From positions 80,352,001 to 80,416,000 of the forward strand of contig OZ320320.1 of assembly GCA_976226885.1 (NCBI GenBank): a DNA stretch of 64,000 nucleotides, written 5' to 3'. Source of the stretch: Iphione sp. A-MEVVRFRX5 (lineage: Eukaryota). The notes under the pieces were generated by a model, which had not been told where the DNA came from, did not search any database, and worked only from the letters and a program-made list of their open reading frames with translations. How positions within the stretch are numbered: the first letter of the stretch is position 1; each line of letters begins with the position of its first letter. This document shows positions 1-64,000 of the stretch, one piece after another. Made by a program: the position numbers and the translations under genes.

Positions 1-1173
1 TTATTAAAGAAATTGACGGCCTCTTATAGATTCAGTAATAATGCTATGTCATGGTTTGAGGATTATCTAAGCAATAGAAGACAATTCTGTATGGTAAATG
101 GATCTGCCTCGTGTATGAAGAACATGGACATAGGGGTCCCCCAGGGCTCGACCTTGGGCCCACTTTTGTTCTCAATGTTTATAAATGACTTACCAAAAAG
201 TCTGAACAATGACACAATTCTATTCGCTGATGATACATTAATCCTCTGCATGAGCAATGATGCTGACTCATTGGCAAAGGTGAGCCAAGATGAAGTATCA
301 AGACTAATGTACTGGTGTAATAGCAACAAATTGGTTTTGAATACTAGTAAAACTAAGGTTATGCCAATATATCCAAATGATATCAGACCAACAAGAAAAA
401 TCATGTTGAGTGGAGAAGAACTTGAATATGTAGATCAGTATACGTATTTAGGTGCTATATTTGACAAAGCAATGAAGTTTGAACTTGAAATAGCTAAAGT
501 GATCAAAAAAATGTCACAAAAAATCAACATGCTCTATAAACTTAGAGGGTATTTCAGTCAAGAAGATATCATACGGTTATATAAGGCATTTGTACAACCA
601 CAAGTTGATTATTCAACATCACTATTCAATTGCTGTAACAAACATGATATCGTAAAAATACAACGATTACAGGACAGAGCTCTTGCACTGGCTTACAGCA
701 AAACTCAACAATATATCCGGAATAAGAAAATGCCTGTGAGTACAGAATTACATATTATTTATAATATGGTTAATACTTATCAGAGGAGGAGATGGATTAC
801 AGTCAATACGGTTCACAACCTCTTCCTGCTGGGTCAACTTCCTAAGCAAAGGCAATTAAACACGAGACAACATGATGCTGAATTGCTATACCTGCCAAGA
901 CCAAACTCGGAACTGATACGAAAATCTATTTATTACAACAGCATAAAGGAATGGAACAACCTTGATATCCTGGCTCGAAGTGCTGACAATGTTCTCTTAT
1001 TCAGACAACTCTCAAAATTTATTAACTAAATTATGATCATGTTAATTCTATGTTATTCACTTTGTATATACCTGTCTGTGTGAATTGAAATGTACCATCC
1101 ATACTGTTAATACCGCCTTATCGAGGCGACTGTTGGATGAAGAATAAATTGTTTCTTATCTTATCTTATCTTA
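1..1173 (+). mobile_element. 3' end of an L2/Crack/CR1-group LINE (RT C-terminus, 3' UTR, microsatellite tail); 5' part lies outside the window
   Basis: ORF 13-1029 has GVPQGSTLGP, FADD and the C-terminal 'SIYYNSIKEWNNL' motif. 3' UTR stem-loop CGCCT-TATCG-AGGCG at 1114-1128, AATAAA at 1143-1148, (TCTTA)n tail at ~1152-1173. Confidence 0.9.
13..1029 (+). CDS. non-LTR retrotransposon reverse transcriptase, C-terminal part of ORF2
   Basis: RT motifs PQG and FADD, thumb-region 'YTYLG', open to TAA at 1027-1029. Confidence 0.88.
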   Translation: MTASYRFSNNAMSWFEDYLSNRRQFCMVNGSASCMKNMDIGVPQGSTLGPLLFSMFINDLPKSLNNDTILFADDTLILCMSNDADSLAKVSQDEVSRLMYWCNSNKLVLNTSKTKVMPIYPNDIRPTRKIMLSGEELEYVDQYTYLGAIFDKAMKFELEIAKVIKKMSQKINMLYKLRGYFSQEDIIRLYKAFVQPQVDYSTSLFNCCNKHDIVKIQRLQDRALALAYSKTQQYIRNKKMPVSTELHIIYNMVNTYQRRRWITVNTVHNLFLLGQLPKQRQLNTRQHDAELLYLPRPNSELIRKSIYYNSIKEWNNLDILARSADNVLLFRQLSKFIN

Positions 1174-2699
1174 CACCTGTCCTACCCTACCGACCTATCT
1201 TGTCCAGAGGTCTAGTGTTATACCTGCCATCCTTTTTATTTAAATTGATGATATGGTTCAACATGACCTTAGCCTGACTGTCCTCAATCAAATGTGGCCT
1301 GTGACTTGAGTTACCTAAGCTAGCAAATTGCAAAAATGTCCGTTATCATTTCCCACTATAAATGAAAAATAAGTGCATGAACCGAAATATCTGAATTATT
1401 CAATTAGGAATAGATACAGGGTAAATGTACAAAGGACTCCGTTAAACTGTAGAGGTAGTAATAATAGTGGCAGGAAACGTAGCAGAAACACAAGTAGCTG
1501 TAGACGAAGTAGATATTATCAAAAAAAATACAATAGCGGTATTTATGCAAAGTTATTCACTGGCATAATTTAGTAATGGTTAATGGGCGTAAATTCAAGT
1601 AAAACAACTGTTTGGTTTTACCTGGCCACGTAATGTTCCGATTTCAGGTTACTGCTCAGTCAACTAAAACGTCTTGTTCAGACGAGTTTTAGAGCCGGTA
1701 CACATTTCTATTTTTCAAATATTTATCCTGTTTCCTTTGGAAATCTTTGAGAAAACAGGGTTGCAACAGCTATGCGATTTTAGGATGCTCTTCCCTAATG
1801 AAGAATGTTTCCTGCAAATGGCCCCCTAGTGATGTATGATTCTTAGCCACAATGATATTAAAATTCACCAGGAAACGACGGCAATCTCGTAAGATGTTTC
1901 AGAAGTTACCGAATTAGAACTGTAGCATGCATCTTTTATGTTCTGTTTGCCCTGAAAATGTGAAGGTCCTACATTCAGTAGGAAATTGTAACGTGTTTCT
2001 GGTCTCAGATGAGTGCTGGCTTAAAAAATTAAGGATGTCCACACAAGATCTGCATTCAGTGTTGCTATCTACAAGTGCAGTGAGAGACTATCCTTTATTT
2101 ATGAAATTAGGTACCTTTTATCCAAAGTCTGGCTCTAGAATTAGCCTTGGTTATGCAAGATTTTTTTAAAATTTATCAATTAACACCTCTTAATTGCCTA
2201 GTTCCAGTTGGGTCAGAATATCTGCAGATTGCACTGAGCCCTACCTTTCCATGTCTCAACTGAGAATAATTCTGAGACCTAACTCCTCCAATTCGAGACT
2301 TAATGGTATGAAATACAAGTTCCTATGTATTGAAAGCACAATATTCCAGGTTGAGACCAAACCACTCCATGGCATCTTGATGGACAGTTGAATAGTCAGA
2401 TGGCCACAAAGCCACATTTCTAAAACACCCCCCAACGCACACAATGAAAATTCATGCAATAACATGGGTATCTTGGATGATAATTTTCATACTCTGATTC
2501 AGACTCTGTGAAGAACGTAATCATTAATGCTGGTACCAGTGTCTGAATAAGAAGAAGGTATGATGTGACCACAGTAAAAAAAGACTGCCACAGAGTGAAA
2601 TATCTAAGGTGCAAAATGGCCAAACAACCATGCCCATTATTAGATACAAAATTGTCAAATTTCAATCTAACCTAAAATGCAGGTATATATGTAGTTGTT

Positions 2700-3300
2700 T
2701 CAAGTGGTCGAAATAGTCCAGTGATTAAGATGTGGGTTGGGTTCTGATTTTTTTATTTTTACCTTTTTATAGAACGGTTATAGGTTCAAAGGTTATATTG
2801 CCACACCATTGCTGGGAATCTACACAATTAGATCGCACAAAATAACTTACCAACAATGCTACAACAGAACTGCAACATTGCCTCAATGTTGCCGGAATGT
2901 GAATTTTATTAGCTTGGTAAGAGGTAGTAAACAGAGCTATCAGTACAATGCAAGTATGTAAGATAGGCTCTACTTGGGGTATCTGGCCTGGATTCTAGCT
3001 AGAATCCATCGCCGTAGGTTTGGGCAGAGGTCTTGGACTGGAAGGCTGGTGCTGGAGACTGCTGCTACCGGGTGGTCTGCTCCGACTCCCTGAGGCTGTT
3101 TATATCCCCAACTGGTATATAGGGGCGTGTGGCCTAATTGGGGCTGCATTTCAACAAAGGTGGAAGGTCTCAATTGTGCCTGGCATCTGTTTTGTGCAAT
3201 TATGGGGAATGGGGACTGACCAAGTTCTATTGTTTATCTGTGTTTTTCCTCTAGCCTTAACCTAGACCAAGGGTTTTTATCATACTGTATAGAGGTCATA
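2700..3300 (-). repeat. possible decayed solo LTR or other repeat fragment
   Basis: Minus strand shows a TATA-like GGGGATATAAAC (~3095-3107), a GC-richer R-like tract and AATAAA (~2905). No TG..CA ends or TSD could be fixed. Confidence 0.25.
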
Positions 3301-4134
3301 ATATATTTTTTCAAGTTATTCCTCATAGTAATTTAATGAATGGCCAAGACTTCATATTTGAACATACATTTCTCTGGCATACATATTCTGTTGAATTCAT
3401 TAATGAGGAAGCTCTGTCTTTCTAGAGGTGTAGTGAAGGTAGGGATTACCCAGTAGGTCGGGACAAAGGGATTACGCAGTAGGTCGCTGGTAGGAACAAA
3501 GGGGTATTGTGGGAGGGTTTTCCAGCTAGTCTTACCGAGATGAGCCCCTCTGTTCATTGCAAAATTGCTTCCTTAACCCATTAAAGGGTTAATGAAAGCA
3601 GCTCCAAGCTCGAAAAGACATGACTGCCAAAAGATGTGTTACCTATAGATTTGTTTCAAAGGAGCTAGGTCCTGTCCTTTTCACAACAGTTATGATATGG
3701 TTTTTACCTGGGACGAAAGTTTAAACTGAATTTTCGGTAACCTGTGGCAAATCTGATGGATGTGCATAAAAAAGTATGAGGGATGGTGACTGAAAAATCA
3801 CATTCATAACTGTACAATGAGCCAACTTTTGAACTGCCGGTGTTATGATAGTGGGAACATTACAGAGGACTATAGGTATAAAGCATTTAAAGCCAAAAGA
3901 AATTGATACTATGAATAATACATTAAGCCCTATGCATCCCTCATGTTCGTGTCAAATGCCTGAGACCTGCTGATAGAAATATATTTTTCTGTTTTATTAG
4001 TGCAATTGCACTTAAACCCTCTGTTAACAAAGTATATGTTGTTGTGGGAATTCAGAATCTTAATTATTCCAGCAGTAATGTTTTTAATATGCATTTAACC
4101 AGGAACTGTATATTCAGTGATTTTTGTTAGCTTT

Positions 4135-4408
4135 TTTTCCATATTCTCCTGGGGTAGCATATTACCATCTGTTATTGAGAATTGAGAGATTAGAATGCCC
4201 AGGATTGTCCCCTACTCATATTACAAAGAGGTTTCTGGGTCTTTTTGTACATACGGAACAGAATCGTATGCACTTAGACTTTGCCAAATTTAGAACACTC
4301 TGGTTTGGGAATACAGTAAGTCTTGATCAAGAGTCCCAGGCCCAGGACTGAACTTGTTACCAGTGTACCAGTGCTAGTCAGCACTCTTACCAATTGAGGT
4401 AACTCCCC
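4135..4408 (-). mobile_element. tRNA-derived SINE (tRNA-like head 4408-4334 plus body)
   Basis: Minus strand reads GGGGAGTTACCTCAATTGGTAAGAGTGCTGACTAG...AAGTTCAGTCCTGGGCCTGGGA, with degenerate pol III box A and box B. It lacks a clean cloverleaf and continues into a non-tRNA body. Confidence 0.6.
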
Positions 4409-4892
4409 ACCTCACTTTTTTGTCCATAACAGCTGCCATCAATGAGGCACTTGATGCGGATTGTATGAATATGATACAAAACACTTTAAAGATCAATAAT
4501 TAATGGACATTAAGCATTTATGTTGAATTGCCTTCTAATATTTATATTATGCCACTCACTAACCTATACATAATGTATTGAAGCATTGTCTATCCATACT
4601 AATTCAGTACCCTGTCTATTTTTTTACCCAAGACCTGCTCTGACATACTGAACTTTCAAAATATCAATTTAACAATCTATACTCCTGCTCCTTCACAACC
4701 CCCCCCTCTAATCAGAAGATGGATAGGCAAGATACACAACCAAGTCTATTAAATTCATAGTTAAATATTCTTGCTATTCCAGACATCCCTTGTGTTGACA
4801 TGTTCTTCCCCGGTCCCTTTACTGTCTGTATTAATGAGATTATAGGGCGCGGCTGCAGCTGCTACATTGAGGTCAAACTAAGGACAGCACAT

Positions 4893-5778
4893 CCCCTGGC
4901 TGCCCTGTGTGTCCCCCAGCCACTCAGGGCACACACACATACACAGGGGTCCCCTCCTGCTAGTACCCTGGGTGCCCAGTGTGTCCCCAAGCCACCCAGG
5001 GCACACACACACAGACAAGGGTTCCCCTCCTGCTAGTACCCTGGCTGTCCAGTGTGTTCCCCAGCCACCCAGGGCACACACACACAGACAAGGGTTCCCT
5101 CCTGCTAGTACCCTGGCTGTCCGGTGTGTTCCCCAGCCACCCACGGCACACACACACAGACACACACGTACATACACAGGGGTCCCCTTCTGCTGGTACC
5201 CTGGCTGCCCTGTGTGTCCCCCAGCCACTCAGGGCACACACACATACACAGGGGTCCCCTCCTGCTAGTGCCCTGGGTGCCCAGTGTGTCCCCCAGCCAC
5301 CCAGGGCACACATACACACAGACAAGGGTTCCCTCCTGCTAGTACCCTGGCTGTCTGGTGTGTTCCCCAGCCACCCAGGGCACACACACATACACAGGGT
5401 TCCCCTCCTGCTAGTACCCTAGCTGTTCAGTGTATTCCCCAGCCATCGAGGGCACACACACACAGACAAGGGTTCCCTCCTGCTAGTACCCTGGCTGTCT
5501 GGTGTGTTCCCCAGCCACCCAGGGCACACACACATACACAGGGTTCCCCTCCTGCTAGTACCCTAGCTGTCCGGTGTATTCCCCAGCCATCGAGGGCACA
5601 CACACACAGACAAGGGTTCCCTCCTGCTAGTACCCTGGCTGCCTGACCTTGTTCCCAAGCCACCCATGGCACACACACATACACAGGGGTCCCCTCCTGC
5701 TAGTGCCCTGGGTGCCCAATGTGTTTCCCAGCCATCCAGGGCACACACACGCTAGGGTCACCTCCTGCTAGTACCCTG
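4893..5778. repeat. minisatellite, ~72-74 bp unit with an embedded (CA)n tract, ~12 copies
   Basis: CCTCCTGCTAGTACC recurs at 4953, 5026, 5098, 5186, 5258, 5332 and onward to 5761. The ORFs called here are repeat artefacts. Confidence 0.97.
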
Positions 5779-6041
5779 AATGCCCAGAGCATCCCCGGCT
5801 GCCATCACTGCCCCTCCCCCACCAAGTCATCCCCTCTCACTCACACATGCACACACACATGCCAAACCACCCATTAATCCAAGCTGCCTCAGCCACCATC
5901 CCACCAGCGAGTACCACCACCCCCCAAAAAAAGAAAAATCTTTGCCACCCACACTCTGCCTCCTTCCACCAAATATTACATAACACACCTTCAGATGGCA
6001 GCTAAAGCTTTAAACAATTCTCATACATGAATTTGTCTTAC

Positions 6042-6552
6042 CCACACCCCTGGACAGGAGTGGAGGTCCGACTAGCTGGCCTTCATGTACAATATATGCT
6101 ATGGGGGATCTGACCTCCACTGAATACCCACAACCCCTGGCAGCAGTGGACGTCATTCCAAATGTCCTTCATGTATAATATACACTATAGTGGATCTGAC
6201 TTCCACTAAATACCCACAACCCCAGGCAGGAGTGGGGGTCTGACAAGCCGACCTTCATGTACATCATATGCTATAGTGAATCCAACCTCCACTGAATACC
6301 CACAACCCTAGGCAGGAGTAGAGGTCACACCAGCTGGCCTTCATGTATACTATACACTCTAGTGGATCTGACCTCCACTGAATACCACAACCCCAGGCAG
6401 GAGTGGAGGTCACATCAGCCAACCTGCATGTACATTATATGCTATAGTAAATCCAACCTCCACTGAATACCCACAACCCTGGGCAAGAGTGGAGGTTCGC
6501 CCAGCTGGTCTTCATGTATACTTTAAACTATAGTTGATCTGACATCCACTGA
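6042..6552. repeat. tandem repeat, ~86 bp unit, 6 copies
   Basis: CCCACAACCC..GGCAGGAGTGGAGGTC...GACCTCCACTGAATA recurs about every 85-86 bp. Confidence 0.93.
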
Positions 6553-7009
6553 TGAATACTAGTTGCATACTTTTTCATTGTCATTCTGGCTGAAGAAGTC
6601 ACAGTGCTGAAACGAAACATTGCAGCTATGGTAGATATCAGTCAGTTACAAAATAGTTACTAACAAGGTACTTCATAGAATGAAGTTGATATTGAAAGTT
6701 CAAAATACACGTAACTCATTTGTTGGTGGGGCACGATGCCCTTCGTTGTCTCTTAATTCCTTTAATTCTTCTCAAAACAGGTTGATATGAACTGGCCCGG
6801 AGTAACTACTTTCGTAAAAAAGATGCTAACTATGCTGAATCAAACGTTACCACAGGTGATATTAATGTATCACAAATCCGTCCCAGACGTCCAAATTGGA
6901 AAGCGTTAAAATTTGTTTTTTGTTTGAGTCCCGTTCGCACAGTAAAGGCAAGGGGTTTACTGTTCTCTTAAACAACGAATTATTCCTAAAATTCTACACC
7001 TTCTGTGAA

Positions 7010-7065
7010 AAATGGGTCGGTTGGGTTACCGGAAAACTAACTTATTTTTTATTTTGCCCTAATTA
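7010..7065 (-). mobile_element. isolated terminus of a non-autonomous DNA transposon family, same family as the MITE at 26343-26660
   Basis: GGGTCGGTTGGGTTACCGGAAAA..TTTTGCCCTAA is the reverse complement of the (T)AGGC..AAAA..TTTCCGGTAACC.GACCGACCC terminus at 26343-26395. Confidence 0.55.
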
Positions 7066-8269
7066 AGCAAAAATACAGAGACTTCTTTAAGACATTTTCT
7101 TTTCTCCAAGGAATTAGACTTTACTAAAACCTCTAATTAAACCAGTTAAACAAAACGCAACACGACAACTCCGTTCAAACTCCATTCAGCTAGTTGTCTT
7201 TTGACAGGCAGATACCAAAGACAGAGAACACATCTCAGGCTTGATTATTTACACGTTTATTGTACGTTCAAAACACTAAGCACATCCGAAGCTGGAAATT
7301 CAATCGCTAACACCTTTCCGACCTAACGAAGTCAACACTGAGGTTTCGGAAAAAATGCATAGACAGACGCTCCAGGCGATTAGATAAAGAAAATACGTAG
7401 TTTAGATCGCCAAGCATTCATCTCCTACAAACAACACCGAGAATCCGAACACTTACCTCAATAGCAAACGCTTCATTTTTAGTCCAAATATCCACGGGGA
7501 AAAATATGGAGTAATTTACCTTCAAATTTCTCTTGACAAGGCTCATCCCTCCGCAGCCGGTGTTACTCTTATCGACTAGCAAAATTATTATGATATTTTT
7601 ATCACTTCGCCTTAACAACACTTTTAAGCAAAAACAAAAAACAACTTATTTTTTCCTCGAAACCTGACTTCAGAAAAATTGGTTCCAACTGCTATGGCGG
7701 ATTATTTTCATTCCAGAAGTAATGTCTGAAACTAATTTACCTCCACAAAATGTTGACACACTGTTTCGAAGAGTACATATATGAAAATACTTCCAAATAC
7801 CTTGTTCTTATCAATCAAAACTTGCTTTTTAGTAACAAAAAAATTCATTTTTGATGAGTATGTTCACCCAGTAGGGTTGCCCTTGTACACGTGTACATGT
7901 ACCACCTACTCTATAGAAGCCATCTACTTACCCAATATGGTCCCCTGGACCCGACAACAAGCGAACAGATATGGAGAAAACTTACCTCGGGGAAACAAAC
8001 CTGGGTTGATAATTTCCCTTGTGCCTCCAGTCTTTAGTCCAAATCACCAACCAACCTGAAACTGTCAACTCTGGCCAGAACCTAAAATCAAGTATCTGGA
8101 TGCATGTGTTTCACGACACGACTTGTTTGCAGAAAAGTCTTTTGAATATAATTATTGTTAACAGTGTAAAAATCCCATTATTAACAAATCATCAAAATAC
8201 ATCTCTTCAAAGTCACATAACTCTTCGAGGGACCAGAATGTTCTAGTTACTCTTCATCTACTGCAGCCT

Positions 8270-9060
8270 ACATAGGACTTCATCCGTCAAAGAAAATTCC
8301 TACTGAAGCCTGCGGGACTTCACAAGTAAGAGAATGTTCCTATTACAGCCCAAGAAAGTTCTTACTGGAGCCTGTGGGGACTTCATCAACCCGAGAAAGT
8401 TCTTACTGCAGCCTGCCGGGACTTCACCAGCCCGAGAAAGTTCCTACTGCAACCTGTGGGGACTTCACAAGCCCGAGAAAGTTCCTATTGCAGCCTGCGG
8501 GACTTCATCAACCCGAGAAAGTTCTTACTGCAGCCTGTGGGACTTCATCAACCCGAGAAAGTTCTTACTGCAGCCTGTGGAGACTTCATCAACCCGAGAA
8601 AGTTCCTACTGCAGCCTGTGGAGACTTCACCAGCGCGAGAAAGTTCCTATTGCAGCCTGCGCTGCGGGACTTCATCAACCCGAGAAAGTTCTTACTGCAG
8701 CCTGTGGAGACTTCATCAACCCGAGAAAGTTCCTACTGCAGCCTGTGGAGACTTCACCAGCGCGAGAAAGTTCCTATTGCAGCCTGCGCTGCGGGACTTC
8801 ATCAACCCGAGAAAGTTCTTACTGCAGCCTGTGGGGACTTTTACAGCCTTTGAAAGTTCTTACTGCAGCCTGTGGGGATATCAGCCTGAGAAACTTCCAA
8901 CTGCACCTTGCAGGACTTCCTCAGCCCAAAAAAGTTCCTACTGCAACCTATGGGGACTTCATCAGGCTGAGAAAGTTCCTAATGCAGCCTATGGGGATGA
9001 TTTCAGCACAAGTTTCTACTGCAGTCTACATGATCTTCTGCAGCTCAAGAAATTTCCTTG
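8270..9060. repeat. minisatellite, 41 bp unit, ~19 copies
   Basis: Consensus GGGACTTCATCAACCCGAGAAAGTTCTTACTGCAGCCTGTG. The core is homogeneous and the edges are degenerate. Confidence 0.97.
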
Positions 9061-9772
9061 AAGCTACACAGTGAAGCTGTGCCGACTTGAGCGACTCGGC
9101 GGGTTTGTCGCAGCACTGGAACCCTTAGAAAAGCAAGTGCTCATACACACACACAGACGTTGGATATTTAAACACGTGATCATAACTGCTTGAGATGTTT
9201 CGTAAAATGGGATAGCGACTCGTACAACTTCCACTGTTCTGACACGTGAAGTATTAGTGGTAACAGCAAATACAGCAAGGCTGCAACATTGTAAGTGAAT
9301 GTTAGCAAGAAGTTCCGTGCCCTTCAAAAACGTTCACTATCCAGCATCCTTCGCTGGAGTAGTTCTGCAGGGCTAATACATGTATGTGTACATGTATATC
9401 ACCGATCTATAAAAAAGAAATGCCAACGTGACATCTGCACAGCGGGTGCCTGTCTTCGTTACGTCCAAGTTCGGACCCTCTGAACGTCAACCCATATGTT
9501 AGGAAGAACTAGAGATCTCGTCGACAAAAACGTAAATACAGTCCGTCGAAGGTATATAAACATAGTGAACTTGTGTCAAAATACGTCGGGGATAATCCCA
9601 CGGCCGAAGCTTCCCAGCTGCTGAGTTCTTGATGCTGCCCTTGGTTTAAGAATGACTTTATTATAAATACATGAAGGAATGAGTGCCCGCCCGATATCGT
9701 CCGAGGAATGGACCGTCCTGTGAAATGGTATTATGACTGTCGATGAGGAAGACTGCTGGTGTGCCCCTGCTG

Positions 9773-9829
9773 TTAAGGCCACGTTATTGAAACCTTCTTG
9801 AACTTCTTCGGTGCCACCTCTTCCTCGCA
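9773..9829 (-). CDS. C2orf49: ashwin exon 4 (CEEEVAPKKFKKVSITWP*)
   Basis: Acceptor cctttgcag| at 9830-9831, phase 0. The C-terminal basic patch plus TWP resembles ashwin ...KRKIQHVTWP (recalled). AATAAA at 9662-9657. Confidence 0.85.
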   Translation of the reverse strand, partial: CEEEVAPKKFKKVSITWP

Positions 9830-10126
9830 CTGCAAAGGAACGTTAGAAACAGAATAGAGAATTGTGTTTTTCGTTTCAGACGATCTACCATACCACTACT
9901 TGAAAATCATTACGATTTCAATTCCCACCGGACAATGCATCCTACCCTGTGCAGCTAAGAGGCTAAAAAGTCCTTTTGTTCTTTTAAGAATGAATGAAAT
10001 ATTAGATAAAAACAATGTCAAGGCACAAAAACACTGTTATGACGCGATGGCTAGGAGTAGTGACTCTAAGTGGGAAACTGTGAGGTAAAACCTATGCATT
10101 TGTTCGGGTGAGAGAAAGGAACAAAC

Positions 10127-10673
10127 CTCTTGCTGTGTGTTGGAGTTTTGATCACTCTTGACTGTTGGTTCTGTGTTGGGGGTGGAAGGAGGCGACGAAA
10201 CGTTCATTTCAGATTTCGCTGTGGCCCCCTTCGTCTCCTGCGTCTGACTGGGCGTCGTGGTGATGGACTTTCGGTTTAATTTGACGGACTTGGTCTTGAC
10301 GGGGGTGGCGGAGGCGGTGGCTGTCTTGGCTGGGGTGATCTTGACCAGTGTGCCGCCTTGACCCACTGACCTCACCGTCACGTTCGGGTTGACCGCCGCC
10401 TCTTCGCGCGCCGCCGCCGCCGCCGTCACGTGCGACCGCCGCCCGCCGCCGCCGCCGTCGTCGGTCTCCCCGCCCGCCTTCGTCTTGCCGCCGGCCGGCT
10501 GCGATTCCGACCGCGGCAGGTTGTCGTCGGCGGACGTCGTCGTCGGCTTGAGTCGGATGATTTTGCGCTCGACGTTGACTGGCGGCGGTTTGAGCCGGTT
10601 GAGCGGCGGCGGTGTGGACTTCGGGGGGTTGAACGAGCAGAGGAAACGTCCACTCTCTTTCGTGGTCTCTGAG
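10127..10673 (-). CDS. C2orf49: ashwin exon 3
   Basis: Acceptor cccactcacag| and donor GAG|gtttgt. 547 nt (1 + 182 codons), containing the ashwin motif NRLKPPP. Confidence 0.85.
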
Positions 10674-11280
10674 CTGTGAGTGGGAAAGAGTCATTAATCA
10701 GGCATCACAGTCGGGCATGTTTGCAATAGATGGCACGCTGAGTTCCTTATTCCGAGCAAATCTGTATGTTTCTACCAAAGTGAAAGTGAAGAAATCACAC
10801 AAAACATAAGACCTTCCCCAACCAGCCCCCCGAACAACCACCACCATCATATTGTCCTTATCTGTCTTATAGTGTGCTCAGAACCATCCCGTGCCCCAAT
10901 ACCGATATACTTGGGTATGTAATTTGTTAGTTTCTTAGGTGTAGGAGTCGTTCTTACACATTCAAATTCAACTGCCAGTCATGACACCACGACACGATTT
11001 GCGTCGACTGGTCTATCGTTGGATGGACTGGGCAATGTCCAGTTTTGCTTGTTTTAGACTACTGATAGTAATGAAACATTTTTATAGCTACAGATCTTCG
11101 AGTGGTGAATGTACAGGTATGTTTGTAACAAGGAACTTGATGAGAGTTTTACAGGGAAAAAACCACAAGGGTTTTTACTGAGGCCAGCATTCAAAGACAA
11201 CTGAAAAAGTACATGCCCCATCCATCCACCGATCAGTGTTTAACAAGACCGTGAATAAACAAAGACCTGAGCATCCGTAC

Positions 11281-11483
11281 CCGTTCGTACACGTGCTTGA
11301 AGTGGCACTGCTTTCCTCATGTGTTCGTTTTCTCTTCAAGGCAGACACCTGCTGCTTGGTGGCTGTCCGGCCGCGCCTGTTGAGCCGGTACTTACGCTGC
11401 GGCATAGGCATCACCTGGTCGTAGTACATCTGTCGGAGAGACTCCTTGTCCATGCCGTTGAGTGAGGATATATCTACTTGCTT
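11281..11483 (-). CDS. C2orf49: ashwin exon 2
   Basis: Acceptor tacttccag| and donor GG|gtacgg. DKESLRQMYYDQVMPMPQRKYRLNRRGR resembles the ashwin core KDSLTDLYVQHAIPLPQR..NRWGK (recalled). Confidence 0.88.
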
Positions 11484-11849
11484 CTGGAAGTACAGAAATA
11501 ATACAGTGCAATAACTTCGGATACCCGACAAGCGGCTATACCAGGCAACCCTCATTAGGGACATAACGACCTCAGAACAACGCTCTATTTCATATTTCAT
11601 GTCCCCTGGCCAATCTAGACACTCACCTACACCGGACACTCGCCTCTAGACATGCATTTCACAGTCTTATTTTAAGACCCCAGACAATGGAAGAAAGAGG
11701 CAAGTCCCGAGGAAGGGTCTCCTGTCTCTTCAAACACCCCAAAAGGGAGAGACAAGAAAGTCAAGGAAAGTCATGAGAAAAGGTGCGCAGAAAGGCAAGA
11801 CAGACATGAAAGAGCATAGACCTGACAGGGGTATGAAGAATATAAGGAA

Positions 11850-12000
11850 AAAACATGAGTTGTAGTGAATTTGAGGAGTAAATCTTGATTTGTGGTGAAT
11901 CTGAGCAGAAAATCATGAGTTTCGTGGCATTTGCGAGGTAAATACCTGTGTTGCAGCGAACCTGGGAGGTAAAAACCTGATTTGTAGCTAATTTACGGAA
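11850..12000. repeat. degenerate ~31 bp tandem repeat, ~5 copies, in ashwin intron 1
   Basis: AAAAACATGAGTTGTAGTGAATTTGAGGAGT-like units recur. Confidence 0.6.
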
Positions 12001-13007
12001 TTTGCTAGCAGACGTTGGCTATTCCGAACACCCCACATTTCGGACAGAATTCATGACTCCCCCTGATGTCCACAAAAAAGGTAAAATTCCGCAATTTAGA
12101 GGTTCTACTGTATGCAAAGAAACATGACTTGTGACCCATTTAACATGCATACGTGGTCGGGACTGGAGACCAATGATCACTACATCACATGTTCCCTTAT
12201 TCCTAATCATACCTCACTTTCTGGAGGTTACTTTTGTATTAGTACATAGCTACACCACCGACAAAATAGTACTGCTTCTCCATTTTTTCCATTGCTTTGT
12301 CATACTATATCCATTACTGAAGAAAGAAACAAACCCTTGCTACCATTGAATCATTGTATTGCAGTGGGTGTCTGCTTTCCATTGAATTTTGTTGCTTCAA
12401 AACTGGGCCACTGTTTCTTTAGAAGCACAGTTATGGTAACAAGCAGGGGTCGACTTTCCTAACCTGTGAAATGTCCCCCATCCGGGATAATCAAGGGCAG
12501 CAAGACATTTTGCTCCAGACCTATTTAGACCTCTGCAATTTTGCCCTTTTATTTTTACCTTTTTATGTCTCATTGAAATCATTGGATCAAATTGAGATAG
12601 GTTGGTCTTTAATATGTGCTCTTCATTTGTCCTAATGATTTTCTGATAAATGCAAAAATTATGAAGTTGGTTCTACTTGAAACAATCATGTGTTTCCAGA
12701 TGTAAGTATAGTGAAATCACTGACTACAGACGCCCGGTGACTATGAACAACTGTGACTACGCATGCATTTACTACAGTCCCAAACAAAGACCTTATACAT
12801 CATGTTTGACACTGCCTAGCCACGACAGACACTCAACTACAGTGGACACCTGCATCTGGACACTCATTTTAGAGTACCAAACACTGATTGTACAACGGAC
12901 AGACACCCGGGAAGAGGAGGAGGGTATCCACAGGGTGTCAGGTGAGGAATGACCAGTCCTCCCTTACAGAACATTTTTATGGGTTATGTATGCTGCTTGT
13001 AGATGAG

Positions 13008-13008
<1 letters not shown>

Positions 13009-13066
<58 letters not shown>

Positions 13067-13075
13067 GAGAGAGAG
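13009..13075. repeat. (GATA)14 microsatellite followed by (GA)n
   Basis: Direct reading. Confidence 0.99.
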
Positions 13076-13522
13076 GAGCGAGGTGATATCAATTACTCAA
13101 ACTTAAAGGGAAATTGTAAGGTAGGGATCAAAATGATTAGGGAGTGAAAGGTCTAGATAACGTAAGGCATTTATAGGATGCCCGTCATTAGTTAACACAA
13201 ATTCTCACGGGACCTAGTGCGACAGGTCCCCGGTGCAGAGCTCAAGTGGGGACACCTGACACCTCCCCAGCCTTCCCTATCTCTCGCTCCCTACCCCATC
13301 TCTCATTCTCTCGTTTAGTTATCACAACTTTACCTCATCAGGCCGACTTACTGAGAAGGGACTCGAGATGTTAAATGTACCTGATGGGGTACCTATAGTA
13401 TGGTTGACACATTGCCTGACAGCGCCAGGGAGCAATGACGAAGTTTGAAACTAGGCACCTGATGTTTGAATGGTGTACAACCAACTATACTTGTTGGATA
13501 TACATTCCTTACGTGTACTTAC

Positions 13523-13621
13523 TTGTCTTAAAGCGTCTATCAATTGTTCTCTCGTAATTATGTCAGGTGAGGACATGTCGACCGTGGTCCTTCCATCTCC
13601 AGTTTGTGTTTTGGCCGCCAT
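13523..13621 (-). CDS. C2orf49: ashwin exon 1 (MAAKTQTGDGRTTVDMSSPDIITREQLIDALRQ); spliced product ~301 aa
   Basis: ATG in caaaATGg context, donor CAA|gtaagt, 99 nt, phase 0. All four exons join in frame. Confidence 0.85.
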
Positions 13622-14005
13622 TTTGATCGCTGTTCAGCAGTCATAGAGAAAGTCGAAGCTGATTGGACATAACTGCGACTACGTGACTTCCGGTCAAGAA
13701 GATGAGCTCGTTGGAAGTGAGAGTCATTTGGAAGTTTTCGGATAGAATACGGTGAAAAACCCATGAATTTACGCTAGTGTCAAGGAAAAGTTACCCAGGG
13801 ACTGACTCATATGAATTGGAGGAATTATTTCCAGTGTTATTCGTCGAATGACAGTCCTCACAGGAATAGAATTTCAAACTGATCCTGTAAAGATCGAAGT
13901 TAGTCAGTGGGCTGGTCGTTACAGGGCAACTAACTTATCTCTGCCTACCAGAAGTTACTTCATGTCTTCATACAAGGAAGAGGATTACAGACGCGGCTTT
14001 TATTG
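13614..14005. promoter_or_regulatory. bidirectional promoter between ashwin and VHL
   Basis: Divergent start codons ~385 bp apart. YY1-type GCCGCCATTTT at 13614-13624; ACGTGAC plus ETS-type ACTTCCGG at 13681-13693. Confidence 0.65.
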
Positions 14006-14011
14006 ATGAAC

Positions 14012-14357
14012 ATGGCTGCAAATGATCATGAGTCAATTGAGCACGGTCATAAAAAGATAAAATCAAAGGAAGCCATGGTGCATTCTTATCTCATCTTCGT
14101 CAACCGGACAACTCGCGATGTTGACGTTGTGTGGTTGAATTATGAAGGGATTGGTGTCAAGTATATCACACTAAAACCCAGGCAACTTATTCATATAAAT
14201 ACCTTCGTGGGTCACCCGTGGATATTCAGAGATAGTGAGACGGGCGAGAAGATGGTGGTTCAGCTGAAGGAAGTGTTTGAACCCCCGCAAACTGTCGGCC
14301 CAAGTGACAGACAGCAGGCGCAGCCCCAGAGAAAAGTCGTCTCGATCACGATCCCAT
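14012..14357 (+). CDS. VHL: von Hippel-Lindau protein exon 1 (beta domain)
   Basis: LIFVNRT..V.VVWLNYEG..VKY.TL....INTFVGHPWIFRD. Residues equivalent to the hydroxyproline pocket W88/Y98/S111(T)/H115/W117 are present. Donor CCAT|gtaaac, phase 1. Confidence 0.92.
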
Positions 14358-14675
14358 GTAAACATCTGTTTAGATCGGCGATTAAATAACTTTTCTATAA
14401 AAGGCTTGTCGGTGATTCACGTAACGAACATTTTTAGATTGTTTCAAATGTTATGAACAGTACATAAATAATATGCAGGTATACCTCTCTCAACGAAGCC
14501 TCTGGGAATGAAGCTTTGTAATAACAGTTAGTTACCGGTACAGACTTTAATCTTACGCTACATTATACTAAGCTGCTTTTGGAAAACAGTGAGAGCAAGG
14601 GGGACCTGAGTAACTCAACAAGAAAAATGGTATTTAGATATAATATATTGTAAAATATATAAATATATATATATA

Positions 14676-15092
14676 CAGGAGAATCTTACTATGCAACCTC
14701 ATCACTTTGTGACCAAACTGATCATTCCGACCATTTTGGGTCGAAACGGAATTAATTTCAGTAAATTTTCTACATGATAGTATCTTACTTTTATGACCAT
14801 ATTGCTTTGCGACCATATTCACCCTCTGACCACTCATCCTAGGGTCGTTTTCTGTTTATTTTAATATTGCTTTGCGACCAACTGCCGATGTCTCTGATGT
14901 ACCCACACCTTGGAGAGGGTCTGCTTGGACAGTCGCGGGCATCAACTGCAACCCCTCTGATGTTCTCTCACCTTGGAGAGGGTCTGTGTGGATGGTACGG
15001 GGGGGGGGTCAAATAATTGCTTTGTGACCATATTCACTATTACGACCGTTTGGGGCCGACCCGACTGGTGGTCGCAAAGTAAGATTCTCCTG
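14676..15092. mobile_element. MITE, 417 bp, 23-bp TIRs, TA target duplication (Tc1/mariner-like), in VHL intron 1
   Basis: CAGGAGAATCTTACTATGCAACC ... GGTCGCAAAGTAAGATTCTCCTG (2 mismatches), TA on both flanks, internal repeated TTGCTTTGCGACCATATT motifs. Confidence 0.88.
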
Positions 15093-15511
15093 TAAGTATG
15101 TTAAAATAGTATACCGGCCTCTGTGATAACGAGGTTTCCCACAATGTGTCATCTTCATTCAAGTGTGTACCTGTAGTAAACTGAACATTCTCATTGAAAA
15201 CCTTTCCCATACAAGCAGGGTTATATGCGCATTATGAAAGCGGCATTTGCTTTGCATGTTTCAAGTGTCCTAAACTTTACTCGTATATTCTCATACGTTG
15301 GTAATGAGCTTAATATAAGCCAGCATTTTGGTTGATACGAACCATCATGATGGTCAGATGGGTATGGGAGAGAGAGAGAGAGAAGTAACAGACACTTATT
15401 GTGACTGGCTAAATGTGTACACCGACAACTTTGCCACCCGTCTCTTTTTTCCTGTGAGCATTGTCCCCAATGCACTTTGTAAAACCCTAGAAATTTGTTG
15501 GCTTACGTAGT

Positions 15512-15721
15512 CAGGGTTCGATGTTAGCACTCATTCAATGATTGTCCAGTTGTTTTGAGTGTAGGGTCGGATCTTTTGGCACCAGCTGTAATAATTTGCC
15601 CCATGTGGTCAAAATATTTTGTATTTATAAAAGGTCTGGAGTATAAAAAGCTATTGGCTAAACGGTGCCATGATTTTTTTTTACCCCAGTTAATTTTGCA
15701 AGAAGTTAAGTTAGAACCCTG
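15512..15721. mobile_element. possible hAT-like MITE
   Basis: CAGGGTTC..GAACCCTG ends plus subterminal GGCACC/GGTGCC. The flanks do not give a clean 8-bp TSD. Confidence 0.35.
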
Positions 15722-16270
15722 CATGTACCATATGGGGCTTATATTGACCAATGGTATGTATCGATCATAAATATATCGATCAAAAATCATAACTAAAATT
15801 CCGTTCATACCAAACTGAGTATAAGTCAATGTATTTTCAATGTAAACTGTCTCCTTGGTACCCTAAATATAGTGACCATGGGCTTAGGCTACTGTATTTT
15901 TTAACTGGCCGCATTACCAATGTTTCCACAAGATCATAGGGACAAATGGACTGTTCTGAGCAAATTCAGCTCTATTTGGCCCCTGACCGCCTGCTTTTGC
16001 TGACCACAGTGTGAGGTTTCACTGTATAAGGAAACAGTACAGTTTCACCTCTTTAAAAACTTAATTTACAGAGGCATATTTTTAATGAAAGCCCTTGCTT
16101 GATGTATGAGGTATTAGACTGTATACTGTAAATGGTTAACTTTATTATAAAAACAGCCTTCAGTCTCAGCAGAATCGTTCCAAGAGGAATACCTGTAACG
16201 AACAATGTTTTTAACGTTGCTTGGCATAAGTGTGTACAGTGTTTCCTTCTTTTCCTACTGATATTTACAG

Positions 16271-16390
16271 TATACCGTTTGGAAGAGCGATGCTTACAAG
16301 AAATTCGGAAGCTAGTGCATCGTAACGATGTGCCACGGTTGGAGATTCCTTCATCACTTATAAGGAGGCTATTAGATGCAGGACACAAAG
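16271..16390 (+). CDS. VHL: VHL exon 2 (BC-box/alpha domain, LYRLEERCLQEIRKLV..VPRLEIPSSL)
   Basis: Acceptor atatttacag|, phase compatible with exon 1. Resembles human VYTLKERCLQVVRSL. Donor AAAG|gtaata. Confidence 0.9.
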
Positions 16391-16839
16391 GTAATATTCA
16401 AAAGATTCGTTTCAGTACGTCTCAGTATGATCAAATATGAACAGTCGTTAGTTACTTTTTAAATAAATGTTTTGGTAATTGTTGTTAGCTCCAAGAGGGC
16501 AGATTCCCATACTTGCGTTTATGTGTTTGTGTGCGTATCCATCATAAACATTAATGACGTATGGAAACATACGGGGGTGCCTTTTACCTTGCACGAATGT
16601 ATTGTGTTTTATGAAGCCTCGTCCTCCTCTCGTTGGAAAGGAAAACTTAAAATTCCGTGGGTTATTTTGTGCAAATGTGTGCCACCTGACATCGAATGTG
16701 CTTCAAGCCCGTACGACCTACACTGCACAGTGTACATCATATTTTTCCAGAAGGTTAAGTAGAAGTGGATGGGTAGTTTGTGCGCAGTCAAGGATGAACT
16801 AATCAGGAAGACCTCCTCAAATCCGTTTCTCTTTTTCAG

Positions 16840-16856
16840 GCCAAGTCGGACTGTAA
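16840..16856 (+). CDS. VHL: probable VHL terminal exon (GQVGL*); protein ~160 aa. Alternative: read-through of exon 2 to TGA at 16440
   Basis: Strong acceptor ccgtttctctttttcag|, phase 1 compatible. Confidence 0.5.
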
Positions 16857-19194
16857 TGTGTGTAGCAGTATCCTCGGAGGGACCCCCCAGGGGTCTCCGT
16901 TCCAAAAGAAGTCCATGGATTATGACCTGGATCAGGGACGAAATGTGGATAAACTATCCCAGTGATGTACAAACATGTAATGGAGACAAACATATGCACA
17001 TACGAAACTTATCGTGGAACTCTGAGGTAGCTTCTCGGCATTTGTATTCAAGAAAGAAACAAAAAGGAGATTCAGTTCGATACAGGAAGAGATCTGCGAT
17101 GGTAGTTAAATGATGACGGGTTTAGTTCATTCGTCTTCCTTGGTTTTTCGGTATTTTGCAGAATAACACTAACCAGCTGCCATCACTTCTCTCGGTAGAG
17201 GCTTTTCTCTCTCGTTTTTCTTTTTTTTTTAACCAGACCTCTTTACCTTTTACGGACTGATGAACTACTTACGATTACTGTCATAAGGCAGTATTTCTGT
17301 TTCAGGGTGGACAGTTTATACCATAGTCGTACGTGCAACGATTAATTCTTTACTGTTCGTTCTGTAATTTTGCCCAAAATAATTGTGTTCGTGTAAAGAA
17401 TTTAGGGTCCAATTCAGTGGCAACACAGGCCTGAAAAACATCGTCTTACTGTCTACTTGATCATCTGGCCTTGAAGAAGTCTTTTTTCTGACATTAAAAT
17501 TGCGTAACCAATTGTGTTCATAATACAAGTCAGGAAAGGTATTTCATCGGAGCACACAGGGCACCTCTGACAGTTAAATGTAGTGTAAATATGCATATAT
17601 TGCGAACCCTCAACAGGATCCCTGGAAAACTGTGTCCGAGTTAATACGAAATTTACTTTCGTGTGTAAATAGTTTAATCTACCTGTACAGAATTTTATTA
17701 TATGAACCCAAGACAACAACTTCGGTGGAATTCGGAAAGATTAAGAGTAATTACTGTGTTTACATTCGAATTTAGAAGAGTATACTCCGTAGATCAATAG
17801 GACAAAATCTATTAGCAGTCTGATCTCCTTAATCTTTGTATCTAGAAAGGGTCAGCGGCCACAGTTATTAACCTTACAGAGACGATTGAAGGGCCAGTAA
17901 TACATACCCCTCGTCGGACATGATTAATTTGTGTATCTCGCCAACACGGCCTGTTACTGACAACATACGACTGCTGCGTTTGTTCATTGAGAAATTAAAA
18001 CATCTAGAATCTTGTTTTTTTCTTTTACTGAATATGAAGGTTGGCAATAGACGAGGGGCACGACATGTACAAATATGGAAACGCACAGAGAGAGTGAGAA
18101 GGTTAGAGGGACACTGCAGAGAGCTTTTAGGAGCCTGAAATTTGAACCACAATAATAGATTTCTGTACATCAAAGATACAAAACGTTGAATTCCTTAAGA
18201 TATAAAAGACATTTATAGGGAGAAAATTAATATATTTTGATATAGTGATTCAGTACTTAGATTGTTCAGCACTTCAGAAAAAAAATCTTTCAGCCATACA
18301 GGAAGTGTTGCAGTCCATTCACGTTAGCTGATATATGTATTTTCTTTCGTCATATCCATAATGCCACCTCATAACCCATTGTGTATATGGTCATTCATCT
18401 CTGGGGAGACTGTCATTCTTGCGTATTATGATTTGCACACTATTTAGATGAACAATAAAGACTGAATGTCAAATCCGCGTTCATGTTTCCGTCATGGTAG
18501 CTGGGCTGAATGTGTGTGTGTAGAGGCCTATCAACAGGTCCCCAAAGAAAATATAGTTTTTATTTACTTTTTAAATTCACTTTAGCGTATTTCCATATGG
18601 ACTTACATTTTCCTATTTTTGAATACTTAACTACCAACAGAGACTTCCTTGGCTGCACAACTCCCTATCAATAGTCACTCTCCATCGCAGCTGATGGATG
18701 TCTACCCCATGGCATAGTGTAGGTCCAAGTGACAGAACCAAAAGATTGTCAAATACTTTTGCTCATTATCCTTGTCGTTGAGTTCCGGCCTATTGGTTTG
18801 CTTTCAACACCATGAATGTTGCATCCCTCCAATATTCTACGGGTTAGGACGGGCCAGAAATATATGCACCTGTAAATATAAAGGCTTATTTCCAAGTCCT
18901 GTTTCTGACTGAACCTAGTTAAGCATGTAGACAACATGTACGTTAAAAGCAAATTTTAGATTGGCTACTATACACCTGTCTCACGAAACGAATGACGAAC
19001 CAGCCAGTCCTTGTTAAAGTCTACGATAAGAAGTGTCCGGTAACTCGAGTCTAAACCTGAAGTCACAGTAGAGTACCTCAGCGGTTGTAACGAATGGTGG
19101 TTGGCCCAGGTGCCTGGTCCCGTTTCTCTGTCCGGTTGAGAGAGCTACTCTAAAATGTTATAGCCTCGCCCAGCACCAAAGTCTGACTGCATGT

Positions 19195-19362
19195 TGTTGT
19201 AGACGTCCAGACAGGCCTAGAATGTGTATAAGGAAGCACAGACAGTCAGGGGGCCTTCCAGGAATGGATAATAAAGTTGTCGATAGAATCGAGGTTTAGA
19301 AACATGTGTTGTCTCTACCCTGTCTTGACAAACTAGCTGATATTCTAACAAATATTGCAACA
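19195..19362 (+). repeat. Gypsy 5' LTR (168 bp)
   Basis: TGTTGTAG...TTGCAACA, with AATAAA inside. Confidence 0.95.
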
Positions 19363-19376
19363 TGGTGTCAGAAGTG
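19363..19376 (+). promoter_or_regulatory. primer-binding site TGGTGTCAGAAGTG, complementary to a tRNA-Leu(CAA)-type 3' end
   Basis: Immediately follows the 5' LTR. It matches the reverse complement of ...CACTTCTGACACCA (recalled tRNA-Leu 3' end). Confidence 0.8.
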
Positions 19377-20312
19377 AAGATCCTCCTAGCCCAACAGTGA
19401 CTGTAGAGCCTCCAAAAGCCAACTTTTAATGGGGAAACTGTAGGTTTGGTGAGGAGAGACAAGCTTCAAACTGTGAGTAGAGAAGTACATATTTGTGAAA
19501 GTGAAACTAATCTATAGGCCTATACTGAAAAGCAGTGACATTTATGAACATTGTTAGTGCCTAATGATACATAATGGCTGCAAACAGTGTAAACCACCTG
19601 AAACTCTGAAGATAGAAAGGGGGAATCCATCACATTCTTGGACTCTGTGGAGGAGGAAAGTTCAAATCTACCTCAGGGCTACAGGCTCAAGTACAGAACC
19701 TGATGAAAAGAGAGTGGGGCTCCTCCTCAATCATATCGGAGATGAGGCGTTAGACATCTATGACAGTTTCACATTTTTGCCAGAATGACCAAATCCTATC
19801 GCTGGACAGGCTGCTTTACCTGCCGAAAATCCAAACCACTATGACACAGTGGTAACAAAATTCACTGATTATTTCGGGAAACGGGATCCAGAACTCATGT
19901 TACGGGAAAATTTTGGTTTCACCTGAAGAGAGAGCTGTCACAGACGCTAGAGTCGTGGGTACTTTCGGTCAAGAAGCTAGTCGCGGAATGCAAATTCCCA
20001 GAGCCGTACTTGGAGCAAGCCATAAGGGACAAGCTGACTTTCGCATGCACTGATGAAACAGCCAAGTCAAAACTGTATGATGTTGGTGCAGGGTTGACAT
20101 TGGATCAGGCGTTCTAATACGACTAACCGTGACAACTGTATTCCCATAGTGTCCCAAAAGGCTTCTTAAACGTACGACAAATCCCTAGGGAAAAATCTGT
20201 CCCAAAATAAGAGACAATGGCTATTATTGGTCCGAGCGAGCAAGGCGGAACCGGAAATAGAATTATTCAATTTTTTGGGCGGGCAAGTTACCATAGAGAC
20301 CAGACAACATCG

Positions 20313-20670
20313 ATGATGGCGACTAGAGGTAGAATCTGCCGTTTTGGAGGGCGCGACGTAGTTATCGAGGAGGCGTTCACCCCGCCTGGCAAAAAGATCA
20401 AGCTCTACAACGTACGAGATCTGAAGAGTGGCGAAAGGGATGCTGCGCGGGGCGATGAACTGACTTTCAAGGAGGAGGCATCGTTCGACGTTGGTTTGGA
20501 TATCTCATCTGAAGATGAAGATGCCCAAGATGCGGATGACTTCACAGCAGAGAGTTTGGCAAAGAATCGATTTTACATGCCAGAGCAAGGTGAAATCGAT
20601 CAGATGAAGCCGAAGGTCAGTCGCAAGAGTACGCTGGATCAAACCAAATGGGCTGTCAAAATTTTGTGCG
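20313..20670 (+). CDS. Crypton YR exon 1 (an upstream in-frame ATG at 20217 is also possible)
   Basis: Ends ...RKSTLDQTKWAVKILC G|gtaagt. The 112-bp intron (20671-20782) joins to give TKWAVKILCDW. Confidence 0.75.
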
Positions 20671-20782
20671 GTAAGTGTCATGGCGGAGGGCGGGGAGGGC
20701 GGGTAGGGCGGGGGTGCTTACATTCATCGATTTCATTGAATCCGACAATAGTTCTAAATGTTTAAAAATGTTGATTTTTCAG

Positions 20783-21980
20783 ACTGGCTGTGCAGCGTAG
20801 GAAAGCCGTTGGAGTTTGAACATCTCCCGGAATCCCAACTGGCTTTGTTATTGGAAGGGTTTTACACTGCCGTGCAGACCAAAAGCCGCCAGATGTATTC
20901 TAAAAGCGCATACAAGAATATACGTTGTGGTATACAGCGACATCTCCAGGCCCCACCGTACTGCAGAAATATAAACATCATGCAAGACACGGGATTCCGC
21001 CAGGCGAATCTAGCGTACACAGGTTATATGGCGAAGATCAGGTCTGCGGGGAAGGACAAAAGCTGCCATAAACCCCTCATCGAGCCGGAGGATGTCAATC
21101 TTCTGCACGAGCGCATATTCACTGATACGCCCACTGGTCTCCAGAGAAAAGTGTTCTTCGATATTCTGCTGCACTTTGGTCGACGTGGGCGGGAGGGGTT
21201 ACGTGAACTCACCAAAGATTCGTTTGTGATCAACAAGGATGCCTCTGGGGCGGAATATGTATCAATGGGCTACAACGAGGCAGAGAAAACCCGCAGTGGA
21301 CTTAACATGATGAAGAAGACGTAGAAAAAACAATGTATTCCTTACCGCAGGATGAGAAGCGTTGCCCGGTCATTTCTCTGAAGAGATACCTTTCACTGCT
21401 CAATCCAAAATGTTTGGCTTTTTTCCAACGCCCAAAAAAGCACTATGACAGTCGTGCCACAGTCTGGTACGACAATATGCCAGTGGGCGTGAATACACTG
21501 TACAATTTAATGTCCACGATGTCGAAGGAAGGAGGCTTGTCGAGAATCTACACAAACCACTGCATTCGCCGGACAACTGTCACGACCCTCGACCAGGCCG
21601 GATACGCCGCAGACAAAATCCAGAGCGTCACCGGACACAAATCAGCTGATTCACTCAAGGCGTACAGGGGCGCTCCTAACAAGGCAGTGAAACGTGGCAT
21701 GTCCAACATTCTCACATCATATGGGAAAGAAAATGCGGTACATCCAGAGGGAACCGGCCAAAAAGATGAGAACAAAAGCTGCGTAGTATCCACGGGACGC
21801 GGGGGCTTGGGTATCCCTGGTCCGAGTACGGATACGCCTGCGACAATGACGCAGTCGGAGATGATGGCGCTTGTGGCAAACTCGACAGTGGCAGTGGGGA
21901 AGGACCAGGTCCTGCACGCCTTGTTCTCTGGAAATACCTCCGTCAATAATTGCACCTTTAATATCCATTATGGGAAGTAA
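20783..21980 (+). pseudogene. Crypton YR exon 2 with a single 1-nt frameshift at ~21305
   Basis: Catalytic R (HFGRRGRE), H-x-x-R (NHCIRRT), H (TGH) and Y (SLKAY) are all present. The frame changes between ..SGL and HDEEDVEKTMYSLP. Confidence 0.85.
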
Positions 21981-22360
21981 AACTCTTCTTACAATGTGAA
22001 AGCCGAACGGCCTCCTTGTCAACACGTGCGGGATACCCCAAACCGGAAGTATGAACTAACGCGAGATGTGTGAAAAAACGACTTTTTTGGAAATATTATT
22101 TTGACATGAACGTTGGATTTGACATTTTTCGAGTGGATAAGTACATTATTTGAAGTGTTTAACTGTTTGCAAGTTAAAATTTACAGTTGAGTATGAGTCT
22201 AAACGGAAAGCCAATGGAAATGTGCGATACATTATTTTGACAATAAAGAATCCAAGATGGCGTCTATGTTCAAGTATGTCTCCGATTCGATTTCTTGTTC
22301 AAGGTTTATTGCGTATTTAGTAAATATTACCATGCATTTTTAATGAAAAAGGCGTTTCAG

Positions 22361-22486
22361 AACCGCGATTAACGATTTTGTGTCGTGAAAGGTCGACAGT
22401 TTAAGCCGCTCAACCCTCGACCTGCGGTCTCGGGTTTCGCGGATTAAACTGTCTGACCTTTCACTCCACGCCATCGCTAATCGCGT
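22361..22486. repeat. Crypton 3' terminal imperfect palindrome (hairpin)
   Basis: CGCGATTAACGAT/ATCGCTAATCGCG, GTGAAAGGTCGACAGTTTAAGCCGC/GCGGATTAAACTGTCTGACCTTTCAC, apex CCCTCGACC-TGC-GGTCTCGGG. Confidence 0.9.
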
Positions 22487-22929
22487 AGATCATGATTTTG
22501 TTCCAAAAAGAGATGACCAGGTATGAGCTACAAGAGTCTAAGAGTGCACATATCAATGTAGTCCGCAGCAAGGCTAAGAAGAAGAGTAGTTCTAGTGCTT
22601 CAACCCAGAAAAAGGGAAAGACCAGTAAGTAGGGTAATAAGAAGTTATGTGGATACTGTGGAGAAGACCACCCTAAAGGGAAGAAAAATTATCCTGCAGC
22701 AAGGCACATATGCAAAAAATGCAAAATCAAGGGGCATTACACAAAGGTGTGTCGCACTTCTTCAGCCTGAATCGCTCAAATCGTTGAGGGGGAACCGGAT
22801 GATGACTCCAAAGATGGAGGATCAAGCATGTTTATCGGCAGTGTCACAAGCCATATATATGAAACATCATCGAAATCCACTTCACATGACAAATCAATGA
22901 CCTTGAATGTAGGCTGGTACATTAAACTG

Positions 22930-25924
22930 AAGACAGGATCAGACGTCCTACCATGGTACATCGACTCTGGTGCTGAAATATCTGTCATGCCAGAGACGCT
23001 CTACAAGATATGTCATATGGTGACATTCGACCCACAAGAAGAATGCTTTTCGCCACAGGTGATAATCCACTGTATACGCTGGGATGTATTCGCATGGAGC
23101 TGAGTAGGGGTAACACTACTATCATCGAAGATATCTATGTAGTGAAAGGTGTCAAATCACTTCTGCTTGGACAGCCTGCGATTGAAAAATTCAGACTTAT
23201 CCCGAACATTCCAGGAGCGTACAGGATCAGGGCTGTGAACAGCGAGATGCTGAAACCTCCTAAGTTGGACACTAAGGAAGACATCAGAAAAGCATATCCA
23301 ACACATTTCACAGGACTTGGGAAGCTCAAGGGTGAGTACACCATTCGCATTCACGACAATGCTAAACCATTCTGTCTCTATACTCCGCGCAGGGTGCCCT
23401 TGCCGCTGATGAAGAAGGTAGAGGACGAAATTGGTAAACTGGTGAAATAAGGAGTCATCAAACAAGTAGATGAACTGACTGACTGGTGTGCACCCATGGT
23501 CATAGTACCAAAACCAAATGGAAACATACGTCTATGTGTGGACTTGACAAATCTCAACGAAGGCATCCATCGTGAACTCTACATAATGAAAAAGGTAGAG
23601 GAGACCCTTGGGAGTATTTCTGGTGGAAAAGTCTTCTCCAAGCTTGATACAAATTCTGGATTCCACCAGGTGGTCCTAACCAACGAAAGCACTAAGCTGA
23701 CGATGTTCATCACCCCGTTTGGAAGGTTTATGTTCCAGAGACTTCCCTATGGTATATCCTCTGCTCCTGAATACTTCCAGAAGACGATGGACAAAGAACT
23801 GACTGGCCTACAAGGTGTGCTATGTCACATGGATGACATCTTTGTGATAGGACGGAACAAAGAAGAATATAACAAGCGACTGGAGAAAGTGCTGAACCGT
23901 CTCAAGGACAGCGGAATCACTCTAAATCCAGACAAGTGCATCTTCTCAACCAACAAACTTCACTACCTTGGTCAGGTGATCAACACTGATGGGATCAGGA
24001 AAGACCCAGCTATCATGGAGATGCCAGAGCCAAAGACGTCCCCGACGTTCAACGATTCTTGGGCATGGTTAATCAACAGATAAAATTCCTGCCAAACCTT
24101 GCCGAAATCACCAAACCAGTCAGAGATCTCTTGAAAAAGGATTCTGAGTGGACATGAGATCTCCCTCAGAAGGAAGCCTTTGAGAGACTGAAGCGAGAGT
24201 TAGCCTCCGACGAGGCTCTTGCTTTGTATGACACGGAGAAAGAAACCATCATTTCTGCAGATGCAAGTAGTTACGGCCTTGGAGCTGTGATCCAACAATG
24301 TCAGGAAGATGAAAAAGTGAAAGCAGTTGCATACGCCAGCAGGTCTATGACAAAGACCGAGTGCAGATATGCACAAATCGAGAAGGAAGCTCTGGCAACC
24401 ACATGGGCACTTGAACATTGGAGTGATCTCCTAATTGGCATGAAGTTCCATGTAGAGACCGACCATAAGCCACTCGTGCCGCGGTGCTCCACCAAGCTGA
24501 TCGATGAACTTCCAGTGAGAATCCAGAGGTTTTGCATGAGGTTAATGAGATTCAACTTCACTATTAGTCATGTGTCTGGGAAGACACTGACTACAGCAGA
24601 TGCTTTGTCGAGAGCGCCTCTCAGTAAAGGGACATTGAACAAAGATGATGAAAATCACAAGGAGGAGGAGCTTCATGAAGAAGCCGACACCTATGTGCAG
24701 GGTGTACTGCTTTGCCTTCCAGCTTCTGACCAGCGCCTCACAGGAATATGCTCAGAACTGAAGAAGGATGAAGTCTTAAAAGTAGTGACGCACCATATCA
24801 AACATGGTTGGCCTGAAAACAGATGCAATGTCTATGGACCGTTAGTCAAGTACTGGAATGAACATGGAAACCTTGCGGTTCATGATGGCCTACTGCTGCA
24901 TGGGAAGCAGCTTGTCATTCCTGCGAGCCTACAAACAGACATGTTGTGACACCTCCACAATGGGCATCAGGGCATCACCAAAACACAGGAGAATGCAAGT
25001 TCATCAGTGTGGTGGCCTGGACTATCAAAAGACATTGAAAAGACCATGAAAAATTGTGTCACTTGTGAAAAATATCCAAAGGAGCGAATTGAGCCAATGA
25101 GAGGAACTGAATTCCCAGAGAGACCATGGTCAAAAGTAGGAGCAGACTTCTTTCATCATAAGGGGTCTATGTATCTACTGATGGTAGACTACTACTCCAG
25201 GGATATTGAGATCTGCTTAGTCATGAAGAATGTGGACACAGCTGAAACCATCAGCAAGATGCAAAGAGCATTTAGTCACCAAGGAACACCGGATATTCTC
25301 TTTAGTGACAATGGTCCACAGTTTTCCTCAGCAGAGTTCAAACAGTTCGCAAAAGACTATGGCTTTGAACATGTCACGTCATCTTTCAAATATGCACAAT
25401 CAAATGGGGAAGTGGAACGTGCTATTCAAACTTTTAAGGCAATCCTGAATAAGACCAATGACGAGTACCTGAGACTTTTATCATACAGGAATACACCATT
25501 GAAAAATGGGTACTCACCAGCACAGCTCAACATGGGACGTAAGCTAAAGTCTTGTGTTCGGTGCCATCCGGATGAGCTCAAGCCACGCATACCTGATGCT
25601 GATCTTGTCAGAAAAAGAGAGAAGGAGTACAGAACACAAATGTGTATGAACTATGATCGTCGCCACAGAGCCACAGAGGCAGATGAACTGTCACCAGGAG
25701 ATAGAGCATGGCCACCCGACCTGCAAACTAAAGAAAAGGTCGTAGGCCGAGCTCATAGTCCAAGGTCATATATCATCTCAACACCAAATGAACTAGTGAG
25801 ACAGAACAGGAGGATGACAAGAAATCTGGGACCTGGACCAAACATACCAGCAAACCCAAGACGTGCTATGACCACTGCTCCACCTGTGGTCCCTCCTAAC
25901 TCACGTCAAGTGGAGATCAAGTGA
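22930..25924 (+). pseudogene. Gypsy pol (protease, RT, RNase H, integrase) with multiple stops and frameshifts
   Basis: IDSGAEIS protease, RLPYGISSAPEYFQ and HMDD RT, ADASSYGLGAV/EKEALA/TDHKPL RNase H, GHQG..CVTC, DFF..SDNGPQF..NGEVER integrase. Confidence 0.92.
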
Positions 25925-26295
25925 GAGACACCCAGTGATCTCCCCAGAAGGAAGTCCTGTGCAAGGCCCTGCGTCACCTATGCCTGACCCGGAGCCTTGT
26001 GCTTCACCAAGAAGATCGATGCGGTCTAGGGCCGCACCGAAGCGACTCATAGAAGAGTGTTGAAAATGCTAATATTTACTCCTTATAACCGTTCTTTAGC
26101 AGATAACTTCTTAGACTCAAGACAATAGTTCGTCTTAGTTTGTAGTTTGTTCCAAACTACCATAACCTTTAAGCAGTAATGACATGGACATTATATATCA
26201 GGCTTAAGAGTTATCATACAAGTAGCTTGAAGTAATAGGCACCTGAAGTAAAGGCCCTAAGCTTAATCTTAGCACCTAACGATGAAGCTTATTTG

Positions 26296-26306
26296 AAAAA
26301 GGGAGA
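26296..26306 (+). promoter_or_regulatory. polypurine tract AAAAAGGGAGA
   Basis: Directly abuts the 3' LTR start TGTT at 26307. Confidence 0.85.
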
Positions 26307-26782
26307 TGTTGTAGATGCCCAGACAGGCCCAGAATGTGTATAAGGCCTAAACAAAAAATATCTGTGTTTCCGGTAACCTGACCGACCCTACATTAGACTC
26401 TATTGTGACTTTTTATTTTTTTCTTGTTTTTTGAATACCTTTGGAATGAATAATGATAGAGACATGTTCTATACACCAAATTGTTCCTTAGGTTTCTGGC
26501 TTTGACATAGGTTTTATTAAAATCTAACCAGTATAAGTAATATTACCATACACATCTGTTGCTTTCAGCATTTTTTTACATTGAAAAAAAAGAAAAACAA
26601 AAAAGCATGTGACCTACCGACCGACCCTGTATTTTTTCAGCCTGTTACCGGAACCACAGAACAGTCAGGGGGCCCTCCAGGAATGGATAAAAAAAGTTGT
26701 CTATAGAATTAAGGTTTAGAAACATGTGTTGTCTCTACTCTGTCTTGACAAACTAGCTGATATTCTAACAAATATTGCAACA
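26307..26782 (+). repeat. Gypsy 3' LTR interrupted by a MITE
   Basis: Aligns to the 5' LTR on either side of 26346-26650. Confidence 0.93.
26343..26660. mobile_element. MITE inserted in the 3' LTR, right end truncated
   Basis: TCTGTGTTTCCGGTAA / TTACCGGAACCACAGA inverted repeats, absent from the 5' LTR. Confidence 0.8.
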
Positions 26783-28602
26783 CATGTCCCATCTAATGAG
26801 CAGCACACTACCAGTTGATCTACTGTGGTATAAGATGGTATCTACATAGACCCAGTGAAGAGTGGTCATACCATGGGCATATAGTCATCTCTCCACCAAA
26901 GAGACATAGGCCGTGTTTCCATGAATGTGGTGGTGCAGAGTATGTGTGGGATGCTTTTCTCAAATAAGCAATGTCCATAATTCACCGCACTCCACTGTGG
27001 AGAAATGTGTGGACATCAGTGGGGCATTAATTGGAGATGGCACTAGGAAAATGCTGGCATTAATTTTGAACATCTATTAAAATCTACGGAAGTTGCATAT
27101 CATTAGCATAAACCCACAAAACATTGGCGAGCACACACTTTAATTGAGACAGTCATCATGGTAAGATGTGGAGAGGATACATTAACATTGATTTCTGTGT
27201 GTGACTTGACTCAGTCCTTTCACTCTAATTGGAACACAGGGCCCACAGCGCAGTTTTCTATGGTGTGGTTCTCTCTTGGGTGGTTCTCTTGGCTTACCCC
27301 AGGGATGTAGAGTTCTTCCACGGGTTATGGCTGGTCTTGTGCACATTTGTGTGCACATGCAGTAAGAGCACATTTGGAAACCCAGCCTCTAGGGCGAACC
27401 TCCTCATACTGTTTTAGGCCTGGTTTCCTTACATGGGGCAATGTCTGTATGCAATTTTGTGCATTGCTGTGTGTTATTATCAGATAAAAGGCAATAAGTG
27501 TGGGGTGTTCAATACCTGTGGGAGCTGTCTGTGTGCGATGCTGCCAGGTGCCCATTGTCAAACCGGGTCTGATAATTCACTGCACACACAGCAATGCACT
27601 GCCATTTTTCACGTTTTTTTTTTACTTTTCCTCACTTTTAATATGATTTATTGACATGTCTGCACATGTCAGACCTTTTCCACACTTTTCCCCGTCATTT
27701 TCCCCATTTTTTGCAGCCTTCATTTTTGTGTAGACTTTATCATCAAATTCGTCCTTTTCCACATTTTTTCCCGACATTTTTTGCAACCTTTAACATCAAA
27801 TTCATCATTTTCCCCATCATTTCACACACACAAACGTACAACTTACAGCTAGCACACATATGGAATACGCATGTGTGGGAGATTGCGGGAGAGTGCATGA
27901 ACACAAAAAATGCATTCCAATGCACACTGCTGCTCTCTCCCACAGGTATGGAAACTGAGCCTTATTCTGTTTCTACCATTTGCCGTCCTGTCAAAACCTA
28001 AACACTGCTACTTGGTAGACATATACCATCTGAGAGACAATGTGAAGTTATACATTGCTATATGTCTGTGATGCTTGGAGTTATCCCTATGCAGTCACTG
28101 TTAGGAATACCTGTGTATTGACCAAGGTGCCGTAAACTCAGTACAATATGGTTCAAGGAGGTAACTCGCTCTATTTGCAATCCTGGGTCTAGTCTTTTCT
28201 AGTCTGTAGTGCGGGTAGGGCGCGACTCCGCAACCCTCTCAGTGCTGCCCCCTATTGTATTAGATATGAACTAAATCCACAGGAGAGGGCGCTGCGGTCG
28301 CCACATAGCAAGTCATGACTCATCGCCTCTGACTTGTTATGCATTTCTGGGCCGGATTTTCATTCGACATTGTCTCCATAATTGGATTATGTCACCATTA
28401 AGGTGTATCGATCCTCCATTATTGGTTATTCCAGACTTGGCGACCTTACTTTATCTTTAGTTAGCTTTTTATCGACCGCGTTCGAACTACGACAGAAGTT
28501 GCGAAGACGGACTACTGCGCATGCCCATCACCAGTGGCGCCAATTTTGAACCAATCCTCTCTCTGTTAAGGTCGATTGAGTGTCGTCTGCTTTTGGAACG
28601 TC

Positions 28603-30168
28603 ATGGCGCATATGCTGGGCCTCGCTTGTTCGTCCGGAGCGACTGCTCTTTCACCATCTCCTGTGCAAGCACAACTACGTGCGGAACATGGCTACTATCG
28701 GCAGATTACCCCACCCATCCGTGAGAACGAAGAAGGTGATCTAGAAATGGATTTCCAGGTAAATCTTAAACGATCTCGGGACGAAGCATCACCCGTCACG
28801 CCCGGTCCAAATGGGGTACCCAAGAAGCGCCCTATGCCTTGTAAACCGGACAACCAAGCACCTACATGTCCGATTACTTTGCCGAAAGTTTCCGAGGCTG
28901 CAGTTCCTGTTCAAGCTCGTCCGACAGTTCCTGCTACACCCTCCACCCCTTCGTCAACGGAGGAGACTCGACCGAAAACGGTGTACTCATCGGTGGATGA
29001 CGTGAGTGTTCGTTTGGCGGAAGCCCTTTCCTTGTCTCGTCAACATGACAAAGTGATAAAAAACATTTCTGCCGCAGTCACTAAGCTCAATGCCTCTATG
29101 GGCTCAGTGGACAATTTTCTTAATGAACATGACCAGCAAATTTATAGTCTCCAAGCTGATTTAGAACAGGCTAGACGTCATGTGTCGATTCTGAAGGAGC
29201 ACACGCTCACCCATGAAAAATATTCACGACGCCTCAACTTGATTTTTGATGGTGTTGAAGTATTGCCGAATGAAAATTCTGATACACTGCGAAGGAAGTT
29301 AGAAGACCTTTTTCGAGATGCTCTTCGTATTCGGGATATCGATTTAGATGTCGCACATCGCCTTGGTCCTGATGATGCCAGAATTCGTCCTGCCATTGCT
29401 CGGTTTCGCTCCCTTCAAGACCGAAATTTGGTCTGGTTTCGTCGAGCGGAGTTACGAAAACAACGTCCGCTGCAGATCTGGATTCGTGAGGACGTTCCCG
29501 TTGAACAACGCGATAGGCTTAACCAACTGCATCGTATTATGAGGGTTGCCAGAAATTCAGGGAACTACACCAGTGTCCGTGTCAAAGACTTTACCATAAT
29601 TATTGACGGTATTACATATGAGTATAACATGCTTGATATGTTGCCACAGGAGCTTCGCCCGATTAATTTAGCTACGGTGTCAGATAATGAAATATATGTC
29701 TTTGCAGGTCCTGCCCACCCACTGTCATTAGAGTATCCTATTCCATTGTTAATGGATGATCGTACATTTGATTCTATGCTTCACTTCTTAGTGGTACGTT
29801 ATGCGCAATGTCTACGCTTCCCCTGGATTGTCCGTAAGGCCGACAGCGCAGAGGGACACCGTGCCCTCTTTCAACTGTTGTATCACTTGAGAGCACAGGA
29901 CACTGACGATCGCAACGAGAAGGATATTTTGATTCCGGCACTGCAACACAAGTACACCACTTGCTCTGACTCTAAAAGAATTCTTTTAGAGACTGGTGAT
30001 AAACGACTGGGGTGGGCCAGTACAAACCGTCATTGGGGGATAGGTCTCCCATTCAGTCATGGTACATTGTTGAACGCGAATTCTTGGACTGGTTCTAATG
30101 TATATGGTACTATTTTGATGGAGATCCGGTCACACTTGAATGCGACACCAGATCCGGCCCGGGAATGA
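28603..30168 (+). CDS. LINE A ORF1p (521 aa): disordered N-terminus, coiled coil, L1-type RRM/CTD, C-terminal NADAR-like domain (~29690-30140)
   Basis: RRLNLIFDG, LDVAHRLG..RPAIARF, IWIRED (L1 ORF1 RRM). YVFAGPAHPLS..F.S..H, LLETGDKRLGWAS.NR.WGIG, W.GSNVYGTILMEIR..L (NADAR). Confidence 0.9.
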   Translation: MAHMLGLACSSGATALSPSPVQAQLRAEHGYYRQITPPIRENEEGDLEMDFQVNLKRSRDEASPVTPGPNGVPKKRPMPCKPDNQAPTCPITLPKVSEAAVPVQARPTVPATPSTPSSTEETRPKTVYSSVDDVSVRLAEALSLSRQHDKVIKNISAAVTKLNASMGSVDNFLNEHDQQIYSLQADLEQARRHVSILKEHTLTHEKYSRRLNLIFDGVEVLPNENSDTLRRKLEDLFRDALRIRDIDLDVAHRLGPDDARIRPAIARFRSLQDRNLVWFRRAELRKQRPLQIWIREDVPVEQRDRLNQLHRIMRVARNSGNYTSVRVKDFTIIIDGITYEYNMLDMLPQELRPINLATVSDNEIYVFAGPAHPLSLEYPIPLLMDDRTFDSMLHFLVVRYAQCLRFPWIVRKADSAEGHRALFQLLYHLRAQDTDDRNEKDILIPALQHKYTTCSDSKRILLETGDKRLGWASTNRHWGIGLPFSHGTLLNANSWTGSNVYGTILMEIRSHLNATPDPARE

Positions 30169-30216
30169 CTTTCTTGAATTAATTACTTCTTCTTTCTCTT
30201 TTTTATTCTGCTCAAT

Positions 30217-33200
30217 ATGTCTCAACATATTAAGGTTTTTTCTTTAAATGTTAGGGGTCTAAGAGACCCCCTTAAACGGAAAGCATTACTGTTATTTCTA
30301 CTTGATCTCAATGCCGATGTAATTTTTTTACAAGACACTCATTGTACTAATGATGTCTTACGGTTTTGGCAATCACAATGGCCTGGCTTTTGGTTCGCTG
30401 CCAACAACACTTCGCACCAAGGTGGAACAGCTATTCTACTCAAGGGTAAAGATCATTCTCGTATTGTATCAGTGCACAAAGATGTTTTAGGACGCTTTAT
30501 ACATGTACAATGTAAATTTCACCTCGGTATCGTACATTTATTATCTGTGTATGCTCCGGTAGAGTCCCAGGCACACAATCAGCTTACATTTTTTCGGACC
30601 CTCCAACAATATCTTTCTCCTTATGTTACTGAATTATGTATCATGGGTGGTGACTTCAATGTAGCTTTACACCCCAAAATTGATAGAAAAAGTATTTCTA
30701 CATCTCGATCCCAATCAAGGGGGGCGAAAGCCTTGCATGCGCTCTTACATTCTTCCCACTTGATAGATGCCTGGAGACAACTACACCCACAAGATCGCCA
30801 ATTCTCTTGGCACGGTCCTGCTCACAGGACGGCCTCCCGTATAGACTATATTTTTATATCCGAGTCCATTCATCCATATTTATTCGAAGCACAGTTCATG
30901 CCTATGGTTCATACGGATCACCATGCAGTCTGTTGTAAAATTAGAGTTCAAGCTCTTAACAGGGGTAAAGGACTCTGGAAATTTAATTCTGCTCTTCTCC
31001 TGGACCAGGAATATTGTGATTGGCTTTCCAATGCCATACCATTATGGTATAGGGAGGCCAAGGACTCCAACCTTGACCCATTAGCTGTGTGGGATTTTAT
31101 AAAGTTTTCTATTGGCAGTCATACAAGAGTATACTCTTCTCACAAATGTCGTAAGCGTCTACAACATAAGAAAACGTTAGAGGCTCAGCTATCCACCCTC
31201 TTTGTTAGATCAGATAGAGGTTCTCATTCTGAATTTGTAACTGACTGTGAAGAGATAAATAAGATACAAGATGAATTAAGAGATATAGAACTTCAACGTG
31301 CAGAGGGAGCCTTATTCAGATCTAGGATGCGTTGGTTGTCCTTGGGCGAGAAACCAACAGGTTTCTTCCTAAAACTGGAAAAAGAAAGAGCCTTGAAACG
31401 CATGGTAGGCTCTGTTGTGAATGATAATGGTACACTACTTACAGATACTCTAGCTATTAACAAGTATCTTTGTGAATATTTCTCCTCTCTATTTCATGGA
31501 AATGGATTTTCGCCATTACCCCCTACTTATCCTCAGCTGGGCCCCCCGGGATGGGAGGAGACTTTCCCTAAGTTGAATGAAACGGATTACGATTATCTGG
31601 AAGCCCTTCCCTCAGAGCACGATTTTTATTTGAGTCTTAAAAGCCTTAACCGGGGAAAGACCCCCGGTAATGACGGCCTCACACCAGAGTTTTACACTCA
31701 TTTTTGGAATGTTCTTAAATCCCCCCTTCATGAGGCTTGGACATATGCGATGCAACAGGGCCATCTAAGTAAATCGCAGTTACAGGCGGTAATTACTCTT
31801 ATCCCTAAAGAAAATAAGGACAGGACTTATGTTTATAATTGGAGGCCTATATCTTTATTAAATACCGATTTTAAGATTTTCGCAGCGGCTCTGGCAAGGA
31901 AATTTCAAAAGATTCTACCTTCCTATATCTCCCCCTTCCAGGTGGGCTTCATGAAATCTCGCTCCATTGACACTTTGCATAGGATATTACGGGACATAAT
32001 ATTTTACTGGAACAAAAGTAAGACCCCCTCCGCTCTACTAGCCTTGGATTTTTCCAAGGCTTTCGATTCTGTTTCATGGGATTTTATTCTTTATTCATTA
32101 CATCTCCTAGGAGTTGGCCCGACAGCTACTGCTATGATCAAATTACTTTATATGAATTCCACTGCGTGCGTCTTAAATGCTGGTTTTACTTCCCCCTATT
32201 TTGAGCTATCTAAGGGGGTCCATCAAGGGTGCCCCCTTTCCCCGCTACTCTTCAATCTTTCTGTGGAAGTGGTCTCACATCTATTACGGAATAATGCAGA
32301 AATTCCTGGTGTCACCATCTCTAGGGAATCATTTCAGTTATTACAATACGCCGACGATATAACGGTCTTTGCCCAAGATCCCCTAGAGATTCAGGCCATT
32401 TTTCAGGTCCTACAAAAATTTGGAGAGGCTTCTGGTATTGTAACCAACCCTCATAAGTCAGTTGGTGTTCCTTTCAACAAGTTCAACACTTCTCAATGTA
32501 ATGTCACACTCACATGGAATACACAGGTCAAGATCCTTGGTATTTGGTATTTTACTTCACTGACGGAGGACCTCCAATATGTTTATAATTTTGCCCCAGC
32601 CCTTAAGCGTTGTAGAAAAGTATGTAATGCTTGGGCTCCCCGTCAGTTATCTTTAAAAGGACGTATTACTGTTATAAATTCTTTGGTAATACCAATTTTA
32701 CAATATTTTGTCTTCAACTGTTCGGTTCCCATGAAGGTCTTCAAGGAATATGACACCTTGATTTTTAACTTTGTATGGGCTGGTAAAAGATCTAAAATAC
32801 AAAGAGAGGTCCTGTATGGAGATGTACCACAGGGTGGGTTAAAGTTGGCGTCCCTGTGGTACCGAACCTTAGCCAACCGTTTCAGGTTTATCGGCCAATT
32901 GGCCGACGTTCATGTATTGGGGCGGGAATTAGCACAATTTGGTCTAAACACTGACAATCTTTATGAATTTTTCTCTTCTAAGTGGTATACGTCGGTGTAT
33001 CATATACAACATACCTTTTATAAGAGCATGTGTAGTTGGTGGTTCAAATATCATCATAAGCCTGCCACTTGTCCTGATTCAATTTTATCAGAAAACCTTT
33101 GGTCTAACCACTTTGTAAGAAGAATTTCTGTACAACCTTTAAGAATTTATGCGTTACGTCAGGGTATTACTCAAGTTGGTCATATATTAAACCCGGATGG

Positions 33201-34005
33201 TTCTTGGAAGACCTTAGGGGAGTTGAATGATCGACACGCTTCGCATTTAACACAGACCCATTTGGAAGAATTACGTCAGATCGTTCCCCCACAGTATCTA
33301 CACATAGTTTCTTTAATACAGGAGCGTTTTATTGAGAAGGCGATTTTTCTACCTCTTTTTGAAAAAGATTACGACATTACAACACTCTCTTCCAAAAGTA
33401 TATACTCTCTTCTTATCACGGATATGATTCCACCTCCTAAGGCTATTTCCAAATGGGACTCTGTATATGAACAACCTTTACCAGCTGGGGTGGAATGGCC
33501 AGCTGCATTTCAAATGGCATTTAAAGCAGTTTGCTCGCCCAAACTACAATCCTTTCAGTACAAACTGATTCAACGAATCCTACCCTGTAAAACTTACCTG
33601 AAGCAAATAAGGATAACTAACTCCTCACAATGTTCTTTTTGCTCAGATGAGGATACTCTGGAGCATTATTTTATATGGTGTCAAGACACACATAAATTAT
33701 GGAAAATTGTTCTCCGTTGGTGGGATGATTGTATGAATACTAGTACTGCATCTCTGTCTGTATCCGAATTCCTGTTTGGTATCCCGCCTAATGCTCCTCA
33801 TGCATGGTTGTTCAATGCAATTTTAATTCTCACGAAATTTTTCATTTTAAAACAGAAGTCATATCACAATGGTCTATTGCATTTTCGTATTTTAAAATCA
33901 GATATACTATTATATGCTCGACTCTCTTCTTACGTAGTTCAATCCCGCCGTCGAAAACTCTGGCTTTTTGTACTGAATCACCTAAGTTCTTATGAAGACG
34001 AATGA
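30217..34005 (+). CDS. LINE A ORF2p (1262 aa): APE endonuclease, RT, CCHC knuckle
   Basis: SLNVRG, LQDTH, GDFN, SRIDY, HTDH; KTPGNDG, WRPISLLN, LDFSKAFD, QGCPLSP, YADD; CSFC..EDTLEHYFIWC. Confidence 0.97.
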   Translation: MSQHIKVFSLNVRGLRDPLKRKALLLFLLDLNADVIFLQDTHCTNDVLRFWQSQWPGFWFAANNTSHQGGTAILLKGKDHSRIVSVHKDVLGRFIHVQCKFHLGIVHLLSVYAPVESQAHNQLTFFRTLQQYLSPYVTELCIMGGDFNVALHPKIDRKSISTSRSQSRGAKALHALLHSSHLIDAWRQLHPQDRQFSWHGPAHRTASRIDYIFISESIHPYLFEAQFMPMVHTDHHAVCCKIRVQALNRGKGLWKFNSALLLDQEYCDWLSNAIPLWYREAKDSNLDPLAVWDFIKFSIGSHTRVYSSHKCRKRLQHKKTLEAQLSTLFVRSDRGSHSEFVTDCEEINKIQDELRDIELQRAEGALFRSRMRWLSLGEKPTGFFLKLEKERALKRMVGSVVNDNGTLLTDTLAINKYLCEYFSSLFHGNGFSPLPPTYPQLGPPGWEETFPKLNETDYDYLEALPSEHDFYLSLKSLNRGKTPGNDGLTPEFYTHFWNVLKSPLHEAWTYAMQQGHLSKSQLQAVITLIPKENKDRTYVYNWRPISLLNTDFKIFAAALARKFQKILPSYISPFQVGFMKSRSIDTLHRILRDIIFYWNKSKTPSALLALDFSKAFDSVSWDFILYSLHLLGVGPTATAMIKLLYMNSTACVLNAGFTSPYFELSKGVHQGCPLSPLLFNLSVEVVSHLLRNNAEIPGVTISRESFQLLQYADDITVFAQDPLEIQAIFQVLQKFGEASGIVTNPHKSVGVPFNKFNTSQCNVTLTWNTQVKILGIWYFTSLTEDLQYVYNFAPALKRCRKVCNAWAPRQLSLKGRITVINSLVIPILQYFVFNCSVPMKVFKEYDTLIFNFVWAGKRSKIQREVLYGDVPQGGLKLASLWYRTLANRFRFIGQLADVHVLGRELAQFGLNTDNLYEFFSSKWYTSVYHIQHTFYKSMCSWWFKYHHKPATCPDSILSENLWSNHFVRRISVQPLRIYALRQGITQVGHILNPDGSWKTLGELNDRHASHLTQTHLEELRQIVPPQYLHIVSLIQERFIEKAIFLPLFEKDYDITTLSSKSIYSLLITDMIPPPKAISKWDSVYEQPLPAGVEWPAAFQMAFKAVCSPKLQSFQYKLIQRILPCKTYLKQIRITNSSQCSFCSDEDTLEHYFIWCQDTHKLWKIVLRWWDDCMNTSTASLSVSEFLFGIPPNAPHAWLFNAILILTKFFILKQKSYHNGLLHFRILKSDILLYARLSSYVVQSRRRKLWLFVLNHLSSYEDE

Positions 34006-34979
34006 ACTGTGAAACTGGTTGTATCCCACTATAGAATAACTTCTGTAGAATAATAGATGTTTTATTCTCCTATATTTATAGGCCATGGTTTTTGTTATGC
34101 AATGATTACCCCTGTACAATGTCTTAATATTATATCCAATTCACTTTGTCTACCACCACTTATCTAGACTCTTGGAAACTTAACGCGATGCATTGATGTA
34201 ATTCCTACCCTTCACCTTCTCCCTGTATATATATAGATTTTATTGTTAGTGTTGACCTTTCCTTATTTATGTTCTTACTGTTCATACTCTTAAAATACCA
34301 AAAAACATGCTTACTACCAACTGTAAATGTCATCAGAAATAAACTTTTTTTTTTTTGAAATTAGGCATTTGCCTGCTTTTATTTCTGATTGTCGTTGATA
34401 CATGAGTCAGTATAACATGCCTTTTGTTTTTTGGTTTTTACTAAGATGAATAACAACAAGTGAACACATAATGAACTGCTTAGTTATCACTATCAAGTGG
34501 ATGATAGAGAGGCTGCCTTTGTGATACGAGCTGTTTTCTTAAACCGCTTTACAAGCAGAAAGAAGGGTTACATTCATGGGAGAGAAGATAATAAAATCTG
34601 GGTTTTTAAAGTGGAACTCTTATGCTAGTTGAGATATTGGTACCCTCGAATTATTGGGGAGGGGACACTAGTAGGGCCTAACGTGAGTGGTTTAACAAAA
34701 ACCTATGGATCCGTAGTGGATCATCTGATAAGCACCTTTGGTTCAGCTTGGTCTGTACCCCGTCACACCGGGTTAGACCATGATCCTTAAATAGTAATAT
34801 CTAAGTACTTAGTAGATAAGTCCGCTTAGTTTGTAGGACATGGAGATTTTACTTCTGAAGCTTCTAGTTTTTGTAACATTTTGAACTGTTCCAACAGAAA
34901 ACATAATGGGTAGGGTTGGACATTTGATATGCCTAGATGCCCTAGTCCCCTTAATACTAACATAACTCAGGAGGTTAAT

Positions 34980-37900
34980 TCACTGAAGGGACGTAGCGAT
35001 AACCTGTTCAAGAAATGTTCTTTTTTTACCTTTAGACGCGATTGCTTGTAGTCTAAGATTTTGTAAAATTTCGTTTTTCCATGCAGGAAAGCTGACGTCT
35101 CCCTCGTAGAAGGAGTTTCTTTTCATTATAAAGAATTTCGTGAGTATCAAGATTAAGTTCAGGAACCACATATTCGGGGTCTGAGTGAAGATTCCGAAAA
35201 TATATTCATATTTCTGGATCCCTCGTTGAGGAATTGTTACATAAACTTCGCACCAATGTAATACAGCTTCCCAAAGTTCTCTTACTCTCATACATTCAAC
35301 AAAATAGTGAGGTAGATCATCCACCGCTTGACAGTACTGACATTGAATAGTTGAAGTAACTCGGATATTATAGAGGTACTTATTACACGGTATGGTCCTA
35401 TGTAGGACTTTGTATTGAAAAGATTGGTGTTTAGTCGAGACTGTAGCTATAAATGGATTCTTAAATATCTTATCCCATGGGATTTCATCAGGAGGTGAAA
35501 CTCTTTCCTTTGCATACCAAGACCTTATTGCTGTTGGTTTGTTTTTCTCTTGGTTGATTAGTGCCCAGTATATAGTAGCAGCGGCAGATTGAGAGATATC
35601 CAGGTCTTTGTCACCAATTGTTATAATAAGTGCCTCCTCAGTTAGGGGAATGTCCTGCTCTTGAGTCAGGGTTCGGAGGTGATCGGGTAAACAGTTCTTG
35701 AGTAGATTTAGTTGGGGAGAACTAAGTTCAAGACCATATATCTCTCTCATCTGTTCGACTGAATAAAAAGTACCATTCACATCTAAGATGTTGTCAACCA
35801 ATACAATGTGGGAAGCAATACATTTTCTCCTTAGTCTAGAGGGCGGAGAGGGTCTGTTCATATGAGGGCTATTCCATAAAGGTAGAGCTCTGACCCCCAG
35901 GGCTGTTACCGGGGGGTGTTTTGCTTGGGTTTTCCAGATTTTAACAATTTCTAGGTAGAAGGGATGCCGGACCCGTTTCCCTTGTGCCCTTTCAAATTTA
36001 AAGAAGGTAACTGGGTCTTTTCCGCATAATGCGTAGGTTACAAAGTCTTTACCTAAATATTCAGGCTGTACGAGGTCTGCTACTGTTTTCAGACGGTTAG
36101 CTAGTGTTCGAGACCTTAGGGAAGCTAATTTCAGGCCACCCTCTGGGATAGGTTTCTGTAGGGTATTTTTAGCTATTTTAGGTGACCGTTTGTTCCAGAG
36201 GAACGATTGTGTAAATTTGTCGTATATTTTATAAACCTCTTCTGGGACATGGTGGTTGAAGACCAAAAATTGCATGACAGGAAGAACCAAAGTGTTCAGC
36301 ACTGTGATTTTTCCTTTTAGTGATAGGTTCCTATGAGCCCACGTTTGACATATGTCTCTACACACCTGTAGCTTAGGAGGAAAATTCAGATCATAGTTCA
36401 TATGGTCATCAATTGAGTTCGTATACCAGATTCCTAATATCTTAACGTGGTTTCGCCACTGTATTGGGATTGAGGATTCCCCAGTTTTAAAGTTTGTCAC
36501 CGGGAGTCCTATACTCTTCTGGGCATTGATTCTAATACCAGCTGCCTGGCCAAATAGATGTAAGGTTTCAAACAACGAGTCTATTTCCGTTGGACATTGG
36601 ACGAAACAGGTTAGGTCATCAGCGTACTGAACATTGTACAATCTCTCGTTATGGACTGTAACCCCCGGATAGTTGGGGTGATTTTTAATCATTATTGAGA
36701 GAATCTCCACTACCATGTTGAAGAGTAGGGGGGAAGCGGGACACCCCTGGTGTACCCCTTGTCCCAACGTAAAGTATTGGGTTGTGACTCCGTTGTTTAT
36801 GATACAAGCTTCCGAGGTTGAGTAGAGAAGTCTAATTAGGTTGGTAATGTAGGGGCCCATACCAAATGCGTGTAGGGTAAAGAGGAGAAAGTCCCATGAG
36901 ACCCTGTCAAACGCTTGGGCAAAATCAAGGGCGAGGATAGCCCCTTTTATCTTCTCTTGCTGCCAATACCATATTACATCTCGCAGTATTCTATGAATAG
37001 TGGCTATATTTCTCTTTGGCATGAAACCTATTTGTGTGTTGGCTATATAATTAGGTAAGTACCTCCTCAGTTTTTGAGCAATCACAGTAGAAAGGATTTT
37101 ATAATCTACGTTTAACAGGGCTATTGGGCGCCAACTACCAGCTAGTAACGGGTCTTTTCCTGATTTTGGTAGGAGAGTAATTACCGTTTGTCGTTGGGAT
37201 GGGGTAAGAGTGCCTTCCATTATAGCTTGTTGCATCGTTTGGAAGAGTAGTGGGAGGAGTTCTTTCCAGAAGCATGAGTAAAATTCTACTGGCAGCCCGT
37301 CATTCCCCGGGGTTTTTCTCTGATGGAGGTTCTTAAGTGCTTTAGTAAGGTCGAGTTTTGTGAGCGGTGCTTCAAGTGAGTCATAGTCATCTTGAGTGAT
37401 ACGGGGGAGAAGTTGTTCCCAATTTGTGGGACCAAGAAAGGAGAAATCTGGGGGCAGCGGGGAAAAACCCTGACCCTGATATCTTTGCGAAAAGTGGTTA
37501 TATAACTGATCAGTAATCTCTCTTTGAGTCGTAAGAAGAACATTATTGTCAGAATATAATTGAGTAATAGCCCTTTTTTGCACCTTGAGTCTTTCTAGTC
37601 TGAGGAAGTATCTGGAAGGTCTCTCTCCTTCCACGTACCACCTCTCCTTAGAGCCAGCAAGGGAGACACTAGCTTTTTGGAGTTCTATATCCCTAATGAT
37701 ATTTTGAATGTTTTCAAGTCGATGTACTATCGGATCCGAGTCTGGATCTTCAATATTTACTAAGTGTAGTTTCTCATCAAATTCCTTATGAAGGGCCACA
37801 AGAAATTTTCGAGTTTCTTTAGATTTTGACTTTTGGTATTTCCTGGTAAATAGACCAACCGAAAATTTTAGAAAGTCCCAGGCTTTAGTGGGAGTAAGTT

Positions 37901-38324
37901 TTTGATCTAGTGCCTCCTGGTACCATTGTGAGAGAAGTGGCTTTAAGGTTTCACAGTATTCTTGGTTTTCTAACAGAGCTGTGTTGAGCTTCCATAGCCC
38001 TTTACCACGAGGGGGTATGGCAAGATCAAATCTGACCACAATACCGTCGTGGTCCGAGTGGTGACACCTACGGATATAAGTTTTAACAACATGACTAAGA
38101 AGATCAGAAGATACGAATACATAGTCAATTCTGGATGCTCTGGAAAATGAAGAGTTATACCATGTGTACCCTGGAATGCTTGGGTTACTATGCCTCCATG
38201 CATCTTGCAGGTCAAGACATTTAACAAAGTTCAAAAGTCTTTTATCATTGTTGATTCTTGGAGCGGTAGGCATAGACGGCCGTGGTGGGGCTTGTAGCCT
38301 ATCATCAGAATTATTAATTGTCAT
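34980..38324 (-). CDS. LINE B ORF2, 3' part (rest of APE, RT, CCHC)
   Basis: SRIDY, HSDH, KTPGNDG, LDFAQAFD, QGCPASP, YADD, CQYC....HYFVEC. It begins exactly where the 43950 segment stops. Confidence 0.95.
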   Translation of the reverse strand: MTINNSDDRLQAPPRPSMPTAPRINNDKRLLNFVKCLDLQDAWRHSNPSIPGYTWYNSSFSRASRIDYVFVSSDLLSHVVKTYIRRCHHSDHDGIVVRFDLAIPPRGKGLWKLNTALLENQEYCETLKPLLSQWYQEALDQKLTPTKAWDFLKFSVGLFTRKYQKSKSKETRKFLVALHKEFDEKLHLVNIEDPDSDPIVHRLENIQNIIRDIELQKASVSLAGSKERWYVEGERPSRYFLRLERLKVQKRAITQLYSDNNVLLTTQREITDQLYNHFSQRYQGQGFSPLPPDFSFLGPTNWEQLLPRITQDDYDSLEAPLTKLDLTKALKNLHQRKTPGNDGLPVEFYSCFWKELLPLLFQTMQQAIMEGTLTPSQRQTVITLLPKSGKDPLLAGSWRPIALLNVDYKILSTVIAQKLRRYLPNYIANTQIGFMPKRNIATIHRILRDVIWYWQQEKIKGAILALDFAQAFDRVSWDFLLFTLHAFGMGPYITNLIRLLYSTSEACIINNGVTTQYFTLGQGVHQGCPASPLLFNMVVEILSIMIKNHPNYPGVTVHNERLYNVQYADDLTCFVQCPTEIDSLFETLHLFGQAAGIRINAQKSIGLPVTNFKTGESSIPIQWRNHVKILGIWYTNSIDDHMNYDLNFPPKLQVCRDICQTWAHRNLSLKGKITVLNTLVLPVMQFLVFNHHVPEEVYKIYDKFTQSFLWNKRSPKIAKNTLQKPIPEGGLKLASLRSRTLANRLKTVADLVQPEYLGKDFVTYALCGKDPVTFFKFERAQGKRVRHPFYLEIVKIWKTQAKHPPVTALGVRALPLWNSPHMNRPSPPSRLRRKCIASHIVLVDNILDVNGTFYSVEQMREIYGLELSSPQLNLLKNCLPDHLRTLTQEQDIPLTEEALIITIGDKDLDISQSAAATIYWALINQEKNKPTAIRSWYAKERVSPPDEIPWDKIFKNPFIATVSTKHQSFQYKVLHRTIPCNKYLYNIRVTSTIQCQYCQAVDDLPHYFVECMRVRELWEAVLHWCEVYVTIPQRGIQKYEYIFGIFTQTPNMWFLNLILILTKFFIMKRNSFYEGDVSFPAWKNEILQNLRLQAIASKGKKRTFLEQVIATSLQ

Positions 38325-38327
38325 AAC

Positions 38328-38759
38328 CCGTTTCTCTCACCCACAGTCTTCTCACCGATTGCATTTGAAAACATTGTTTTTGAAAATGTGGTTAGTGCGT
38401 TCTACTTTGCTAAGTCGCGCATCTGCGATGATGGGCATGCGCAGAGAAAAATCATTGATAGCCGCTCTGGATTCGAAGCTGCACGAGTTGCTAGTAAAGT
38501 AAAGACTTGTGAAGAATGGGAAAAGGTTTCCGAGGTAATGTTATTTGATATTATCACTGACAAGATGCGCTTGAATCCAAAAGGTGTGCAGAATCTATTA
38601 GAAACTGGCGCATCAAACTTAGTATATGCCGATTATGACTCGCTGTTGGGAAGTGGTTGTAGGTACGATGGCAGTTGTGAAGAGAAAATTGAGTTCAATG
38701 GGCGTAACCTACTGGGCAAATGTTTGATGAAGCTGCGTGAAGAGTTTCTACCGCAATAG
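38328..38759 (+). CDS. LINE D upstream ORF remnant: NADAR/YbiA-like domain, open back to the truncation point
   Basis: PFLSPTVFSPIAFENIVFENVVSAFYFAK..KIIDSRSGFEAARVA..WEKVSEVML..K..NP....LLETG...LVYADYDSLLGSG..F.GRNLLGKCLMKLREEF. This is co-linear with recalled E. coli YbiA motifs. Confidence 0.85.
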   Translation, partial: PFLSPTVFSPIAFENIVFENVVSAFYFAKSRICDDGHAQRKIIDSRSGFEAARVASKVKTCEEWEKVSEVMLFDIITDKMRLNPKGVQNLLETGASNLVYADYDSLLGSGCRYDGSCEEKIEFNGRNLLGKCLMKLREEFLPQ

Positions 38760-38946
38760 GTATGAAGTCAGGTTGTGCGATCAATTGCTACACACTGTAG
38801 GCCAACTTTGTCCGACTCATTTCTTGTTGTACTGATCGCGCTCCACAACCAGATACGGCTCGTATATGTATACTGTGCTCACTACCAGTTTGATGTATTA
38901 CCATAACTGTTTGTTGGGTGATTAAGTGCGCTTAAATAATTTTCAG

Positions 38947-39674
38947 AGTACCGGATCGTCAACCGACGTGGTGTAAACAATGCGCCGAGAACACGTATTT
39001 TGATGATCATGGACTACCGCACTGCGGACGCGGTCCGTTTGATACCAGTCGATGGTCTTCCGCCGATTACTATTCACATTGTGAGAGTGAAGCGCCTGAG
39101 TTATCGTATGATAAAGGCGCATCACCTGTTCTTCGACACTTCCACCTACGACTTGGTTATGATGTCTGTAGGGATGCGCGAAGTGATCAGGAGAGAGGAT
39201 GGCCAGTGGACTGTCTTCCGCCGCTCTGCGCAGGACTACCGGTGGTGCTTGCTACGATACATCGAGCGGTTTACTAGGATGGTTTGTGGACCGCAACGCC
39301 TGGGTGGAAAACTGGTTGTGTGCCCACTGGCCAGTGCTGATCTGTCTCGATTGGAGCCTGACATAATCGACACGACAGAACAACTACTACTGAATACCGT
39401 AGTCAAATTGCACAACGTGATAGTGAGGATGACCTCAGACAGGCTGGGTTTGGCGCAGCCACGACTCGACCTGCCTGTCAACCTTTATAACAATCAGGGC
39501 ATGTCTGTGATGTCGGACCATCTGAAACAAAATGGTGCGAGTGTGACGTGGAGTGTAACGGTAGAGTGGTCATATACTCTGTATGACTTCCTTCGTAACT
39601 ACTTGCAACGCTATGGGAAGCACCTGCCTGACCCATATGTTTTTCCTTCCACTAGTGACTCGGAGGAGGACTGA
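38947..39674 (+). CDS. LINE D second upstream ORF: degenerate SGNH/GDSL esterase-like fold
   Basis: RILMIMDYR (block I-like, Ser replaced by Tyr), YDLVMMSVGMREV (block III G-x-N-D-like), VVCPL, KLHNVI, SDHLKQNG (D-x-x-H-like). Open from 38940, first ATG at 39003. Confidence 0.5.
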
Positions 39675-40578
39675 CGTGTGGGTACGCGCTGTGAGTAACT
39701 CAACCCTATATTATGTGTCCTCTTATTCTTATCTACACACTCCAATTGCGGGACAGATATGGACATTTAGCCAATGGCCCCACAGAGTACGCTTCGAACC
39801 GCATCTTGTTTTTCTCTTCATACCCCTGTGATGCTTTGTAAACAAGGCATCTGAGATTTACTTACCACCCTGTATATATCTCAGCCCGGTAAAAGTATGT
39901 CATGTGTTCTGGATATCATTCCTGGCGTTACCTGTTGCTCTGCTGTGATAATTCTCATATTCTATTCCAGTGATCCGATAAGACAAATATATTTCTCTAA
40001 ATTGAATCGTACAAGAACCTCCACTTATTTGTATTCATTACCGTATTTACATTAACTCTACTGTCTGTACTCCACGACATAATCCTGTGATGTTGTGTAA
40101 GAAGAGAATTGCATGAATCGCACCATGCCTCATTCATTACTGACTAAGACTACATTTTTATGTCCTCGTATTCATTCATGAAACTGGTGCATAGTTTGCA
40201 CATTAGAGTATTCATTAACATCCAGCTAATCCAGAACTTTAAGACATAACCTGGACTATTGATCTACATCCAGATTGTTGTACTGTATTGTATCGTTTGT
40301 TGCACTGTATTATATCGTTTGTGTACTGTATTTGCCGTCCGACTAGCGGAACTGTGTTGTACTTTATGATGTCTGACTTATCGTTATCAAATGACCTGTG
40401 ATTTTCTTATGTATAACCAAACATTTCCAGTACACTCTTCAGGGTTCATTTCCTGCCCATGCTATAAGTGTTTATGACAGTGCCTTGACTTACTGACGAT
40501 AGCCTGACTGCCTCGGGGGGGGTGGTCGCATATAGTCCGTGTGTAGAAGCTTGCTCCCGGTGCAAACTGAATACTACA

Positions 40579-43329
40579 ATGGGGCTAACTGTGGTCTCAT
40601 ACAATATCCGCAGTTTGGGAAAGAAGGTCAGTGAACTGGGACATTTGTTGGCTTGCCACAGCGTGGATGTATGTTGCATCACTGAATCTTGGCTAAACAG
40701 CACTTACCAAGATTCCAGCGTGGCCATTCCTGGGTACGATTTAGTGCGCCAGGATAGAAACACGATCCAGGCCCAAAGAGGAGGGGGTATAGTCATTTAC
40801 TTTAAAAGTCACTTTCAGGTGACAAGGAAATATGACGTGGGGCCGTCGGAATCCGCCTGCGAAATGCTGGGGATTAGACTTAAGGCTGGCAAGAGAAGGC
40901 CAATAGATGTGCTGGCAGTCTATAGACCTCCGGGTGACCCGATAGCTAAGTCAACGCATGCGATTGACCAAGCAGTGAGGGCACTACCCAGACGTGGCCG
41001 AAGTGACAGGATCATCACCGGTGATTTTAATTATCACTTTGGCTGTCCAGGCAGAGTTGGTAATGCTATAGCCGATATATTAGCAGGCCGAGGTTTCAGC
41101 CAGCTGGTAACACAAGCAACAATGATCTCCTCTGACTCTGTCCTAGATCACCTATGGGTTGACTTCACTGGTCACCTTGGTGGCAAGATTATTGAGTGGT
41201 TCTTAAGCGACCACCTGGCGGTATCTGTTACCATCAAAAAAGGAGTACGGTCTAAACAGAAGGAGACCGTAGTAACACGCAAATGGAACCAAGTTGACGT
41301 GATGGCCCTACATGACAAGCTGAGGAGTGAAGCTATAGTAATGGAGGGCTGCCACGAGTCAGCATGGGATAGCTTTGTGGACAAATTACGTGGTGAGTTA
41401 GAGGTTGTTGCCCCTCCAATCACCACGACCCGCAAAGTTGATAGAGACGGATTCACAATGAGCAACGGATTAGCCGAGTTGGCTCGAGATCGCCTATACT
41501 ACTTCCGCAAGTGGAAGAGGTACAGACAGGAGGATGATCATAGGATTTTTAAGCACCTAGACAAGGTGCTAAAATCTGAACTAAGGAAAGAACGGAAATT
41601 CTACTGGACAAGTAGAGCAAACTCAGCTATGGGTGACCCCCGTAAGCTATGGCAGGTGTTAAACCTGGCCTTAGGAAGGGGAGAGACTAAGGTGACTCTA
41701 CCTAGTCTGTCCAAAGAAAATGGTGAAACGGGGGAAAACCTAGCAAATCGCTTTAACACCTACTTCGTTGATGAAGTCCAAAAGCTAGTAAGGGAACCGA
41801 AGAAAACCGTAACTCTTGGCAGGATAAAATCTGAAAGGAGATTTGAGTTGTCTGAGCCGACACCCTGTACCGTGAGACCTCTATTGACCAGCCTGAAACT
41901 ACACAAGTCATCGGGCATAGAGGGAGTACCTATTAAGATCCTGAAACCTCTCTTGGTCCTTTGCATCGACTTCGTTGCCTGGGTGTTCAACTGTATCTAT
42001 CTGTCGGGCCACTACCCAACCTCCTGGAAGGTAGCCCGCGTGACCCCCGTCTTCAAGAAGGGGGACGCTCAGCTAACTTCCAATTACCGCCCAGTTTCAA
42101 TACTACCCGTGCAGGGTAAAGTATTTGAAAGATGGCTAGTACAGGGGGTTACAAAAGAGCTGGAGAGACAATGCTTCCTGAGCCCAAACCAGCACGGTTT
42201 CCGCCGTAATCGTGGAACCGACACCGCGATTGCTAAACTGCTATACGAGACGCATGAAGCCTTGAACAGGGGTTACTACTGCAGCCTGACGCTCTTTGAT
42301 TTCAAAAAGGCGTTCGATTTAGTGTCTCACAGCAGTGTTGTCAGCAGACTCCGGATAGCTGGTGCAGGGCCAAAACTCTGTAGGGTGATGGAGAGCTATC
42401 TCACTGGCAGAAGACAGTATGTCCGCTGCAGTGGCTTTGACTCTGCTGAGCTTCCTGTGATGACTGGAGTGCCGCAGGGGTCAGTGGTTGGCCCCATAGC
42501 TTTCTGTCTGGTGGTAGACACTGTGGTGGACATACTACCTAAAGGGACCTGTGCCGTACTGTACGCGGACGATCTGTCAGTGCTGTGTGTAGCCAGAGAC
42601 CTGATGAGGCTACGCGAGATCACTCTGCGTACAGTCCAGGAAGTAATCAAATGGAGTGGGGACCAGGGATTGGTATTGAGCCTGGCCAAGTGCAACTATA
42701 TGCCATTGGGTAAGGCATCAGGTATTCCCATGGACATTGTAGTCGATGGGACAATCCTTGAGATGGCAGAGGAAGTGAAGCTCTTAGGGTATCACCTAGA
42801 CTCTAAGCTCAAATGTGGGAAAGCAGTGAGGAAAATTAAATCCACCATGTGGGTAGCTGCGTTAAGAATCAGCAGAGCAAAGCGGAACTTACCGCTGGCT
42901 GTGAGAGTCCTATTATTCAAGTCACTAGTGGTCTCCATTTTGCATTACCATGCAGTGTCACTCTATGGCATGTCCCGGGGAGACATGGTAAGACTACAGG
43001 TGCATCTGAATAGGTGTGCCCGTCTATCCATACAGGACGGTGCCCATCTGTCATCAAGGGTGCTCCAGACTAGGTTCGGAATTGAAAGACTTGAATCAAT
43101 GGTAAGCTCGAAAGGGGTGCATGCAATCCACAAGCTAAGCAAGTTGGGGCTGGTTGATAAAGCTGCAGTAACCAACACCAGGATGGGAACAACTCAAAGA
43201 GTAAGGGTTTCCAAACCAAAGAGTAAGTTGTTCTCAGGGTCACTTGCCTACGCGGCAGTGAAGACCTGGAACAGCCTTGACCCTAGTGTCAAGGCTATGG
43301 AGAGGCTGCCAAGGGAGATTGGCGGCTAA
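40579..43329 (+). CDS. LINE D ORF2p (916 aa): APE plus RT, intact
   Basis: SYNIRS, ITESWL, YRPP, GDFN, LDH, SDH; NYRPVSIL, QHGFR, DFKKAFD, GVPQGSVVGP, YADD, C-terminal YAAVKTWNSL. Confidence 0.96.
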   Translation: MGLTVVSYNIRSLGKKVSELGHLLACHSVDVCCITESWLNSTYQDSSVAIPGYDLVRQDRNTIQAQRGGGIVIYFKSHFQVTRKYDVGPSESACEMLGIRLKAGKRRPIDVLAVYRPPGDPIAKSTHAIDQAVRALPRRGRSDRIITGDFNYHFGCPGRVGNAIADILAGRGFSQLVTQATMISSDSVLDHLWVDFTGHLGGKIIEWFLSDHLAVSVTIKKGVRSKQKETVVTRKWNQVDVMALHDKLRSEAIVMEGCHESAWDSFVDKLRGELEVVAPPITTTRKVDRDGFTMSNGLAELARDRLYYFRKWKRYRQEDDHRIFKHLDKVLKSELRKERKFYWTSRANSAMGDPRKLWQVLNLALGRGETKVTLPSLSKENGETGENLANRFNTYFVDEVQKLVREPKKTVTLGRIKSERRFELSEPTPCTVRPLLTSLKLHKSSGIEGVPIKILKPLLVLCIDFVAWVFNCIYLSGHYPTSWKVARVTPVFKKGDAQLTSNYRPVSILPVQGKVFERWLVQGVTKELERQCFLSPNQHGFRRNRGTDTAIAKLLYETHEALNRGYYCSLTLFDFKKAFDLVSHSSVVSRLRIAGAGPKLCRVMESYLTGRRQYVRCSGFDSAELPVMTGVPQGSVVGPIAFCLVVDTVVDILPKGTCAVLYADDLSVLCVARDLMRLREITLRTVQEVIKWSGDQGLVLSLAKCNYMPLGKASGIPMDIVVDGTILEMAEEVKLLGYHLDSKLKCGKAVRKIKSTMWVAALRISRAKRNLPLAVRVLLFKSLVVSILHYHAVSLYGMSRGDMVRLQVHLNRCARLSIQDGAHLSSRVLQTRFGIERLESMVSSKGVHAIHKLSKLGLVDKAAVTNTRMGTTQRVRVSKPKSKLFSGSLAYAAVKTWNSLDPSVKAMERLPREIGG

Positions 43330-43949
43330 TGTGTCTGTAGAAAGGCTAAGTGTGGTTCCCCGGTTGTGACACGGGCACACTACAGGGCTGAGACAGTAGG
43401 GAGCTTAATTAGAAAGGGAGTAACAGTTGTAAGCAGTTGTACTGCTATCTCGGTCTGGTATGGCACTTAGAGTGTGGTAAGGAAATAGCATGTCGATGTG
43501 AGGCACTATGGAGAGAGCATGTATCTGTCAGTCCATAACGAAACTATCGTGTCTGTTGACTACCTCTCCAGTGCACTGTATGGGCAAGTGAACAGTATTA
43601 CAATATGGATTCCTTTGAGTAAATGATACCTATGTCTCATCCTATAACCCAATTTTTCGGATGGGGCTTTGTCAGCCATATATGCGTAAACAGGGTAATG
43701 ATCGGATGACACTGGTTTAGTCCGGGTCAGATGCAGATCTCCACAGCAAGTTATCATAGTTGATGTATTGTGGCAAAAGCTAGCCGTCTCACTGTATCCT
43801 ATATGTGTGCTGTATCCTATATGTGTCCTGTATTCTGTATATGTGTGTTCGTCCACGTTTGAGTCATGTTATGTTATCACACCTATCTCTTGGAAACCTC
43901 TGTACTCATATGGAGATATTGAATAAAATTGAATTGAATTGAATTGAAT

Positions 43950-44393
43950 ATTAAAATCACCTAGAATAATCCAGGGGGCCGGAGTTTGTTGTACGATATA
44001 ACCCTGTATAGACCTTAAAACGTTCGATTGATTAACTGTCGATGACGCCGGAGGGATATATGTCGCCAGTACGTTGTACGTTGCTGCGTTGATAAGTAGT
44101 TCTGCGTGAAGGTAAAGTCCTTCTGGGTCAGGATAGTATGATGTGACAGTAATATTCTCATTGTTGTTAAATAGGATAGAAGTCCCTGCATGATGGGAAG
44201 AGCCATGTGAGAAAAGCCACTGACCCTTCCACTGGGTGGACCAAATGTTTACGTCATCAGGTGTACTATGAGTTTCTTGTAAACAGATCACATCGTATTC
44301 AGTAATGAAACTGAGGATTGCTTTACGCTTATTAACATTGCGTAAGCCCCTAACATTTAAGGTAATGAACGAAACACTTGGTGAACGAGACAT
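43950..44393 (-). CDS. LINE B ORF2, 5' part (148 aa of APE, ending GDFN)
   Basis: TLNVRG, LQETH, YIP, ILGDFN, followed by the D tail. Confidence 0.93.
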
Positions 44394-44489
44394 GGTTAGA
44401 ACAAAGTGGCTGAAACAAAAAGTGGTATTAGTGAGCCCCTAGGTCAACGGACCCAGGGGGGGGCTGAGACCCCTCAGTAGAAGGCCCCT

Positions 44490-46154
44490 TCACTGGGAAG
44501 GGGCAGCAGATCCTTTCGGTGTTCCCGGCTGAGGTGGCTGTGCCGCCTGAGCAGGAGGTTGAGGATTAGGTTGAGGCCCCCGGTTGGCCTCCTCTTCGGC
44601 AGGGTCGTTGTACGGTAGGTTGTCACGAATTTCCATCAGTATACGTCCGTACCAATTGTCTCCCTTCCAGCTGGGGGGTGTGGCAATCTCTGGGTGAGAA
44701 AATGGGAGTCCGATGCCCCATTTTCTATTGATGGTCGCCCAACCGATCGTCTTCTTCCCAGTGAGTCGTAGTTGTTTATGTACCCTCACATCCGATCTGA
44801 ACCGATGTTCTAGGGCCGGGAGGAGAATGTCCTTTTCAAGTGTATCGTCGGGGACAGCTGCTCGTAGGATATACAATTGCTGGAACAACTGCCTGTGGCT
44901 TTCGGGACGAACCGCCTTATTGACGACGGCGCTCTGCTTCTTTTCGAGGGCGTAGGTGATCACAAGATACTGCAAAATAGACTGGAAATTGCCATGTGTC
45001 ATCATTAGATTATATGAGTGTTCGAGTGAGAAAGGGTGCTCAGGGCCCGCAAAGATATACATCTGTCTCGTCTCCACGGTTGCGAGAGTGGCTGGTCTTA
45101 AGAATCTTGGGAGATCGTTCCAATTGTGGTGGTCATATTGAGTATTGCCTAGAAAGAGTGTGAAGTTCTTGATTCTTACACTGGGGAACTGGTTGGAGTT
45201 CTTAGCAGTGCGAGCTATACGCTTGAGGATCTCCAATCTATCACGATGTTCAGTCGCTAGGTCCTCTCTTATCCAGATTGTTTCATGCCTATAATCCTTG
45301 AGCATGGAACGGCGAAACCATACTTCATTTCTTTCTCGGAGAGTACGGAAGCGGGCAATGACTGCTCTATTTCTGCCTCTCTCAATCCCCAGTCTGTGTG
45401 CTACATCTAAGCGAACGTGCGACAAGTTGAGCGCTTCCCCGAAAAGCCTCTCTAGTCGCTTTCTCAGAGAGTCAGCAGTTTCTTCTGGATTTTCTTCAAA
45501 GCCATCAAATATTAAATTGAGACGTCTATCAAACTTCTCTTGAACCAAGGCTAGCTCTCTATGGGTTTCAACCTTCCTGTTAAGAGTTTGAATTTCACAG
45601 TTTGAGCTAAAAATCTGCCTATCGTGTTCTTCTAAGAACTCTTCATACTCTTCTAGCTTTGATTCAAATTTAGTAACAGATGAAGAAATTTTTTCGATAC
45701 TTGCAGACTGGTCATTTGTTTTTTTCCAGAGCGCCGAGATTTTTGTAGTAATGGCGGCCATGTCCGTGTGCGGAGACTTTGGTACTGCGGCTTGTTCGTC
45801 GTCAGGGATATTCGCTGGCTGAGGTTGTTCCCTTGTGAGCTGGCCATCATCTCGTCCTTGATGGTCCTTGTCGTGTTTAACCGGAGTTTTGTTGTTATCG
45901 TTGAAGGTGAGCGCCTTCTTCGCCTGCTGTGTGGATACCGGCGAGTTCGTCAACGTGGTCTGGTCCCTAGTTCTCTTCAAAGATTGCGACTGGTGGTCCA
46001 TTGTTTGGTCCTCCTCGTCCTCTTCGATATCTGAGAAGTCCGTGTCCTTTAGGAGAGAGTATGCATGATCGGAGACGGTGTGACGTTTATATGCTGTGAG
46101 TCGGGAGATATTTTCCCCCCTCGCTTGGTGTGGAGAGCGTAAATTGCCTAGCAT
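44490..46154 (-). CDS. LINE B ORF1p (554 aa): coiled coil, L1-type RRM/CTD, C-terminal NADAR-like domain (~45066-44616)
   Basis: Co-linear with LINE A ORF1: RRLNLIFDG, LDVAHRLG, IWIRED, YIFAGPEHPFS, GWATINRKWGIGLPFSH, W.GDNWYGRILMEIR. Confidence 0.9.
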   Translation of the reverse strand: MLGNLRSPHQARGENISRLTAYKRHTVSDHAYSLLKDTDFSDIEEDEEDQTMDHQSQSLKRTRDQTTLTNSPVSTQQAKKALTFNDNNKTPVKHDKDHQGRDDGQLTREQPQPANIPDDEQAAVPKSPHTDMAAITTKISALWKKTNDQSASIEKISSSVTKFESKLEEYEEFLEEHDRQIFSSNCEIQTLNRKVETHRELALVQEKFDRRLNLIFDGFEENPEETADSLRKRLERLFGEALNLSHVRLDVAHRLGIERGRNRAVIARFRTLRERNEVWFRRSMLKDYRHETIWIREDLATEHRDRLEILKRIARTAKNSNQFPSVRIKNFTLFLGNTQYDHHNWNDLPRFLRPATLATVETRQMYIFAGPEHPFSLEHSYNLMMTHGNFQSILQYLVITYALEKKQSAVVNKAVRPESHRQLFQQLYILRAAVPDDTLEKDILLPALEHRFRSDVRVHKQLRLTGKKTIGWATINRKWGIGLPFSHPEIATPPSWKGDNWYGRILMEIRDNLPYNDPAEEEANRGPQPNPQPPAQAAQPPQPGTPKGSAAPSQ

Positions 46155-46166
46155 CTTCACTTCTGC

Positions 46167-46349
46167 TTACTTAAGACCTCGTGGTGGCTTCGTGTCGAGC
46201 AGGGCGGAAGTGGTGCTGATACGTCTAATGCGCAGGTCAAGCCTGTAACCGGAAACGGCACCCCAGGTGCATGAAGATATCGGTAGATTGACAATTTTGA
46301 CAGGGTCGTATAAGGCCAGTTTGACGAATTTGCTGCTGGTATTACCCAT
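46167..46349 (-). CDS. 60-aa uORF in the LINE B 5' UTR beginning MGNTSSK
   Basis: gcaATGg Kozak context. The stop ends 12 nt before the ORF1 ATG. Confidence 0.35.
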   Translation of the reverse strand: MGNTSSKFVKLALYDPVKIVNLPISSCTWGAVSGYRLDLRIRRISTTSALLDTKPPRGLK

Positions 46350-47051
46350 TGCAATTTCTTGGGATGTTCATCTTACTCCTCGCTTGTTATTTTCGTTTTC
46401 TGGTAGCTTAATACCTGCCTAGGAGGCTATTTTTTCTAGCCCTGAATTAAGGCCGCCATGTGTGTTCGCGACCGGAACCGGATCCCCATCAGAAATAAAC
46501 TTGGCATGTGCCTTTTAAAAAAAAAAAAAAAACTAAATCCACAGCAAGTACTGTTTGCTCGTGTGGGCAAGGTCTAAATATGACCACTATCGTACAGACA
46601 CGATATGCAAAGCAACAATTCTCTGACTGAAATACATTACAATGGAGACATTTATTTGAAATATTGTGTTGAATTAAATTAAAGTCTTGATAAATAATAA
46701 GGGAATATCGAACATGAACATCCTTGCTTAGTACATGTACTATTTCTAAAGTCGCATACTAACATGCGCGTTAGCAGGACTATAGCAGGGTCCCGCAGAA
46801 TGTAATTGCGTTCAGCTGGAAAAGAAAGGGGGCCAGTATTTTATCGACAGCTGATAGATCCAATGCGAACTTTTAATCATCAGTAAATCATGAAACCATG
46901 TATTTTCAATTTATCCATAACAGGTTCAAATAAATATATATGAATATAATGATTCCGCAGAAACGCATCAGTGACCATGCCGGGCAGTGTTTCTTCCCAA
47001 GGTTGAGTGGAAGGGAAGGAATATTTGTGGGTACTCAAAGAAATTAGAAAT

Positions 47052-47243
47052 ATGCTTCGCTTCCGATATAGGTTGCGGCATCGCAATTTACCCAAAGCAT
47101 CCGGGGTGACCGAACTTGGCCACGGAAAGGGACCTGAAGGGAGAATTCTGCGTCTCCGGAAAATTGTGACGGCCCTAGTTCGACATGAGAGGATCGAGGG
47201 TGCATTCGACTATATGGATGAATCCAGGGGCTATGTGGAGCTG
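47052..47243 (+). CDS. MRPL17: mitochondrial ribosomal protein bL17m exon 1
   Basis: GKGPEGRILRLRKIVTALVRHERIEGAFDYMDESRGYVE resembles MRPL17 GPESRI..LRN..T.LVRHERIE..DEMRGYAE. Donor CTG|gtaagg. Confidence 0.93.
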
Positions 47244-48231
47244 GTAAGGATTGTAAACAGTATACGTTGTGGATAATGTATAGGTTTGGATACGGACATT
47301 TCGTCGCTATTGCAACTTTGTCTTCATCTTTTCGACGTCGAACAATGTTGTCTTCAAGTCGGTTGTTTGTAAAAGTTACTTTTAAAAACGTTTAAGTGTA
47401 TGTGTGCATGTATGGACCTCCAGTATCCCCCCCCCCCCCCCCAGTTTGCTCCCTGTCCTTCCCTCATTTTCTGCCCTCCGGTTTCTAGTCATTTCGATCT
47501 CTTCATTTTTGAGTAGGTTAACACAAATTATTTCTAACAAGAACAGATATAACCACATGTAAATAGACATGTATATAAAAGATATTTTGAGGACCACTCT
47601 GGGTGATGATTGATGAGGTAAAAGTGAAGTTATTGAGCTTTACTTTGGTGGCCACCGGAATGCAAGCCAACTTGCTTATAGAAACACATGATTGTTCATT
47701 TGAAGTAGACCCATCTTTTAAATTTGTGCATGTATACAGAATCCCATGGCGCATACAAAGACCACCTATTAAAGATCAGTCTCTCTGAATAATATCTAGA
47801 ACCATAAATACATGGATAGGTACTCAAGTTTGAATGAGACATAATGTTGAAAAAATATTTTAGCAAACTTGTAGCTGTTGAAATAGTTACGGAGCAAAAC
47901 TTCTTACTCGCCTTCTGTCATACCCCGCTGATTTGTCACTTGTGTAGCGAAGGTGGCAGTATGATAGTCTCTTCAGCAGTGGATTAAGATGTTCATGGGA
48001 CTTGGTTTGAACCTCTCTGTATGAGCAACATCCCAAGAGAAGTGAGGAGGTGGTTTTGTTCGGGTTTGTAGTAAGGGAACGAAAGAAGCAAGCATGTGTA
48101 GCATGTTTTCATGAATCTGATGCAGTGAAAACTTGACGCCGTCTTCACTGTGTTCATAGTAGTAAAATAGTAACGGAAACATGGAGCCTTGTGTCACCAC
48201 AGTAGATTAGCATAATTACACTACTTATATA

Positions 48232-48480
48232 AAATGTTGCCCCAAAGTAGTACGAGCCAGTGTGATAGCAGAAATCCTGTGATATTTGGCGAGAAGTGTA
48301 TTCCTTCACCTGTGTTTATGCACTCAAGCATAACCGAGAGTTGTAAAATGCTGTAAAATATTGCCTGAAAGTAGTACCAGCCAGTATGATGGCAGAAATC
48401 CCACGATATTTGGAAAGAAGTGTATTCCTACACCTATGTTATGTACAGTCAAGCATAACCAAGGGTTGTAGAATGTCATG
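48232..48480. repeat. diverged tandem duplication, ~124 bp x2 (partial third copy ~48547-48573), in MRPL17 intron 1
   Basis: AAAGTAGTAC.AGCCAGT.TGAT.GCAGAAATCC..GATATTTGG..AGAAGTGTATTCCT occurs twice. Confidence 0.8.
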
Positions 48481-49078
48481 CCTGGCAGTGTGTACTTTGT
48501 TTTCCTACGCCTATCTCTCCCCCCCCAACAAAAAGAAAAAAATGATGATAACCAAGGGTTGTAAAATGCTATCCCTGCTCCTCAGACTTGGCAGTGCAAT
48601 CGCCCAAAGCGCCTGTTCCCATTGTGAAAATTGGGAACTTTCTCAATCTGAAAACACAACAGGCAGACATGGGACACGTTACTTTTCAATCTCTCGCTGA
48701 GTACAAAAGAGAGGTCAGTAGGATATGAATGTATGTTTAGTCTGTGCTATCTGTCTCTCCGTCTGCGCTTCCTCCTTACGCTCTCTGCCTTCTATCCTCA
48801 CATGCTCTCCCACCTGCACTTGCTCTCCCTCTATTGGTCTATCTGTTGCCTTTTACAAAGAAAACTTTTAAATATCCTCTTGTCGGTTTTTAAGGTCTAG
48901 AGTAGTCAAACGTAAGAGGAACCGATTGGTTGAATTGTGTCATTATAACAAATACAATACTGCTGTGCTATTTTACTATCTGTAGATCGAATCCTGATGT
49001 ATACATATCATATGTATAATGCAAATTAGAGTAAACGTTGTCCTTGTTCAAATTCCAATCCAAATCTTTTTCTTACAG

Positions 49079-49150
49079 CTCATTCAAGAGGCACAGAAAC
49101 ACGGTGACAAACATGCAAAGACCATGGAATTGGCGGATTACTGGCTTCTT
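49079..49150 (+). CDS. MRPL17: MRPL17 exon 2 (LIQEAQKHGDKHAKTMELADYWLL)
   Basis: tcttacag| ... |gtaagt, 72 nt, phase 0. Confidence 0.92.
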
Positions 49151-49677
49151 GTAAGTATACACAAGACATATTCATCTGAAAAGGTCTCACAAAGAGGTTA
49201 ATGACAAAGGAGGGAAAAATGCATGGAAACTGAGGTTGCATGGAAGCTGCTGTGACATTTTGACGCGAAAAGTAAGGGGCACAAAAGCAACATTGTATGT
49301 CAAAGAAACACTTAGGAGGGCAGACTGATTGCAAAAGATCTGCCAAAAGCTGCTCAGGGGCAACCAAGTTCATGATGAGGAGGGAGATAAGTAGTAGAGC
49401 ATTAGGACTCGATATTGGAATTATTGCACTCGATATCTGACTTATTGCACGTGGCATTTTATTCTGATCATTAATCGGGTTTATTCTGACAGTGTCTTTT
49501 TTTTAAAAAAGTATAATGGTATTATATACACATGTGCAGTCCACACTCGATTAAATATACACTATTAGTTTCCACAATAATCTGGTTGATAGGGTAGGGA
49601 GATGAATGAATTTTCCAGGATGTTCATTGAGTTACATTATAGGCACCCTCTCAGTCATCGTGTTTCCTTTAGTAGCC

Positions 49678-50631
49678 CAGTCAGCTTTAAATGACTGCAT
49701 CTGTAGAGATGTGAGGGACAGTCAGCTTTAAATATCTGCCCCTGTAGAGATGTGAGGGCAGTCAGCTTTAAATGACTGCGCCTGTAGAGATGCGAGGGAC
49801 AGTCAGCTTTAAGTGCCTCCACTTGTAGAGACATGAAGGACAATCAGCTTTAAATGTGTGCACCTGTAGAGATGTGAGGGCAGTCAGCTTTAAATGACTG
49901 CACCTGTAGAGACATGATGCACAGTCAGCTTTAAATGACTGCACCTGTAGAGATACAAGGAACAGTCAGCTTTAAATGCCTGCACCTGTAGAGACATGAT
50001 GCACAGTCAGCTTTAAATGACTGCACCTGTAGAGACATGAGGGACAGTCAGCTTTAAATGACTGCACCTGTAGAGATACAAGGAACAGTCAGCTTTAAAT
50101 TCCTGCACCTGTAGTGACATGATGCACAGTCAGCTTTAAATGACTGCACCTATAGAGACATGATGCACAGTCAGCTTTAAATGACTGCACCTGTAGAGAC
50201 ATGAGGGACAGTCAGCTTTAAATGACTGCACCTGTAGAGACATGATGCACAGTCAGCTTTAAATGACTGTATCTGTAGAGACATGATGCACAGTCAGCTT
50301 TAAATGACTGTATCTGTAGAGACATGAGGGCAGTCAGCTTTAAATGATTGCATCTTTAGAGACATGAGAGACAGTCAGCTTTAAATGACTGTATCTTTAG
50401 AGACATGACGTACAGTCAGCTTTAAATGACTGCATCTTTAGAGACATGAGGGACAGTCAGCTTTAAATGACTGTATCTGTAAACATGTGAGGGACAGTCA
50501 GCTTTAAATGACTGCATCTGTAGAGACATGACATACAGTCAGCTTTAAATGACTTTATCTGTAAACATGTGAGGGACAGTCAAGTTTAAATGACTGCATC
50601 TGTAGACACATGAGGGACAGTCAGCTTTAAA
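49678..50631. repeat. minisatellite, 40-41 bp unit, ~23 copies, in MRPL17 intron 2
   Basis: Consensus CAGTCAGCTTTAAATGACTGCACCTGTAGAGACATGAGGGA. Confidence 0.97.
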
Positions 50632-51061
50632 ACGTTATTACTCCTGCCCTGCTAGCCATCACTTCCACGTCTGATATCCTCTACTGCCTACATTTTCTTT
50701 TTCGTGGGACAAACTCAACTGAGGCCTAGGTATTTAATGCCCCCGTGTCCAACCCAGATGCCACATAACCCAAAGAGTAGTGTAACGAAGGTTGACAAAT
50801 GAAATTAATCGCACTTTCTTGTTTTTCCCCCCTAAAATTGAAAGCCCTGTTATGGGTATCCTGCACTCTTCAGTAAATGCATCTAATTGGGATCTGTCCC
50901 CATAAGATCCTTAAAATATAATATAGAAAATATATTCTGCTCCTATTTAAGATCAGCCCCGATTGGAGATGTGTACTTAAGGAGACTTTCCCCTTGTAAA
51001 TTATTTGTTTTTATATTGTGTGATACTGACATGGGATGGTGGTGTGTTTACTTTTTTCTAG

Positions 51062-51200
51062 GAGAAGGACTTGGTTCACAAGCTGTTCAAAGTATTAGCC
51101 CCGCGCTATCAGAACTACAGCAGCGCCTTCACCAAGCTGCACCATCTACCCAAGGAGTACCCCGGCGGCAGCAAGAAGCTCGCCATCCTCGAGTTAAAAG
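51062..51200 (+). CDS. MRPL17: MRPL17 exon 3 (EKDLVHKLFKVLAPRY...AILELKG)
   Basis: ttttttctag| ... AAAG|gtacag. Resembles EKDLIPKLFQVLAPRY. Confidence 0.94.
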
Positions 51201-51820
51201 GTACAGTTCCAGCAGGACGAGAGCAGCCAAGGGCCATAGTCAAACCCGTGACCATTCACTCCGTTCTGTTCAACTAATATAGCGACTGCCATTTACTATA
51301 AGTTTAGATCCTCGGAGTGAGTATCTTACTAGTGTCCATCTCATAGTGAGCCCATGGATTAATGATCTCAGGGCCAGACTTGAAAGGAATCATATATTTA
51401 TTGAGACAAATAAGTCCGACCAACAATCCTCCAAAGTTGTCAGAAAGGGAATCGGGAATGAGGACGTAAACGTGTACATAAATACATGAATATATGTGCA
51501 TGTACTTGAAATGCCACCACGTGTTGAATACATAGCGTAGTGCACGATATTTTGAGTGGTCTATTAATTTAATTCTAGTTTGAAACGTGAATGTGTATTT
51601 TATTTGCCATCCCTTTGAAATAGCGTAGAATCTGTTTGTTTGAACTGTGACTATTTTCTTTTTCTGTGTTGAATGTGACATCACTCATGAATTTCAAATT
51701 AACTTCTCAGGAACCTGCGACCTTGCTTTACATTTTCTCGTTCTAGTGAGATTATACCATATTCAGTGCTCAATTGAACGTTCAGTCTATTTATCTTTCG
51801 TAACTGCATCTCGTTGCCAG

Positions 51821-52080
51821 GCAACCCATGGCCGCCCGTCGTTCCCCATCATCACGAGATTGGGGGAAGTCTCGTCAACGTTCTCGTCGATGCACTGCGT
51901 CAGTCTCGGCGAGCGGAGAAGTTCGCTGCGTCCACGCCAGGGTCCCCCACTGTCGACCAGGACGACATTGTCTCGCAGGCACGAGACGAACACAGCAGCG
52001 CCAGTACACGGCCTCCACCGGAACTAGAACCTAAAAAGACTCCTAGTCCTAATGTACCGACAGACGGAACGCCGGTATAG
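51821..52080 (+). CDS. MRPL17: MRPL17 exon 4; spliced product ~220 aa
   Basis: ttgccag|, phase 1, GNPWPP..SLVNVLVDALR. AATAAA at 52325 and 52345. Confidence 0.9.
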
Positions 52081-53502
52081 CCGTCCTAGATTTATTACAT
52101 GTGTTCTCATTATTCATGGCTAGAGATCCGGTATTGATATTTTACTACATGTATAAGGAAACGCTGAGACGTTGACAGAATTCCAACTGCCGTGCTAGAC
52201 TTTCACTGACACAATTACGTCTTCGGTGTCACTGAAGCGGGGCCGCCAGACCAGCATACGAAGCCTCAACAGCAGCAGCAGCGATGGTAGATAACTACCT
52301 TGTGGTTTGACAAAATCATCTGTAAATAAATCGGTCGAAGAGAAAATAAAAGATGTACAGAATTGGTCGAAGTAGTTTGACTGACGAGCCTCCTGTTAAT
52401 TTCTCCAACTGTAATGGAACATTATAAACGGTCGGGCCATTCATTCAGTACGTTACTTTCGAAACGTCGTGGATTTTCCTCTTATTCATGGCCCATAATA
52501 ATCGAGAATCCTGTCCTTGTTTCCAGCTCAAACAAAGTCCCATTCTTCAACGGACTATTCAACACTAATGGAAAATATGCTCAGGTTAATCACGGAACAC
52601 CGTATATTCCATTCTCAGAAATGACGTCCTTTTCCCCTCAGGATCAAATTTTAAAACCGAGGGTAATGTTTTTTTTTCAAAGAAACAGCAAACCTTTTAT
52701 AACTTGCATTAAGGTGTTCTGGGGTGTTGAATACTGGATACATGGCCTACTTCATGTAAAATGTGTGTTTGCGGCTTAATGGGGAAATAACCTTTCAACT
52801 TTGAATTTCTGTGCGTAGTTGCATTGATATAACCCAAGTTAGAGTTGAATCTCGATTGTATCTGTATGTAAAAGGTTTACAATCGATATAAAAAATAATA
52901 ACTTGCGATGGGCAGCTAGCTCAGTACAAAGTTGCCCAAGGTTGAAAAATTTTCTTGAACAAACGAGGAATTGAATTTTTTTAGGATAATATCATTCTGA
53001 TTGCAAAGGATGGTGGAAAGCGATAGAGATTATCGTTTAGTGTTGGCACTTATTTCAGAAAAGTTAAAAGTTTGACAGAAAATCCTCAGATTAGTAATAG
53101 TCAATCCCATTTCTTTCTTTTTTTGGGGGGAGGGGGTAACAGAGAACCATAGATCACTGGCCATGTTAACTTTGTAATAGAGAACCATGGGCCACTCATG
53201 TCCCTTCGCACGTTTGGTGGTCCATTTATTTACAGGTAGATACATTTTAGTTGTGTTCCCCTTGTATGGCATTGAACCATTTACCACCGCTTTGAACTTT
53301 GATGATAATGGTGGTTCAGGTTTATATGTCGACATGGGAGCCGTGTTACGTTTTTTATTTACTAAAATGTTCTTTAGATGCTGACTTCTCAATTCTGCAC
53401 AGTTAGCAAAAAGATATCACCATAGCCTCACTGGCAAGACGTCATCAAAGATGCATTCACATCCACAGACATAAGTACACGTACATGTACATACATCTCT
53501 TA

Positions 53503-53876
53503 AATTACCCAGTTTGACTAGACTTACCTGAGTAAGTTGCAGATAAACTGGAGTTAGTTCCGATGGAGGAACGGAATGGTGAGCAAGGGAGAGATATCAC
53601 GTCTGCCATCTGGTGGACAACAGTCTTGAAAGAAGAGAGAAACCGAGCAGCTGCCCTGATGACAAAAAACCCTGCTGACATCCGGTGTCTAGCAGAAATC
53701 GTGTGGAGGTGTAAGTCTAAAGTAATGGCCATTGGGTGTGGCTGGGTGGGCCCTTGCTCACCACTCCGTTCCTCCATCGGAACTAACTCCAGTTTATCTG
53801 CAACTTACTCAGGTAAGTCTAGTCAAACTGGGTAATTAGTTCTGCTGGTCGTCACTACGTGGCGACCAAGGGAGAG
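53503..53876. repeat. DIRS 3' terminus: right ITR with extension (53503-53624) and ICR (53751-53876)
   Basis: 53503-53589 is the inverse of 53751-53837 (87 bp, 1 mismatch). 53836-53876 is the inverse of 58413-58453 (1 mismatch). 53584-53624 is the inverse of 58382-58422. Confidence 0.95.
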
Positions 53877-54162
53877 TTGAAAGCCTGTGAATAGGGTAGA
53901 AAGAACAACCAAGAAGGGCAGCGTTCAGGTGAAAACAAGCAATTTTGTTTAATACTGAATCCAACATGGCGTAGTAATGAACAATCATTCTCCTGTGTGA
54001 AGCAGGAACTGCATGCAAAGATTGACGTCAGTACTGAAAGACTGACCCCCGTTTTGTCTTTATCTCAACGTCGGTTATAGAGAAACAACCCAACTTCAAC
54101 TAGAAAAGAGAACAAACATGAACGTCCGTCTTATGACCAAAACTGCTGCGGGGTAGTTAAAG

Positions 54163-55250
54163 TCATTTGCGTGGAAGAATGTCTTTTCGATAGTGCTTAA
54201 GGAAGCTGGAATCAGACTTCCACATTCCTCGCTGGAGGACATCTTGCAGGGGCATGCCTTGGGCATATGACTTGGAGGCCGACGCCCCTCTGGTGCTGTG
54301 GGCCGAATAGATCGTAGTATCGATCCCAGCTGCTTGCATGACTTGTTTAGCCCACCGTGCTATGGTGGATTGTCCTACGGAACGGTGCGGAGGGATCAGC
54401 GCCACCAGCAATTTCCCCTGTCCCTCTGCAATGTCTCTAGTTCTTTTGAGATACTCTCTAAGGCAACTTATGACACACAAGGCCCTATCTTCTGAGCATG
54501 GACTGAGAACTACCCTATCTGTGCGACGCCCTGGTGCCGAGTGTTTTAATACTGACCCATAGAGGATAGTGACTGACCCATCCGTAGAGAAATGTATGTT
54601 AGACCGTAAGATCTTATACAGCGTCTGAGTGCGGCCGAACGTGGCCAAGAGCAACAACATGTTGAGTTTCAACGTTAGGTCTTTTAGTGTCAGTGTCGAA
54701 ACTGGAGTCCAAGTCCGCAATAAGCCCAAGACCAAGTCTACGTCCCAGGTGTCTGAATAACGGGCACGTGGGGGCGGATGTTAAAAATGCCTCGCAACAT
54801 CCTAGTAGTTAGGTACTGCTGTCCGAAAGTGACCCCCCCCTGCTTAGGCAGGACGACGGAAAGTGCTGACCGAGCGGTATTTATGGTGTTATACCGGGCC
54901 CCTTGAAGGAAAAGTTTGTGTAGAAACAGAAGTCCTTGCTGCGTGGTTGCCCGGCGAGGGTGGTAACCATTTTCTACACAGAAAGTATGCCAACGTTGTA
55001 AGTAAGACCGGTAAATGTTCCTCGTTTTCGGTCGCCAGGAACAGAGAATGTGACGTATGATGGCCGGAGCTGTGGTCAATTCCTGGACGGCTTGTAGCAT
55101 AAGAGTGCCACCACTAGTCTCGAGCTTGCGATGTGAGGCTGGCTGTGAGCCAGTCGTCCCTGAAGGTTGTCTGGTTCGCTTTGGAATTTTAGTAGTGGTC
55201 GGTTGGTTGCTTTCAGAAGGAGGGGGAACCACCATTGTGCGGTCCACCAC
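54163..55250 (-). pseudogene. DIRS tyrosine recombinase (N-terminal SAM-like domain plus catalytic domain), 1-nt frameshift at ~54765
   Basis: WRPKTRNIYRSY..RW, ARSALS, F..RP..P|Y..TWDV, ATFGRTQ (R), AHSTRGAS (H-x-x-R), WKSDSSFLKHY (W, Y). Confidence 0.92.
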
Positions 55251-56979
55251 GGTGCAACGAGGATGACGTTTGCCTGGTCCCTTTGGGCTTTGCGGATGAC
55301 TCGGCCGACCAGGCTGAAAGGTGGAAAAGCATAAGCGTGGTTGAAATTCTGCCAGTCAAGGGAGAAGGCATCGATGAACAAGACGGAGGGGTCTGGCTTC
55401 CAGCTAACGTACTGGGAAGATTTGTGGTTTATACGAGAAGCGAACAAATCCACATCGGGGTGCCCCCACTGTTCTTCTATTCTATCGAAAATGCGTTGGT
55501 TCAATTCCCATTCTAGTTCCAAGTTGAATTCCCTAGAGGCCCTGTCAGCATTAACATTGGACACCCCGGGAATGTGTGTAGCTTGGACCTGTAGGCGCCG
55601 TTCTTCTGCGAACTCCCAGATCGCTAGGGCGACGAGGTTGCATTTGCCCGCTTTAGTGCCTCCCATGTTGTTAATGTACGCCACTGTGGTTGTGTTGTCG
55701 GACATGATGAGGATGTGTGTGTCATGACAGTGTGTACAGAAGGTGCGGAGCCCCAATAGAACTGCTAATAGTTCCAACACATTTATGTGGAAGGTTCTCT
55801 CCGTGTCCGACCAGAGGCCCCCGGTGCACTCGTCCTCTAGGGTCGCTCCCCAACCCGAAAGAGAGGCATCGGTGTATAGAGTTAACGAAGGCGTAGATGG
55901 GGAGAAGCACTTTTGTATGGTGGGTAAACGTGTTTTCCACCATTGTAGCTCATCACGGCATCTGTAGGTCAAAGAGAAAAGGCCTTCGAATTCCCGGGGT
56001 CCCGCTCGGCGCAAGCATTTAATCTTTCTCCTCTCCAAGTGTTTAATGTGTGCCGGTCCATAATATGTTGCTTTGGTTAGATCATTCAAAGACCCGATCA
56101 GTGAAGCTGCGGTTCTAATTGAGCAAGAGTTTTGTTGTAGAAGGGAGGTTATTTTGTGTGACACGCGAGTGACTTTATCTGTGGTGGGAGAGACCGTCTG
56201 TTGTACTGAGTCGATGTTGTAGCCCAAGAACGTGATGTGTTGTGTGGGTTCTGTGTGCAACTTCTGAGTGTTTATGGTGAACCCCAGCGACTGTAATAAA
56301 GCCGAAACTGTCTGTGTGTGCTCCCTAGTTTCGGTAGGTGAGTCACCAATAATAAGTAAGTCATCCAAGTACGCTATGATGTGAATGCCCCGTTCTCTGC
56401 AAGTGGCTAGGACTGGTTTGAGGATCTTCGTGAAAATATACGGGGCGGGGCTGAGGCTGAAGGGAGTACATTGAAACGGAAAAGTTGACCCTGCCACTGA
56501 AAAACCAAATAGTCCCGACTCTCCTCCGCAATGTTCACCGAATGATAAGCGTCCTTTAAGTCAAGGGAGGAGAGGAACGCACCTTTATCAATGGCTAATA
56601 ACGATGATTGAAAAGTTTCCATCTTGAAATGCACAGGGGTCAAGAAAAAATTTAATTTGGATAAGTCAATGATGAGTCTGAAAGTGCCGTTTGGTTTAGG
56701 CCGAAGGAAAATGTTGGAGATGAATCGTGCTTGGTGACTGTGGACGGCAGTGATCACCCCCCTGTTTAGCATGTCTGCTATGGCTTGGTTGGCCGCTTGC
56801 GTCTGTTCGTTGTCAAAATGATATTGACGTGGAACGTCCGCCTGGGTAGGTGTGCTGGTAAAGTGCAATTTAACTCCCCAGACCATCTCCAACATAACCT
56901 CGTAAGAAGTAAGGCTTTCCCATGCTGTTAAAAATGAAGCTATAGTGGGTCGCCACTCAGAATGTAGATCTGTACTCAC
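55076..56979 (-). pseudogene. DIRS pol: RT, RNase H and DAM-like methyltransferase domain, 1-nt frameshift at ~56460
   Basis: FRLIIDLSKLN, LDLKDAY, LP|F.L..AP..FTK, YLDD; YTDAS..GWG, HINVLE, SDNTT, HIPG..N..ADRASR; DLFAS...DAF...W..AYAFPPF. Confidence 0.93.
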
Positions 56980-56981
56980 CC

Positions 56982-58154
56982 TTACTGGCCTTTGGGCTGG
57001 GACTTCGGGGGGAGGCCCAGCCCCTTGGCGTTTCCCTGGTAGTTGTTGTCCGCCTGTTCAAGTGGACTGCGGTAGGTGGTGGAGTTTTTGTAGTCAGACT
57101 GACGGTGGTTGTTCCTGTATCGGCCCTGCTGTTGACCCGTCTGCTGATTATTAGCGGGCTTGTGTCTGGGGTACGGACCCCCGCGGTTGTTGGTGTTTCC
57201 GTTTTTCGCCTTGAACTTTCCGCCTGCCTTTCCTTTATCGAATTTTCTGGAAAATTTCTCATCCTCCTCTAAGTCTTTGCATTTCTGACGGAAATCATTT
57301 CCGAACAAGAAATCCGCGGAGGCTGAAGTCTCGTCCGCCAATTTCTTGTATGTGTCCGGTAGGCCTAGCTTAACCTCCTGGCGGCATGTCTTTAGGAGGT
57401 CTGCTCTGTTTCCTGCTTCCAAGTTTACAGTGTCCGTGACTAGTTTTAGCACGTCCCGTACCCACGGGTGCTCCCGTTCTCTCTTGATGAGTGATTCGCT
57501 GATCCTAGCCAGGACAGTGAAGATCGTGTTTGAATTGTATATGTGTTTCTGTAACATCTTATCTCTGTTCCTGCCGACGGGGTGCATGTGTAACCATAAC
57601 GCGGAGTTTAGTTTCGGAACCTGTAACTGGTTTATGTTGTTTGGGCGAGCATATTTCTCCCGTAGAGCTTTGATGGTGTCCGCATCAAGTGGTTTGTCAA
57701 CGCGGCCTCCGAAGAATTTTGCCACTCTGCAGTGTGTGTCCGCGGATACCGTTTTATCCTTATCAAGATTTTTCGCTAGCTCTTCGAAGTAAGCTCCTTC
57801 GTCTGCATCGCCCTGTTCAGATAGGGTTGGCATTTCGGAATCTTCTGCTAGGGACCGCAGCAGTCCATCGTTAGAAATCGAGGAGATTACAGAAACTTGG
57901 TCATTGAGCAACCTATCGATGGATGGCGCGAAGCTGGAGCTATGTCTGCTGATTGCCATTGAATCCGACGTGCGTTCTACCGCCGAAAGTCGTTCGCCTA
58001 AGGCGTGAATGGCCCCCAAGACTTGGTTAAGTGTATCGTCTTTCTCTGTGCGCTTTGGAGGCATAGTAGGGACCTCTTGTAATCCTGCCCGAATCACTTC
58101 ATTCACGTCAGATTCGTGTGAGGAGGAACTTCCTGCCTCGTGGTTTGCCGGCAT
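56982..58154 (-). CDS. DIRS gag-like ORF1 (390 aa)
   Basis: Position and motifs typical of DIRS ORF1 (RP.N...L.VPKLN..LW..M...RN.DK.LQK; LFG..F). Confidence 0.85.
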   Translation of the reverse strand: MPANHEAGSSSSHESDVNEVIRAGLQEVPTMPPKRTEKDDTLNQVLGAIHALGERLSAVERTSDSMAISRHSSSFAPSIDRLLNDQVSVISSISNDGLLRSLAEDSEMPTLSEQGDADEGAYFEELAKNLDKDKTVSADTHCRVAKFFGGRVDKPLDADTIKALREKYARPNNINQLQVPKLNSALWLHMHPVGRNRDKMLQKHIYNSNTIFTVLARISESLIKREREHPWVRDVLKLVTDTVNLEAGNRADLLKTCRQEVKLGLPDTYKKLADETSASADFLFGNDFRQKCKDLEEDEKFSRKFDKGKAGGKFKAKNGNTNNRGGPYPRHKPANNQQTGQQQGRYRNNHRQSDYKNSTTYRSPLEQADNNYQGNAKGLGLPPKSQPKGQ

Positions 58155-58381
58155 GGCGGTAATGGCGACTTTCCCGCGTGAAGCAAGGTCCCCAAAATTC
58201 GGGAAAAGCGGAGAAAGGGTTGGTCACTTTGGTCAAAAAGTAACACAGGGGAAAACAGAAGCCCCAGTCAGTAAAAGCTGAACCACAGTTGTGAAGAAAT
58301 ACAAGGTAAAATCCTAGATGTAATCCGATAAAGTGAGAGAAGGCTCGGAAGCTGTATCCACCTGGCGAGAACGTAACTTTC

Positions 58382-58453
58382 ACTGTTGTCCACCAGATGG
58401 CAGACGTGATATCTCTCCCTTGGTCGCCACGTAGTGACGACCAGCGGAACTAA
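58382..58453. repeat. DIRS 5' ITR
   Basis: Complementary to both the ICR and the right ITR. Contains the hairpin GGTCGTCAC-TAC-GTGGCGACC. Confidence 0.93.
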
Positions 58454-59029
58454 CTTGAAAAAGTAAATGCACATGCATATATGCATAAATACATATGTAA
58501 AAAAATAAACGAGATTGAGAATGATTTTTTGCACTTCACACACGAGTATAGGTCCACCGACATGGCCCAGGCAAAGGAAACATCTACATATGTGATGTAT
58601 TTTCAATCATTAAAATAGCGATTAAACTGATAAATCTAGCAGTGAAACTGATATTCACAATACTGCACCCATATGTGTTACCAAATTTTTAATGAAGCCT
58701 GAAATGAAGACAGTAACCCAGACCTACAAGTTGACACACATGTACATACATACATTAATCTATAAATATATGTTTGAATATACATGTTTATTAATGCATG
58801 ATAAGTATACACTCGACTCACAAACACAACCAACAGAAGTGAAACGTGGTTGTTACCTTTACGAAGCGAATCCTGTCATACATTCATGTATTTCTCCTTA
58901 ATAGACTGGTCTCAGGATGTAACGTCTTCCTCATATGTCTACTTCACTACCCACATACATTTACTGTACCCGTCGAGTTGCCTTAAACAAAGATTGACTG
59001 TAGAATGTATGAATGATGGAGATGATGGT

Positions 59030-59700
59030 GACTCTGGTGGGAAGAGGAATCATATGAGCCACTCCTCTGAAACTCAACTCACTCCATGGTAAGAATAATG
59101 CGTCTTAAGTGCACCAGTCTGATTCACGCTGACTCAGTTGTAGAGTAGTGGGTAATCAGCTGATTCCATCTGACACTCAATGCCACAGATAATATCTTCC
59201 ATGAATGATTCTACTAGTAATTCACACTGACTCTTGATGGTACAGTTAATGTGTCTGATGTGAATCACTGATAAATTCTCACTTACTCGGACTCTTTTAG
59301 GGAAGGTGTCTCATGTAAGGCACTCTGCTAAAGTCTCATATTCTCTTGCTGTGGTAGAGTGCTGTGTCTCACCCGAGCCACTGTGGAAGAGTCTCAATGG
59401 TACAGTTAATGTGTCTGATGTGCATTGCTCTGATACATTCTCATTTACTCTTGACTCTTTGAGAGGAGGTGTCTCATATAAGGCATTCTGCTAGAATCTC
59501 ATTCTCTTGCTGTGGTTGAGTGCTTTGTCTCACACGAGCCATGGTGTAAGAGTCTCGATAGTACAGTTCATACATCTCATGTAAATCACTCTGATCCTTT
59601 ACTCTGACTCTCGATGGTAGGGTAATATGTCTCGTGTGAGCCACTCTTCCCGTCTCTAACTCACTCTTACTATCAAGGGTGCAGTAATGTCTCATATAAA
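59030..59700. repeat. degenerate tandem array, ~160 bp unit built from three ~54 bp subunits
   Basis: (G/A)AT(G/A)GTACAGTT recurs at 59236, 59396 and 59557. GTGTCT.A....A..CACT recurs three times per unit. Confidence 0.8.
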
Positions 59701-60593
59701 CAATGTACTTGAGTATGATCCAGTTTGACACTTTATTGTATAGTATTTAATGTCTTATATTTAAAAAGCCACCTCTCATTTGATTTTTAATACACGCTAT
59801 TTTCCACTTCCAATGTATTCTTTTTAGTAAGTACGTAGTGGTGAAAGGTCTACAATGATGAACATTCATGAACTGCCTTTTACCTTTCCTTAAATTACGA
59901 CCTAAATATTTCGTGGCACGATTCGTGAACGTTGTTAACTCCATTAACCAAAGAAATCACATTGACAGCATGTTCAAACCAACAGGGTACAAGGCATCTT
60001 GTGGCCTGAGTGACACTGACATTACAAAACGCATTGAAATAGCGGATTAGAACCAGTACAGGCTTATCAGACAGGTAACAACTTCAGTCAACCATAGCCC
60101 TTGCACAACCTATAAAGCTACCTGTGTCCCTTGAGACCAAGCAAAATCATTCAGACAAGTGTAGGAATGTACGGGTACGTCAATGGTTGGCATTTGAAAA
60201 TATTCATTTTGTTTTATAACATCCTCACAGAATACGGCATGTCTAATATTCCACGTGGCGAAATAATACTTCTCAAACGTTTTATCAAGATGCCACTTAG
60301 GGTAAGTCTTGAGGTGTATATTCGGCTGTTATGTCAAGCCAACATTATATACACGTACATTGGATATCCTGGTACTCCAAGTATAACACTGGCATTGTAC
60401 AATGGCACATTTACAGAATACCAAAACGGGTATCATTTTTCGTCTTTTGACTCTCTCTTTGAGTCAGAAAAGTAATCTCCTGTTTCAGGAGAATCGACGC
60501 AGAATAAAAACAAATAGAATAAGGGTTGATCGTATATTTACACGCCTACAGATTTCAAGTCCCGGTAGCCAAATAAAGACAACTCCCGGCAAG

Positions 60594-62915
60594 TTAAATG
60601 TTGGTCTCTTTGTTGTTGCCCATCGTCGCGTCGGGCTTCTTCAGCAGGCTCTCGGTGGTGGCGGGGTCTTGGTGAGGGCTGCTGTCCCTGTAGTCGTCCT
60701 TGCGGATGTCCTTGCGGCCCGCCATGCTGTGCGGTCGGCCGTACTCGGACATGACCGTCGAGCGGGTCCGGCCGTCGGCGCCGGCGGACGAGGAGGCGGC
60801 GAGGGACGACCTGTACTGGGTGTACTTACCGCGCACCATATTCCAGACCTTCGCCGTGCAGACGAAGGTGATGAAGATCCACAGTCCCTGCAGGCTGTTG
60901 ATGATGACGTAGATGTACCAGACGATGGTGTTCCGGAGTAAGGTGGCGACGAAGCCCAGCATCCAGGTGAGCCCCATGACCAGGGCCAGCTTGACGTAGA
61001 GCCCGAGCCGCCGCTGCTCCACCTTGTTCTTCTGCAGGCGCTTCGTGTTCTCGCTCACCTTGTGGATCTCGCGCACGGTGAGCGAGAAGAAGACGGTGTC
61101 GGCGATGAGCAGCGCCGCTATCGGCAGGACGAAGAAGACGAGCTGGCCGCTGGAGCTGCCGAACCAGCAGAAGGCCTTGCCGTAGTCCGGGCGGACGGCC
61201 TCCACCCGGGCGGCCTCAAAGATCCCCGCCAGGAGGACCACGCCGGCCGGAGAGACCCAGGAGTAGAGGCTGTACAGGAGGAAGCGGCGCGAGATACGCC
61301 CACCAGAGGAGGAGGAGTAGAAGGACTTGGAGGTGGACTTGCCGCCAAAGGCGTGGTAAATGTCGAAGGCCATGGTGTTCATCCAGAAGAAGTAGGCCAG
61401 GAAGCCGTAGTGGAGGAAGACGGCGATGGCGCGACACAGAGCCTCGTTCTCGTTCTGGTGCACGCCGACGATGAAGAGCAGCTGAGAGACGAGCAGCGAG
61501 GCGCTCAGGCACATGAGGCACTTGCCGGGGGTGTTGCGGAGCGGCGGGAAGCAGGAGTAGACGAGCAGCTGCAGGCTCAGGCCCAGGATGGAGACCAGGT
61601 TAAGGCCCAAGGTCAGCCAGCCCTGCACGGGGTCACTACGGAAGAAGCTCTCCCACTGCGTGACGTTGCGGGTGATGTTGTGACCCACCCGACCCCAGTC
61701 GGGGTTACAGACCAACACGTCGGCGCCGTCCGACCAGTGCTCGCCAGGGGGGTACGTCCTGTCGAGACCGGGTACGTAGACGGAGCCGTTACCGACGTAC
61801 TCGAACTCCCCCTTGCGGAAGCTGACCATGGGGCAGGTGGCGTCCCCGTCGGACGAAGAGATGCACTGCCCCTGGCGGTCGAGCACGGAACCAGGCTGGC
61901 AGTAGAGCTGGCGGCACTTGGCGGTGAAGGGATCGAACACGAAGCCGGCGTCGCAGGTGACGTCGATGACTTCCTCTCGCGTCTGCCACTTGCCGCCCGC
62001 CGACCGCTCCTCCCGCGTCAGCCGCCCGGCGTCGAGGTCGAGCAGGATGGAGAAGCTCGGGGGCTCACGGAAGACTATGTTGGGGCTGTGCAGTAAGGGC
62101 CGCCCGTCGATACACGTCAGCGATGCATCGTCGGCGAAGTTACACACTGCGCACTTCCGGTTCCGGTACGTATCGTGATAGCGGTACACGAACTCGGCCC
62201 GCTCCTCTGCGCAGGCGCGGCGTACGGCGTCGTCCTCCCAGGTGGGCGCGCAGGACGAGATGGGGTTCTTACACATGTGGGCCTTGTAGAGCGGGTGAGA
62301 GAACTCCACCTGCAGTTTGAGCTGCGAGATGGCCGCCCAGTCGGAGCGCGCCAGGTCCTCCGTCTTCACGGAGCGCAGCAGGCCCGCGTCGTTCGTCGAC
62401 ACCTTGACGCGCCAGAAGACGAAGTACTTCTCATTGTTGCAGAGGGCGCAGTACGAGTTCCGGTAGAGGATGCCGGACCGAAGCCCCGTCACCGGCACGT
62501 AGCCGTACATGTCCTCCAGGTGGCGCGGCTGTCCTCCCTGGACGTCCTCGCACTTCCGGCGGACGTCCCCTTCCGGGTAGTTGGCCACGCAGCTCTGGAG
62601 AATGTAGACCGGAAAGCGGCGGTCGAGTCGCGCGTCGTTCACGCACCGCATGCGCTCCAACTCGCTCTCCTCCAGCCGCGTCGGGAACGGCTTCTTCCGG
62701 TCCGCTTCGTCGGCGCAGCAGTCGCCGTACAGGGCGCAGGAGGCATCGCAGGCGCAGTTCATATGGTATGACGTCATGTCCGGTGAGAGGCGGCAGGACG
62801 CGCGGAGCGTGCAGTTGCTGCCGAAGGGGCCAAGCAGTGCACGCGCATGCGCTATGCCCAACACCACAAGAAGTGCTGCTTGTAGGTACCGAGATCTGCC
62901 GCTAGGAGGCGACAT
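60594..62915 (-). CDS. Methuselah-like / adhesion-secretin class GPCR (773 aa), single coding exon
   Basis: Signal peptide LQAALLVVLGIAHARA; somatomedin-B-like CACDASCALYGDCCAD; two PV.G......YRN..CA.CN-type repeats; 7TM with LRNTPGK.LMCL..SL, FFWMN.MAFDI, YSLYSW..P, P.YG...CWF, F..P, LMGLTW.LGF, INSLQGL.IF..F. Acceptor ttccacttccag| at 62936 lies just upstream of the ATG. Confidence 0.9.
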   Translation of the reverse strand: MSPPSGRSRYLQAALLVVLGIAHARALLGPFGSNCTLRASCRLSPDMTSYHMNCACDASCALYGDCCADEADRKKPFPTRLEESELERMRCVNDARLDRRFPVYILQSCVANYPEGDVRRKCEDVQGGQPRHLEDMYGYVPVTGLRSGILYRNSYCALCNNEKYFVFWRVKVSTNDAGLLRSVKTEDLARSDWAAISQLKLQVEFSHPLYKAHMCKNPISSCAPTWEDDAVRRACAEERAEFVYRYHDTYRNRKCAVCNFADDASLTCIDGRPLLHSPNIVFREPPSFSILLDLDAGRLTREERSAGGKWQTREEVIDVTCDAGFVFDPFTAKCRQLYCQPGSVLDRQGQCISSSDGDATCPMVSFRKGEFEYVGNGSVYVPGLDRTYPPGEHWSDGADVLVCNPDWGRVGHNITRNVTQWESFFRSDPVQGWLTLGLNLVSILGLSLQLLVYSCFPPLRNTPGKCLMCLSASLLVSQLLFIVGVHQNENEALCRAIAVFLHYGFLAYFFWMNTMAFDIYHAFGGKSTSKSFYSSSSGGRISRRFLLYSLYSWVSPAGVVLLAGIFEAARVEAVRPDYGKAFCWFGSSSGQLVFFVLPIAALLIADTVFFSLTVREIHKVSENTKRLQKNKVEQRRLGLYVKLALVMGLTWMLGFVATLLRNTIVWYIYVIINSLQGLWIFITFVCTAKVWNMVRGKYTQYRSSLAASSSAGADGRTRSTVMSEYGRPHSMAGRKDIRKDDYRDSSPHQDPATTESLLKKPDATMGNNKETNI

Positions 62916-64000
62916 GGTGGAAATGCGGTAAGTTTCTGGAAGTGGAAAAAGGAAACAATAATTAAGACATGACATGTATGATAGGCCAACTGCTGCGGTG
63001 TTCATGAAAGAAATAACACAATTTTGATATTTACCGTTCACTAGATTAACCTACTATTAATAAACCCATCCGATATCATTGGTTTTGATATATTTCTGCT
63101 GAGAATGCAAAAACTATGACGTATCTTCCTCATTCTTTAAACAGAATATCCAAAGCTCTGTGATGATTCAGCTGTGCTCTTTTGATCATGAAAAGCAGAA
63201 AAGAGACTATCTAAATAGTCTAATATCTTAATTTTAGATTTGTCATTAGTATGATGCCGTAGCTTTAGTAATTGAATTAAAAAAACAATAGGTCAACTTA
63301 ATGGTTAGAGACCGCCGCCTGTTGAAAGGTTCCATTTAATTATGGATGCTGCCGTTTTGTGAGCAACACCCCCTCCATCGACACAGGTCATGGTCATTCC
63401 TATGATTTTAATATATGAAGACCTTTACAGATCGGACATTTCAAAGCTTTTAGGAAAGAGAATGATCTGATGGATGAAAGTTAGAATTCGACTTTCGCAC
63501 AATCCTTTTCGGAGAATACTCCAGATCCTAATGCTTTTCATTGCAATCAAACACATATCTGTACAAACATACCCATACATGTATATCTTAATCATTTAAT
63601 TCCTGAATATTAACGGTTATATTTTGCTAAAGGACATACAAAACTAACTCGAAATTTTAATACTGGGGCTGGCTGCACACCCTGGAACAGAATGAATCTC
63701 TTTCACGGTATTACGTAGCACCCTCGCTATTTCATGCATAAAACAGCTGAAGCACACGTTCTCTCATCTATCAAAACCTCCCTCGGAATTCCTTAGATGT
63801 TTCTCACACCTAAAGTGTAACACATATGTGGCCTCTTTCCTCACATATATTTCTCACATAAAAGTCAGGGTAGTCTCTAAATACACGTTCACATTCTTTC
63901 AGTATTGCAACACCTTACTGCATATAAGGCATAATGATTGAGAACAAGTGAATGTTGCAATGGGTTACTGTATAGGATATTATGCCGGTCTCAGCTACCA

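What the first reader, a model, noticed from the sequence alone, without database searches (positions are those of the whole stretch)
28603..30168. L1/Tx1-type ORF1p fused to a C-terminal NADAR (YbiA/DUF1768) domain
Seen: after a coiled coil and an L1-type RRM/CTD, ORF1 of intact LINE A ends in ~150 aa (~29690-30140) with the ordered NADAR motifs F.G..HP.S, F.S..H, K+..., LLETG.K.L...S..R.WGIG and W.G.N..G.ILMEIR..L. Established: NADAR proteins cleave N-glycosidic bonds, in riboflavin-pathway intermediates (YbiA/RibA fusions) and in ADP-ribosyl-guanine as the DarT1 antitoxin. Known LINE ORF1 accessory domains are CCHC, PHD, RRM and esterase; I do not recall NADAR among them. Inference: this LINE family carries an ADP-ribose-related module in its RNP chaperone, possibly to counter ADP-ribosylation-based host defence, as viral macrodomains do.
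Basis: partly seen in the sequence, partly recalled or inferred. Interest (0 to 1): 0.92.

Follow-up and report, generated by a model that had tools for sequence, protein, structure and literature searches.

The report
LINE ORF1 protein with dead NADAR domain
A young, intact jumping gene (LINE) in an invertebrate genome encodes an L1-type RNA-binding protein fused to a NADAR-fold domain. Here that domain has lost the residues needed to cut ADP-ribose off nucleic acids yet is still conserved, while most related LINEs keep those residues.

Summary
ORF1 (28603-30168) is a coiled coil + RRM + CTD protein of the human L1 ORF1p type, with a C-terminal NADAR domain. Evidence: Pfam PF08719 at E=1.6e-12, and an AlphaFold model (pLDDT 95) that matches L1 ORF1p, NADAR 8BAU and YbiA.

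The element is full length, with both ORFs open, a poly(A) tail and a perfect 13-bp target-site duplication.

The fusion is not unique. A profile search found 180 protein clusters at E<=1e-30, and 141 of the 150 listed carry RRM-CTD-NADAR in one match. A 2025 paper (PMC12477816) already noted NADAR domains in ORF1 of oyster Tx1 LINEs. The scan has also flagged ORF1-NADAR LINEs on other pieces of this genome (unchecked notes).

New here:
- Relatives keep the catalytic and ADP-ribose-binding residues (N27, E43, K50, W89, E125) in 90-99% of domains.
- This copy and a second family in the window (44490-46160, 41% identical) both carry L, L, Y, no W, and W at those positions.
- The domain is nevertheless as conserved as the RRM and CTD, although synonymous sites are saturated.

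The best reading is a retained pseudo-enzyme, not an active eraser.

The parts
28270..28282 (+). 5' target-site duplication of LINE A (ACTAAATCCACAG)
   Evidence: Exact 13-bp repeat at 28270 and 46532 and nowhere else in the window
28283..28602 (+). LINE A 5' UTR
   Evidence: Lies between the TSD and the first ATG of ORF1
28603..30168 (+). ORF1 of LINE A (521 aa from the ATG; the frame is open from a TTG at 28576)
28996..29229 (+). Coiled coil of ORF1p (aa 141-218, TTG numbering)
   Evidence: Single long helix in the AF2 model (residues 2-78), aligned with the L1 ORF1p trimer 2yko
29230..29643 (+). RRM (aa 219-297) and CTD (aa 298-356) of L1-type ORF1p
   Evidence: Foldseek matches to 2yko/2ykp/2ldy/2w7a and to Q9UN81 and P11260. 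There is no Pfam Transposase_22 hit by sequence
29674..30144 (+). NADAR-fold domain (aa 367-523) with a degenerate active site: L385 (N27), L402 (E43), Y409 (K50), F432 (K75), D444 (W89), W480 (E125); W487 (W133) is kept
30169..30216 (+). Inter-ORF spacer with two in-frame TGA stops
30217..34005 (+). ORF2 of LINE A (1262 aa): APE endonuclease, reverse transcriptase, zf-RVT
   Evidence: collinear at 31% identity over 1224 aa with the ORF2 that follows a canonical ORF1-NADAR gene in L001
34006..34344 (+). LINE A 3' UTR, first part, ending in CATCAGAAATAAAC
34345..46486 (-). LINE B, inserted into the 3' UTR of LINE A. It has a 12-nt poly(A) (T12 on + at 34345-34356) and a 14-bp TSD, CATCAGAAATAAAC, at 34331 and 46487. 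It is itself interrupted by LINE C
44490..46160 (-). ORF1 of LINE B (556 aa): same architecture, Pfam NADAR E=1.5e-9, same active-site replacements as A
46501..46531 (+). LINE A 3' UTR end (TTGGCATGTGCCTTTT) and poly(A) of about 15
46532..46544 (+). 3' target-site duplication of LINE A
38298..38756 (+). Partial NADAR coding region at the 5'-truncated end of LINE C, a different LINE clade (Pfam NADAR E=6.5e-16). E43 is V, E125 is Y, W133 is L; K50 and W89 are kept

Best explanation
LINE A is a recently inserted, full-length, apparently competent L1-superfamily LINE. Its ORF1p consists of a disordered N-terminus, a trimerising coiled coil, an RRM, a CTD and a C-terminal NADAR-fold domain. The NADAR was not captured by this element. 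It was inherited from an old and widespread clade of LINEs whose ORF1p ends in a YbiA-type NADAR with an intact active site. In those relatives the domain is most likely an N-glycosidic ADP-ribosyl-base hydrolase carried in the RNP (inferred). In the lineage leading to LINE A and LINE B, the active site and ADP-ribose pocket were rebuilt: N27 to L, E43 to L, K50 to Y, K75 to F, W89 lost, E125 to W. The fold-determining residues were kept. The domain has since been held under purifying selection as strongly as the RNA-binding core. So here it most likely acts as a non-catalytic module of the ORF1p particle. Candidate roles are an extra nucleic-acid or ligand-binding surface, or a protein-interaction or decoy surface, with aromatic residues filling the former catalytic cleft. 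It is not likely to be an eraser of ADP-ribosylation. Shown: the fold, the architecture, the family, the residue replacements, the conservation and the signs of recent insertion. Inferred: loss of hydrolase activity, and any non-catalytic role.
For: - Fold and architecture.
- Family: 5495 hits at E<=1e-3 and 180 at E<=1e-30. Of the 150 listed, 141 carry RRM-CTD-NADAR in one continuous match. In 4 of 4 contigs with enough downstream sequence, an APE or APE-RT ORF follows.
- Same clade: ORF2 of A is collinear with the ORF2 behind a canonical ORF1-NADAR gene.
- Residue census over 157 relatives' domains: N27 142, E43 148, K/R50 148, W89 155, E125 144, W133 142. All six are kept in 124 of 157. A and B have L, L, Y, D, W, W.
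- Of 14 family-conserved positions changed in both A and B, 12 are changed to the same residue.
- The mapping onto 8BAU and YbiA was confirmed by a profile alignment and by MAFFT.
- Mutagenesis shows that the equivalents of K50 and E125 are needed for efficient hydrolysis in vitro; for the E43 equivalent, Gln inactivates, Ala has only a minor effect in vitro, and both fail to rescue in vivo (PMC11543638).
- A and B form a strongly supported pair (SH-aLRT 100) among the ORF1 NADAR domains in a quick tree; their exact placement is unsure because it flags a long-branch join with P0001.
- Conservation between A and B: NADAR 49% aa identity, against RRM 57%, CTD 44%, coiled coil 27% and N-terminus 26%. 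The proportion of synonymous differences is 0.76-0.92, i.e. saturated.
- Recent activity: all ORFs are open, the TSDs are perfect and poly(A) tails are present for A and B.
Against: - No biochemical data exist for any LINE NADAR.
- An E-to-A change at the E43 position had only a minor effect in vitro in E. coli C7 NADAR, so a single replacement is not decisive. The argument rests on several essential positions being lost together.
- Other residues could in principle form a new active site.
- I could not inspect model coordinates to see whether a cleft remains or whether it packs against the CTD.
- No transcript or read data could be found (none was listed).
- Only two copies of this lineage were available, so selection is inferred from one pairwise comparison.
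Confidence: 0.68

Rival explanations
1. The domain is still an active ADP-ribosyl-base (or other N-glycosidic) hydrolase that protects LINE RNA, cDNA or target DNA from host ADP-ribosylation. It would use a re-wired active site or act on a different substrate.
For: The NADAR fold, the WGIG loop and the GxN...R helix are retained. The domain is under constraint. NADARs reverse guanine ADP-ribosylation on DNA and RNA, and cytidine ADP-ribosylation (PMC11543638, PMC11833690, PMC12945103). Shellfish CARP-1 and the pierisins make the same N2-guanine linkage.
Against: E43, K50, W89 and E125, plus N27 and K75, are all replaced by hydrophobic or aromatic residues or lost, in both A and B. The equivalents of K50 and E125 are needed for efficient hydrolysis, and W89 and K50 hold the pyrophosphate. 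These positions are 90-99% conserved in relatives.
Confidence: 0.13
2. The NADAR part is a functionless relic that these elements drag along. The replacements simply reflect decay.
For: Key catalytic residues are lost. A related LINE has an ORF1 with no NADAR at all (L003), so the domain can be dispensed with in this clade.
Against: There are no stops or frameshifts in either copy. NADAR identity between A and B is 49%, which is between the RRM and the CTD and about twice that of the coiled coil and N-terminus, while synonymous sites are saturated. Scaffold residues are kept, and 12 of 14 derived replacements are identical in A and B. The AF2 model is very confident.
Confidence: 0.1
3. The fusion is an artefact: a LINE ORF1 that ran by chance into a host NADAR exon, or a chimeric assembly.
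For: None found.
Against: The same single-ORF architecture occurs in a second family in the window and in 141 of 150 listed database representatives. The AF2 model shows a continuous chain. The TSDs bracket the whole element.
Confidence: 0.01

Closest known systems
[quoted passage not shown]
   Same: A LINE ORF1 protein carrying a YbiA-type NADAR, upstream of an APE-RT ORF2. No function is known.
   Different: I could not compare sequences because Repbase is not available here. The host of this window is unresolved. The copies here have a degenerate active site, which that paper does not describe. The Tx1 versus L1 clade was not resolved.
Human and mouse LINE-1 ORF1p (PDB 2yko/2ykp, Q9UN81, P11260)
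   Same: Coiled coil + RRM + CTD fold (TM by target about 0.70), encoded upstream of ORF2 in a bicistronic element.
   Different: L1 ORF1p ends after the CTD. Here about 160 aa of NADAR fold follow. Sequence identity is only 15-17%, and Pfam Transposase_22 does not hit.
YbiA-subfamily NADAR hydrolases (P. nicotianae NADAR 8BAU, E. coli YbiA 2B3W)
   Same: Same fold. The conserved WGIG loop and the C-terminal GxN..G..LM..R helix are present.
   Different: The free-standing enzymes have E43, K50, W89 and E125. Here these are L, Y, absent and W, so a defining catalytic feature is not met.
Ectocarpus Gypsy LTR retrotransposons with NADAR at the N-terminus of Pol (PMC12477816), and invertebrate nidovirus replicases with NADAR and macrodomain inserts (PMC11848433)
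   Same: Selfish RNA-templated replicators that have acquired NADAR domains.
   Different: Different carrier proteins (Pol or replicase polyprotein versus ORF1p), different element classes and independent acquisitions.
Esterase-containing ORF1p of CR1/L2-type LINEs (PMC3905857)
   Same: Precedent for an enzyme-fold accessory domain in LINE ORF1 proteins.
   Different: An SGNH esterase fold, not NADAR.

Membership tests
NADAR superfamily (Pfam PF08719, YbiA-like) | Sequence-profile match above the curated threshold | tested here: met
   E=1.6e-12, 48.4 bits against a cut-off of 35.1. The family profile hits 8BAU at E=1.6e-28 and YbiA at 1.2e-20
NADAR superfamily (Pfam PF08719, YbiA-like) | NADAR three-dimensional fold | tested here: met
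   AF2 model with pLDDT 95. Foldseek: 8bau E=7e-7, TM 0.66; YbiA 2b3w E=7e-5; P30176 TM 0.72
NADAR superfamily (Pfam PF08719, YbiA-like) | Catalytic and ADP-ribose-binding residues (E43, K50, W89, E125 in 8BAU numbering; E125 defines the YbiA subfamily) | tested here: not met
   L, Y, absent and W in both window families, against 92-99% conservation in 157 relatives' domains
NADAR superfamily (Pfam PF08719, YbiA-like) | N-glycosidase or de-ADP-ribosylation activity | not testable with these tools
   Needs biochemistry
L1-type ORF1p (coiled coil-RRM-CTD) | Coiled coil followed by RRM and CTD folds | tested here: met
   Foldseek to the 2yko/2ykp/2ykq trimer (E down to 1.6e-7), 2ldy and 2w7a; Q9UN81 over model residues 2-216
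L1-type ORF1p (coiled coil-RRM-CTD) | Sequence match to Pfam Transposase_22 | tested here: not met
   No hit at E<=0.1. The similarity is structural only
L1-type ORF1p (coiled coil-RRM-CTD) | Encoded upstream of an APE-RT ORF2 in one element bounded by TSDs, with a poly(A) tail | tested here: met
ORF1-NADAR LINE clade (Tx1-type according to PMC12477816) | Full-length homology to other ORF1 proteins with a C-terminal NADAR that are followed by APE-RT ORFs | tested here: met
ORF1-NADAR LINE clade (Tx1-type according to PMC12477816) | RT phylogeny placing ORF2 in the Tx1 clade, or a direct match to the Repbase C. gigas entries | not testable with these tools
   No Repbase, Dfam or reference LINE set was available. 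zf-RVT at the ORF2 C-terminus fits the L1 superfamily only from my own knowledge
DarT1-associated NADAR antitoxins | Operon partner DarT1, and conserved K115 and D171 (E. coli C7 numbering) | tested here: not met
   This is a eukaryotic retrotransposon context with no ART gene in the element. The K75 and E125 equivalents are F and W

The most novel reading that the evidence does not exclude
[quoted passage not shown] Most members of a large LINE clade would carry an active NADAR eraser in their ORF1p particle. The lineage in this window would have converted it into a conserved, catalytically dead reader or decoy domain. The same pattern (aromatic residue in place of E125) recurs in a second LINE clade in the same window.
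Probability: 0.2. Interest if true: 0.85.

Novelty: new variant of a known kind. Interest (0 to 1): 0.6.

Why it matters
LINE ORF1 proteins are usually described as RNA chaperones with few accessory domains. A large, old family of ORF1p-NADAR fusions has so far earned only one sentence in the literature. It links retrotransposons to the newly discovered chemistry of nucleic-acid base ADP-ribosylation. It also gives ADP-ribosylation researchers a natural experiment: closely related elements with intact and with dismantled active sites, both apparently mobile. If the canonical domains are active, host ADP-ribosyltransferases such as the pierisin/CARP-1 type may restrict retroelements in invertebrates. 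The dead but conserved version would then be an example of a pseudo-enzyme retained by a selfish element.

Tried and rejected
- The search for homologous proteins with whole ORF1 found nothing. With the family alignment it found only 5 unnamed proteins. With the ORF2 RT region it found 2399 hits, none carrying an organism name (only generic JGI labels). The word-index search gave no taxonomy.
- The listing of cluster members on 20 proteins gave names only for Haliotis rufescens XP_048255699.1.
- The host taxon stayed unresolved. The atlas suggests annelid clusters for ORF1-NADAR and an invertebrate Mth-like GPCR nearby.
- The look-up of sequencing runs listed no run in two attempts, so no expression or read evidence was obtained and read laying was not used.
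- Contigs for P0143 and P0120, the nearest relatives of LINE C's NADAR, were too short to show their ORF2.
- The middle ORF of L008 is unrelated to LINE C's middle ORF.
- dN/dS could not be estimated because synonymous sites are saturated; only the proportions of differences are given.
- I considered that the Haliotis protein's first NADAR repeat, which shares N27 to L, E43 to L and E125 to Y, is kin of the window's domain. The tree groups it with its own repeats instead, so the similar replacements look convergent.
- I could not read model coordinates, so no pocket analysis was done.

Full report
**What is there**

The window holds an ORF at 28576-30168, with its first ATG at 28603, followed by a 1262-aa ORF at 30217-34005. 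The two are in the same frame and are separated by 48 nt containing two TGA stops.

Pfam finds NADAR (PF08719) at aa 393-521 of ORF1 (E=1.6e-12, 48.4 bits, gathering cut-off 35.1). In ORF2 it finds Exo_endo_phos, RVT_1 and zf-RVT.

**Structure**

An AlphaFold2 model of aa 140-530, built on an alignment of 62 relatives, is very confident (pLDDT 95.1, pTM 0.82).
- Foldseek against the PDB gives the human LINE-1 ORF1p trimer first (2yko, E=1.6e-7, TM by target 0.70). Next come the Phytophthora NADAR-ADP-ribose complex 8BAU (E=7e-7, TM 0.66) and E. coli YbiA 2B3W (E=7e-5).
- Against AlphaFold DB/Swiss-Prot, model residues 2-216 align with L1 ORF1p (Q9UN81, P11260, L1TD1). Residues 228-387 align with YbiA (P30176, TM by hit 0.72), C. 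elegans F44E2.8 and irg-1, and plant PYRR.
- So ORF1p is a coiled coil + RRM + CTD of the L1 type with a NADAR fold appended. Pfam Transposase_22 does not hit by sequence.

**The element is whole and looks young**

- LINE A starts at 28283, right after ACTAAATCCACAG (28270-28282).
- It ends with ...TTGGCATGTGCCTTTT and about 15 A at 46501-46531, followed by the same 13-mer at 46532-46544.
- Its 3' UTR is split by LINE B (34345-46486, minus strand). LINE B has its own 12-nt poly(A) and a perfect 14-bp TSD, CATCAGAAATAAAC, at 34331 and 46487.
- LINE B's ORF2 is in turn split by a third LINE, LINE C (about 38325-43868, plus strand).
- All ORFs of A are open. So are those of B, apart from the insertion.

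**A second and a third NADAR in the window**

- LINE B's ORF1 (44490-46160, 556 aa) has the same architecture (Pfam NADAR E=1.5e-9). It is 41% identical to A's ORF1, and their ORF2s are 40% identical.
- LINE C begins, 5'-truncated, inside a NADAR coding region (open frame 38298-38756; Pfam NADAR E=6.5e-16).
- LINE C's 935-aa APE-RT ORF2 shows no meaningful similarity to an L1-like ORF2. In a tree its NADAR falls in a different sub-clade from A and B, though on a very long branch.

**The fusion is a large family**

- A profile of the two window ORF1s, searched by HMMER against 1.84 billion representatives, gave 5495 hits at E<=1e-3, 1363 at <=1e-10 and 180 at <=1e-30.
- Of the 150 listed, 141 match from the RRM through to the end of the NADAR in one continuous stretch.
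- In all four contigs with enough downstream DNA (L001, L002, L008, L009), the gene is followed by an APE or APE-RT ORF.
- ORF2 of LINE A is collinear (31% identity over 1224 aa) with the ORF2 behind P0003.
- The ESM Atlas holds several clusters of 415-489-aa NADAR proteins, with Annelida the commonest recorded taxon.
- A related ORF2 (39% identity in the RT region) sits behind an ORF1 with no NADAR (L003). The domain is therefore an accessory of part of the clade.

**Literature**

The only paper in the library that links NADAR domains with transposable elements is PMC12477816. It describes NADAR at the N-terminus of Pol in an Ectocarpus Gypsy lineage. It also notes that ORF1 proteins of several Tx1 LINE families of Crassostrea gigas in Repbase appear to be YbiA-family NADAR domains, with an unclear role. 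The fusion has therefore been noticed but not studied.

The scan's own notes (unchecked) list 229 NADAR-related notes on this genome, including ORF1-NADAR LINEs on other pieces.

**The active site is dismantled in this lineage**

- The 8BAU co-crystal and mutagenesis of E. coli C7 NADAR define the key residues. E43 and E125 (or D171) sit at the distal ribose. K50, W89, R93, W133 and D130 sit at the pyrophosphate. K50 also contacts the adenine, and K75 lies nearby. The equivalents of K50 and E125 are needed for efficient hydrolysis. For the E43 equivalent, Gln inactivates the enzyme while Ala has only a minor effect in vitro. E125 defines the YbiA subfamily (PMC11543638).
- The profile alignment of 62 LINE NADAR domains to 8BAU and YbiA, and a MAFFT alignment with YbiA, place these positions without ambiguity.
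- Across 157 NADAR domains of relatives: N27 is N in 142, E43 is E in 148, K50 is K or R in 148, W89 is W in 155, E125 is E in 144 and W133 is W in 142. All six are kept in 124.
- LINE A and LINE B both have L, L, Y, D (no Trp), W and W.
- Of 14 positions conserved in at least 70% of 143 ORF1-type domains but changed in both A and B, 12 are changed to the same residue in both. These include the K75 equivalent (F) and the KFxQN motif.
- The scaffold positions are retained: F376, S384, A410, L470, T473, WGIG, W504, N508, G511, L514 and R518.
- A and B form a strongly supported pair (SH-aLRT 100) among the ORF1 NADAR domains in a quick tree; that tree flags a long-branch join with P0001, so exactly where the pair sits is unsure.
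- The replacements therefore arose once, before A and B diverged, from a catalytic ancestor. This rests mainly on the near-universal conservation of these residues in relatives and in YbiA and 8BAU.

**Yet the domain is kept**

Between A and B the proportion of synonymous differences is 0.76-0.92, which is saturated. Amino-acid identity by region:

| Region | A vs B identity |
|---|---|
| RRM | 57% |
| NADAR | 49% |
| CTD | 44% |
| Coiled coil | 27% |
| N-terminus | 26% |

Both copies sit in elements with open ORFs and intact insertion signatures. This pattern indicates purifying selection on a non-catalytic domain.

**Mechanism**

- For canonical relatives, the simplest inference is an RNP-borne hydrolase of base-linked ADP-ribose. 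NADARs reverse guanine ADP-ribosylation on DNA and RNA, and cytidine ADP-ribosylation. Pierisins and shellfish CARP-1 make the same N2-guanine linkage. This remains untested.
- For the window's lineage, canonical hydrolysis and canonical ADP-ribose binding are both unlikely. I favour a retained pseudo-enzyme module, either a binding or interaction surface or a structural part of the ORF1p particle.
- An aromatic residue also replaces E125 in LINE C (Y) and in the first NADAR repeat of a Haliotis protein (Y), apparently independently. This hints at a recurrent functional conversion, but I cannot test that here.

**Limits**

- No reference LINE library was available, so L1 versus Tx1 was not resolved.
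- The host taxon was not resolved.
- No read or expression data were obtained.
- Model coordinates could not be inspected.
- Only two copies of this lineage were available.

Noticed in passing
window 44490-46160 (-), with 43869-44393 (-) and 34980-38324 (-): LINE B is a second family (ORF1 41% and ORF2 40% identical to LINE A) with the same ORF1-NADAR fusion and the same active-site replacements. Its ORF2 is split by the LINE C insertion but is otherwise open.
   Followed up: yes
window 38298-38756 (+), 39000-39674 (+), 40522-43329 (+): LINE C is a different LINE clade (935-aa APE-RT; its 3' end carries short tandem repeats around 43790-43850). It is 5'-truncated inside a NADAR coding region, where E43 is V, E125 is Y and W133 is L. 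A separate 224-aa middle ORF has no Pfam hit, and its ESM-Atlas neighbours are PC-esterase/SGNH-like (lead only, scores 0.86-0.93).
   Followed up: partly
window 34331-34400 and 46487-46531: LINE B inserted into LINE A's 3' UTR exactly after ATCAGAAATAAAC. The 3' ends of A and B share ATCAGAAATAAA followed by a small GGCA..TGCC hairpin before the poly(A). This may be a conserved 3' recognition element and a possible target preference.
   Followed up: partly
window 54163-58154 (-): A retroelement ORF series. One ORF (55076-56497) has the RT C-terminus, RNase H and a Dam-like N6-adenine methyltransferase domain (Pfam Dam E=1.4e-6), as in DIRS-type elements.
   Followed up: no
window 60594-63041 (-): An uninterrupted 815-aa ORF for a secretin-family (7tm_2) GPCR of the Methuselah-like / DUF8401 / Somatomedin-B type. 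It is the only apparent host gene seen, and its nearest atlas clusters are invertebrate.
   Followed up: partly
P0036 (Haliotis rufescens XP_048255699.1), P0015, P0062: Non-LINE proteins made of 4 to 8 tandem NADAR domains, many with altered catalytic positions. The abalone protein is 4240 aa with 7 NADAR repeats.
   Followed up: partly
L003 325-1596 and 1880-5689: An L1-like LINE whose ORF2 RT region is 39% identical to that of LINE A. Its 423-aa ORF1 has no NADAR, so the domain is absent from part of the clade.
   Followed up: partly
P0161: A 453-aa protein with a Macro domain followed by a canonical NADAR domain. It turned up among hits to the family alignment.
   Followed up: no

What the first reader, a model, noticed from the sequence alone, without database searches (positions are those of the whole stretch)
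38326..38759. An unrelated L2/CR1-group LINE also carries a NADAR domain upstream of ORF2, suggesting independent capture
Seen: the 5'-most 430 bp of element D is an ORF, open to the truncation point, that aligns closely with YbiA (recalled) from SPI.F through EAARVA, WEKV, LLETG and GRNLLG..LM.LRE. It differs from the A/B NADARs (keeps the K of Q..K and the D before the WG position; loses both E and the W). D's ORF2 is a 916-aa APE-RT with a (TTGAA)n tail, a different clade from A and B. Inference: NADAR was recruited at least twice by non-LTR elements in this genome, or was swapped between clades as an ORF1 module.
Basis: partly seen in the sequence, partly recalled or inferred. Interest (0 to 1): 0.88.

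Follow-up and report, generated by a model that had tools for sequence, protein, structure and literature searches.

The report
NADAR-tailed ORF1 of a three-gene LINE
The 434-bp stretch is the end of the first gene of a 5'-truncated jumping gene (LINE) from a large three-gene family, and its NADAR domain most likely arrived with a whole L1-type ORF1 protein that is also found in the neighbouring, unrelated LINEs, not as a separate capture.

Summary
Observation confirmed. Window 38325-38759 (+) is an open frame matching Pfam NADAR (E 2e-17). It is followed by a conserved 223-aa ORF, a 916-aa endonuclease-reverse transcriptase and a (TTGAA)n tail.

Full-length copies elsewhere in the genome (about 6.7 kb) show the stretch is the C-terminus of a roughly 485-520-aa ORF1. 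That ORF1 has a coiled coil, RRM, CTD (human L1 ORF1p fold) and then NADAR. The layout ORF1-NADAR / ORFx / ORF2 holds in 29 of 30 sampled loci, and by coordinates in at least 17 more distant ones. It is therefore not a chimera or a transduced exon.

D's ORF2 lies outside L1/Tx1: 45 bits to human L1 ORF2p against 341 bits for element A. Membership of CR1/L2 could not be tested.

"Independent capture" is not supported. D's ORF1 upstream of NADAR is homologous to that of A and B right up to the domain junction (hhalign 95.8%, E 8e-9). One fusion that then moved, or was inherited, as a whole ORF1 module is more likely.

D's NADAR lacks both catalytic glutamates but is under purifying selection (dN/dS about 0.18).

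This scan has already reported the same three-ORF family many times on other DNA of this genome. A 2025 paper mentions NADAR in oyster Tx1 ORF1s.

The parts
38325..38759 (+). 3' end of D's ORF1: the last 144 codons plus stop, which is the NADAR domain. It is cut at about ORF1 codon 377 by 5' truncation of the element.
   Evidence: Pfam NADAR E 2e-17; 90% identical to residues 374-520 of the full-length ORF1 in L031
38760..39002 (+). 243-nt spacer between ORF1 and ORFx
   Evidence: Same spacing in full-length copies L031 and L032
39003..39674 (+). ORFx, a conserved middle ORF of 223 aa from the ATG. Its function is unknown, with weak hints of a PC-esterase/GDSL-like origin.
   Evidence: 2676 first-look candidates in the genome, 150 scored down to 38% identity, mostly open; dN/dS about 0.06; no Pfam or PDB sequence hit; AF2 pLDDT 44; atlas features 0.87-0.93 to PC-esterase/GDSL clusters
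39675..40578 (+). About 900-nt spacer between ORFx and ORF2, poorly conserved between subfamilies
   Evidence: The DNA search matches this part only in the closest copies
40579..43329 (+). ORF2, 916 aa, APE endonuclease plus reverse transcriptase, with no zf-RVT
   Evidence: Pfam RVT_1 4e-29, Exo_endo_phos 7e-9, Exo_endo_phos_2 3e-6; only 45 bits to human L1 ORF2p
43330..43917 (+). 3' UTR
   Evidence: Lies between the ORF2 stop and the tail
43918..43949 (+). (TTGAA)n 3' tail, the end of element D
   Evidence: TRF period 5, 6.4 copies; same tail in L031 and L032
43950..44393 (-). N-terminal part of element B's ORF2 (APE, up to ...ILGDFN), interrupted by D
   Evidence: tblastn with A's ORF2 residues 2-148; translation
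34980..38324 (-). Remainder of element B's ORF2 (1114 aa; RT, zf-RVT). It continues in frame from the piece at 43950.
   Evidence: Aligns to A's ORF2 residues 184-1246 at 39.5% identity; Pfam; translation
44490..46160 (-). Element B ORF1, 556 aa, L1-type with a C-terminal degenerate NADAR
   Evidence: Pfam NADAR 1.5e-9; 41.7% identical to A's ORF1
28576..30168 (+). Element A ORF1, 530 aa, L1-type with a C-terminal degenerate NADAR; the comparison partner for D
   Evidence: Pfam NADAR 1.6e-12; BLASTP to D's full ORF1 7e-15 over 365 aa
30217..34005 (+). Element A ORF2, 1262 aa, L1/Tx1-type APE-RT with zf-RVT
   Evidence: Pfam; 341 bits to human L1 ORF2p over 880 residues

Best explanation
Anatomy (shown). 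Window 38325-43949 is a 5'-truncated, otherwise open copy of a non-LTR retrotransposon family with three ORFs. ORF1 is an L1-type RNA-binding protein (coiled coil, RRM, CTD) with a NADAR domain fused to its C-terminus. ORFx is a strongly conserved protein of about 225-250 aa of unknown function. ORF2 is an APE-RT, and the element ends in a (TTGAA)n tail. The flagged 434 bp are what is left of ORF1 in this copy, which is essentially the NADAR domain. The copy is inserted blunt into the endonuclease-coding part of the L1/Tx1-type element B.

Origin (inferred). NADAR was not picked up separately by this lineage. The ORF1 as a whole, including RRM-CTD and the junction to NADAR, is homologous to the ORF1 of the L1/Tx1-type elements A and B, while the ORF2s belong to different LINE groups. 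The simplest history is one fusion of NADAR to an L1-type ORF1. That ORF1 cassette was then either transferred between LINE lineages, by recombination or by insertion of one element into another, or was retained for a very long time. The split is old: 24% identity, with different decay of the active site.

Function (inferred, weakest step). In D's family the two catalytic glutamates and the Trp of the NADAR pocket are replaced, but the phosphate-binding Lys and the Asp are kept, and the domain evolves under purifying selection. It most likely serves within the LINE ribonucleoprotein as a non-hydrolytic binder of ADP-ribose, NAD-like ligands or modified nucleic acid. The alternative is an enzyme with altered chemistry. 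It is unlikely to be a canonical guanine-ADP-ribose hydrolase.
For: Linkage. Full-length copies L031 and L032 carry ORF1 (520/486 aa, NADAR at the C-terminus), ORFx (224 aa) and ORF2 (935/916 aa) in this order. They span about 6.7 kb up to a (TGAAT)n tail. In 29 of 30 loci found through ORFx, the ORF1 3' end lies directly upstream and the APE downstream. ORF1 identity goes down to 45% and APE identity down to 37%. By coordinates, at least 17 further ORFx copies of 40-59% identity have a D-type NADAR 215-470 bp upstream on the same strand.

Fold. The AF2 model of ORF1 residues 140-520 has pLDDT 86. Its best PDB matches are NADAR 8bau (E 1e-7) and YbiA 2b3w, followed by the human L1 ORF1p trimer 2yko/2ykp (E 2e-5, TM about 0.59).

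Whole-ORF1 homology with A and B:
- BLASTP, D against A: 7e-15 over 365 aa.
- D-family profile of the pre-NADAR part against A's pre-NADAR part: 35.9 bits. Against B's: 18.1 bits. 2000 shuffled sequences reach at most 5.5 bits.
- hhalign, pre-NADAR part only: 95.8% probability, E 7.8e-9, 135 columns, running to the LP..L motif next to NADAR.
- The alignment is gap-free across the junction.

Different ORF2 groups. A's ORF2 scores 341 bits to human L1 ORF2p, D's only 45 bits, the same as to R2. The APE shows no pairwise similarity between D and A (z = 0), while RRM-CTD gives z = 15. Neither ORF1 finds human L1 ORF1p by sequence. The ORF1 and ORF2 similarity rankings therefore disagree.

Active site. 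Mapping to 8bau and 2b3w is; the roles of the residues are from PMC11543638.

Selection. dN/dS is 0.18 for NADAR, 0.16 for RRM-CTD and 0.06 for ORFx.
Against: The NADAR domain by itself does not show a shared origin. The D-family NADAR profile scores 24 and 13 bits on A and B, about the same as on an oomycete NADAR and E. coli YbiA (18.5 and 16.8 bits). The active-site substitutions also differ between D and A/B. The 150 genomic NADARs nearest to D and the 150 nearest to A share no locus.

No NADAR tree with host, bacterial and canonical LINE NADARs could be built. The excess similarity of RRM-CTD relative to RT is modest: the D-A/A-B z ratio is 0.25 against 0.17. The synonymous sites used for dN/dS are close to saturation, and only 13 of 36 pairs were usable. 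No RNA or protein evidence exists; no sequencing run was listed. The functional reading rests only on residue mapping.
Confidence: 0.68

Rival explanations
1. Independent capture. The D lineage and the A/B lineage each had an L1-type ORF1, and each fused a NADAR gene to its C-terminus separately.
For: D's NADAR is no closer to A/B's NADAR than to an oomycete or E. coli NADAR. The active-site decay patterns differ. The nearest-neighbour lists do not overlap. ESM-atlas clusters show NADAR combined with other LINE-like ORF1 parts (GDSL lipase, zf-CCHC) in annelids, so NADAR has probably been shuffled more than once. A Gypsy lineage in Ectocarpus acquired NADAR separately (PMC12477816).
Against: It requires the same domain to be added at the same position, with a linker of the same length, to ORF1s that are themselves homologous. 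The alignment is gap-free through the junction and the hhalign match runs up to it. A and B are the degenerate outliers (48 and 39 bits to Pfam, against 64 for D and over 93 for the 150 best-scoring NADAR matches of about 4,400 first-look candidates), so their low similarity to D is expected in any case.
Confidence: 0.22
2. No exchange at all. An ORF1 with coiled coil, RRM, CTD and NADAR is ancestral to both LINE groups and was inherited vertically together with ORF2. ORFx was added later in the D lineage.
For: Type II (L1-like) ORF1s occur in L1 and also in several CR1 and L2 subgroups (PMC4120745). D-A ORF1 identity is low (24%), compatible with great age. RT similarity between D and A is also detectable (z = 32).
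Against: Similarity rankings disagree between the genes. A's ORF2 is far closer to human L1 (341 bits) than to D (82 bits), yet A's ORF1 finds D's (63 bits) and not human L1 ORF1p. The APE shows no D-A similarity while RRM-CTD does. NADAR-bearing ORF1s have so far been reported only for oyster Tx1 elements, not across L1 or CR1/L2 in general.
Confidence: 0.3
3. Chimera or transduced host exon: the NADAR piece is host sequence, or part of another element, that merely happens to lie next to this copy of D.
For: In the window the piece abuts another element, and only 144 codons are present.
Against: The same ORF1-NADAR lies upstream of the same ORFx and ORF2 in dozens of loci on many chromosomes, at 45-100% protein identity.
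Confidence: 0.01
4. D's NADAR is still an enzyme. Other acidic residues (the invariant D114/D116 of the DFDS motif, and E61/E62 or E76/E77 in the numbering of alignment A4) take over catalysis, acting on ADP-ribosylated nucleic acid or another N-glycoside.
For: The phosphate-binding Lys and D130 are kept and several acidic residues are invariant. Selection is strong. In the BC4488 NADAR subfamily an Asp, not the Glu, is catalytic (PMC11543638).
Against: E43Q-type and E125-equivalent substitutions abolish activity in tested NADARs. The W133 equivalent is also lost.
Confidence: 0.3

Closest known systems
NADAR domains in ORF1 of Tx1 LINEs of the Pacific oyster (Repbase), mentioned in passing in PMC12477816 (2025)
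   Same: A YbiA-family NADAR domain sits inside a LINE ORF1 protein. Elements A and B of this window are of that kind: L1/Tx1-type ORF2 with an ORF1 ending in NADAR.
   Different: D's ORF2 is not L1/Tx1-type (45 against 341 bits to human L1 ORF2p). The element has a third conserved ORF and a (TTGAA)n tail. Its NADAR has lost both catalytic Glu residues. No paper in the searched library describes this.
Human LINE-1 ORF1p (type II ORF1: coiled coil, RRM, CTD; PDB 2yko/2ykp)
   Same: The predicted fold of D's ORF1 residues 140-365 matches the L1 ORF1p trimer subunit (Foldseek E 2e-5, TM about 0.59), with two long helices ahead of RRM and CTD.
   Different: There is no sequence-level match (Pfam Transposase_22 is not hit). 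A 150-aa NADAR domain is appended, and the ORF1 is carried by a LINE that is not of the L1 type.
NADAR / YbiA hydrolases (DarT1-NADAR antitoxins, P. nicotianae NADAR 8bau, E. coli YbiA 2b3w)
   Same: Pfam match above the cut-off. The fold matches at TM 0.67-0.69 normalised to the target. K50 and D130 equivalents are kept.
   Different: The E43 and E125 equivalents are replaced (hydrophobic residue, Tyr) and W133 is Leu. The domain is fused to an RNA-binding protein of a retrotransposon and is not free-standing.
ORF1 shuffling in CR1/L2 lineages (Metcalfe and Casane 2014, PMC4120745)
   Same: It gives a precedent and a mechanism. Whole ORF1s of one type are found with unrelated ORF2s. The proposed route is insertion of a 5'-truncated element into another element between its ORF1 and ORF2. 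The present window shows such nesting of D inside B, although here in the opposite orientation.
   Different: That study lists CCHC, RRM, PHD, esterase and Transposase_22 modules. It reports no NADAR and no three-ORF layout.
Esterase-type (type IV) LINE ORF1 of CR1/L2 elements
   Same: ORFx lies where such an ORF1 would lie, directly ahead of ORF2. Its language-model features lean towards PC-esterase/GDSL clusters. An annelid atlas cluster combines NADAR with Lipase_GDSL_2.
   Different: There is no Pfam or PDB sequence match and no usable fold model. The positions that would hold the SGNH residues are not conserved as Ser/Gly/Asn/His. This identity is not established.

Membership tests
NADAR (Pfam PF08719, YbiA-like) | Sequence match above the curated cut-off | tested here: met
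   64.4 bits against a cut-off of 35.1 for the window copy; 58-59 bits for the full-length copies
NADAR (Pfam PF08719, YbiA-like) | YbiA-like fold | tested here: met
   AF2 model with pLDDT 86; Foldseek 8bau E 1.3e-7 (TMt 0.67) and 2b3w E 6e-6 (TMt 0.69)
NADAR (Pfam PF08719, YbiA-like) | Catalytic residues of active NADARs: the Glu and Lys of the E..K motif (E43, K50) and the second acidic residue (E125, or Asp in BC4488-type) | tested here: not met
   The Lys is kept. The E43 position is V/A/L/I and the E125 position is Tyr throughout the family. W133 is Leu and D130 is kept. Residue roles are from PMC11543638.
NADAR (Pfam PF08719, YbiA-like) | Hydrolase activity on ADP-ribosylated bases or N-glycosides | not testable with these tools
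   Needs a biochemical assay
Type II (L1-like) LINE ORF1p | Coiled coil followed by RRM and CTD | tested here: met
   Helices at model residues 2-38 and 42-80, then beta-alpha-beta domains; human L1 ORF1p trimer chains rank 3-11; atlas cluster with the same layout, TM 0.57 over 307 aa
Type II (L1-like) LINE ORF1p | Sequence match to Pfam Transposase_22 or to PDB L1 ORF1p | tested here: not met
   No hit at E up to 1 in Pfam or up to 10 in PDB
L1/Tx1 group of LINEs (for D's ORF2) | Strong similarity over the whole of ORF2 to L1 ORF2p, and a C-terminal zf-RVT | tested here: not met
   45 bits to human L1 ORF2p, the same as to R2 (46 bits), and no zf-RVT. Element A gives 341 bits and has zf-RVT.
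CR1/L2 group ('Jockey superfamily') of LINEs | Placement of the RT domain among named CR1/L2 references in a phylogeny | not testable with these tools
   No named reference RTs could be obtained. The nearest public proteins are 27-35% identical and unnamed.
CR1/L2 group ('Jockey superfamily') of LINEs | APE plus RT in ORF2 and a short tandem-repeat 3' tail in place of poly(A) | tested here: met
   Pfam domains; (TTGAA)n tails in three copies. These features are compatible with the group but not exclusive to it.
SGNH/GDSL or PC-esterase (for ORFx) | Sequence or fold match and the Ser-Gly-Asn-His blocks | tested here: inconclusive
   No Pfam hit in 20 members and no PDB hit. The AF2 model is unusable at pLDDT 44. 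Only language-model neighbours at 0.87-0.93 point to this family. There is one real hit in 1.84 billion representatives.

The most novel reading that the evidence does not exclude
An ORF1 cassette (L1-type RNA-binding protein plus NADAR) has moved between unrelated LINE lineages in a lophotrochozoan-type genome. It is kept because LINE ribonucleoproteins must deal with ADP-ribosylation of their RNA or cDNA by the host. Canonical copies would erase the mark. Copies like D's, which have lost the catalytic glutamates but are still under selection, would bind or shield it. That would make nucleic-acid ADP-ribosylation a host defence against retrotransposons, with NADAR as the element's counter-measure.
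Probability: 0.2. Interest if true: 0.8.

Novelty: new variant of a known kind. Interest (0 to 1): 0.5.

Why it matters
NADAR enzymes remove ADP-ribose from DNA and RNA bases, and their role in animals is unknown. This genome holds thousands of LINE ORF1 genes that end in a NADAR domain, in at least two unrelated LINE backbones. One of those backbones has an extra conserved gene.

If the ORF1-NADAR unit is one cassette shared across backbones, that is a clear case of modular exchange of LINE ORF1s. It would also suggest that the NADAR part is useful to retrotransposition as such.

It also gives biochemists a natural series to compare: canonical NADAR copies, and two differently degenerated but still conserved versions. 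For this finding in particular, the result corrects the claim of repeated capture.

Tried and rejected
This ruled out a NADAR tree with the canonical genomic NADAR-ORF1s and the putative host NADAR gene (C22:27636416), and an RT tree of distant subfamilies.
- The search for homologous proteins with ORFx and with D's ORF1 found nothing. With the RT region it gave only unnamed proteins of 27-35% identity. Cluster look-up gave no clade names.
- A profile search of 1.84 billion representatives with ORFx gave one true fragment, P0001, on a 1.6-kb contig.
- AF2 on ORFx failed at pLDDT 44, so no fold search was made with it.
- A Pfam scan of D's ORF2 C-terminus for CR1-associated families found nothing.
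- Neighbourhoods of the two nearest long-contig RT relatives show no NADAR or ORFx. A 237-aa upstream ORF in L067 is unrelated to ORFx.
- No public sequencing run was listed for a full-length copy, so expression was not examined and read laying was not used.
- I first took the 1114-aa minus-strand ORF at 34980-38324 for a separate element cutting D. That reading is rejected: it is the continuation of B's ORF2.
- A 2-bp target-site duplication is rejected, because removing it would put a stop codon in B's frame (reading).

Full report
**What is at the coordinates**

The frame 38325-38756 is open and ends at a TAG at 38757-38759. Its 144 residues match Pfam NADAR (PF08719) at E 2e-17, 64.4 bits against a cut-off of 35.1, covering profile positions 26-162 of 163.

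Downstream on the same strand lie:
- a 223/224-aa ORF at 39003-39674, called ORFx here, with no Pfam match;
- a 916-aa ORF2 from the ATG at 40579 with APE and RT domains;
- a 590-nt 3' UTR;
- an (ATTGA)6.4 array at 43918-43949.

**Where the element ends**

The 1114-aa minus-strand ORF that abuts the NADAR frame (34980-38324) is not a separate insertion. With A's ORF2 as the query, residues 2-148 align to 44384-43950 and residues 184-1246 align to 38204-35019. The minus strand reads ...ILGDFN, with the last codon at 43950-43952, and then MTINNSDDRL from 38324 downwards.

So element B's ORF2 is split cleanly and in frame by D. D occupies 38325-43949 (5625 bp). It was 5'-truncated within ORF1 when it inserted, lies in the opposite orientation to B, and has no target-site duplication.

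**Is NADAR really part of this element family?**

A DNA search of the window's own genome with 38326-40600 found copies that keep the NADAR part, ORFx and the start of ORF2 together, at 65-82% identity.

Two full-length copies were read (L031, L032). Each has an ORF1 of 520/486 aa whose C-terminus is the NADAR domain, a 224-aa ORFx and a 935/916-aa ORF2. Their similarity spans about 6.7 kb and ends in (TGAAT)n.

ORFx as a protein query gave 2676 first-look candidates, of which 150 were scored, down to 38% identity and mostly with open frames. In the 30 loci delivered, tblastn finds the ORF1 3' end directly upstream in 29 and the APE downstream. ORF1 identity goes down to 45% and APE identity down to 37%. 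Partial ORF1s are what 5' truncation would produce.

A coordinates-only cross-match of the ORFx list with a list of D-type NADAR places adds at least 17 pairs among the more distant copies. In these, ORFx is 40-59% identical, NADAR is 35-47% identical, and the two lie on the same strand 215-470 bp apart.

This is an old, large family with a fixed three-ORF layout.

**What ORF1 is**

An AF2 model of ORF1 residues 140-520, built on an alignment of 11 family members plus A and B, reached pLDDT 86.4. It has two long helices, an RRM-like domain, a second small alpha/beta domain, and then the NADAR domain.

Foldseek against the PDB ranks P. nicotianae NADAR (8bau, E 1.3e-7) and E. coli YbiA (2b3w) first. 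Nine chains of the human LINE-1 ORF1p trimer follow (2yko/2ykp/2ykq, E 2e-5 to 1e-3, TM about 0.5-0.6 by target). The ESM atlas holds a 419-aa NADAR cluster with the same layout, at TM 0.57 over 307 residues.

ORF1 is therefore a type II (L1-like) ORF1p with a C-terminal NADAR. This is the same architecture as the ORF1s of A and B in this window.

**Independent capture or a shared ORF1?**

D's full ORF1 aligns with A's over 365 residues (BLASTP 7e-15, 24% identity). The alignment starts in the coiled coil and runs through RRM, CTD and NADAR. With B, the detectable part is upstream of NADAR (6e-5).

With the NADAR part cut away, the results are:
- A profile of D-family pre-NADAR sequences scores 35.9 bits on A's pre-NADAR part and 18.1 bits on B's. 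2000 shuffled controls reach at most 5.5 bits.
- A profile-profile comparison of the pre-NADAR parts alone gives 95.8% probability, E 7.8e-9, 135 columns and 29% identity. It ends at the LP..L motif that immediately precedes NADAR.
- The multiple alignment has no gap between CTD and NADAR in D against A and B.

The carrier protein and the position of the fusion are thus shared, which is hard to reconcile with two separate captures.

The NADAR domain alone is uninformative. The D profile scores 24 and 13 bits on A and B, against 18.5 and 16.8 bits on the oomycete and E. coli enzymes. The active-site changes differ between the groups. The 150 nearest genomic neighbours of D's NADAR and of A's NADAR share no locus. 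A and B are the degenerate outliers: 48 and 39 bits to Pfam, where the 150 best-scoring NADAR matches in the genome all exceed 93 bits (out of about 4,400 first-look candidates). I put a single fusion at about 0.7.

**Are the ORF2s really unrelated?**

A's ORF2 matches human L1 ORF2p at 341 bits over 880 residues and carries zf-RVT. D's matches it at 45 bits, no better than R2 (46 bits), and has no zf-RVT.

Smith-Waterman z-scores by module, D against A compared with A against B:

| Module | D-A | A-B |
|---|---|---|
| APE | 0 | 59 |
| RT | 32 | 184 |
| post-RT | 3.6 | 121 |
| RRM-CTD | 15 | 61 |
| NADAR | 6.5 | 76 |

Relative to the A-B calibration, RRM-CTD is the best-kept module between D and A, while the APE is not recognisably similar. 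Neither ORF1 finds human L1 ORF1p by sequence.

The similarity rankings of ORF1 and ORF2 thus disagree. That favours transfer of a whole ORF1 between LINE lineages over strict co-inheritance. The margin is modest, however, and the event is old.

Whole-ORF1 exchange, by insertion of a truncated element into another, has been proposed for CR1/L2 lineages, where type II ORF1s also occur (PMC4120745). The D-in-B nesting seen here is that kind of event, but in the wrong orientation to make a hybrid.

The label CR1/L2 itself could not be tested. The nearest public RTs are unnamed and 27-35% identical. The tandem-repeat tail and the APE-RT layout are compatible with the group but not diagnostic.

**State of the NADAR domain**

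In the profile alignment to 8bau and 2b3w and in the family alignment, the positions compare as follows:
- the Lys equivalent to K50 is invariant;
- the Asp equivalent to D130 is nearly invariant (the DFDS motif);
- the E43 position is V/A/L/I;
- the E125 position is Tyr;
- W133 is Leu.

In tested NADARs the equivalents of E43, K50 and E125 (or the Asp of the BC4488 type) are needed for guanine de-ADP-ribosylation (PMC11543638).

Between family members, dN/dS is about 0.18 for NADAR, 0.16 for RRM-CTD and 0.06 for ORFx. Synonymous sites are near saturation. The domain is therefore maintained but probably does not work as a canonical hydrolase. Retained ligand or nucleic-acid binding is the most economical reading, and altered chemistry is the alternative.

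**ORFx**

ORFx is the most conserved part of the family, but it has:
- no Pfam hit in 20 members;
- no PDB sequence hit;
- one true hit among 1.84 billion representatives;
- an unusable AF2 model.

Only language-model neighbours (PC-esterase/GDSL clusters at 0.87-0.93) and an annelid atlas cluster combining NADAR with Lipase_GDSL_2 and zf-CCHC hint at an esterase origin. I leave its function open.

**What was known**

The searched literature holds one passing remark that ORF1 proteins of several oyster Tx1 LINEs contain YbiA-family NADAR domains (PMC12477816). No paper in the searched library (PMC open-access papers and bioRxiv) describes NADAR in another LINE group or a three-ORF layout.

Within this scan, many earlier notes on other DNA of the same genome describe the same three-ORF family. 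I treated them as leads and re-derived the anatomy here.

The ORF1 as a whole is shared between the two LINE backbones, so the claim of repeated capture is not supported.

**Verdict**

This is a real feature, correctly observed. It is partly wrong: NADAR came with a shared ORF1 cassette and was most likely not recruited twice. It is a new variant of a known kind, of moderate interest.

Noticed in passing
window 34980-38324 (-) and 43950-44393 (-): These two pieces are one ORF2, that of element B, split in frame by D between ...ILGDFN and MTINNSDDRL. D inserted blunt, with no target-site duplication and no loss of B codons.
   Followed up: yes
window 39003-39674; genome-wide: ORFx is the most constrained gene of the family (dN/dS about 0.06) and has at least 2676 first-look candidates in the genome. 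Public protein collections hold almost nothing like it: one 111-aa fragment, P0001, 35% identical, on the 1.6-kb ENA contig L065.
   Followed up: partly
G000:C22:27636416-27636865 (-): This is the best NADAR match in the genome (176 bits, full profile, 329-aa open frame), far above all LINE copies. It may be the host's own NADAR gene and would be the natural outgroup or donor candidate. It could not be fetched.
   Followed up: no
genome-wide: There are at least 4416 first-look NADAR candidates. The 150 scored all exceed 93 bits, and most lie in open frames of 450-700 aa. The NADARs nearest to D and those nearest to A form separate sets with no shared locus among the top 150 of each.
   Followed up: partly
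ESM atlas neighbours of L031 ORF1: An annelid-dominated cluster of proteins of about 480 aa combines NADAR with Lipase_GDSL_2 and zf-CCHC. Viral clusters combine NADAR with capping enzymes or an RdRP. NADAR seems to ride with several kinds of retroelement and viral RNA-handling proteins.
   Followed up: no
P0065, P0105: Some of the nearest public relatives of D's RT carry a PHD finger ahead of the APE in ORF2. This arrangement is described for an L2 subgroup with a type II ORF1 in PMC4120745. It is a weak pointer to the L2/CR1 side.
   Followed up: partly
window 39675-40578: A spacer of about 900 nt separates ORFx from ORF2 and is poorly conserved between subfamilies. How ORF2 gets translated from such a transcript is unexplained.
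   Followed up: no
window 60594-63041 (-): An 815-aa open frame with a secretin-family 7TM receptor domain (Pfam 7tm_2, 6e-24), apparently a host gene or exon block next to the LINE nest.
   Followed up: no
window 13-1029 (+): A further RT fragment, 24% identical to the C-terminal third of D's ORF2 (tblastn 4e-24). It is another LINE remnant of a different family.
   Followed up: no

What the first reader, a model, noticed from the sequence alone, without database searches (positions are those of the whole stretch)
44490..46154. A second, diverged family keeps the same NADAR fusion with the same catalytic substitutions (probable pseudo-enzyme reader)
Seen: by manual alignment the NADAR regions of LINE B and LINE A ORF1 share about 75 of 150 residues, while their N-termini are unalignable. 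Both replace the canonical S-E-H..Q..K with S.L[HQ]..V..Y and LVEAS..D..WG with GWA[ST].NR.WG, but keep WGIGLPFSH and G.N.YG.ILMEIR. Established: the E, K and D of these motifs are the catalytic positions proposed for NADAR hydrolases. Inference: the fold has been under purifying selection over long divergence as a non-catalytic binder (ADP-ribose, nucleotide or RNA), not as a decaying passenger.
Basis: partly seen in the sequence, partly recalled or inferred. Interest (0 to 1): 0.82.

Follow-up and report, generated by a model that had tools for sequence, protein, structure and literature searches.

The report
LINE ORF1 protein with conserved dead NADAR
A jumping gene (LINE) in this invertebrate genome makes an L1-type RNA-binding protein that ends in a NADAR enzyme fold whose key catalytic residues are replaced by bulky hydrophobic ones. 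The altered domain is still kept by strong selection in at least 58 related LINE lineages, so it probably has a new, non-enzymatic job.

Summary
Window 44490-46160 (-) is the 556-aa ORF1 of LINE B: disordered N-terminus, coiled coil, L1-type RRM-CTD (Z 13.8 to human L1 ORF1p) and a C-terminal NADAR fold (Pfam 1.5e-9; Z 17.5 to 8BAU).

Its NADAR domain is 50% identical to that of LINE A (28576-30168). Both carry L, Y and W at the catalytic positions of P. nicotianae NADAR (Pn), namely E43, K50 and E125.

This is shared ancestry, not a second independent event. All 58 full-length NADAR domains recovered from this genome with LINE B as query lack these residues. They form one branch (SH-aLRT 99) apart from 137 outside domains. 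About 115 of those keep E, K/R and E, and many sit in LINE ORF1s.

Selection is strong: pooled pN/pS for the NADAR domain is 0.108, against 0.098 for RRM-CTD. The replacement residues are themselves conserved (W 88%, L 85%).

A canonical hydrolase is therefore excluded by sequence. An ADP-ribose reader is doubtful, because the equivalents of K50, W89 and R93 are Y, D and E. A rewired enzyme (conserved E/D380, H489, E442) is not excluded.

The scan already reached this reading for LINE A and noted NADAR LINEs elsewhere in this genome. One paper notes the ORF1-NADAR fusion in passing; I found none on the dead-site clade.

The parts
46161..46486 (-). LINE B 5' UTR. The 5' end of the element is near 46486.
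   Evidence: 99.4% identity with the second copy (C22, locus L002) runs from 43931 to 46486 and stops there.
44490..46160 (-). LINE B ORF1, 556 aa counted from the tool's GTG. The first ATG is codon 3, at 46152-46154.
   Evidence: Open frame. 42% identical to LINE A ORF1, E 2e-123.
45756..46160 (-). ORF1 aa 1-135: fast-evolving, gap-rich N-terminal region.
   Evidence: 19% identity to LINE A. Mean pairwise identity in the clade 23% with 32% gaps. Pooled pN/pS 0.246.
45525..45755 (-). ORF1 aa 136-212: putative coiled coil.
   Evidence: Only spurious matches to the long helix of haemagglutinin HA2 over aa 121-227. The modelled part (aa 197-211) is a helix leading into the RRM. Pooled pN/pS 0.117.
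45114..45524 (-). ORF1 aa 213-349: L1-type RRM plus CTD.
   Evidence: Profile A2 hits human LINE-1 ORF1p 2YKP at E 0.004. AF2 pLDDT 88. Z 13.8, rmsd 2.9, 150 of 157 residues aligned to 2YKQ.
44607..45113 (-). ORF1 aa 350-518: NADAR-fold domain with a replaced active site.
   Evidence: Pfam PF08719. Profile A1 hits 8BAU at 6.4e-9 and 2B3W at 1.5e-4. pLDDT 92. Z 17.5 and 14.0.
44973..44975 (-). L396, at the position of catalytic Glu Pn E43 (E. coli C7 E88).
   Evidence: E in 100% of the canonical outside domains; L 85%, T 10%, I 5% in the own clade.
44952..44954 (-). Y403, at the position of the phosphate-binding Lys Pn K50 (E. coli C7 K95).
   Evidence: K or R in the canonical set; Y 62%, L 20%, F 10% in the own clade.
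44739..44741 (-). W474, at the position of the catalytic acid Pn E125 (SCO5665 E167).
   Evidence: E in 100% of the canonical set; W 88% in the own clade. E167D and E167Q abolish activity (PMC12945103).
44727..44729 (-). N478, at the position of Pn D130.
   Evidence: D 53% and N 43% in the canonical ORF1-type set; N 60% in the own clade.
45021..45023 (-). E380: clade-specific conserved acid next to the S-N motif. Candidate for a relocated acid.
   Evidence: E or D in 95% of the own clade; H or F in the canonical set.
44694..44696 (-). H489: clade-specific conserved histidine in the loop after W-G-x-G.
   Evidence: H in 93% of the own clade; D, N or H in the canonical set.
44493..44606 (-). ORF1 aa 519-556: P/Q/A-rich C-terminal tail.
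   Evidence: Translation.
43931..44393 (-). LINE B ORF2, 5' piece (start of the AP endonuclease).
   Evidence: Pfam Exo_endo_phos 6e-17. Aligns to LINE A ORF2 aa 2-152.
38326..43930 (+). Another LINE inserted into LINE B ORF2. It holds a 5'-truncated NADAR ORF at 38388-38759, an unassigned 224-aa ORF at 39000-39674, and an APE-RT ORF at 40522-43329.
   Evidence: The C22 copy of LINE B is continuous across this gap. Pfam hits.
34980..38324 (-). LINE B ORF2, remainder (end of APE, RT, zf-RVT).
   Evidence: 40% identical to LINE A ORF2 aa 182-1246. Pfam hits. 37368-38325 is 100% identical to the C22 copy.
28576..30168 (+). LINE A ORF1, the comparison partner. Its NADAR domain is at 29641-30138, with L402, Y409 and W480.

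Best explanation
LINE B is an L1/Tx1-like non-LTR retrotransposon. Its ORF1 protein has a disordered N-terminus, a coiled coil, an L1-type RRM-CTD and a C-terminal NADAR-fold domain.

The NADAR domain is a conserved pseudo-enzyme. The two glutamates that hold the distal ribose, and the lysine that holds the phosphates, in active NADARs are replaced by L396, W474 and Y403. Hydrolysis of ADP-ribosylated bases by the known mechanism is therefore lost.

The loss happened once, in the ancestor of a large LINE clade of this genome: 58 full-length domains were analysed, and at least 84 genomic motif sites exist. LINE A and LINE B both descend from that ancestor. Since then the domain has been kept almost free of indels and under purifying selection as strong as on the RNA-binding core. 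The new residues are themselves conserved.

Shown: the fold, the substitutions, their single origin and the selection.

Inferred: the remodelled, aromatic-lined cleft (L396, Y403, Y430, W474, W481, W498) serves a non-hydrolytic role that retrotransposition needs. The most likely roles are binding a nucleobase or nucleic acid, or a partner protein, within the ORF1p-RNA particle. Classical ADP-ribose reading is less likely.
For: - Fold: Pfam hit; profile hits to 8BAU and 2B3W; AF2 pLDDT 92; Z 17.5 and 14.0.
- ORF1p core: Z 13.8 to human L1 ORF1p; profile E 0.004. An APE-RT ORF2 lies downstream.
- Substitutions: all 58 full-length own domains lack E at position 47, K/R at 54 and E at 125. About 115 of 137 outside domains keep all three. 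95 of the 150 outside proteins share LINE B's ORF1 core, and two that I checked sit upstream of APE-RT ORFs.
- Single origin: the own domains form one side of a branch with SH-aLRT 99, with the trait columns left out of the tree.
- Selection: NADAR dN/dS 0.03-0.16 in 8 informative pairs. Pooled pN/pS 0.108, Fisher p 2e-71, against 0.098 for RRM-CTD. Gap fraction 0.5% over 1596 pairs.
- Replacement residues conserved: W 88%, L 85%, aromatic or hydrophobic at position 54.
- Within LINE B itself, the two copies differ by 1 non-synonymous and 6 synonymous changes across ORF1.
- Literature: E167D/Q in SCO5665 and K95A, D171A/N in E. coli C7 NADAR abolish activity (PMC12945103; PMC11543638).
Against:
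- The clade has new, nearly invariant polar residues: E/D380, E442, H489, R423 and R433 in LINE B numbering. These might form a different active site or still bind phosphate.
- The Pn K75/R79 region aligns differently with hmmalign and with MAFFT, so loss of those contacts is not established.
- Net charge of the domain varies from -3 to +10 in the clade (LINE B +7, LINE A -1), which gives no clear signal for nucleic-acid binding.
- No expression data: no sequencing run was listed.
- The window copy itself is dead, because its ORF2 is split by an insertion.
- The 58 sequences were found with LINE B as query, so the clade was sampled around LINE B.
Confidence: 0.6

Rival explanations
1. Rewired enzyme. 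The domain is still a hydrolase, or another kind of enzyme, but it uses new residues (E/D380 beside the old S-N motif, H489, E442, possibly H375) and acts on a different substrate.
For: E/D at domain position 31 (95%), H at 140 (93%), E at 93 (93%), and S45 and G23 (both 100%) are conserved only in this clade. Natural NADAR subfamilies already vary the catalytic residue: Asp in BC4488-type and His in phage NADARs (PMC11543638).
Against: No known NADAR lacks both acids and the lysine. Four polar pocket residues became L, Y, W and L/N/P, which looks like filling the pocket or making it hydrophobic. No conserved acid lies within four residues of position 47 or 125. The 3D position of the new residues is unknown.
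Confidence: 0.15
2. ADP-ribose reader. The dead site still binds ADP-ribose or ADP-ribosylated nucleic acid without cutting it.
For: The fold and the W-G-x-G loop with W481 (Pn W133) are kept. N478 sits at the D130 position. Two conserved arginines (R423, R433) lie in the helix region that carries K75 and R79 in Pn NADAR. From my own knowledge, not checked here: catalytically dead macrodomains act as ADP-ribose readers, which gives a precedent.
Against: Pn K50, described as essential for ADP-ribose recognition, is Y. The W89 equivalent is D/N/E and the R93 equivalent is E, a charge reversal at the pyrophosphate site. Both ribose-binding glutamates are hydrophobic.
Confidence: 0.1
3. Convergence. 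LINE A and LINE B lost the catalytic residues independently and arrived at the same replacements.
For: Loss of the glutamates recurs elsewhere: in the NADAR of the inserted LINE at 38388-38759 (V and Y) and in repeats of abalone multi-NADAR proteins. The tree needs 14 state changes overall.
Against: LINE A, LINE B and 56 other lineages with the same L, Y/F/L, W pattern form one well-supported branch, with the trait columns excluded from the tree.
Confidence: 0.03
4. Decaying passenger. The domain is a functionless remnant that is carried along.
For: The Pfam score is only just above the cut-off (38.7 against 35.1), and the active site is gone.
Against: Pooled pN/pS is 0.108 with Fisher p 2e-71, equal to RRM-CTD. 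There are almost no indels across lineages whose synonymous sites are saturated. The AF2 model is confident.
Confidence: 0.02

Closest known systems
NADAR hydrolases of the YbiA type (P. nicotianae NADAR 8BAU, E. coli YbiA 2B3W, S. coelicolor SCO5665)
   Same: Same fold (Z 17.5 and 14.0). Same C-terminal W-G-x-G and G-x-N-x-x-G...R motifs, and S29 of the S-N motif.
   Different: The Pn E43, K50 and E125 equivalents are L, Y and W. The W89 and R93 equivalents are D and E. N of the S-N motif is lost in most members. The domain is fused to a LINE ORF1p rather than standing alone.
ORF1-NADAR proteins of other LINEs: Tx1 LINEs of Crassostrea gigas noted in PMC12477816; outside proteins such as P0028 and P0019
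   Same: Same layout: coiled coil, L1-type core, C-terminal NADAR, upstream of an APE-RT ORF2.
   Different: The outside domains keep E, K/R and E, and D or N at the Pn D130 position, and score 82-123 bits on Pfam NADAR. LINE A and LINE B score 48 and 39 bits and have the L, Y, W site. The paper says nothing about catalytic residues.
Human LINE-1 ORF1p (2YKO, 2YKP, 2YKQ)
   Same: The RRM-CTD fold, with the end of the coiled coil leading into it (Z 13.8, 150 of 157 residues aligned). The gene sits upstream of ORF2.
   Different: Human ORF1p ends after the CTD. Here a 169-aa NADAR fold and a P/Q-rich tail follow.
Catalytically inactive macrodomains that act as ADP-ribose readers (from my own knowledge, not checked here)
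   Same: An ADP-ribose-processing fold kept without catalysis.
   Different: Those readers keep the ligand-binding residues. Here most of the known ADP-ribose contacts are changed.

Membership tests
NADAR superfamily (PF08719), fold membership | Match to the family profile above the curated cut-off | tested here: met
   LINE B 38.7 bits against 35.1, E 1.5e-9. LINE A 48.4 bits.
NADAR superfamily (PF08719), fold membership | Three-dimensional fold like solved NADARs | tested here: met
   AF2 pLDDT 92. Z 17.5, rmsd 2.6, 158 residues aligned to 8BAU; Z 14.0 to 2B3W. Foldseek E 3.9e-7 and 6.2e-5.
NADAR superfamily (PF08719), fold membership | Conserved W-G-x-G loop and C-terminal G-x-N-x-x-G...L...R helix | tested here: met
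   W132, G133, G135, W149, N153, G156, L159 and R163 (domain numbering) are conserved in both the own clade and the canonical set.
Catalytically competent NADAR hydrolase | Glutamate at the start of helix 1 (Pn E43, E. coli C7 E88) | tested here: not met
   L396 in LINE B and L402 in LINE A. L, T or I in all 58 own domains against E in the canonical set.
Catalytically competent NADAR hydrolase | Phosphate-binding Lys or Arg (Pn K50, E. coli C7 K95) | tested here: not met
   Y403 in LINE B and Y409 in LINE A. No K or R at this position in any of the 58 own domains.
Catalytically competent NADAR hydrolase | Catalytic acid, or His in phage NADARs, at the end of the strand before A-S (Pn E125, SCO5665 E167, E. 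coli C7 D171) | tested here: not met
   W474 in LINE B and W480 in LINE A. W, F, L or Y in all 58 own domains. E167D and E167Q are inactive.
Catalytically competent NADAR hydrolase | Asp at the Pn D130 position (water-mediated phosphate contact) | tested here: inconclusive
   N478 in LINE B. The canonical ORF1-type domains also carry D (53%) or N (43%) here.
Catalytically competent NADAR hydrolase | Measured removal of ADP-ribose from guanine or cytosine | not testable with these tools
   Needs recombinant protein and modified oligonucleotides.
L1-type ORF1p | RRM followed by CTD | tested here: met
   Z 13.8 to 2YKQ and 2YKP over 145-152 of 157 residues. Profile E 0.004.
L1-type ORF1p | Coiled coil (a trimer in human L1) before the RRM | tested here: inconclusive
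   A helix leads into the RRM and there are coiled-coil-like chance hits. The oligomeric state was not tested.
APE-type LINE (L1/Tx1-like) | ORF2 with AP endonuclease, reverse transcriptase and a C-terminal zinc-binding domain, downstream of ORF1 | tested here: met
   Exo_endo_phos, RVT_1 and zf-RVT in the two ORF2 pieces of LINE B. The C22 copy is continuous across the insertion site. Assignment to Tx1 rather than L1 proper was not tested.

The most novel reading that the evidence does not exclude
A large, long-lived clade of invertebrate LINEs turned an ADP-ribose-erasing enzyme carried on ORF1p into a catalytically dead but indispensable binding module. It could be a reader of modified or unmodified nucleic acid, or a decoy that captures a host ADP-ribosyltransferase or another restriction factor. 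Sister LINE families in the same genome keep the canonical motif. That would be a transposon-encoded enzyme/pseudo-enzyme pair in a conflict over nucleic-acid ADP-ribosylation in animals.
Probability: 0.15. Interest if true: 0.8.

Novelty: new variant of a known kind. Interest (0 to 1): 0.58.

Why it matters
NADARs are the newest class of enzymes that reverse ADP-ribosylation of DNA and RNA bases. Their role in animals is described as unclear (PMC11125620). The ORF1-NADAR fusion in LINEs has had only a passing mention (PMC12477816).

This genome offers a natural comparison. One LINE clade has a fully replaced active site yet is under strong constraint. Other open reading frames in the same genome, 500-635 aa long, keep the canonical NADAR motif.

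That makes two questions directly testable with recombinant domains. Do retrotransposons need to erase, or recognise, ADP-ribose marks on their nucleic acids? What can a NADAR fold do without its catalytic residues?

Tried and rejected
- Word-based protein search with the NADAR region found nothing. The exhaustive profile search was used instead.
- phmmer of the whole ORF1 against PDB gave only coiled-coil chance hits to haemagglutinin HA2. The single domain gave a weak 8BAU hit, E 1.4. The profile was needed.
- A first dN/dS script with Biopython timed out. My own NG86 code replaced it.
- dS is saturated between LINE B and its nearest relatives other than the C22 copy (pS 0.82-0.85) and between LINE A and LINE B. 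Selection was therefore measured on closer pairs inside the clade.
The canonical-motif ORFs of this genome could only be counted by DNA pattern and placed inside protein-search hits, not read.
- The pattern G-E-A-[ST]-x4-W-G-x-G is at chance level in this genome: 10 matches against 5 in the control.
- No sequencing run was listed, so read laying was not used and expression is unknown.
- The ESM Atlas feature search only said NADAR again.
- No residue-level superposition was possible, because the tools return no coordinates.
- Convergent loss in LINE A and LINE B, and the decaying-passenger idea, were considered and rejected.
Full report
**What is at the coordinates**

Window 44490-46160 (-) is a 556-aa open frame. 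Pfam finds one domain, NADAR (PF08719), at aa 384-515 with E 1.5e-9 and 38.7 bits, just above the cut-off of 35.1.

Ninety-six bases downstream on the same strand lies the start of an AP endonuclease (43869-44393; Exo_endo_phos 6e-17). It aligns to residues 2-152 of LINE A ORF2. The rest of that ORF2 is at 34980-38324 (-) and is 40% identical to LINE A ORF2 residues 182-1246. It carries RT and zf-RVT domains.

A second genomic copy on contig C22 (locus L002) is 99.4% identical over 43931-46486 and 100% identical over 37368-38325. It is continuous between the two stretches. So LINE B runs from about 46486 down past 34980, and the window copy is split in its endonuclease by a 5.6-kb insertion (38326-43930). 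Both copies have an open ORF1.

**The rest of ORF1**

A profile of aa 196-352 from 46 relatives hits human LINE-1 ORF1p at E 0.004. The AlphaFold model has pLDDT 88. It aligns to the human ORF1p trimer structure with Z 13.8, rmsd 2.9, over 150 of 157 residues, well above generic RRMs at Z 8.

ORF1p is therefore: a variable N-terminus (aa 1-135), a coiled coil (136-212, inferred), an L1-type RRM-CTD (213-349), a NADAR domain (350-518) and a P/Q-rich tail.

**The NADAR fold**

A profile of 43 domains (A1) hits the two solved NADARs: 8BAU at E 6.4e-9 and E. coli YbiA 2B3W at E 1.5e-4. The model has pLDDT 92. It matches 8BAU at Z 17.5 (rmsd 2.6, 158 residues) and 2B3W at Z 14.0. The next hit scores Z 2.8.

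LINE A ORF1 (28576-30168 +) and LINE B ORF1 align over B46-523 at 42% identity, E 2e-123. By region, identity is:
- NADAR: 84/169, no gaps.
- RRM-CTD: 70/137.
- Coiled coil: 21/77.
- N-terminus: 24/124, with gaps.

All the quoted motifs are present in both. 'Unalignable N-termini' applies only to the first 135 residues or so.

**Mapping to the known active site**

In P. nicotianae NADAR (Pn), ADP-ribose is held by E43 and E125 (distal ribose), by K50, R79, W89, R93, W133 and D130 (phosphates), and by K75, Y84 and D86. In E. coli C7 NADAR, E88, K95 and D171 are needed for activity; these equal Pn E43, K50 and E125 (PMC11543638). In SCO5665, E167D and E167Q are dead (PMC12945103).

HMM and MAFFT alignments place LINE B residues as follows:

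| Pn residue | LINE B residue | Confidence |
|---|---|---|
| E43 | L396 | firm |
| K50 | Y403 | firm |
| E125 | W474 | firm |
| D130 | N478 | firm |
| W133 | W481 | firm |
| W89 | D438 | fairly firm |
| R93 | E442 | fairly firm |

The K75/R79 stretch aligns differently with the two methods, and two clade-specific arginines (R423, R433) lie there. I leave that part open. That residue is replaced as well.

**How widespread this is, and whether the origin is shared**

A protein search of the window's own 1.18-Gb assembly gave 78 scored hits out of 3156 candidates, at 29-100% identity and mostly open. I read 70 loci and aligned 60 open frames of 450 aa or more.

All 58 full-length NADAR domains lack E at domain position 47, K/R at 54 and E at 125. 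The domain is 165-168 aa in every full-length case.

An exhaustive profile search of 1.84 billion representative proteins gave 9654 hits. Of the best 150, 95 share LINE B's ORF1 core. About 115 of 137 full-length domains keep E, K/R and E. Two of these proteins were checked and lie upstream of APE-RT ORFs on their contigs.

In a maximum-likelihood tree with the four trait columns removed, the 58 own domains are one side of a branch with SH-aLRT 99. LINE A and LINE B therefore inherited the substitutions from one ancestor. Because the sequences were collected with LINE B as query, this shows common descent of what was sampled, not the full range of the clade.

**Selection**

Synonymous sites are saturated between LINE B and its nearest relatives other than the C22 copy (pS 0.82-0.85, pN 0.085-0.12 in NADAR). 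I therefore used closer pairs inside the clade. NG86 dN/dS for the NADAR domain is 0.03-0.16 in eight informative pairs, the same as RRM-CTD at 0.02-0.15.

Pooled over six independent pairs:

| Region | Non-synonymous changes / sites | Synonymous changes / sites | pN/pS | Fisher p |
|---|---|---|---|---|
| NADAR | 64 / 2319 | 187 / 723 | 0.108 | 2e-71 |
| RRM-CTD | 61 / 1918 | 177 / 545 | 0.098 | 5.7e-75 |
| Coiled coil | 34 / 1088 | 78 / 299 | 0.117 | 1.3e-30 |
| N-terminus | 105 / 1659 | 126 / 486 | 0.246 | 2.3e-29 |

The two LINE B copies differ by 1 non-synonymous and 6 synonymous changes across ORF1. The replacement residues are themselves conserved: L47 85%, W125 88%, and Y, L or F at position 54.

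**What changed besides the catalytic residues**

Lost in this clade:
- N of the S-N motif (98% in the canonical set).
- K at domain position 77 (89%).
- Q107 and N108.

Gained and nearly invariant in this clade:
- G23, S45, R74, L76, R84 and P137.
- E93 (93%) and H140 (93%).
- E or D at position 31 (95%, where canonical domains have H or F).

There is no conserved acid within four residues of positions 47 or 125.

The pocket has become hydrophobic and aromatic. That argues against the known chemistry and against canonical ADP-ribose binding. The new polar residues leave room for a rewired site, which I could not test without coordinates.

**Context in the same genome**

| Pattern | Matches | Control |
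|---|---|---|
| G-W-A-[ST]-x4-W-G-x-G (dead-site form) | 84 | 6 |
| G-E-A-[ST]-x4-W-G-x-G | 10 | 5 |
| E-A-[ST]-x-[DN]-x-x-W-G-x-G (canonical form) | 389 | 7 |

At least eight of the listed canonical sites fall at the C-terminal end of open frames of 527-635 aa. These frames match the outside NADAR protein P0136 over residues 40-432 or so.

So the canonical motif and the dead-site NADAR coexist in long ORFs of this genome. Whether they are LINE ORF1s rests on earlier notes of the scan, not on my own test.

**Literature and earlier scan notes**

The only paper found that mentions NADAR in LINE ORF1 is PMC12477816, on Tx1 LINEs of Crassostrea gigas, in passing. Searches for NADAR with ORF1 and for DUF1768 with retrotransposon found nothing further.

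The scan had already reached the 'dead NADAR' reading for LINE A on this window (s1-317800). It holds many NADAR notes on this genome. My results agree and add the single-origin tree, the per-domain selection figures and the motif census.

**Verdict**

The fold, the loss of the catalytic residues and the purifying selection are shown.

The 'second family' is a sister lineage within one old clade. The non-catalytic role is likely (about 0.6), an ADP-ribose reader is unlikely (about 0.1), and a rewired enzyme remains open (about 0.15).

Noticed in passing
window 38326-43930 (+): The LINE inserted into LINE B ORF2 has three ORFs. The first is a 5'-truncated NADAR ORF (38388-38759; Pfam 6.5e-16). 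It has V and Y at the two glutamate positions but keeps the Lys, and is about 25% identical to every other domain. The second is a 224-aa ORF with no Pfam hit (39000-39674). The third is an APE-RT ORF (40522-43329). This looks like a separate loss of the NADAR glutamates in another LINE lineage.
   Followed up: partly
G000 genome-wide, e.g. C1:162254763-162255800, C2:47922145-47923188, C1:29430833-29431783: The canonical NADAR motif E-A-[ST]-x-[DN]-x-x-W-G-x-G occurs 389 times against 7 in the control. At least eight of the listed sites sit at the end of open frames of 527-635 aa that match the outside NADAR protein P0136. The sequences could not be fetched.
   Followed up: partly
P0001 (Haliotis rufescens XP_048255699.1, 4240 aa) and P0012 (Haliotis rubra): The best hits of the NADAR profile are abalone proteins annotated as host genes, with up to 7 tandem NADAR repeats. 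In P0001 the first repeat has L and Y at the two glutamate positions while later repeats keep them.
   Followed up: no
G000:C22:43679806-43684473 (L002): This second copy of LINE B is 99.4-100% identical and is not interrupted at the insertion site. It differs from the window copy by 1 non-synonymous and 6 synonymous changes across ORF1.
   Followed up: partly
window 54163-58154 (-): A DIRS-like element: a gag-like ORF, RT with RNase H, a Dam-like methyltransferase domain, and a tyrosine recombinase (ORFs).
   Followed up: partly
window 20217-25924 (+): ORFs with a tyrosine recombinase and DUF3504 (21333-21980) are followed by the pol gene of an LTR retrotransposon, with an rve integrase at 25007-25924.
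   Followed up: partly
window 60594-63041 (-): An 815-aa single-exon ORF encodes a secretin-family 7TM receptor (7tm_2, 6.3e-24). It lies in a G+C-rich stretch and is probably a host gene.
   Followed up: no
window 8334-9074 (+): Two overlapping ORFs are made of a repeated peptide unit (roughly '...RESSYCSLW...INPRKFLLQP...'), which implies a tandem DNA repeat.
   Followed up: no
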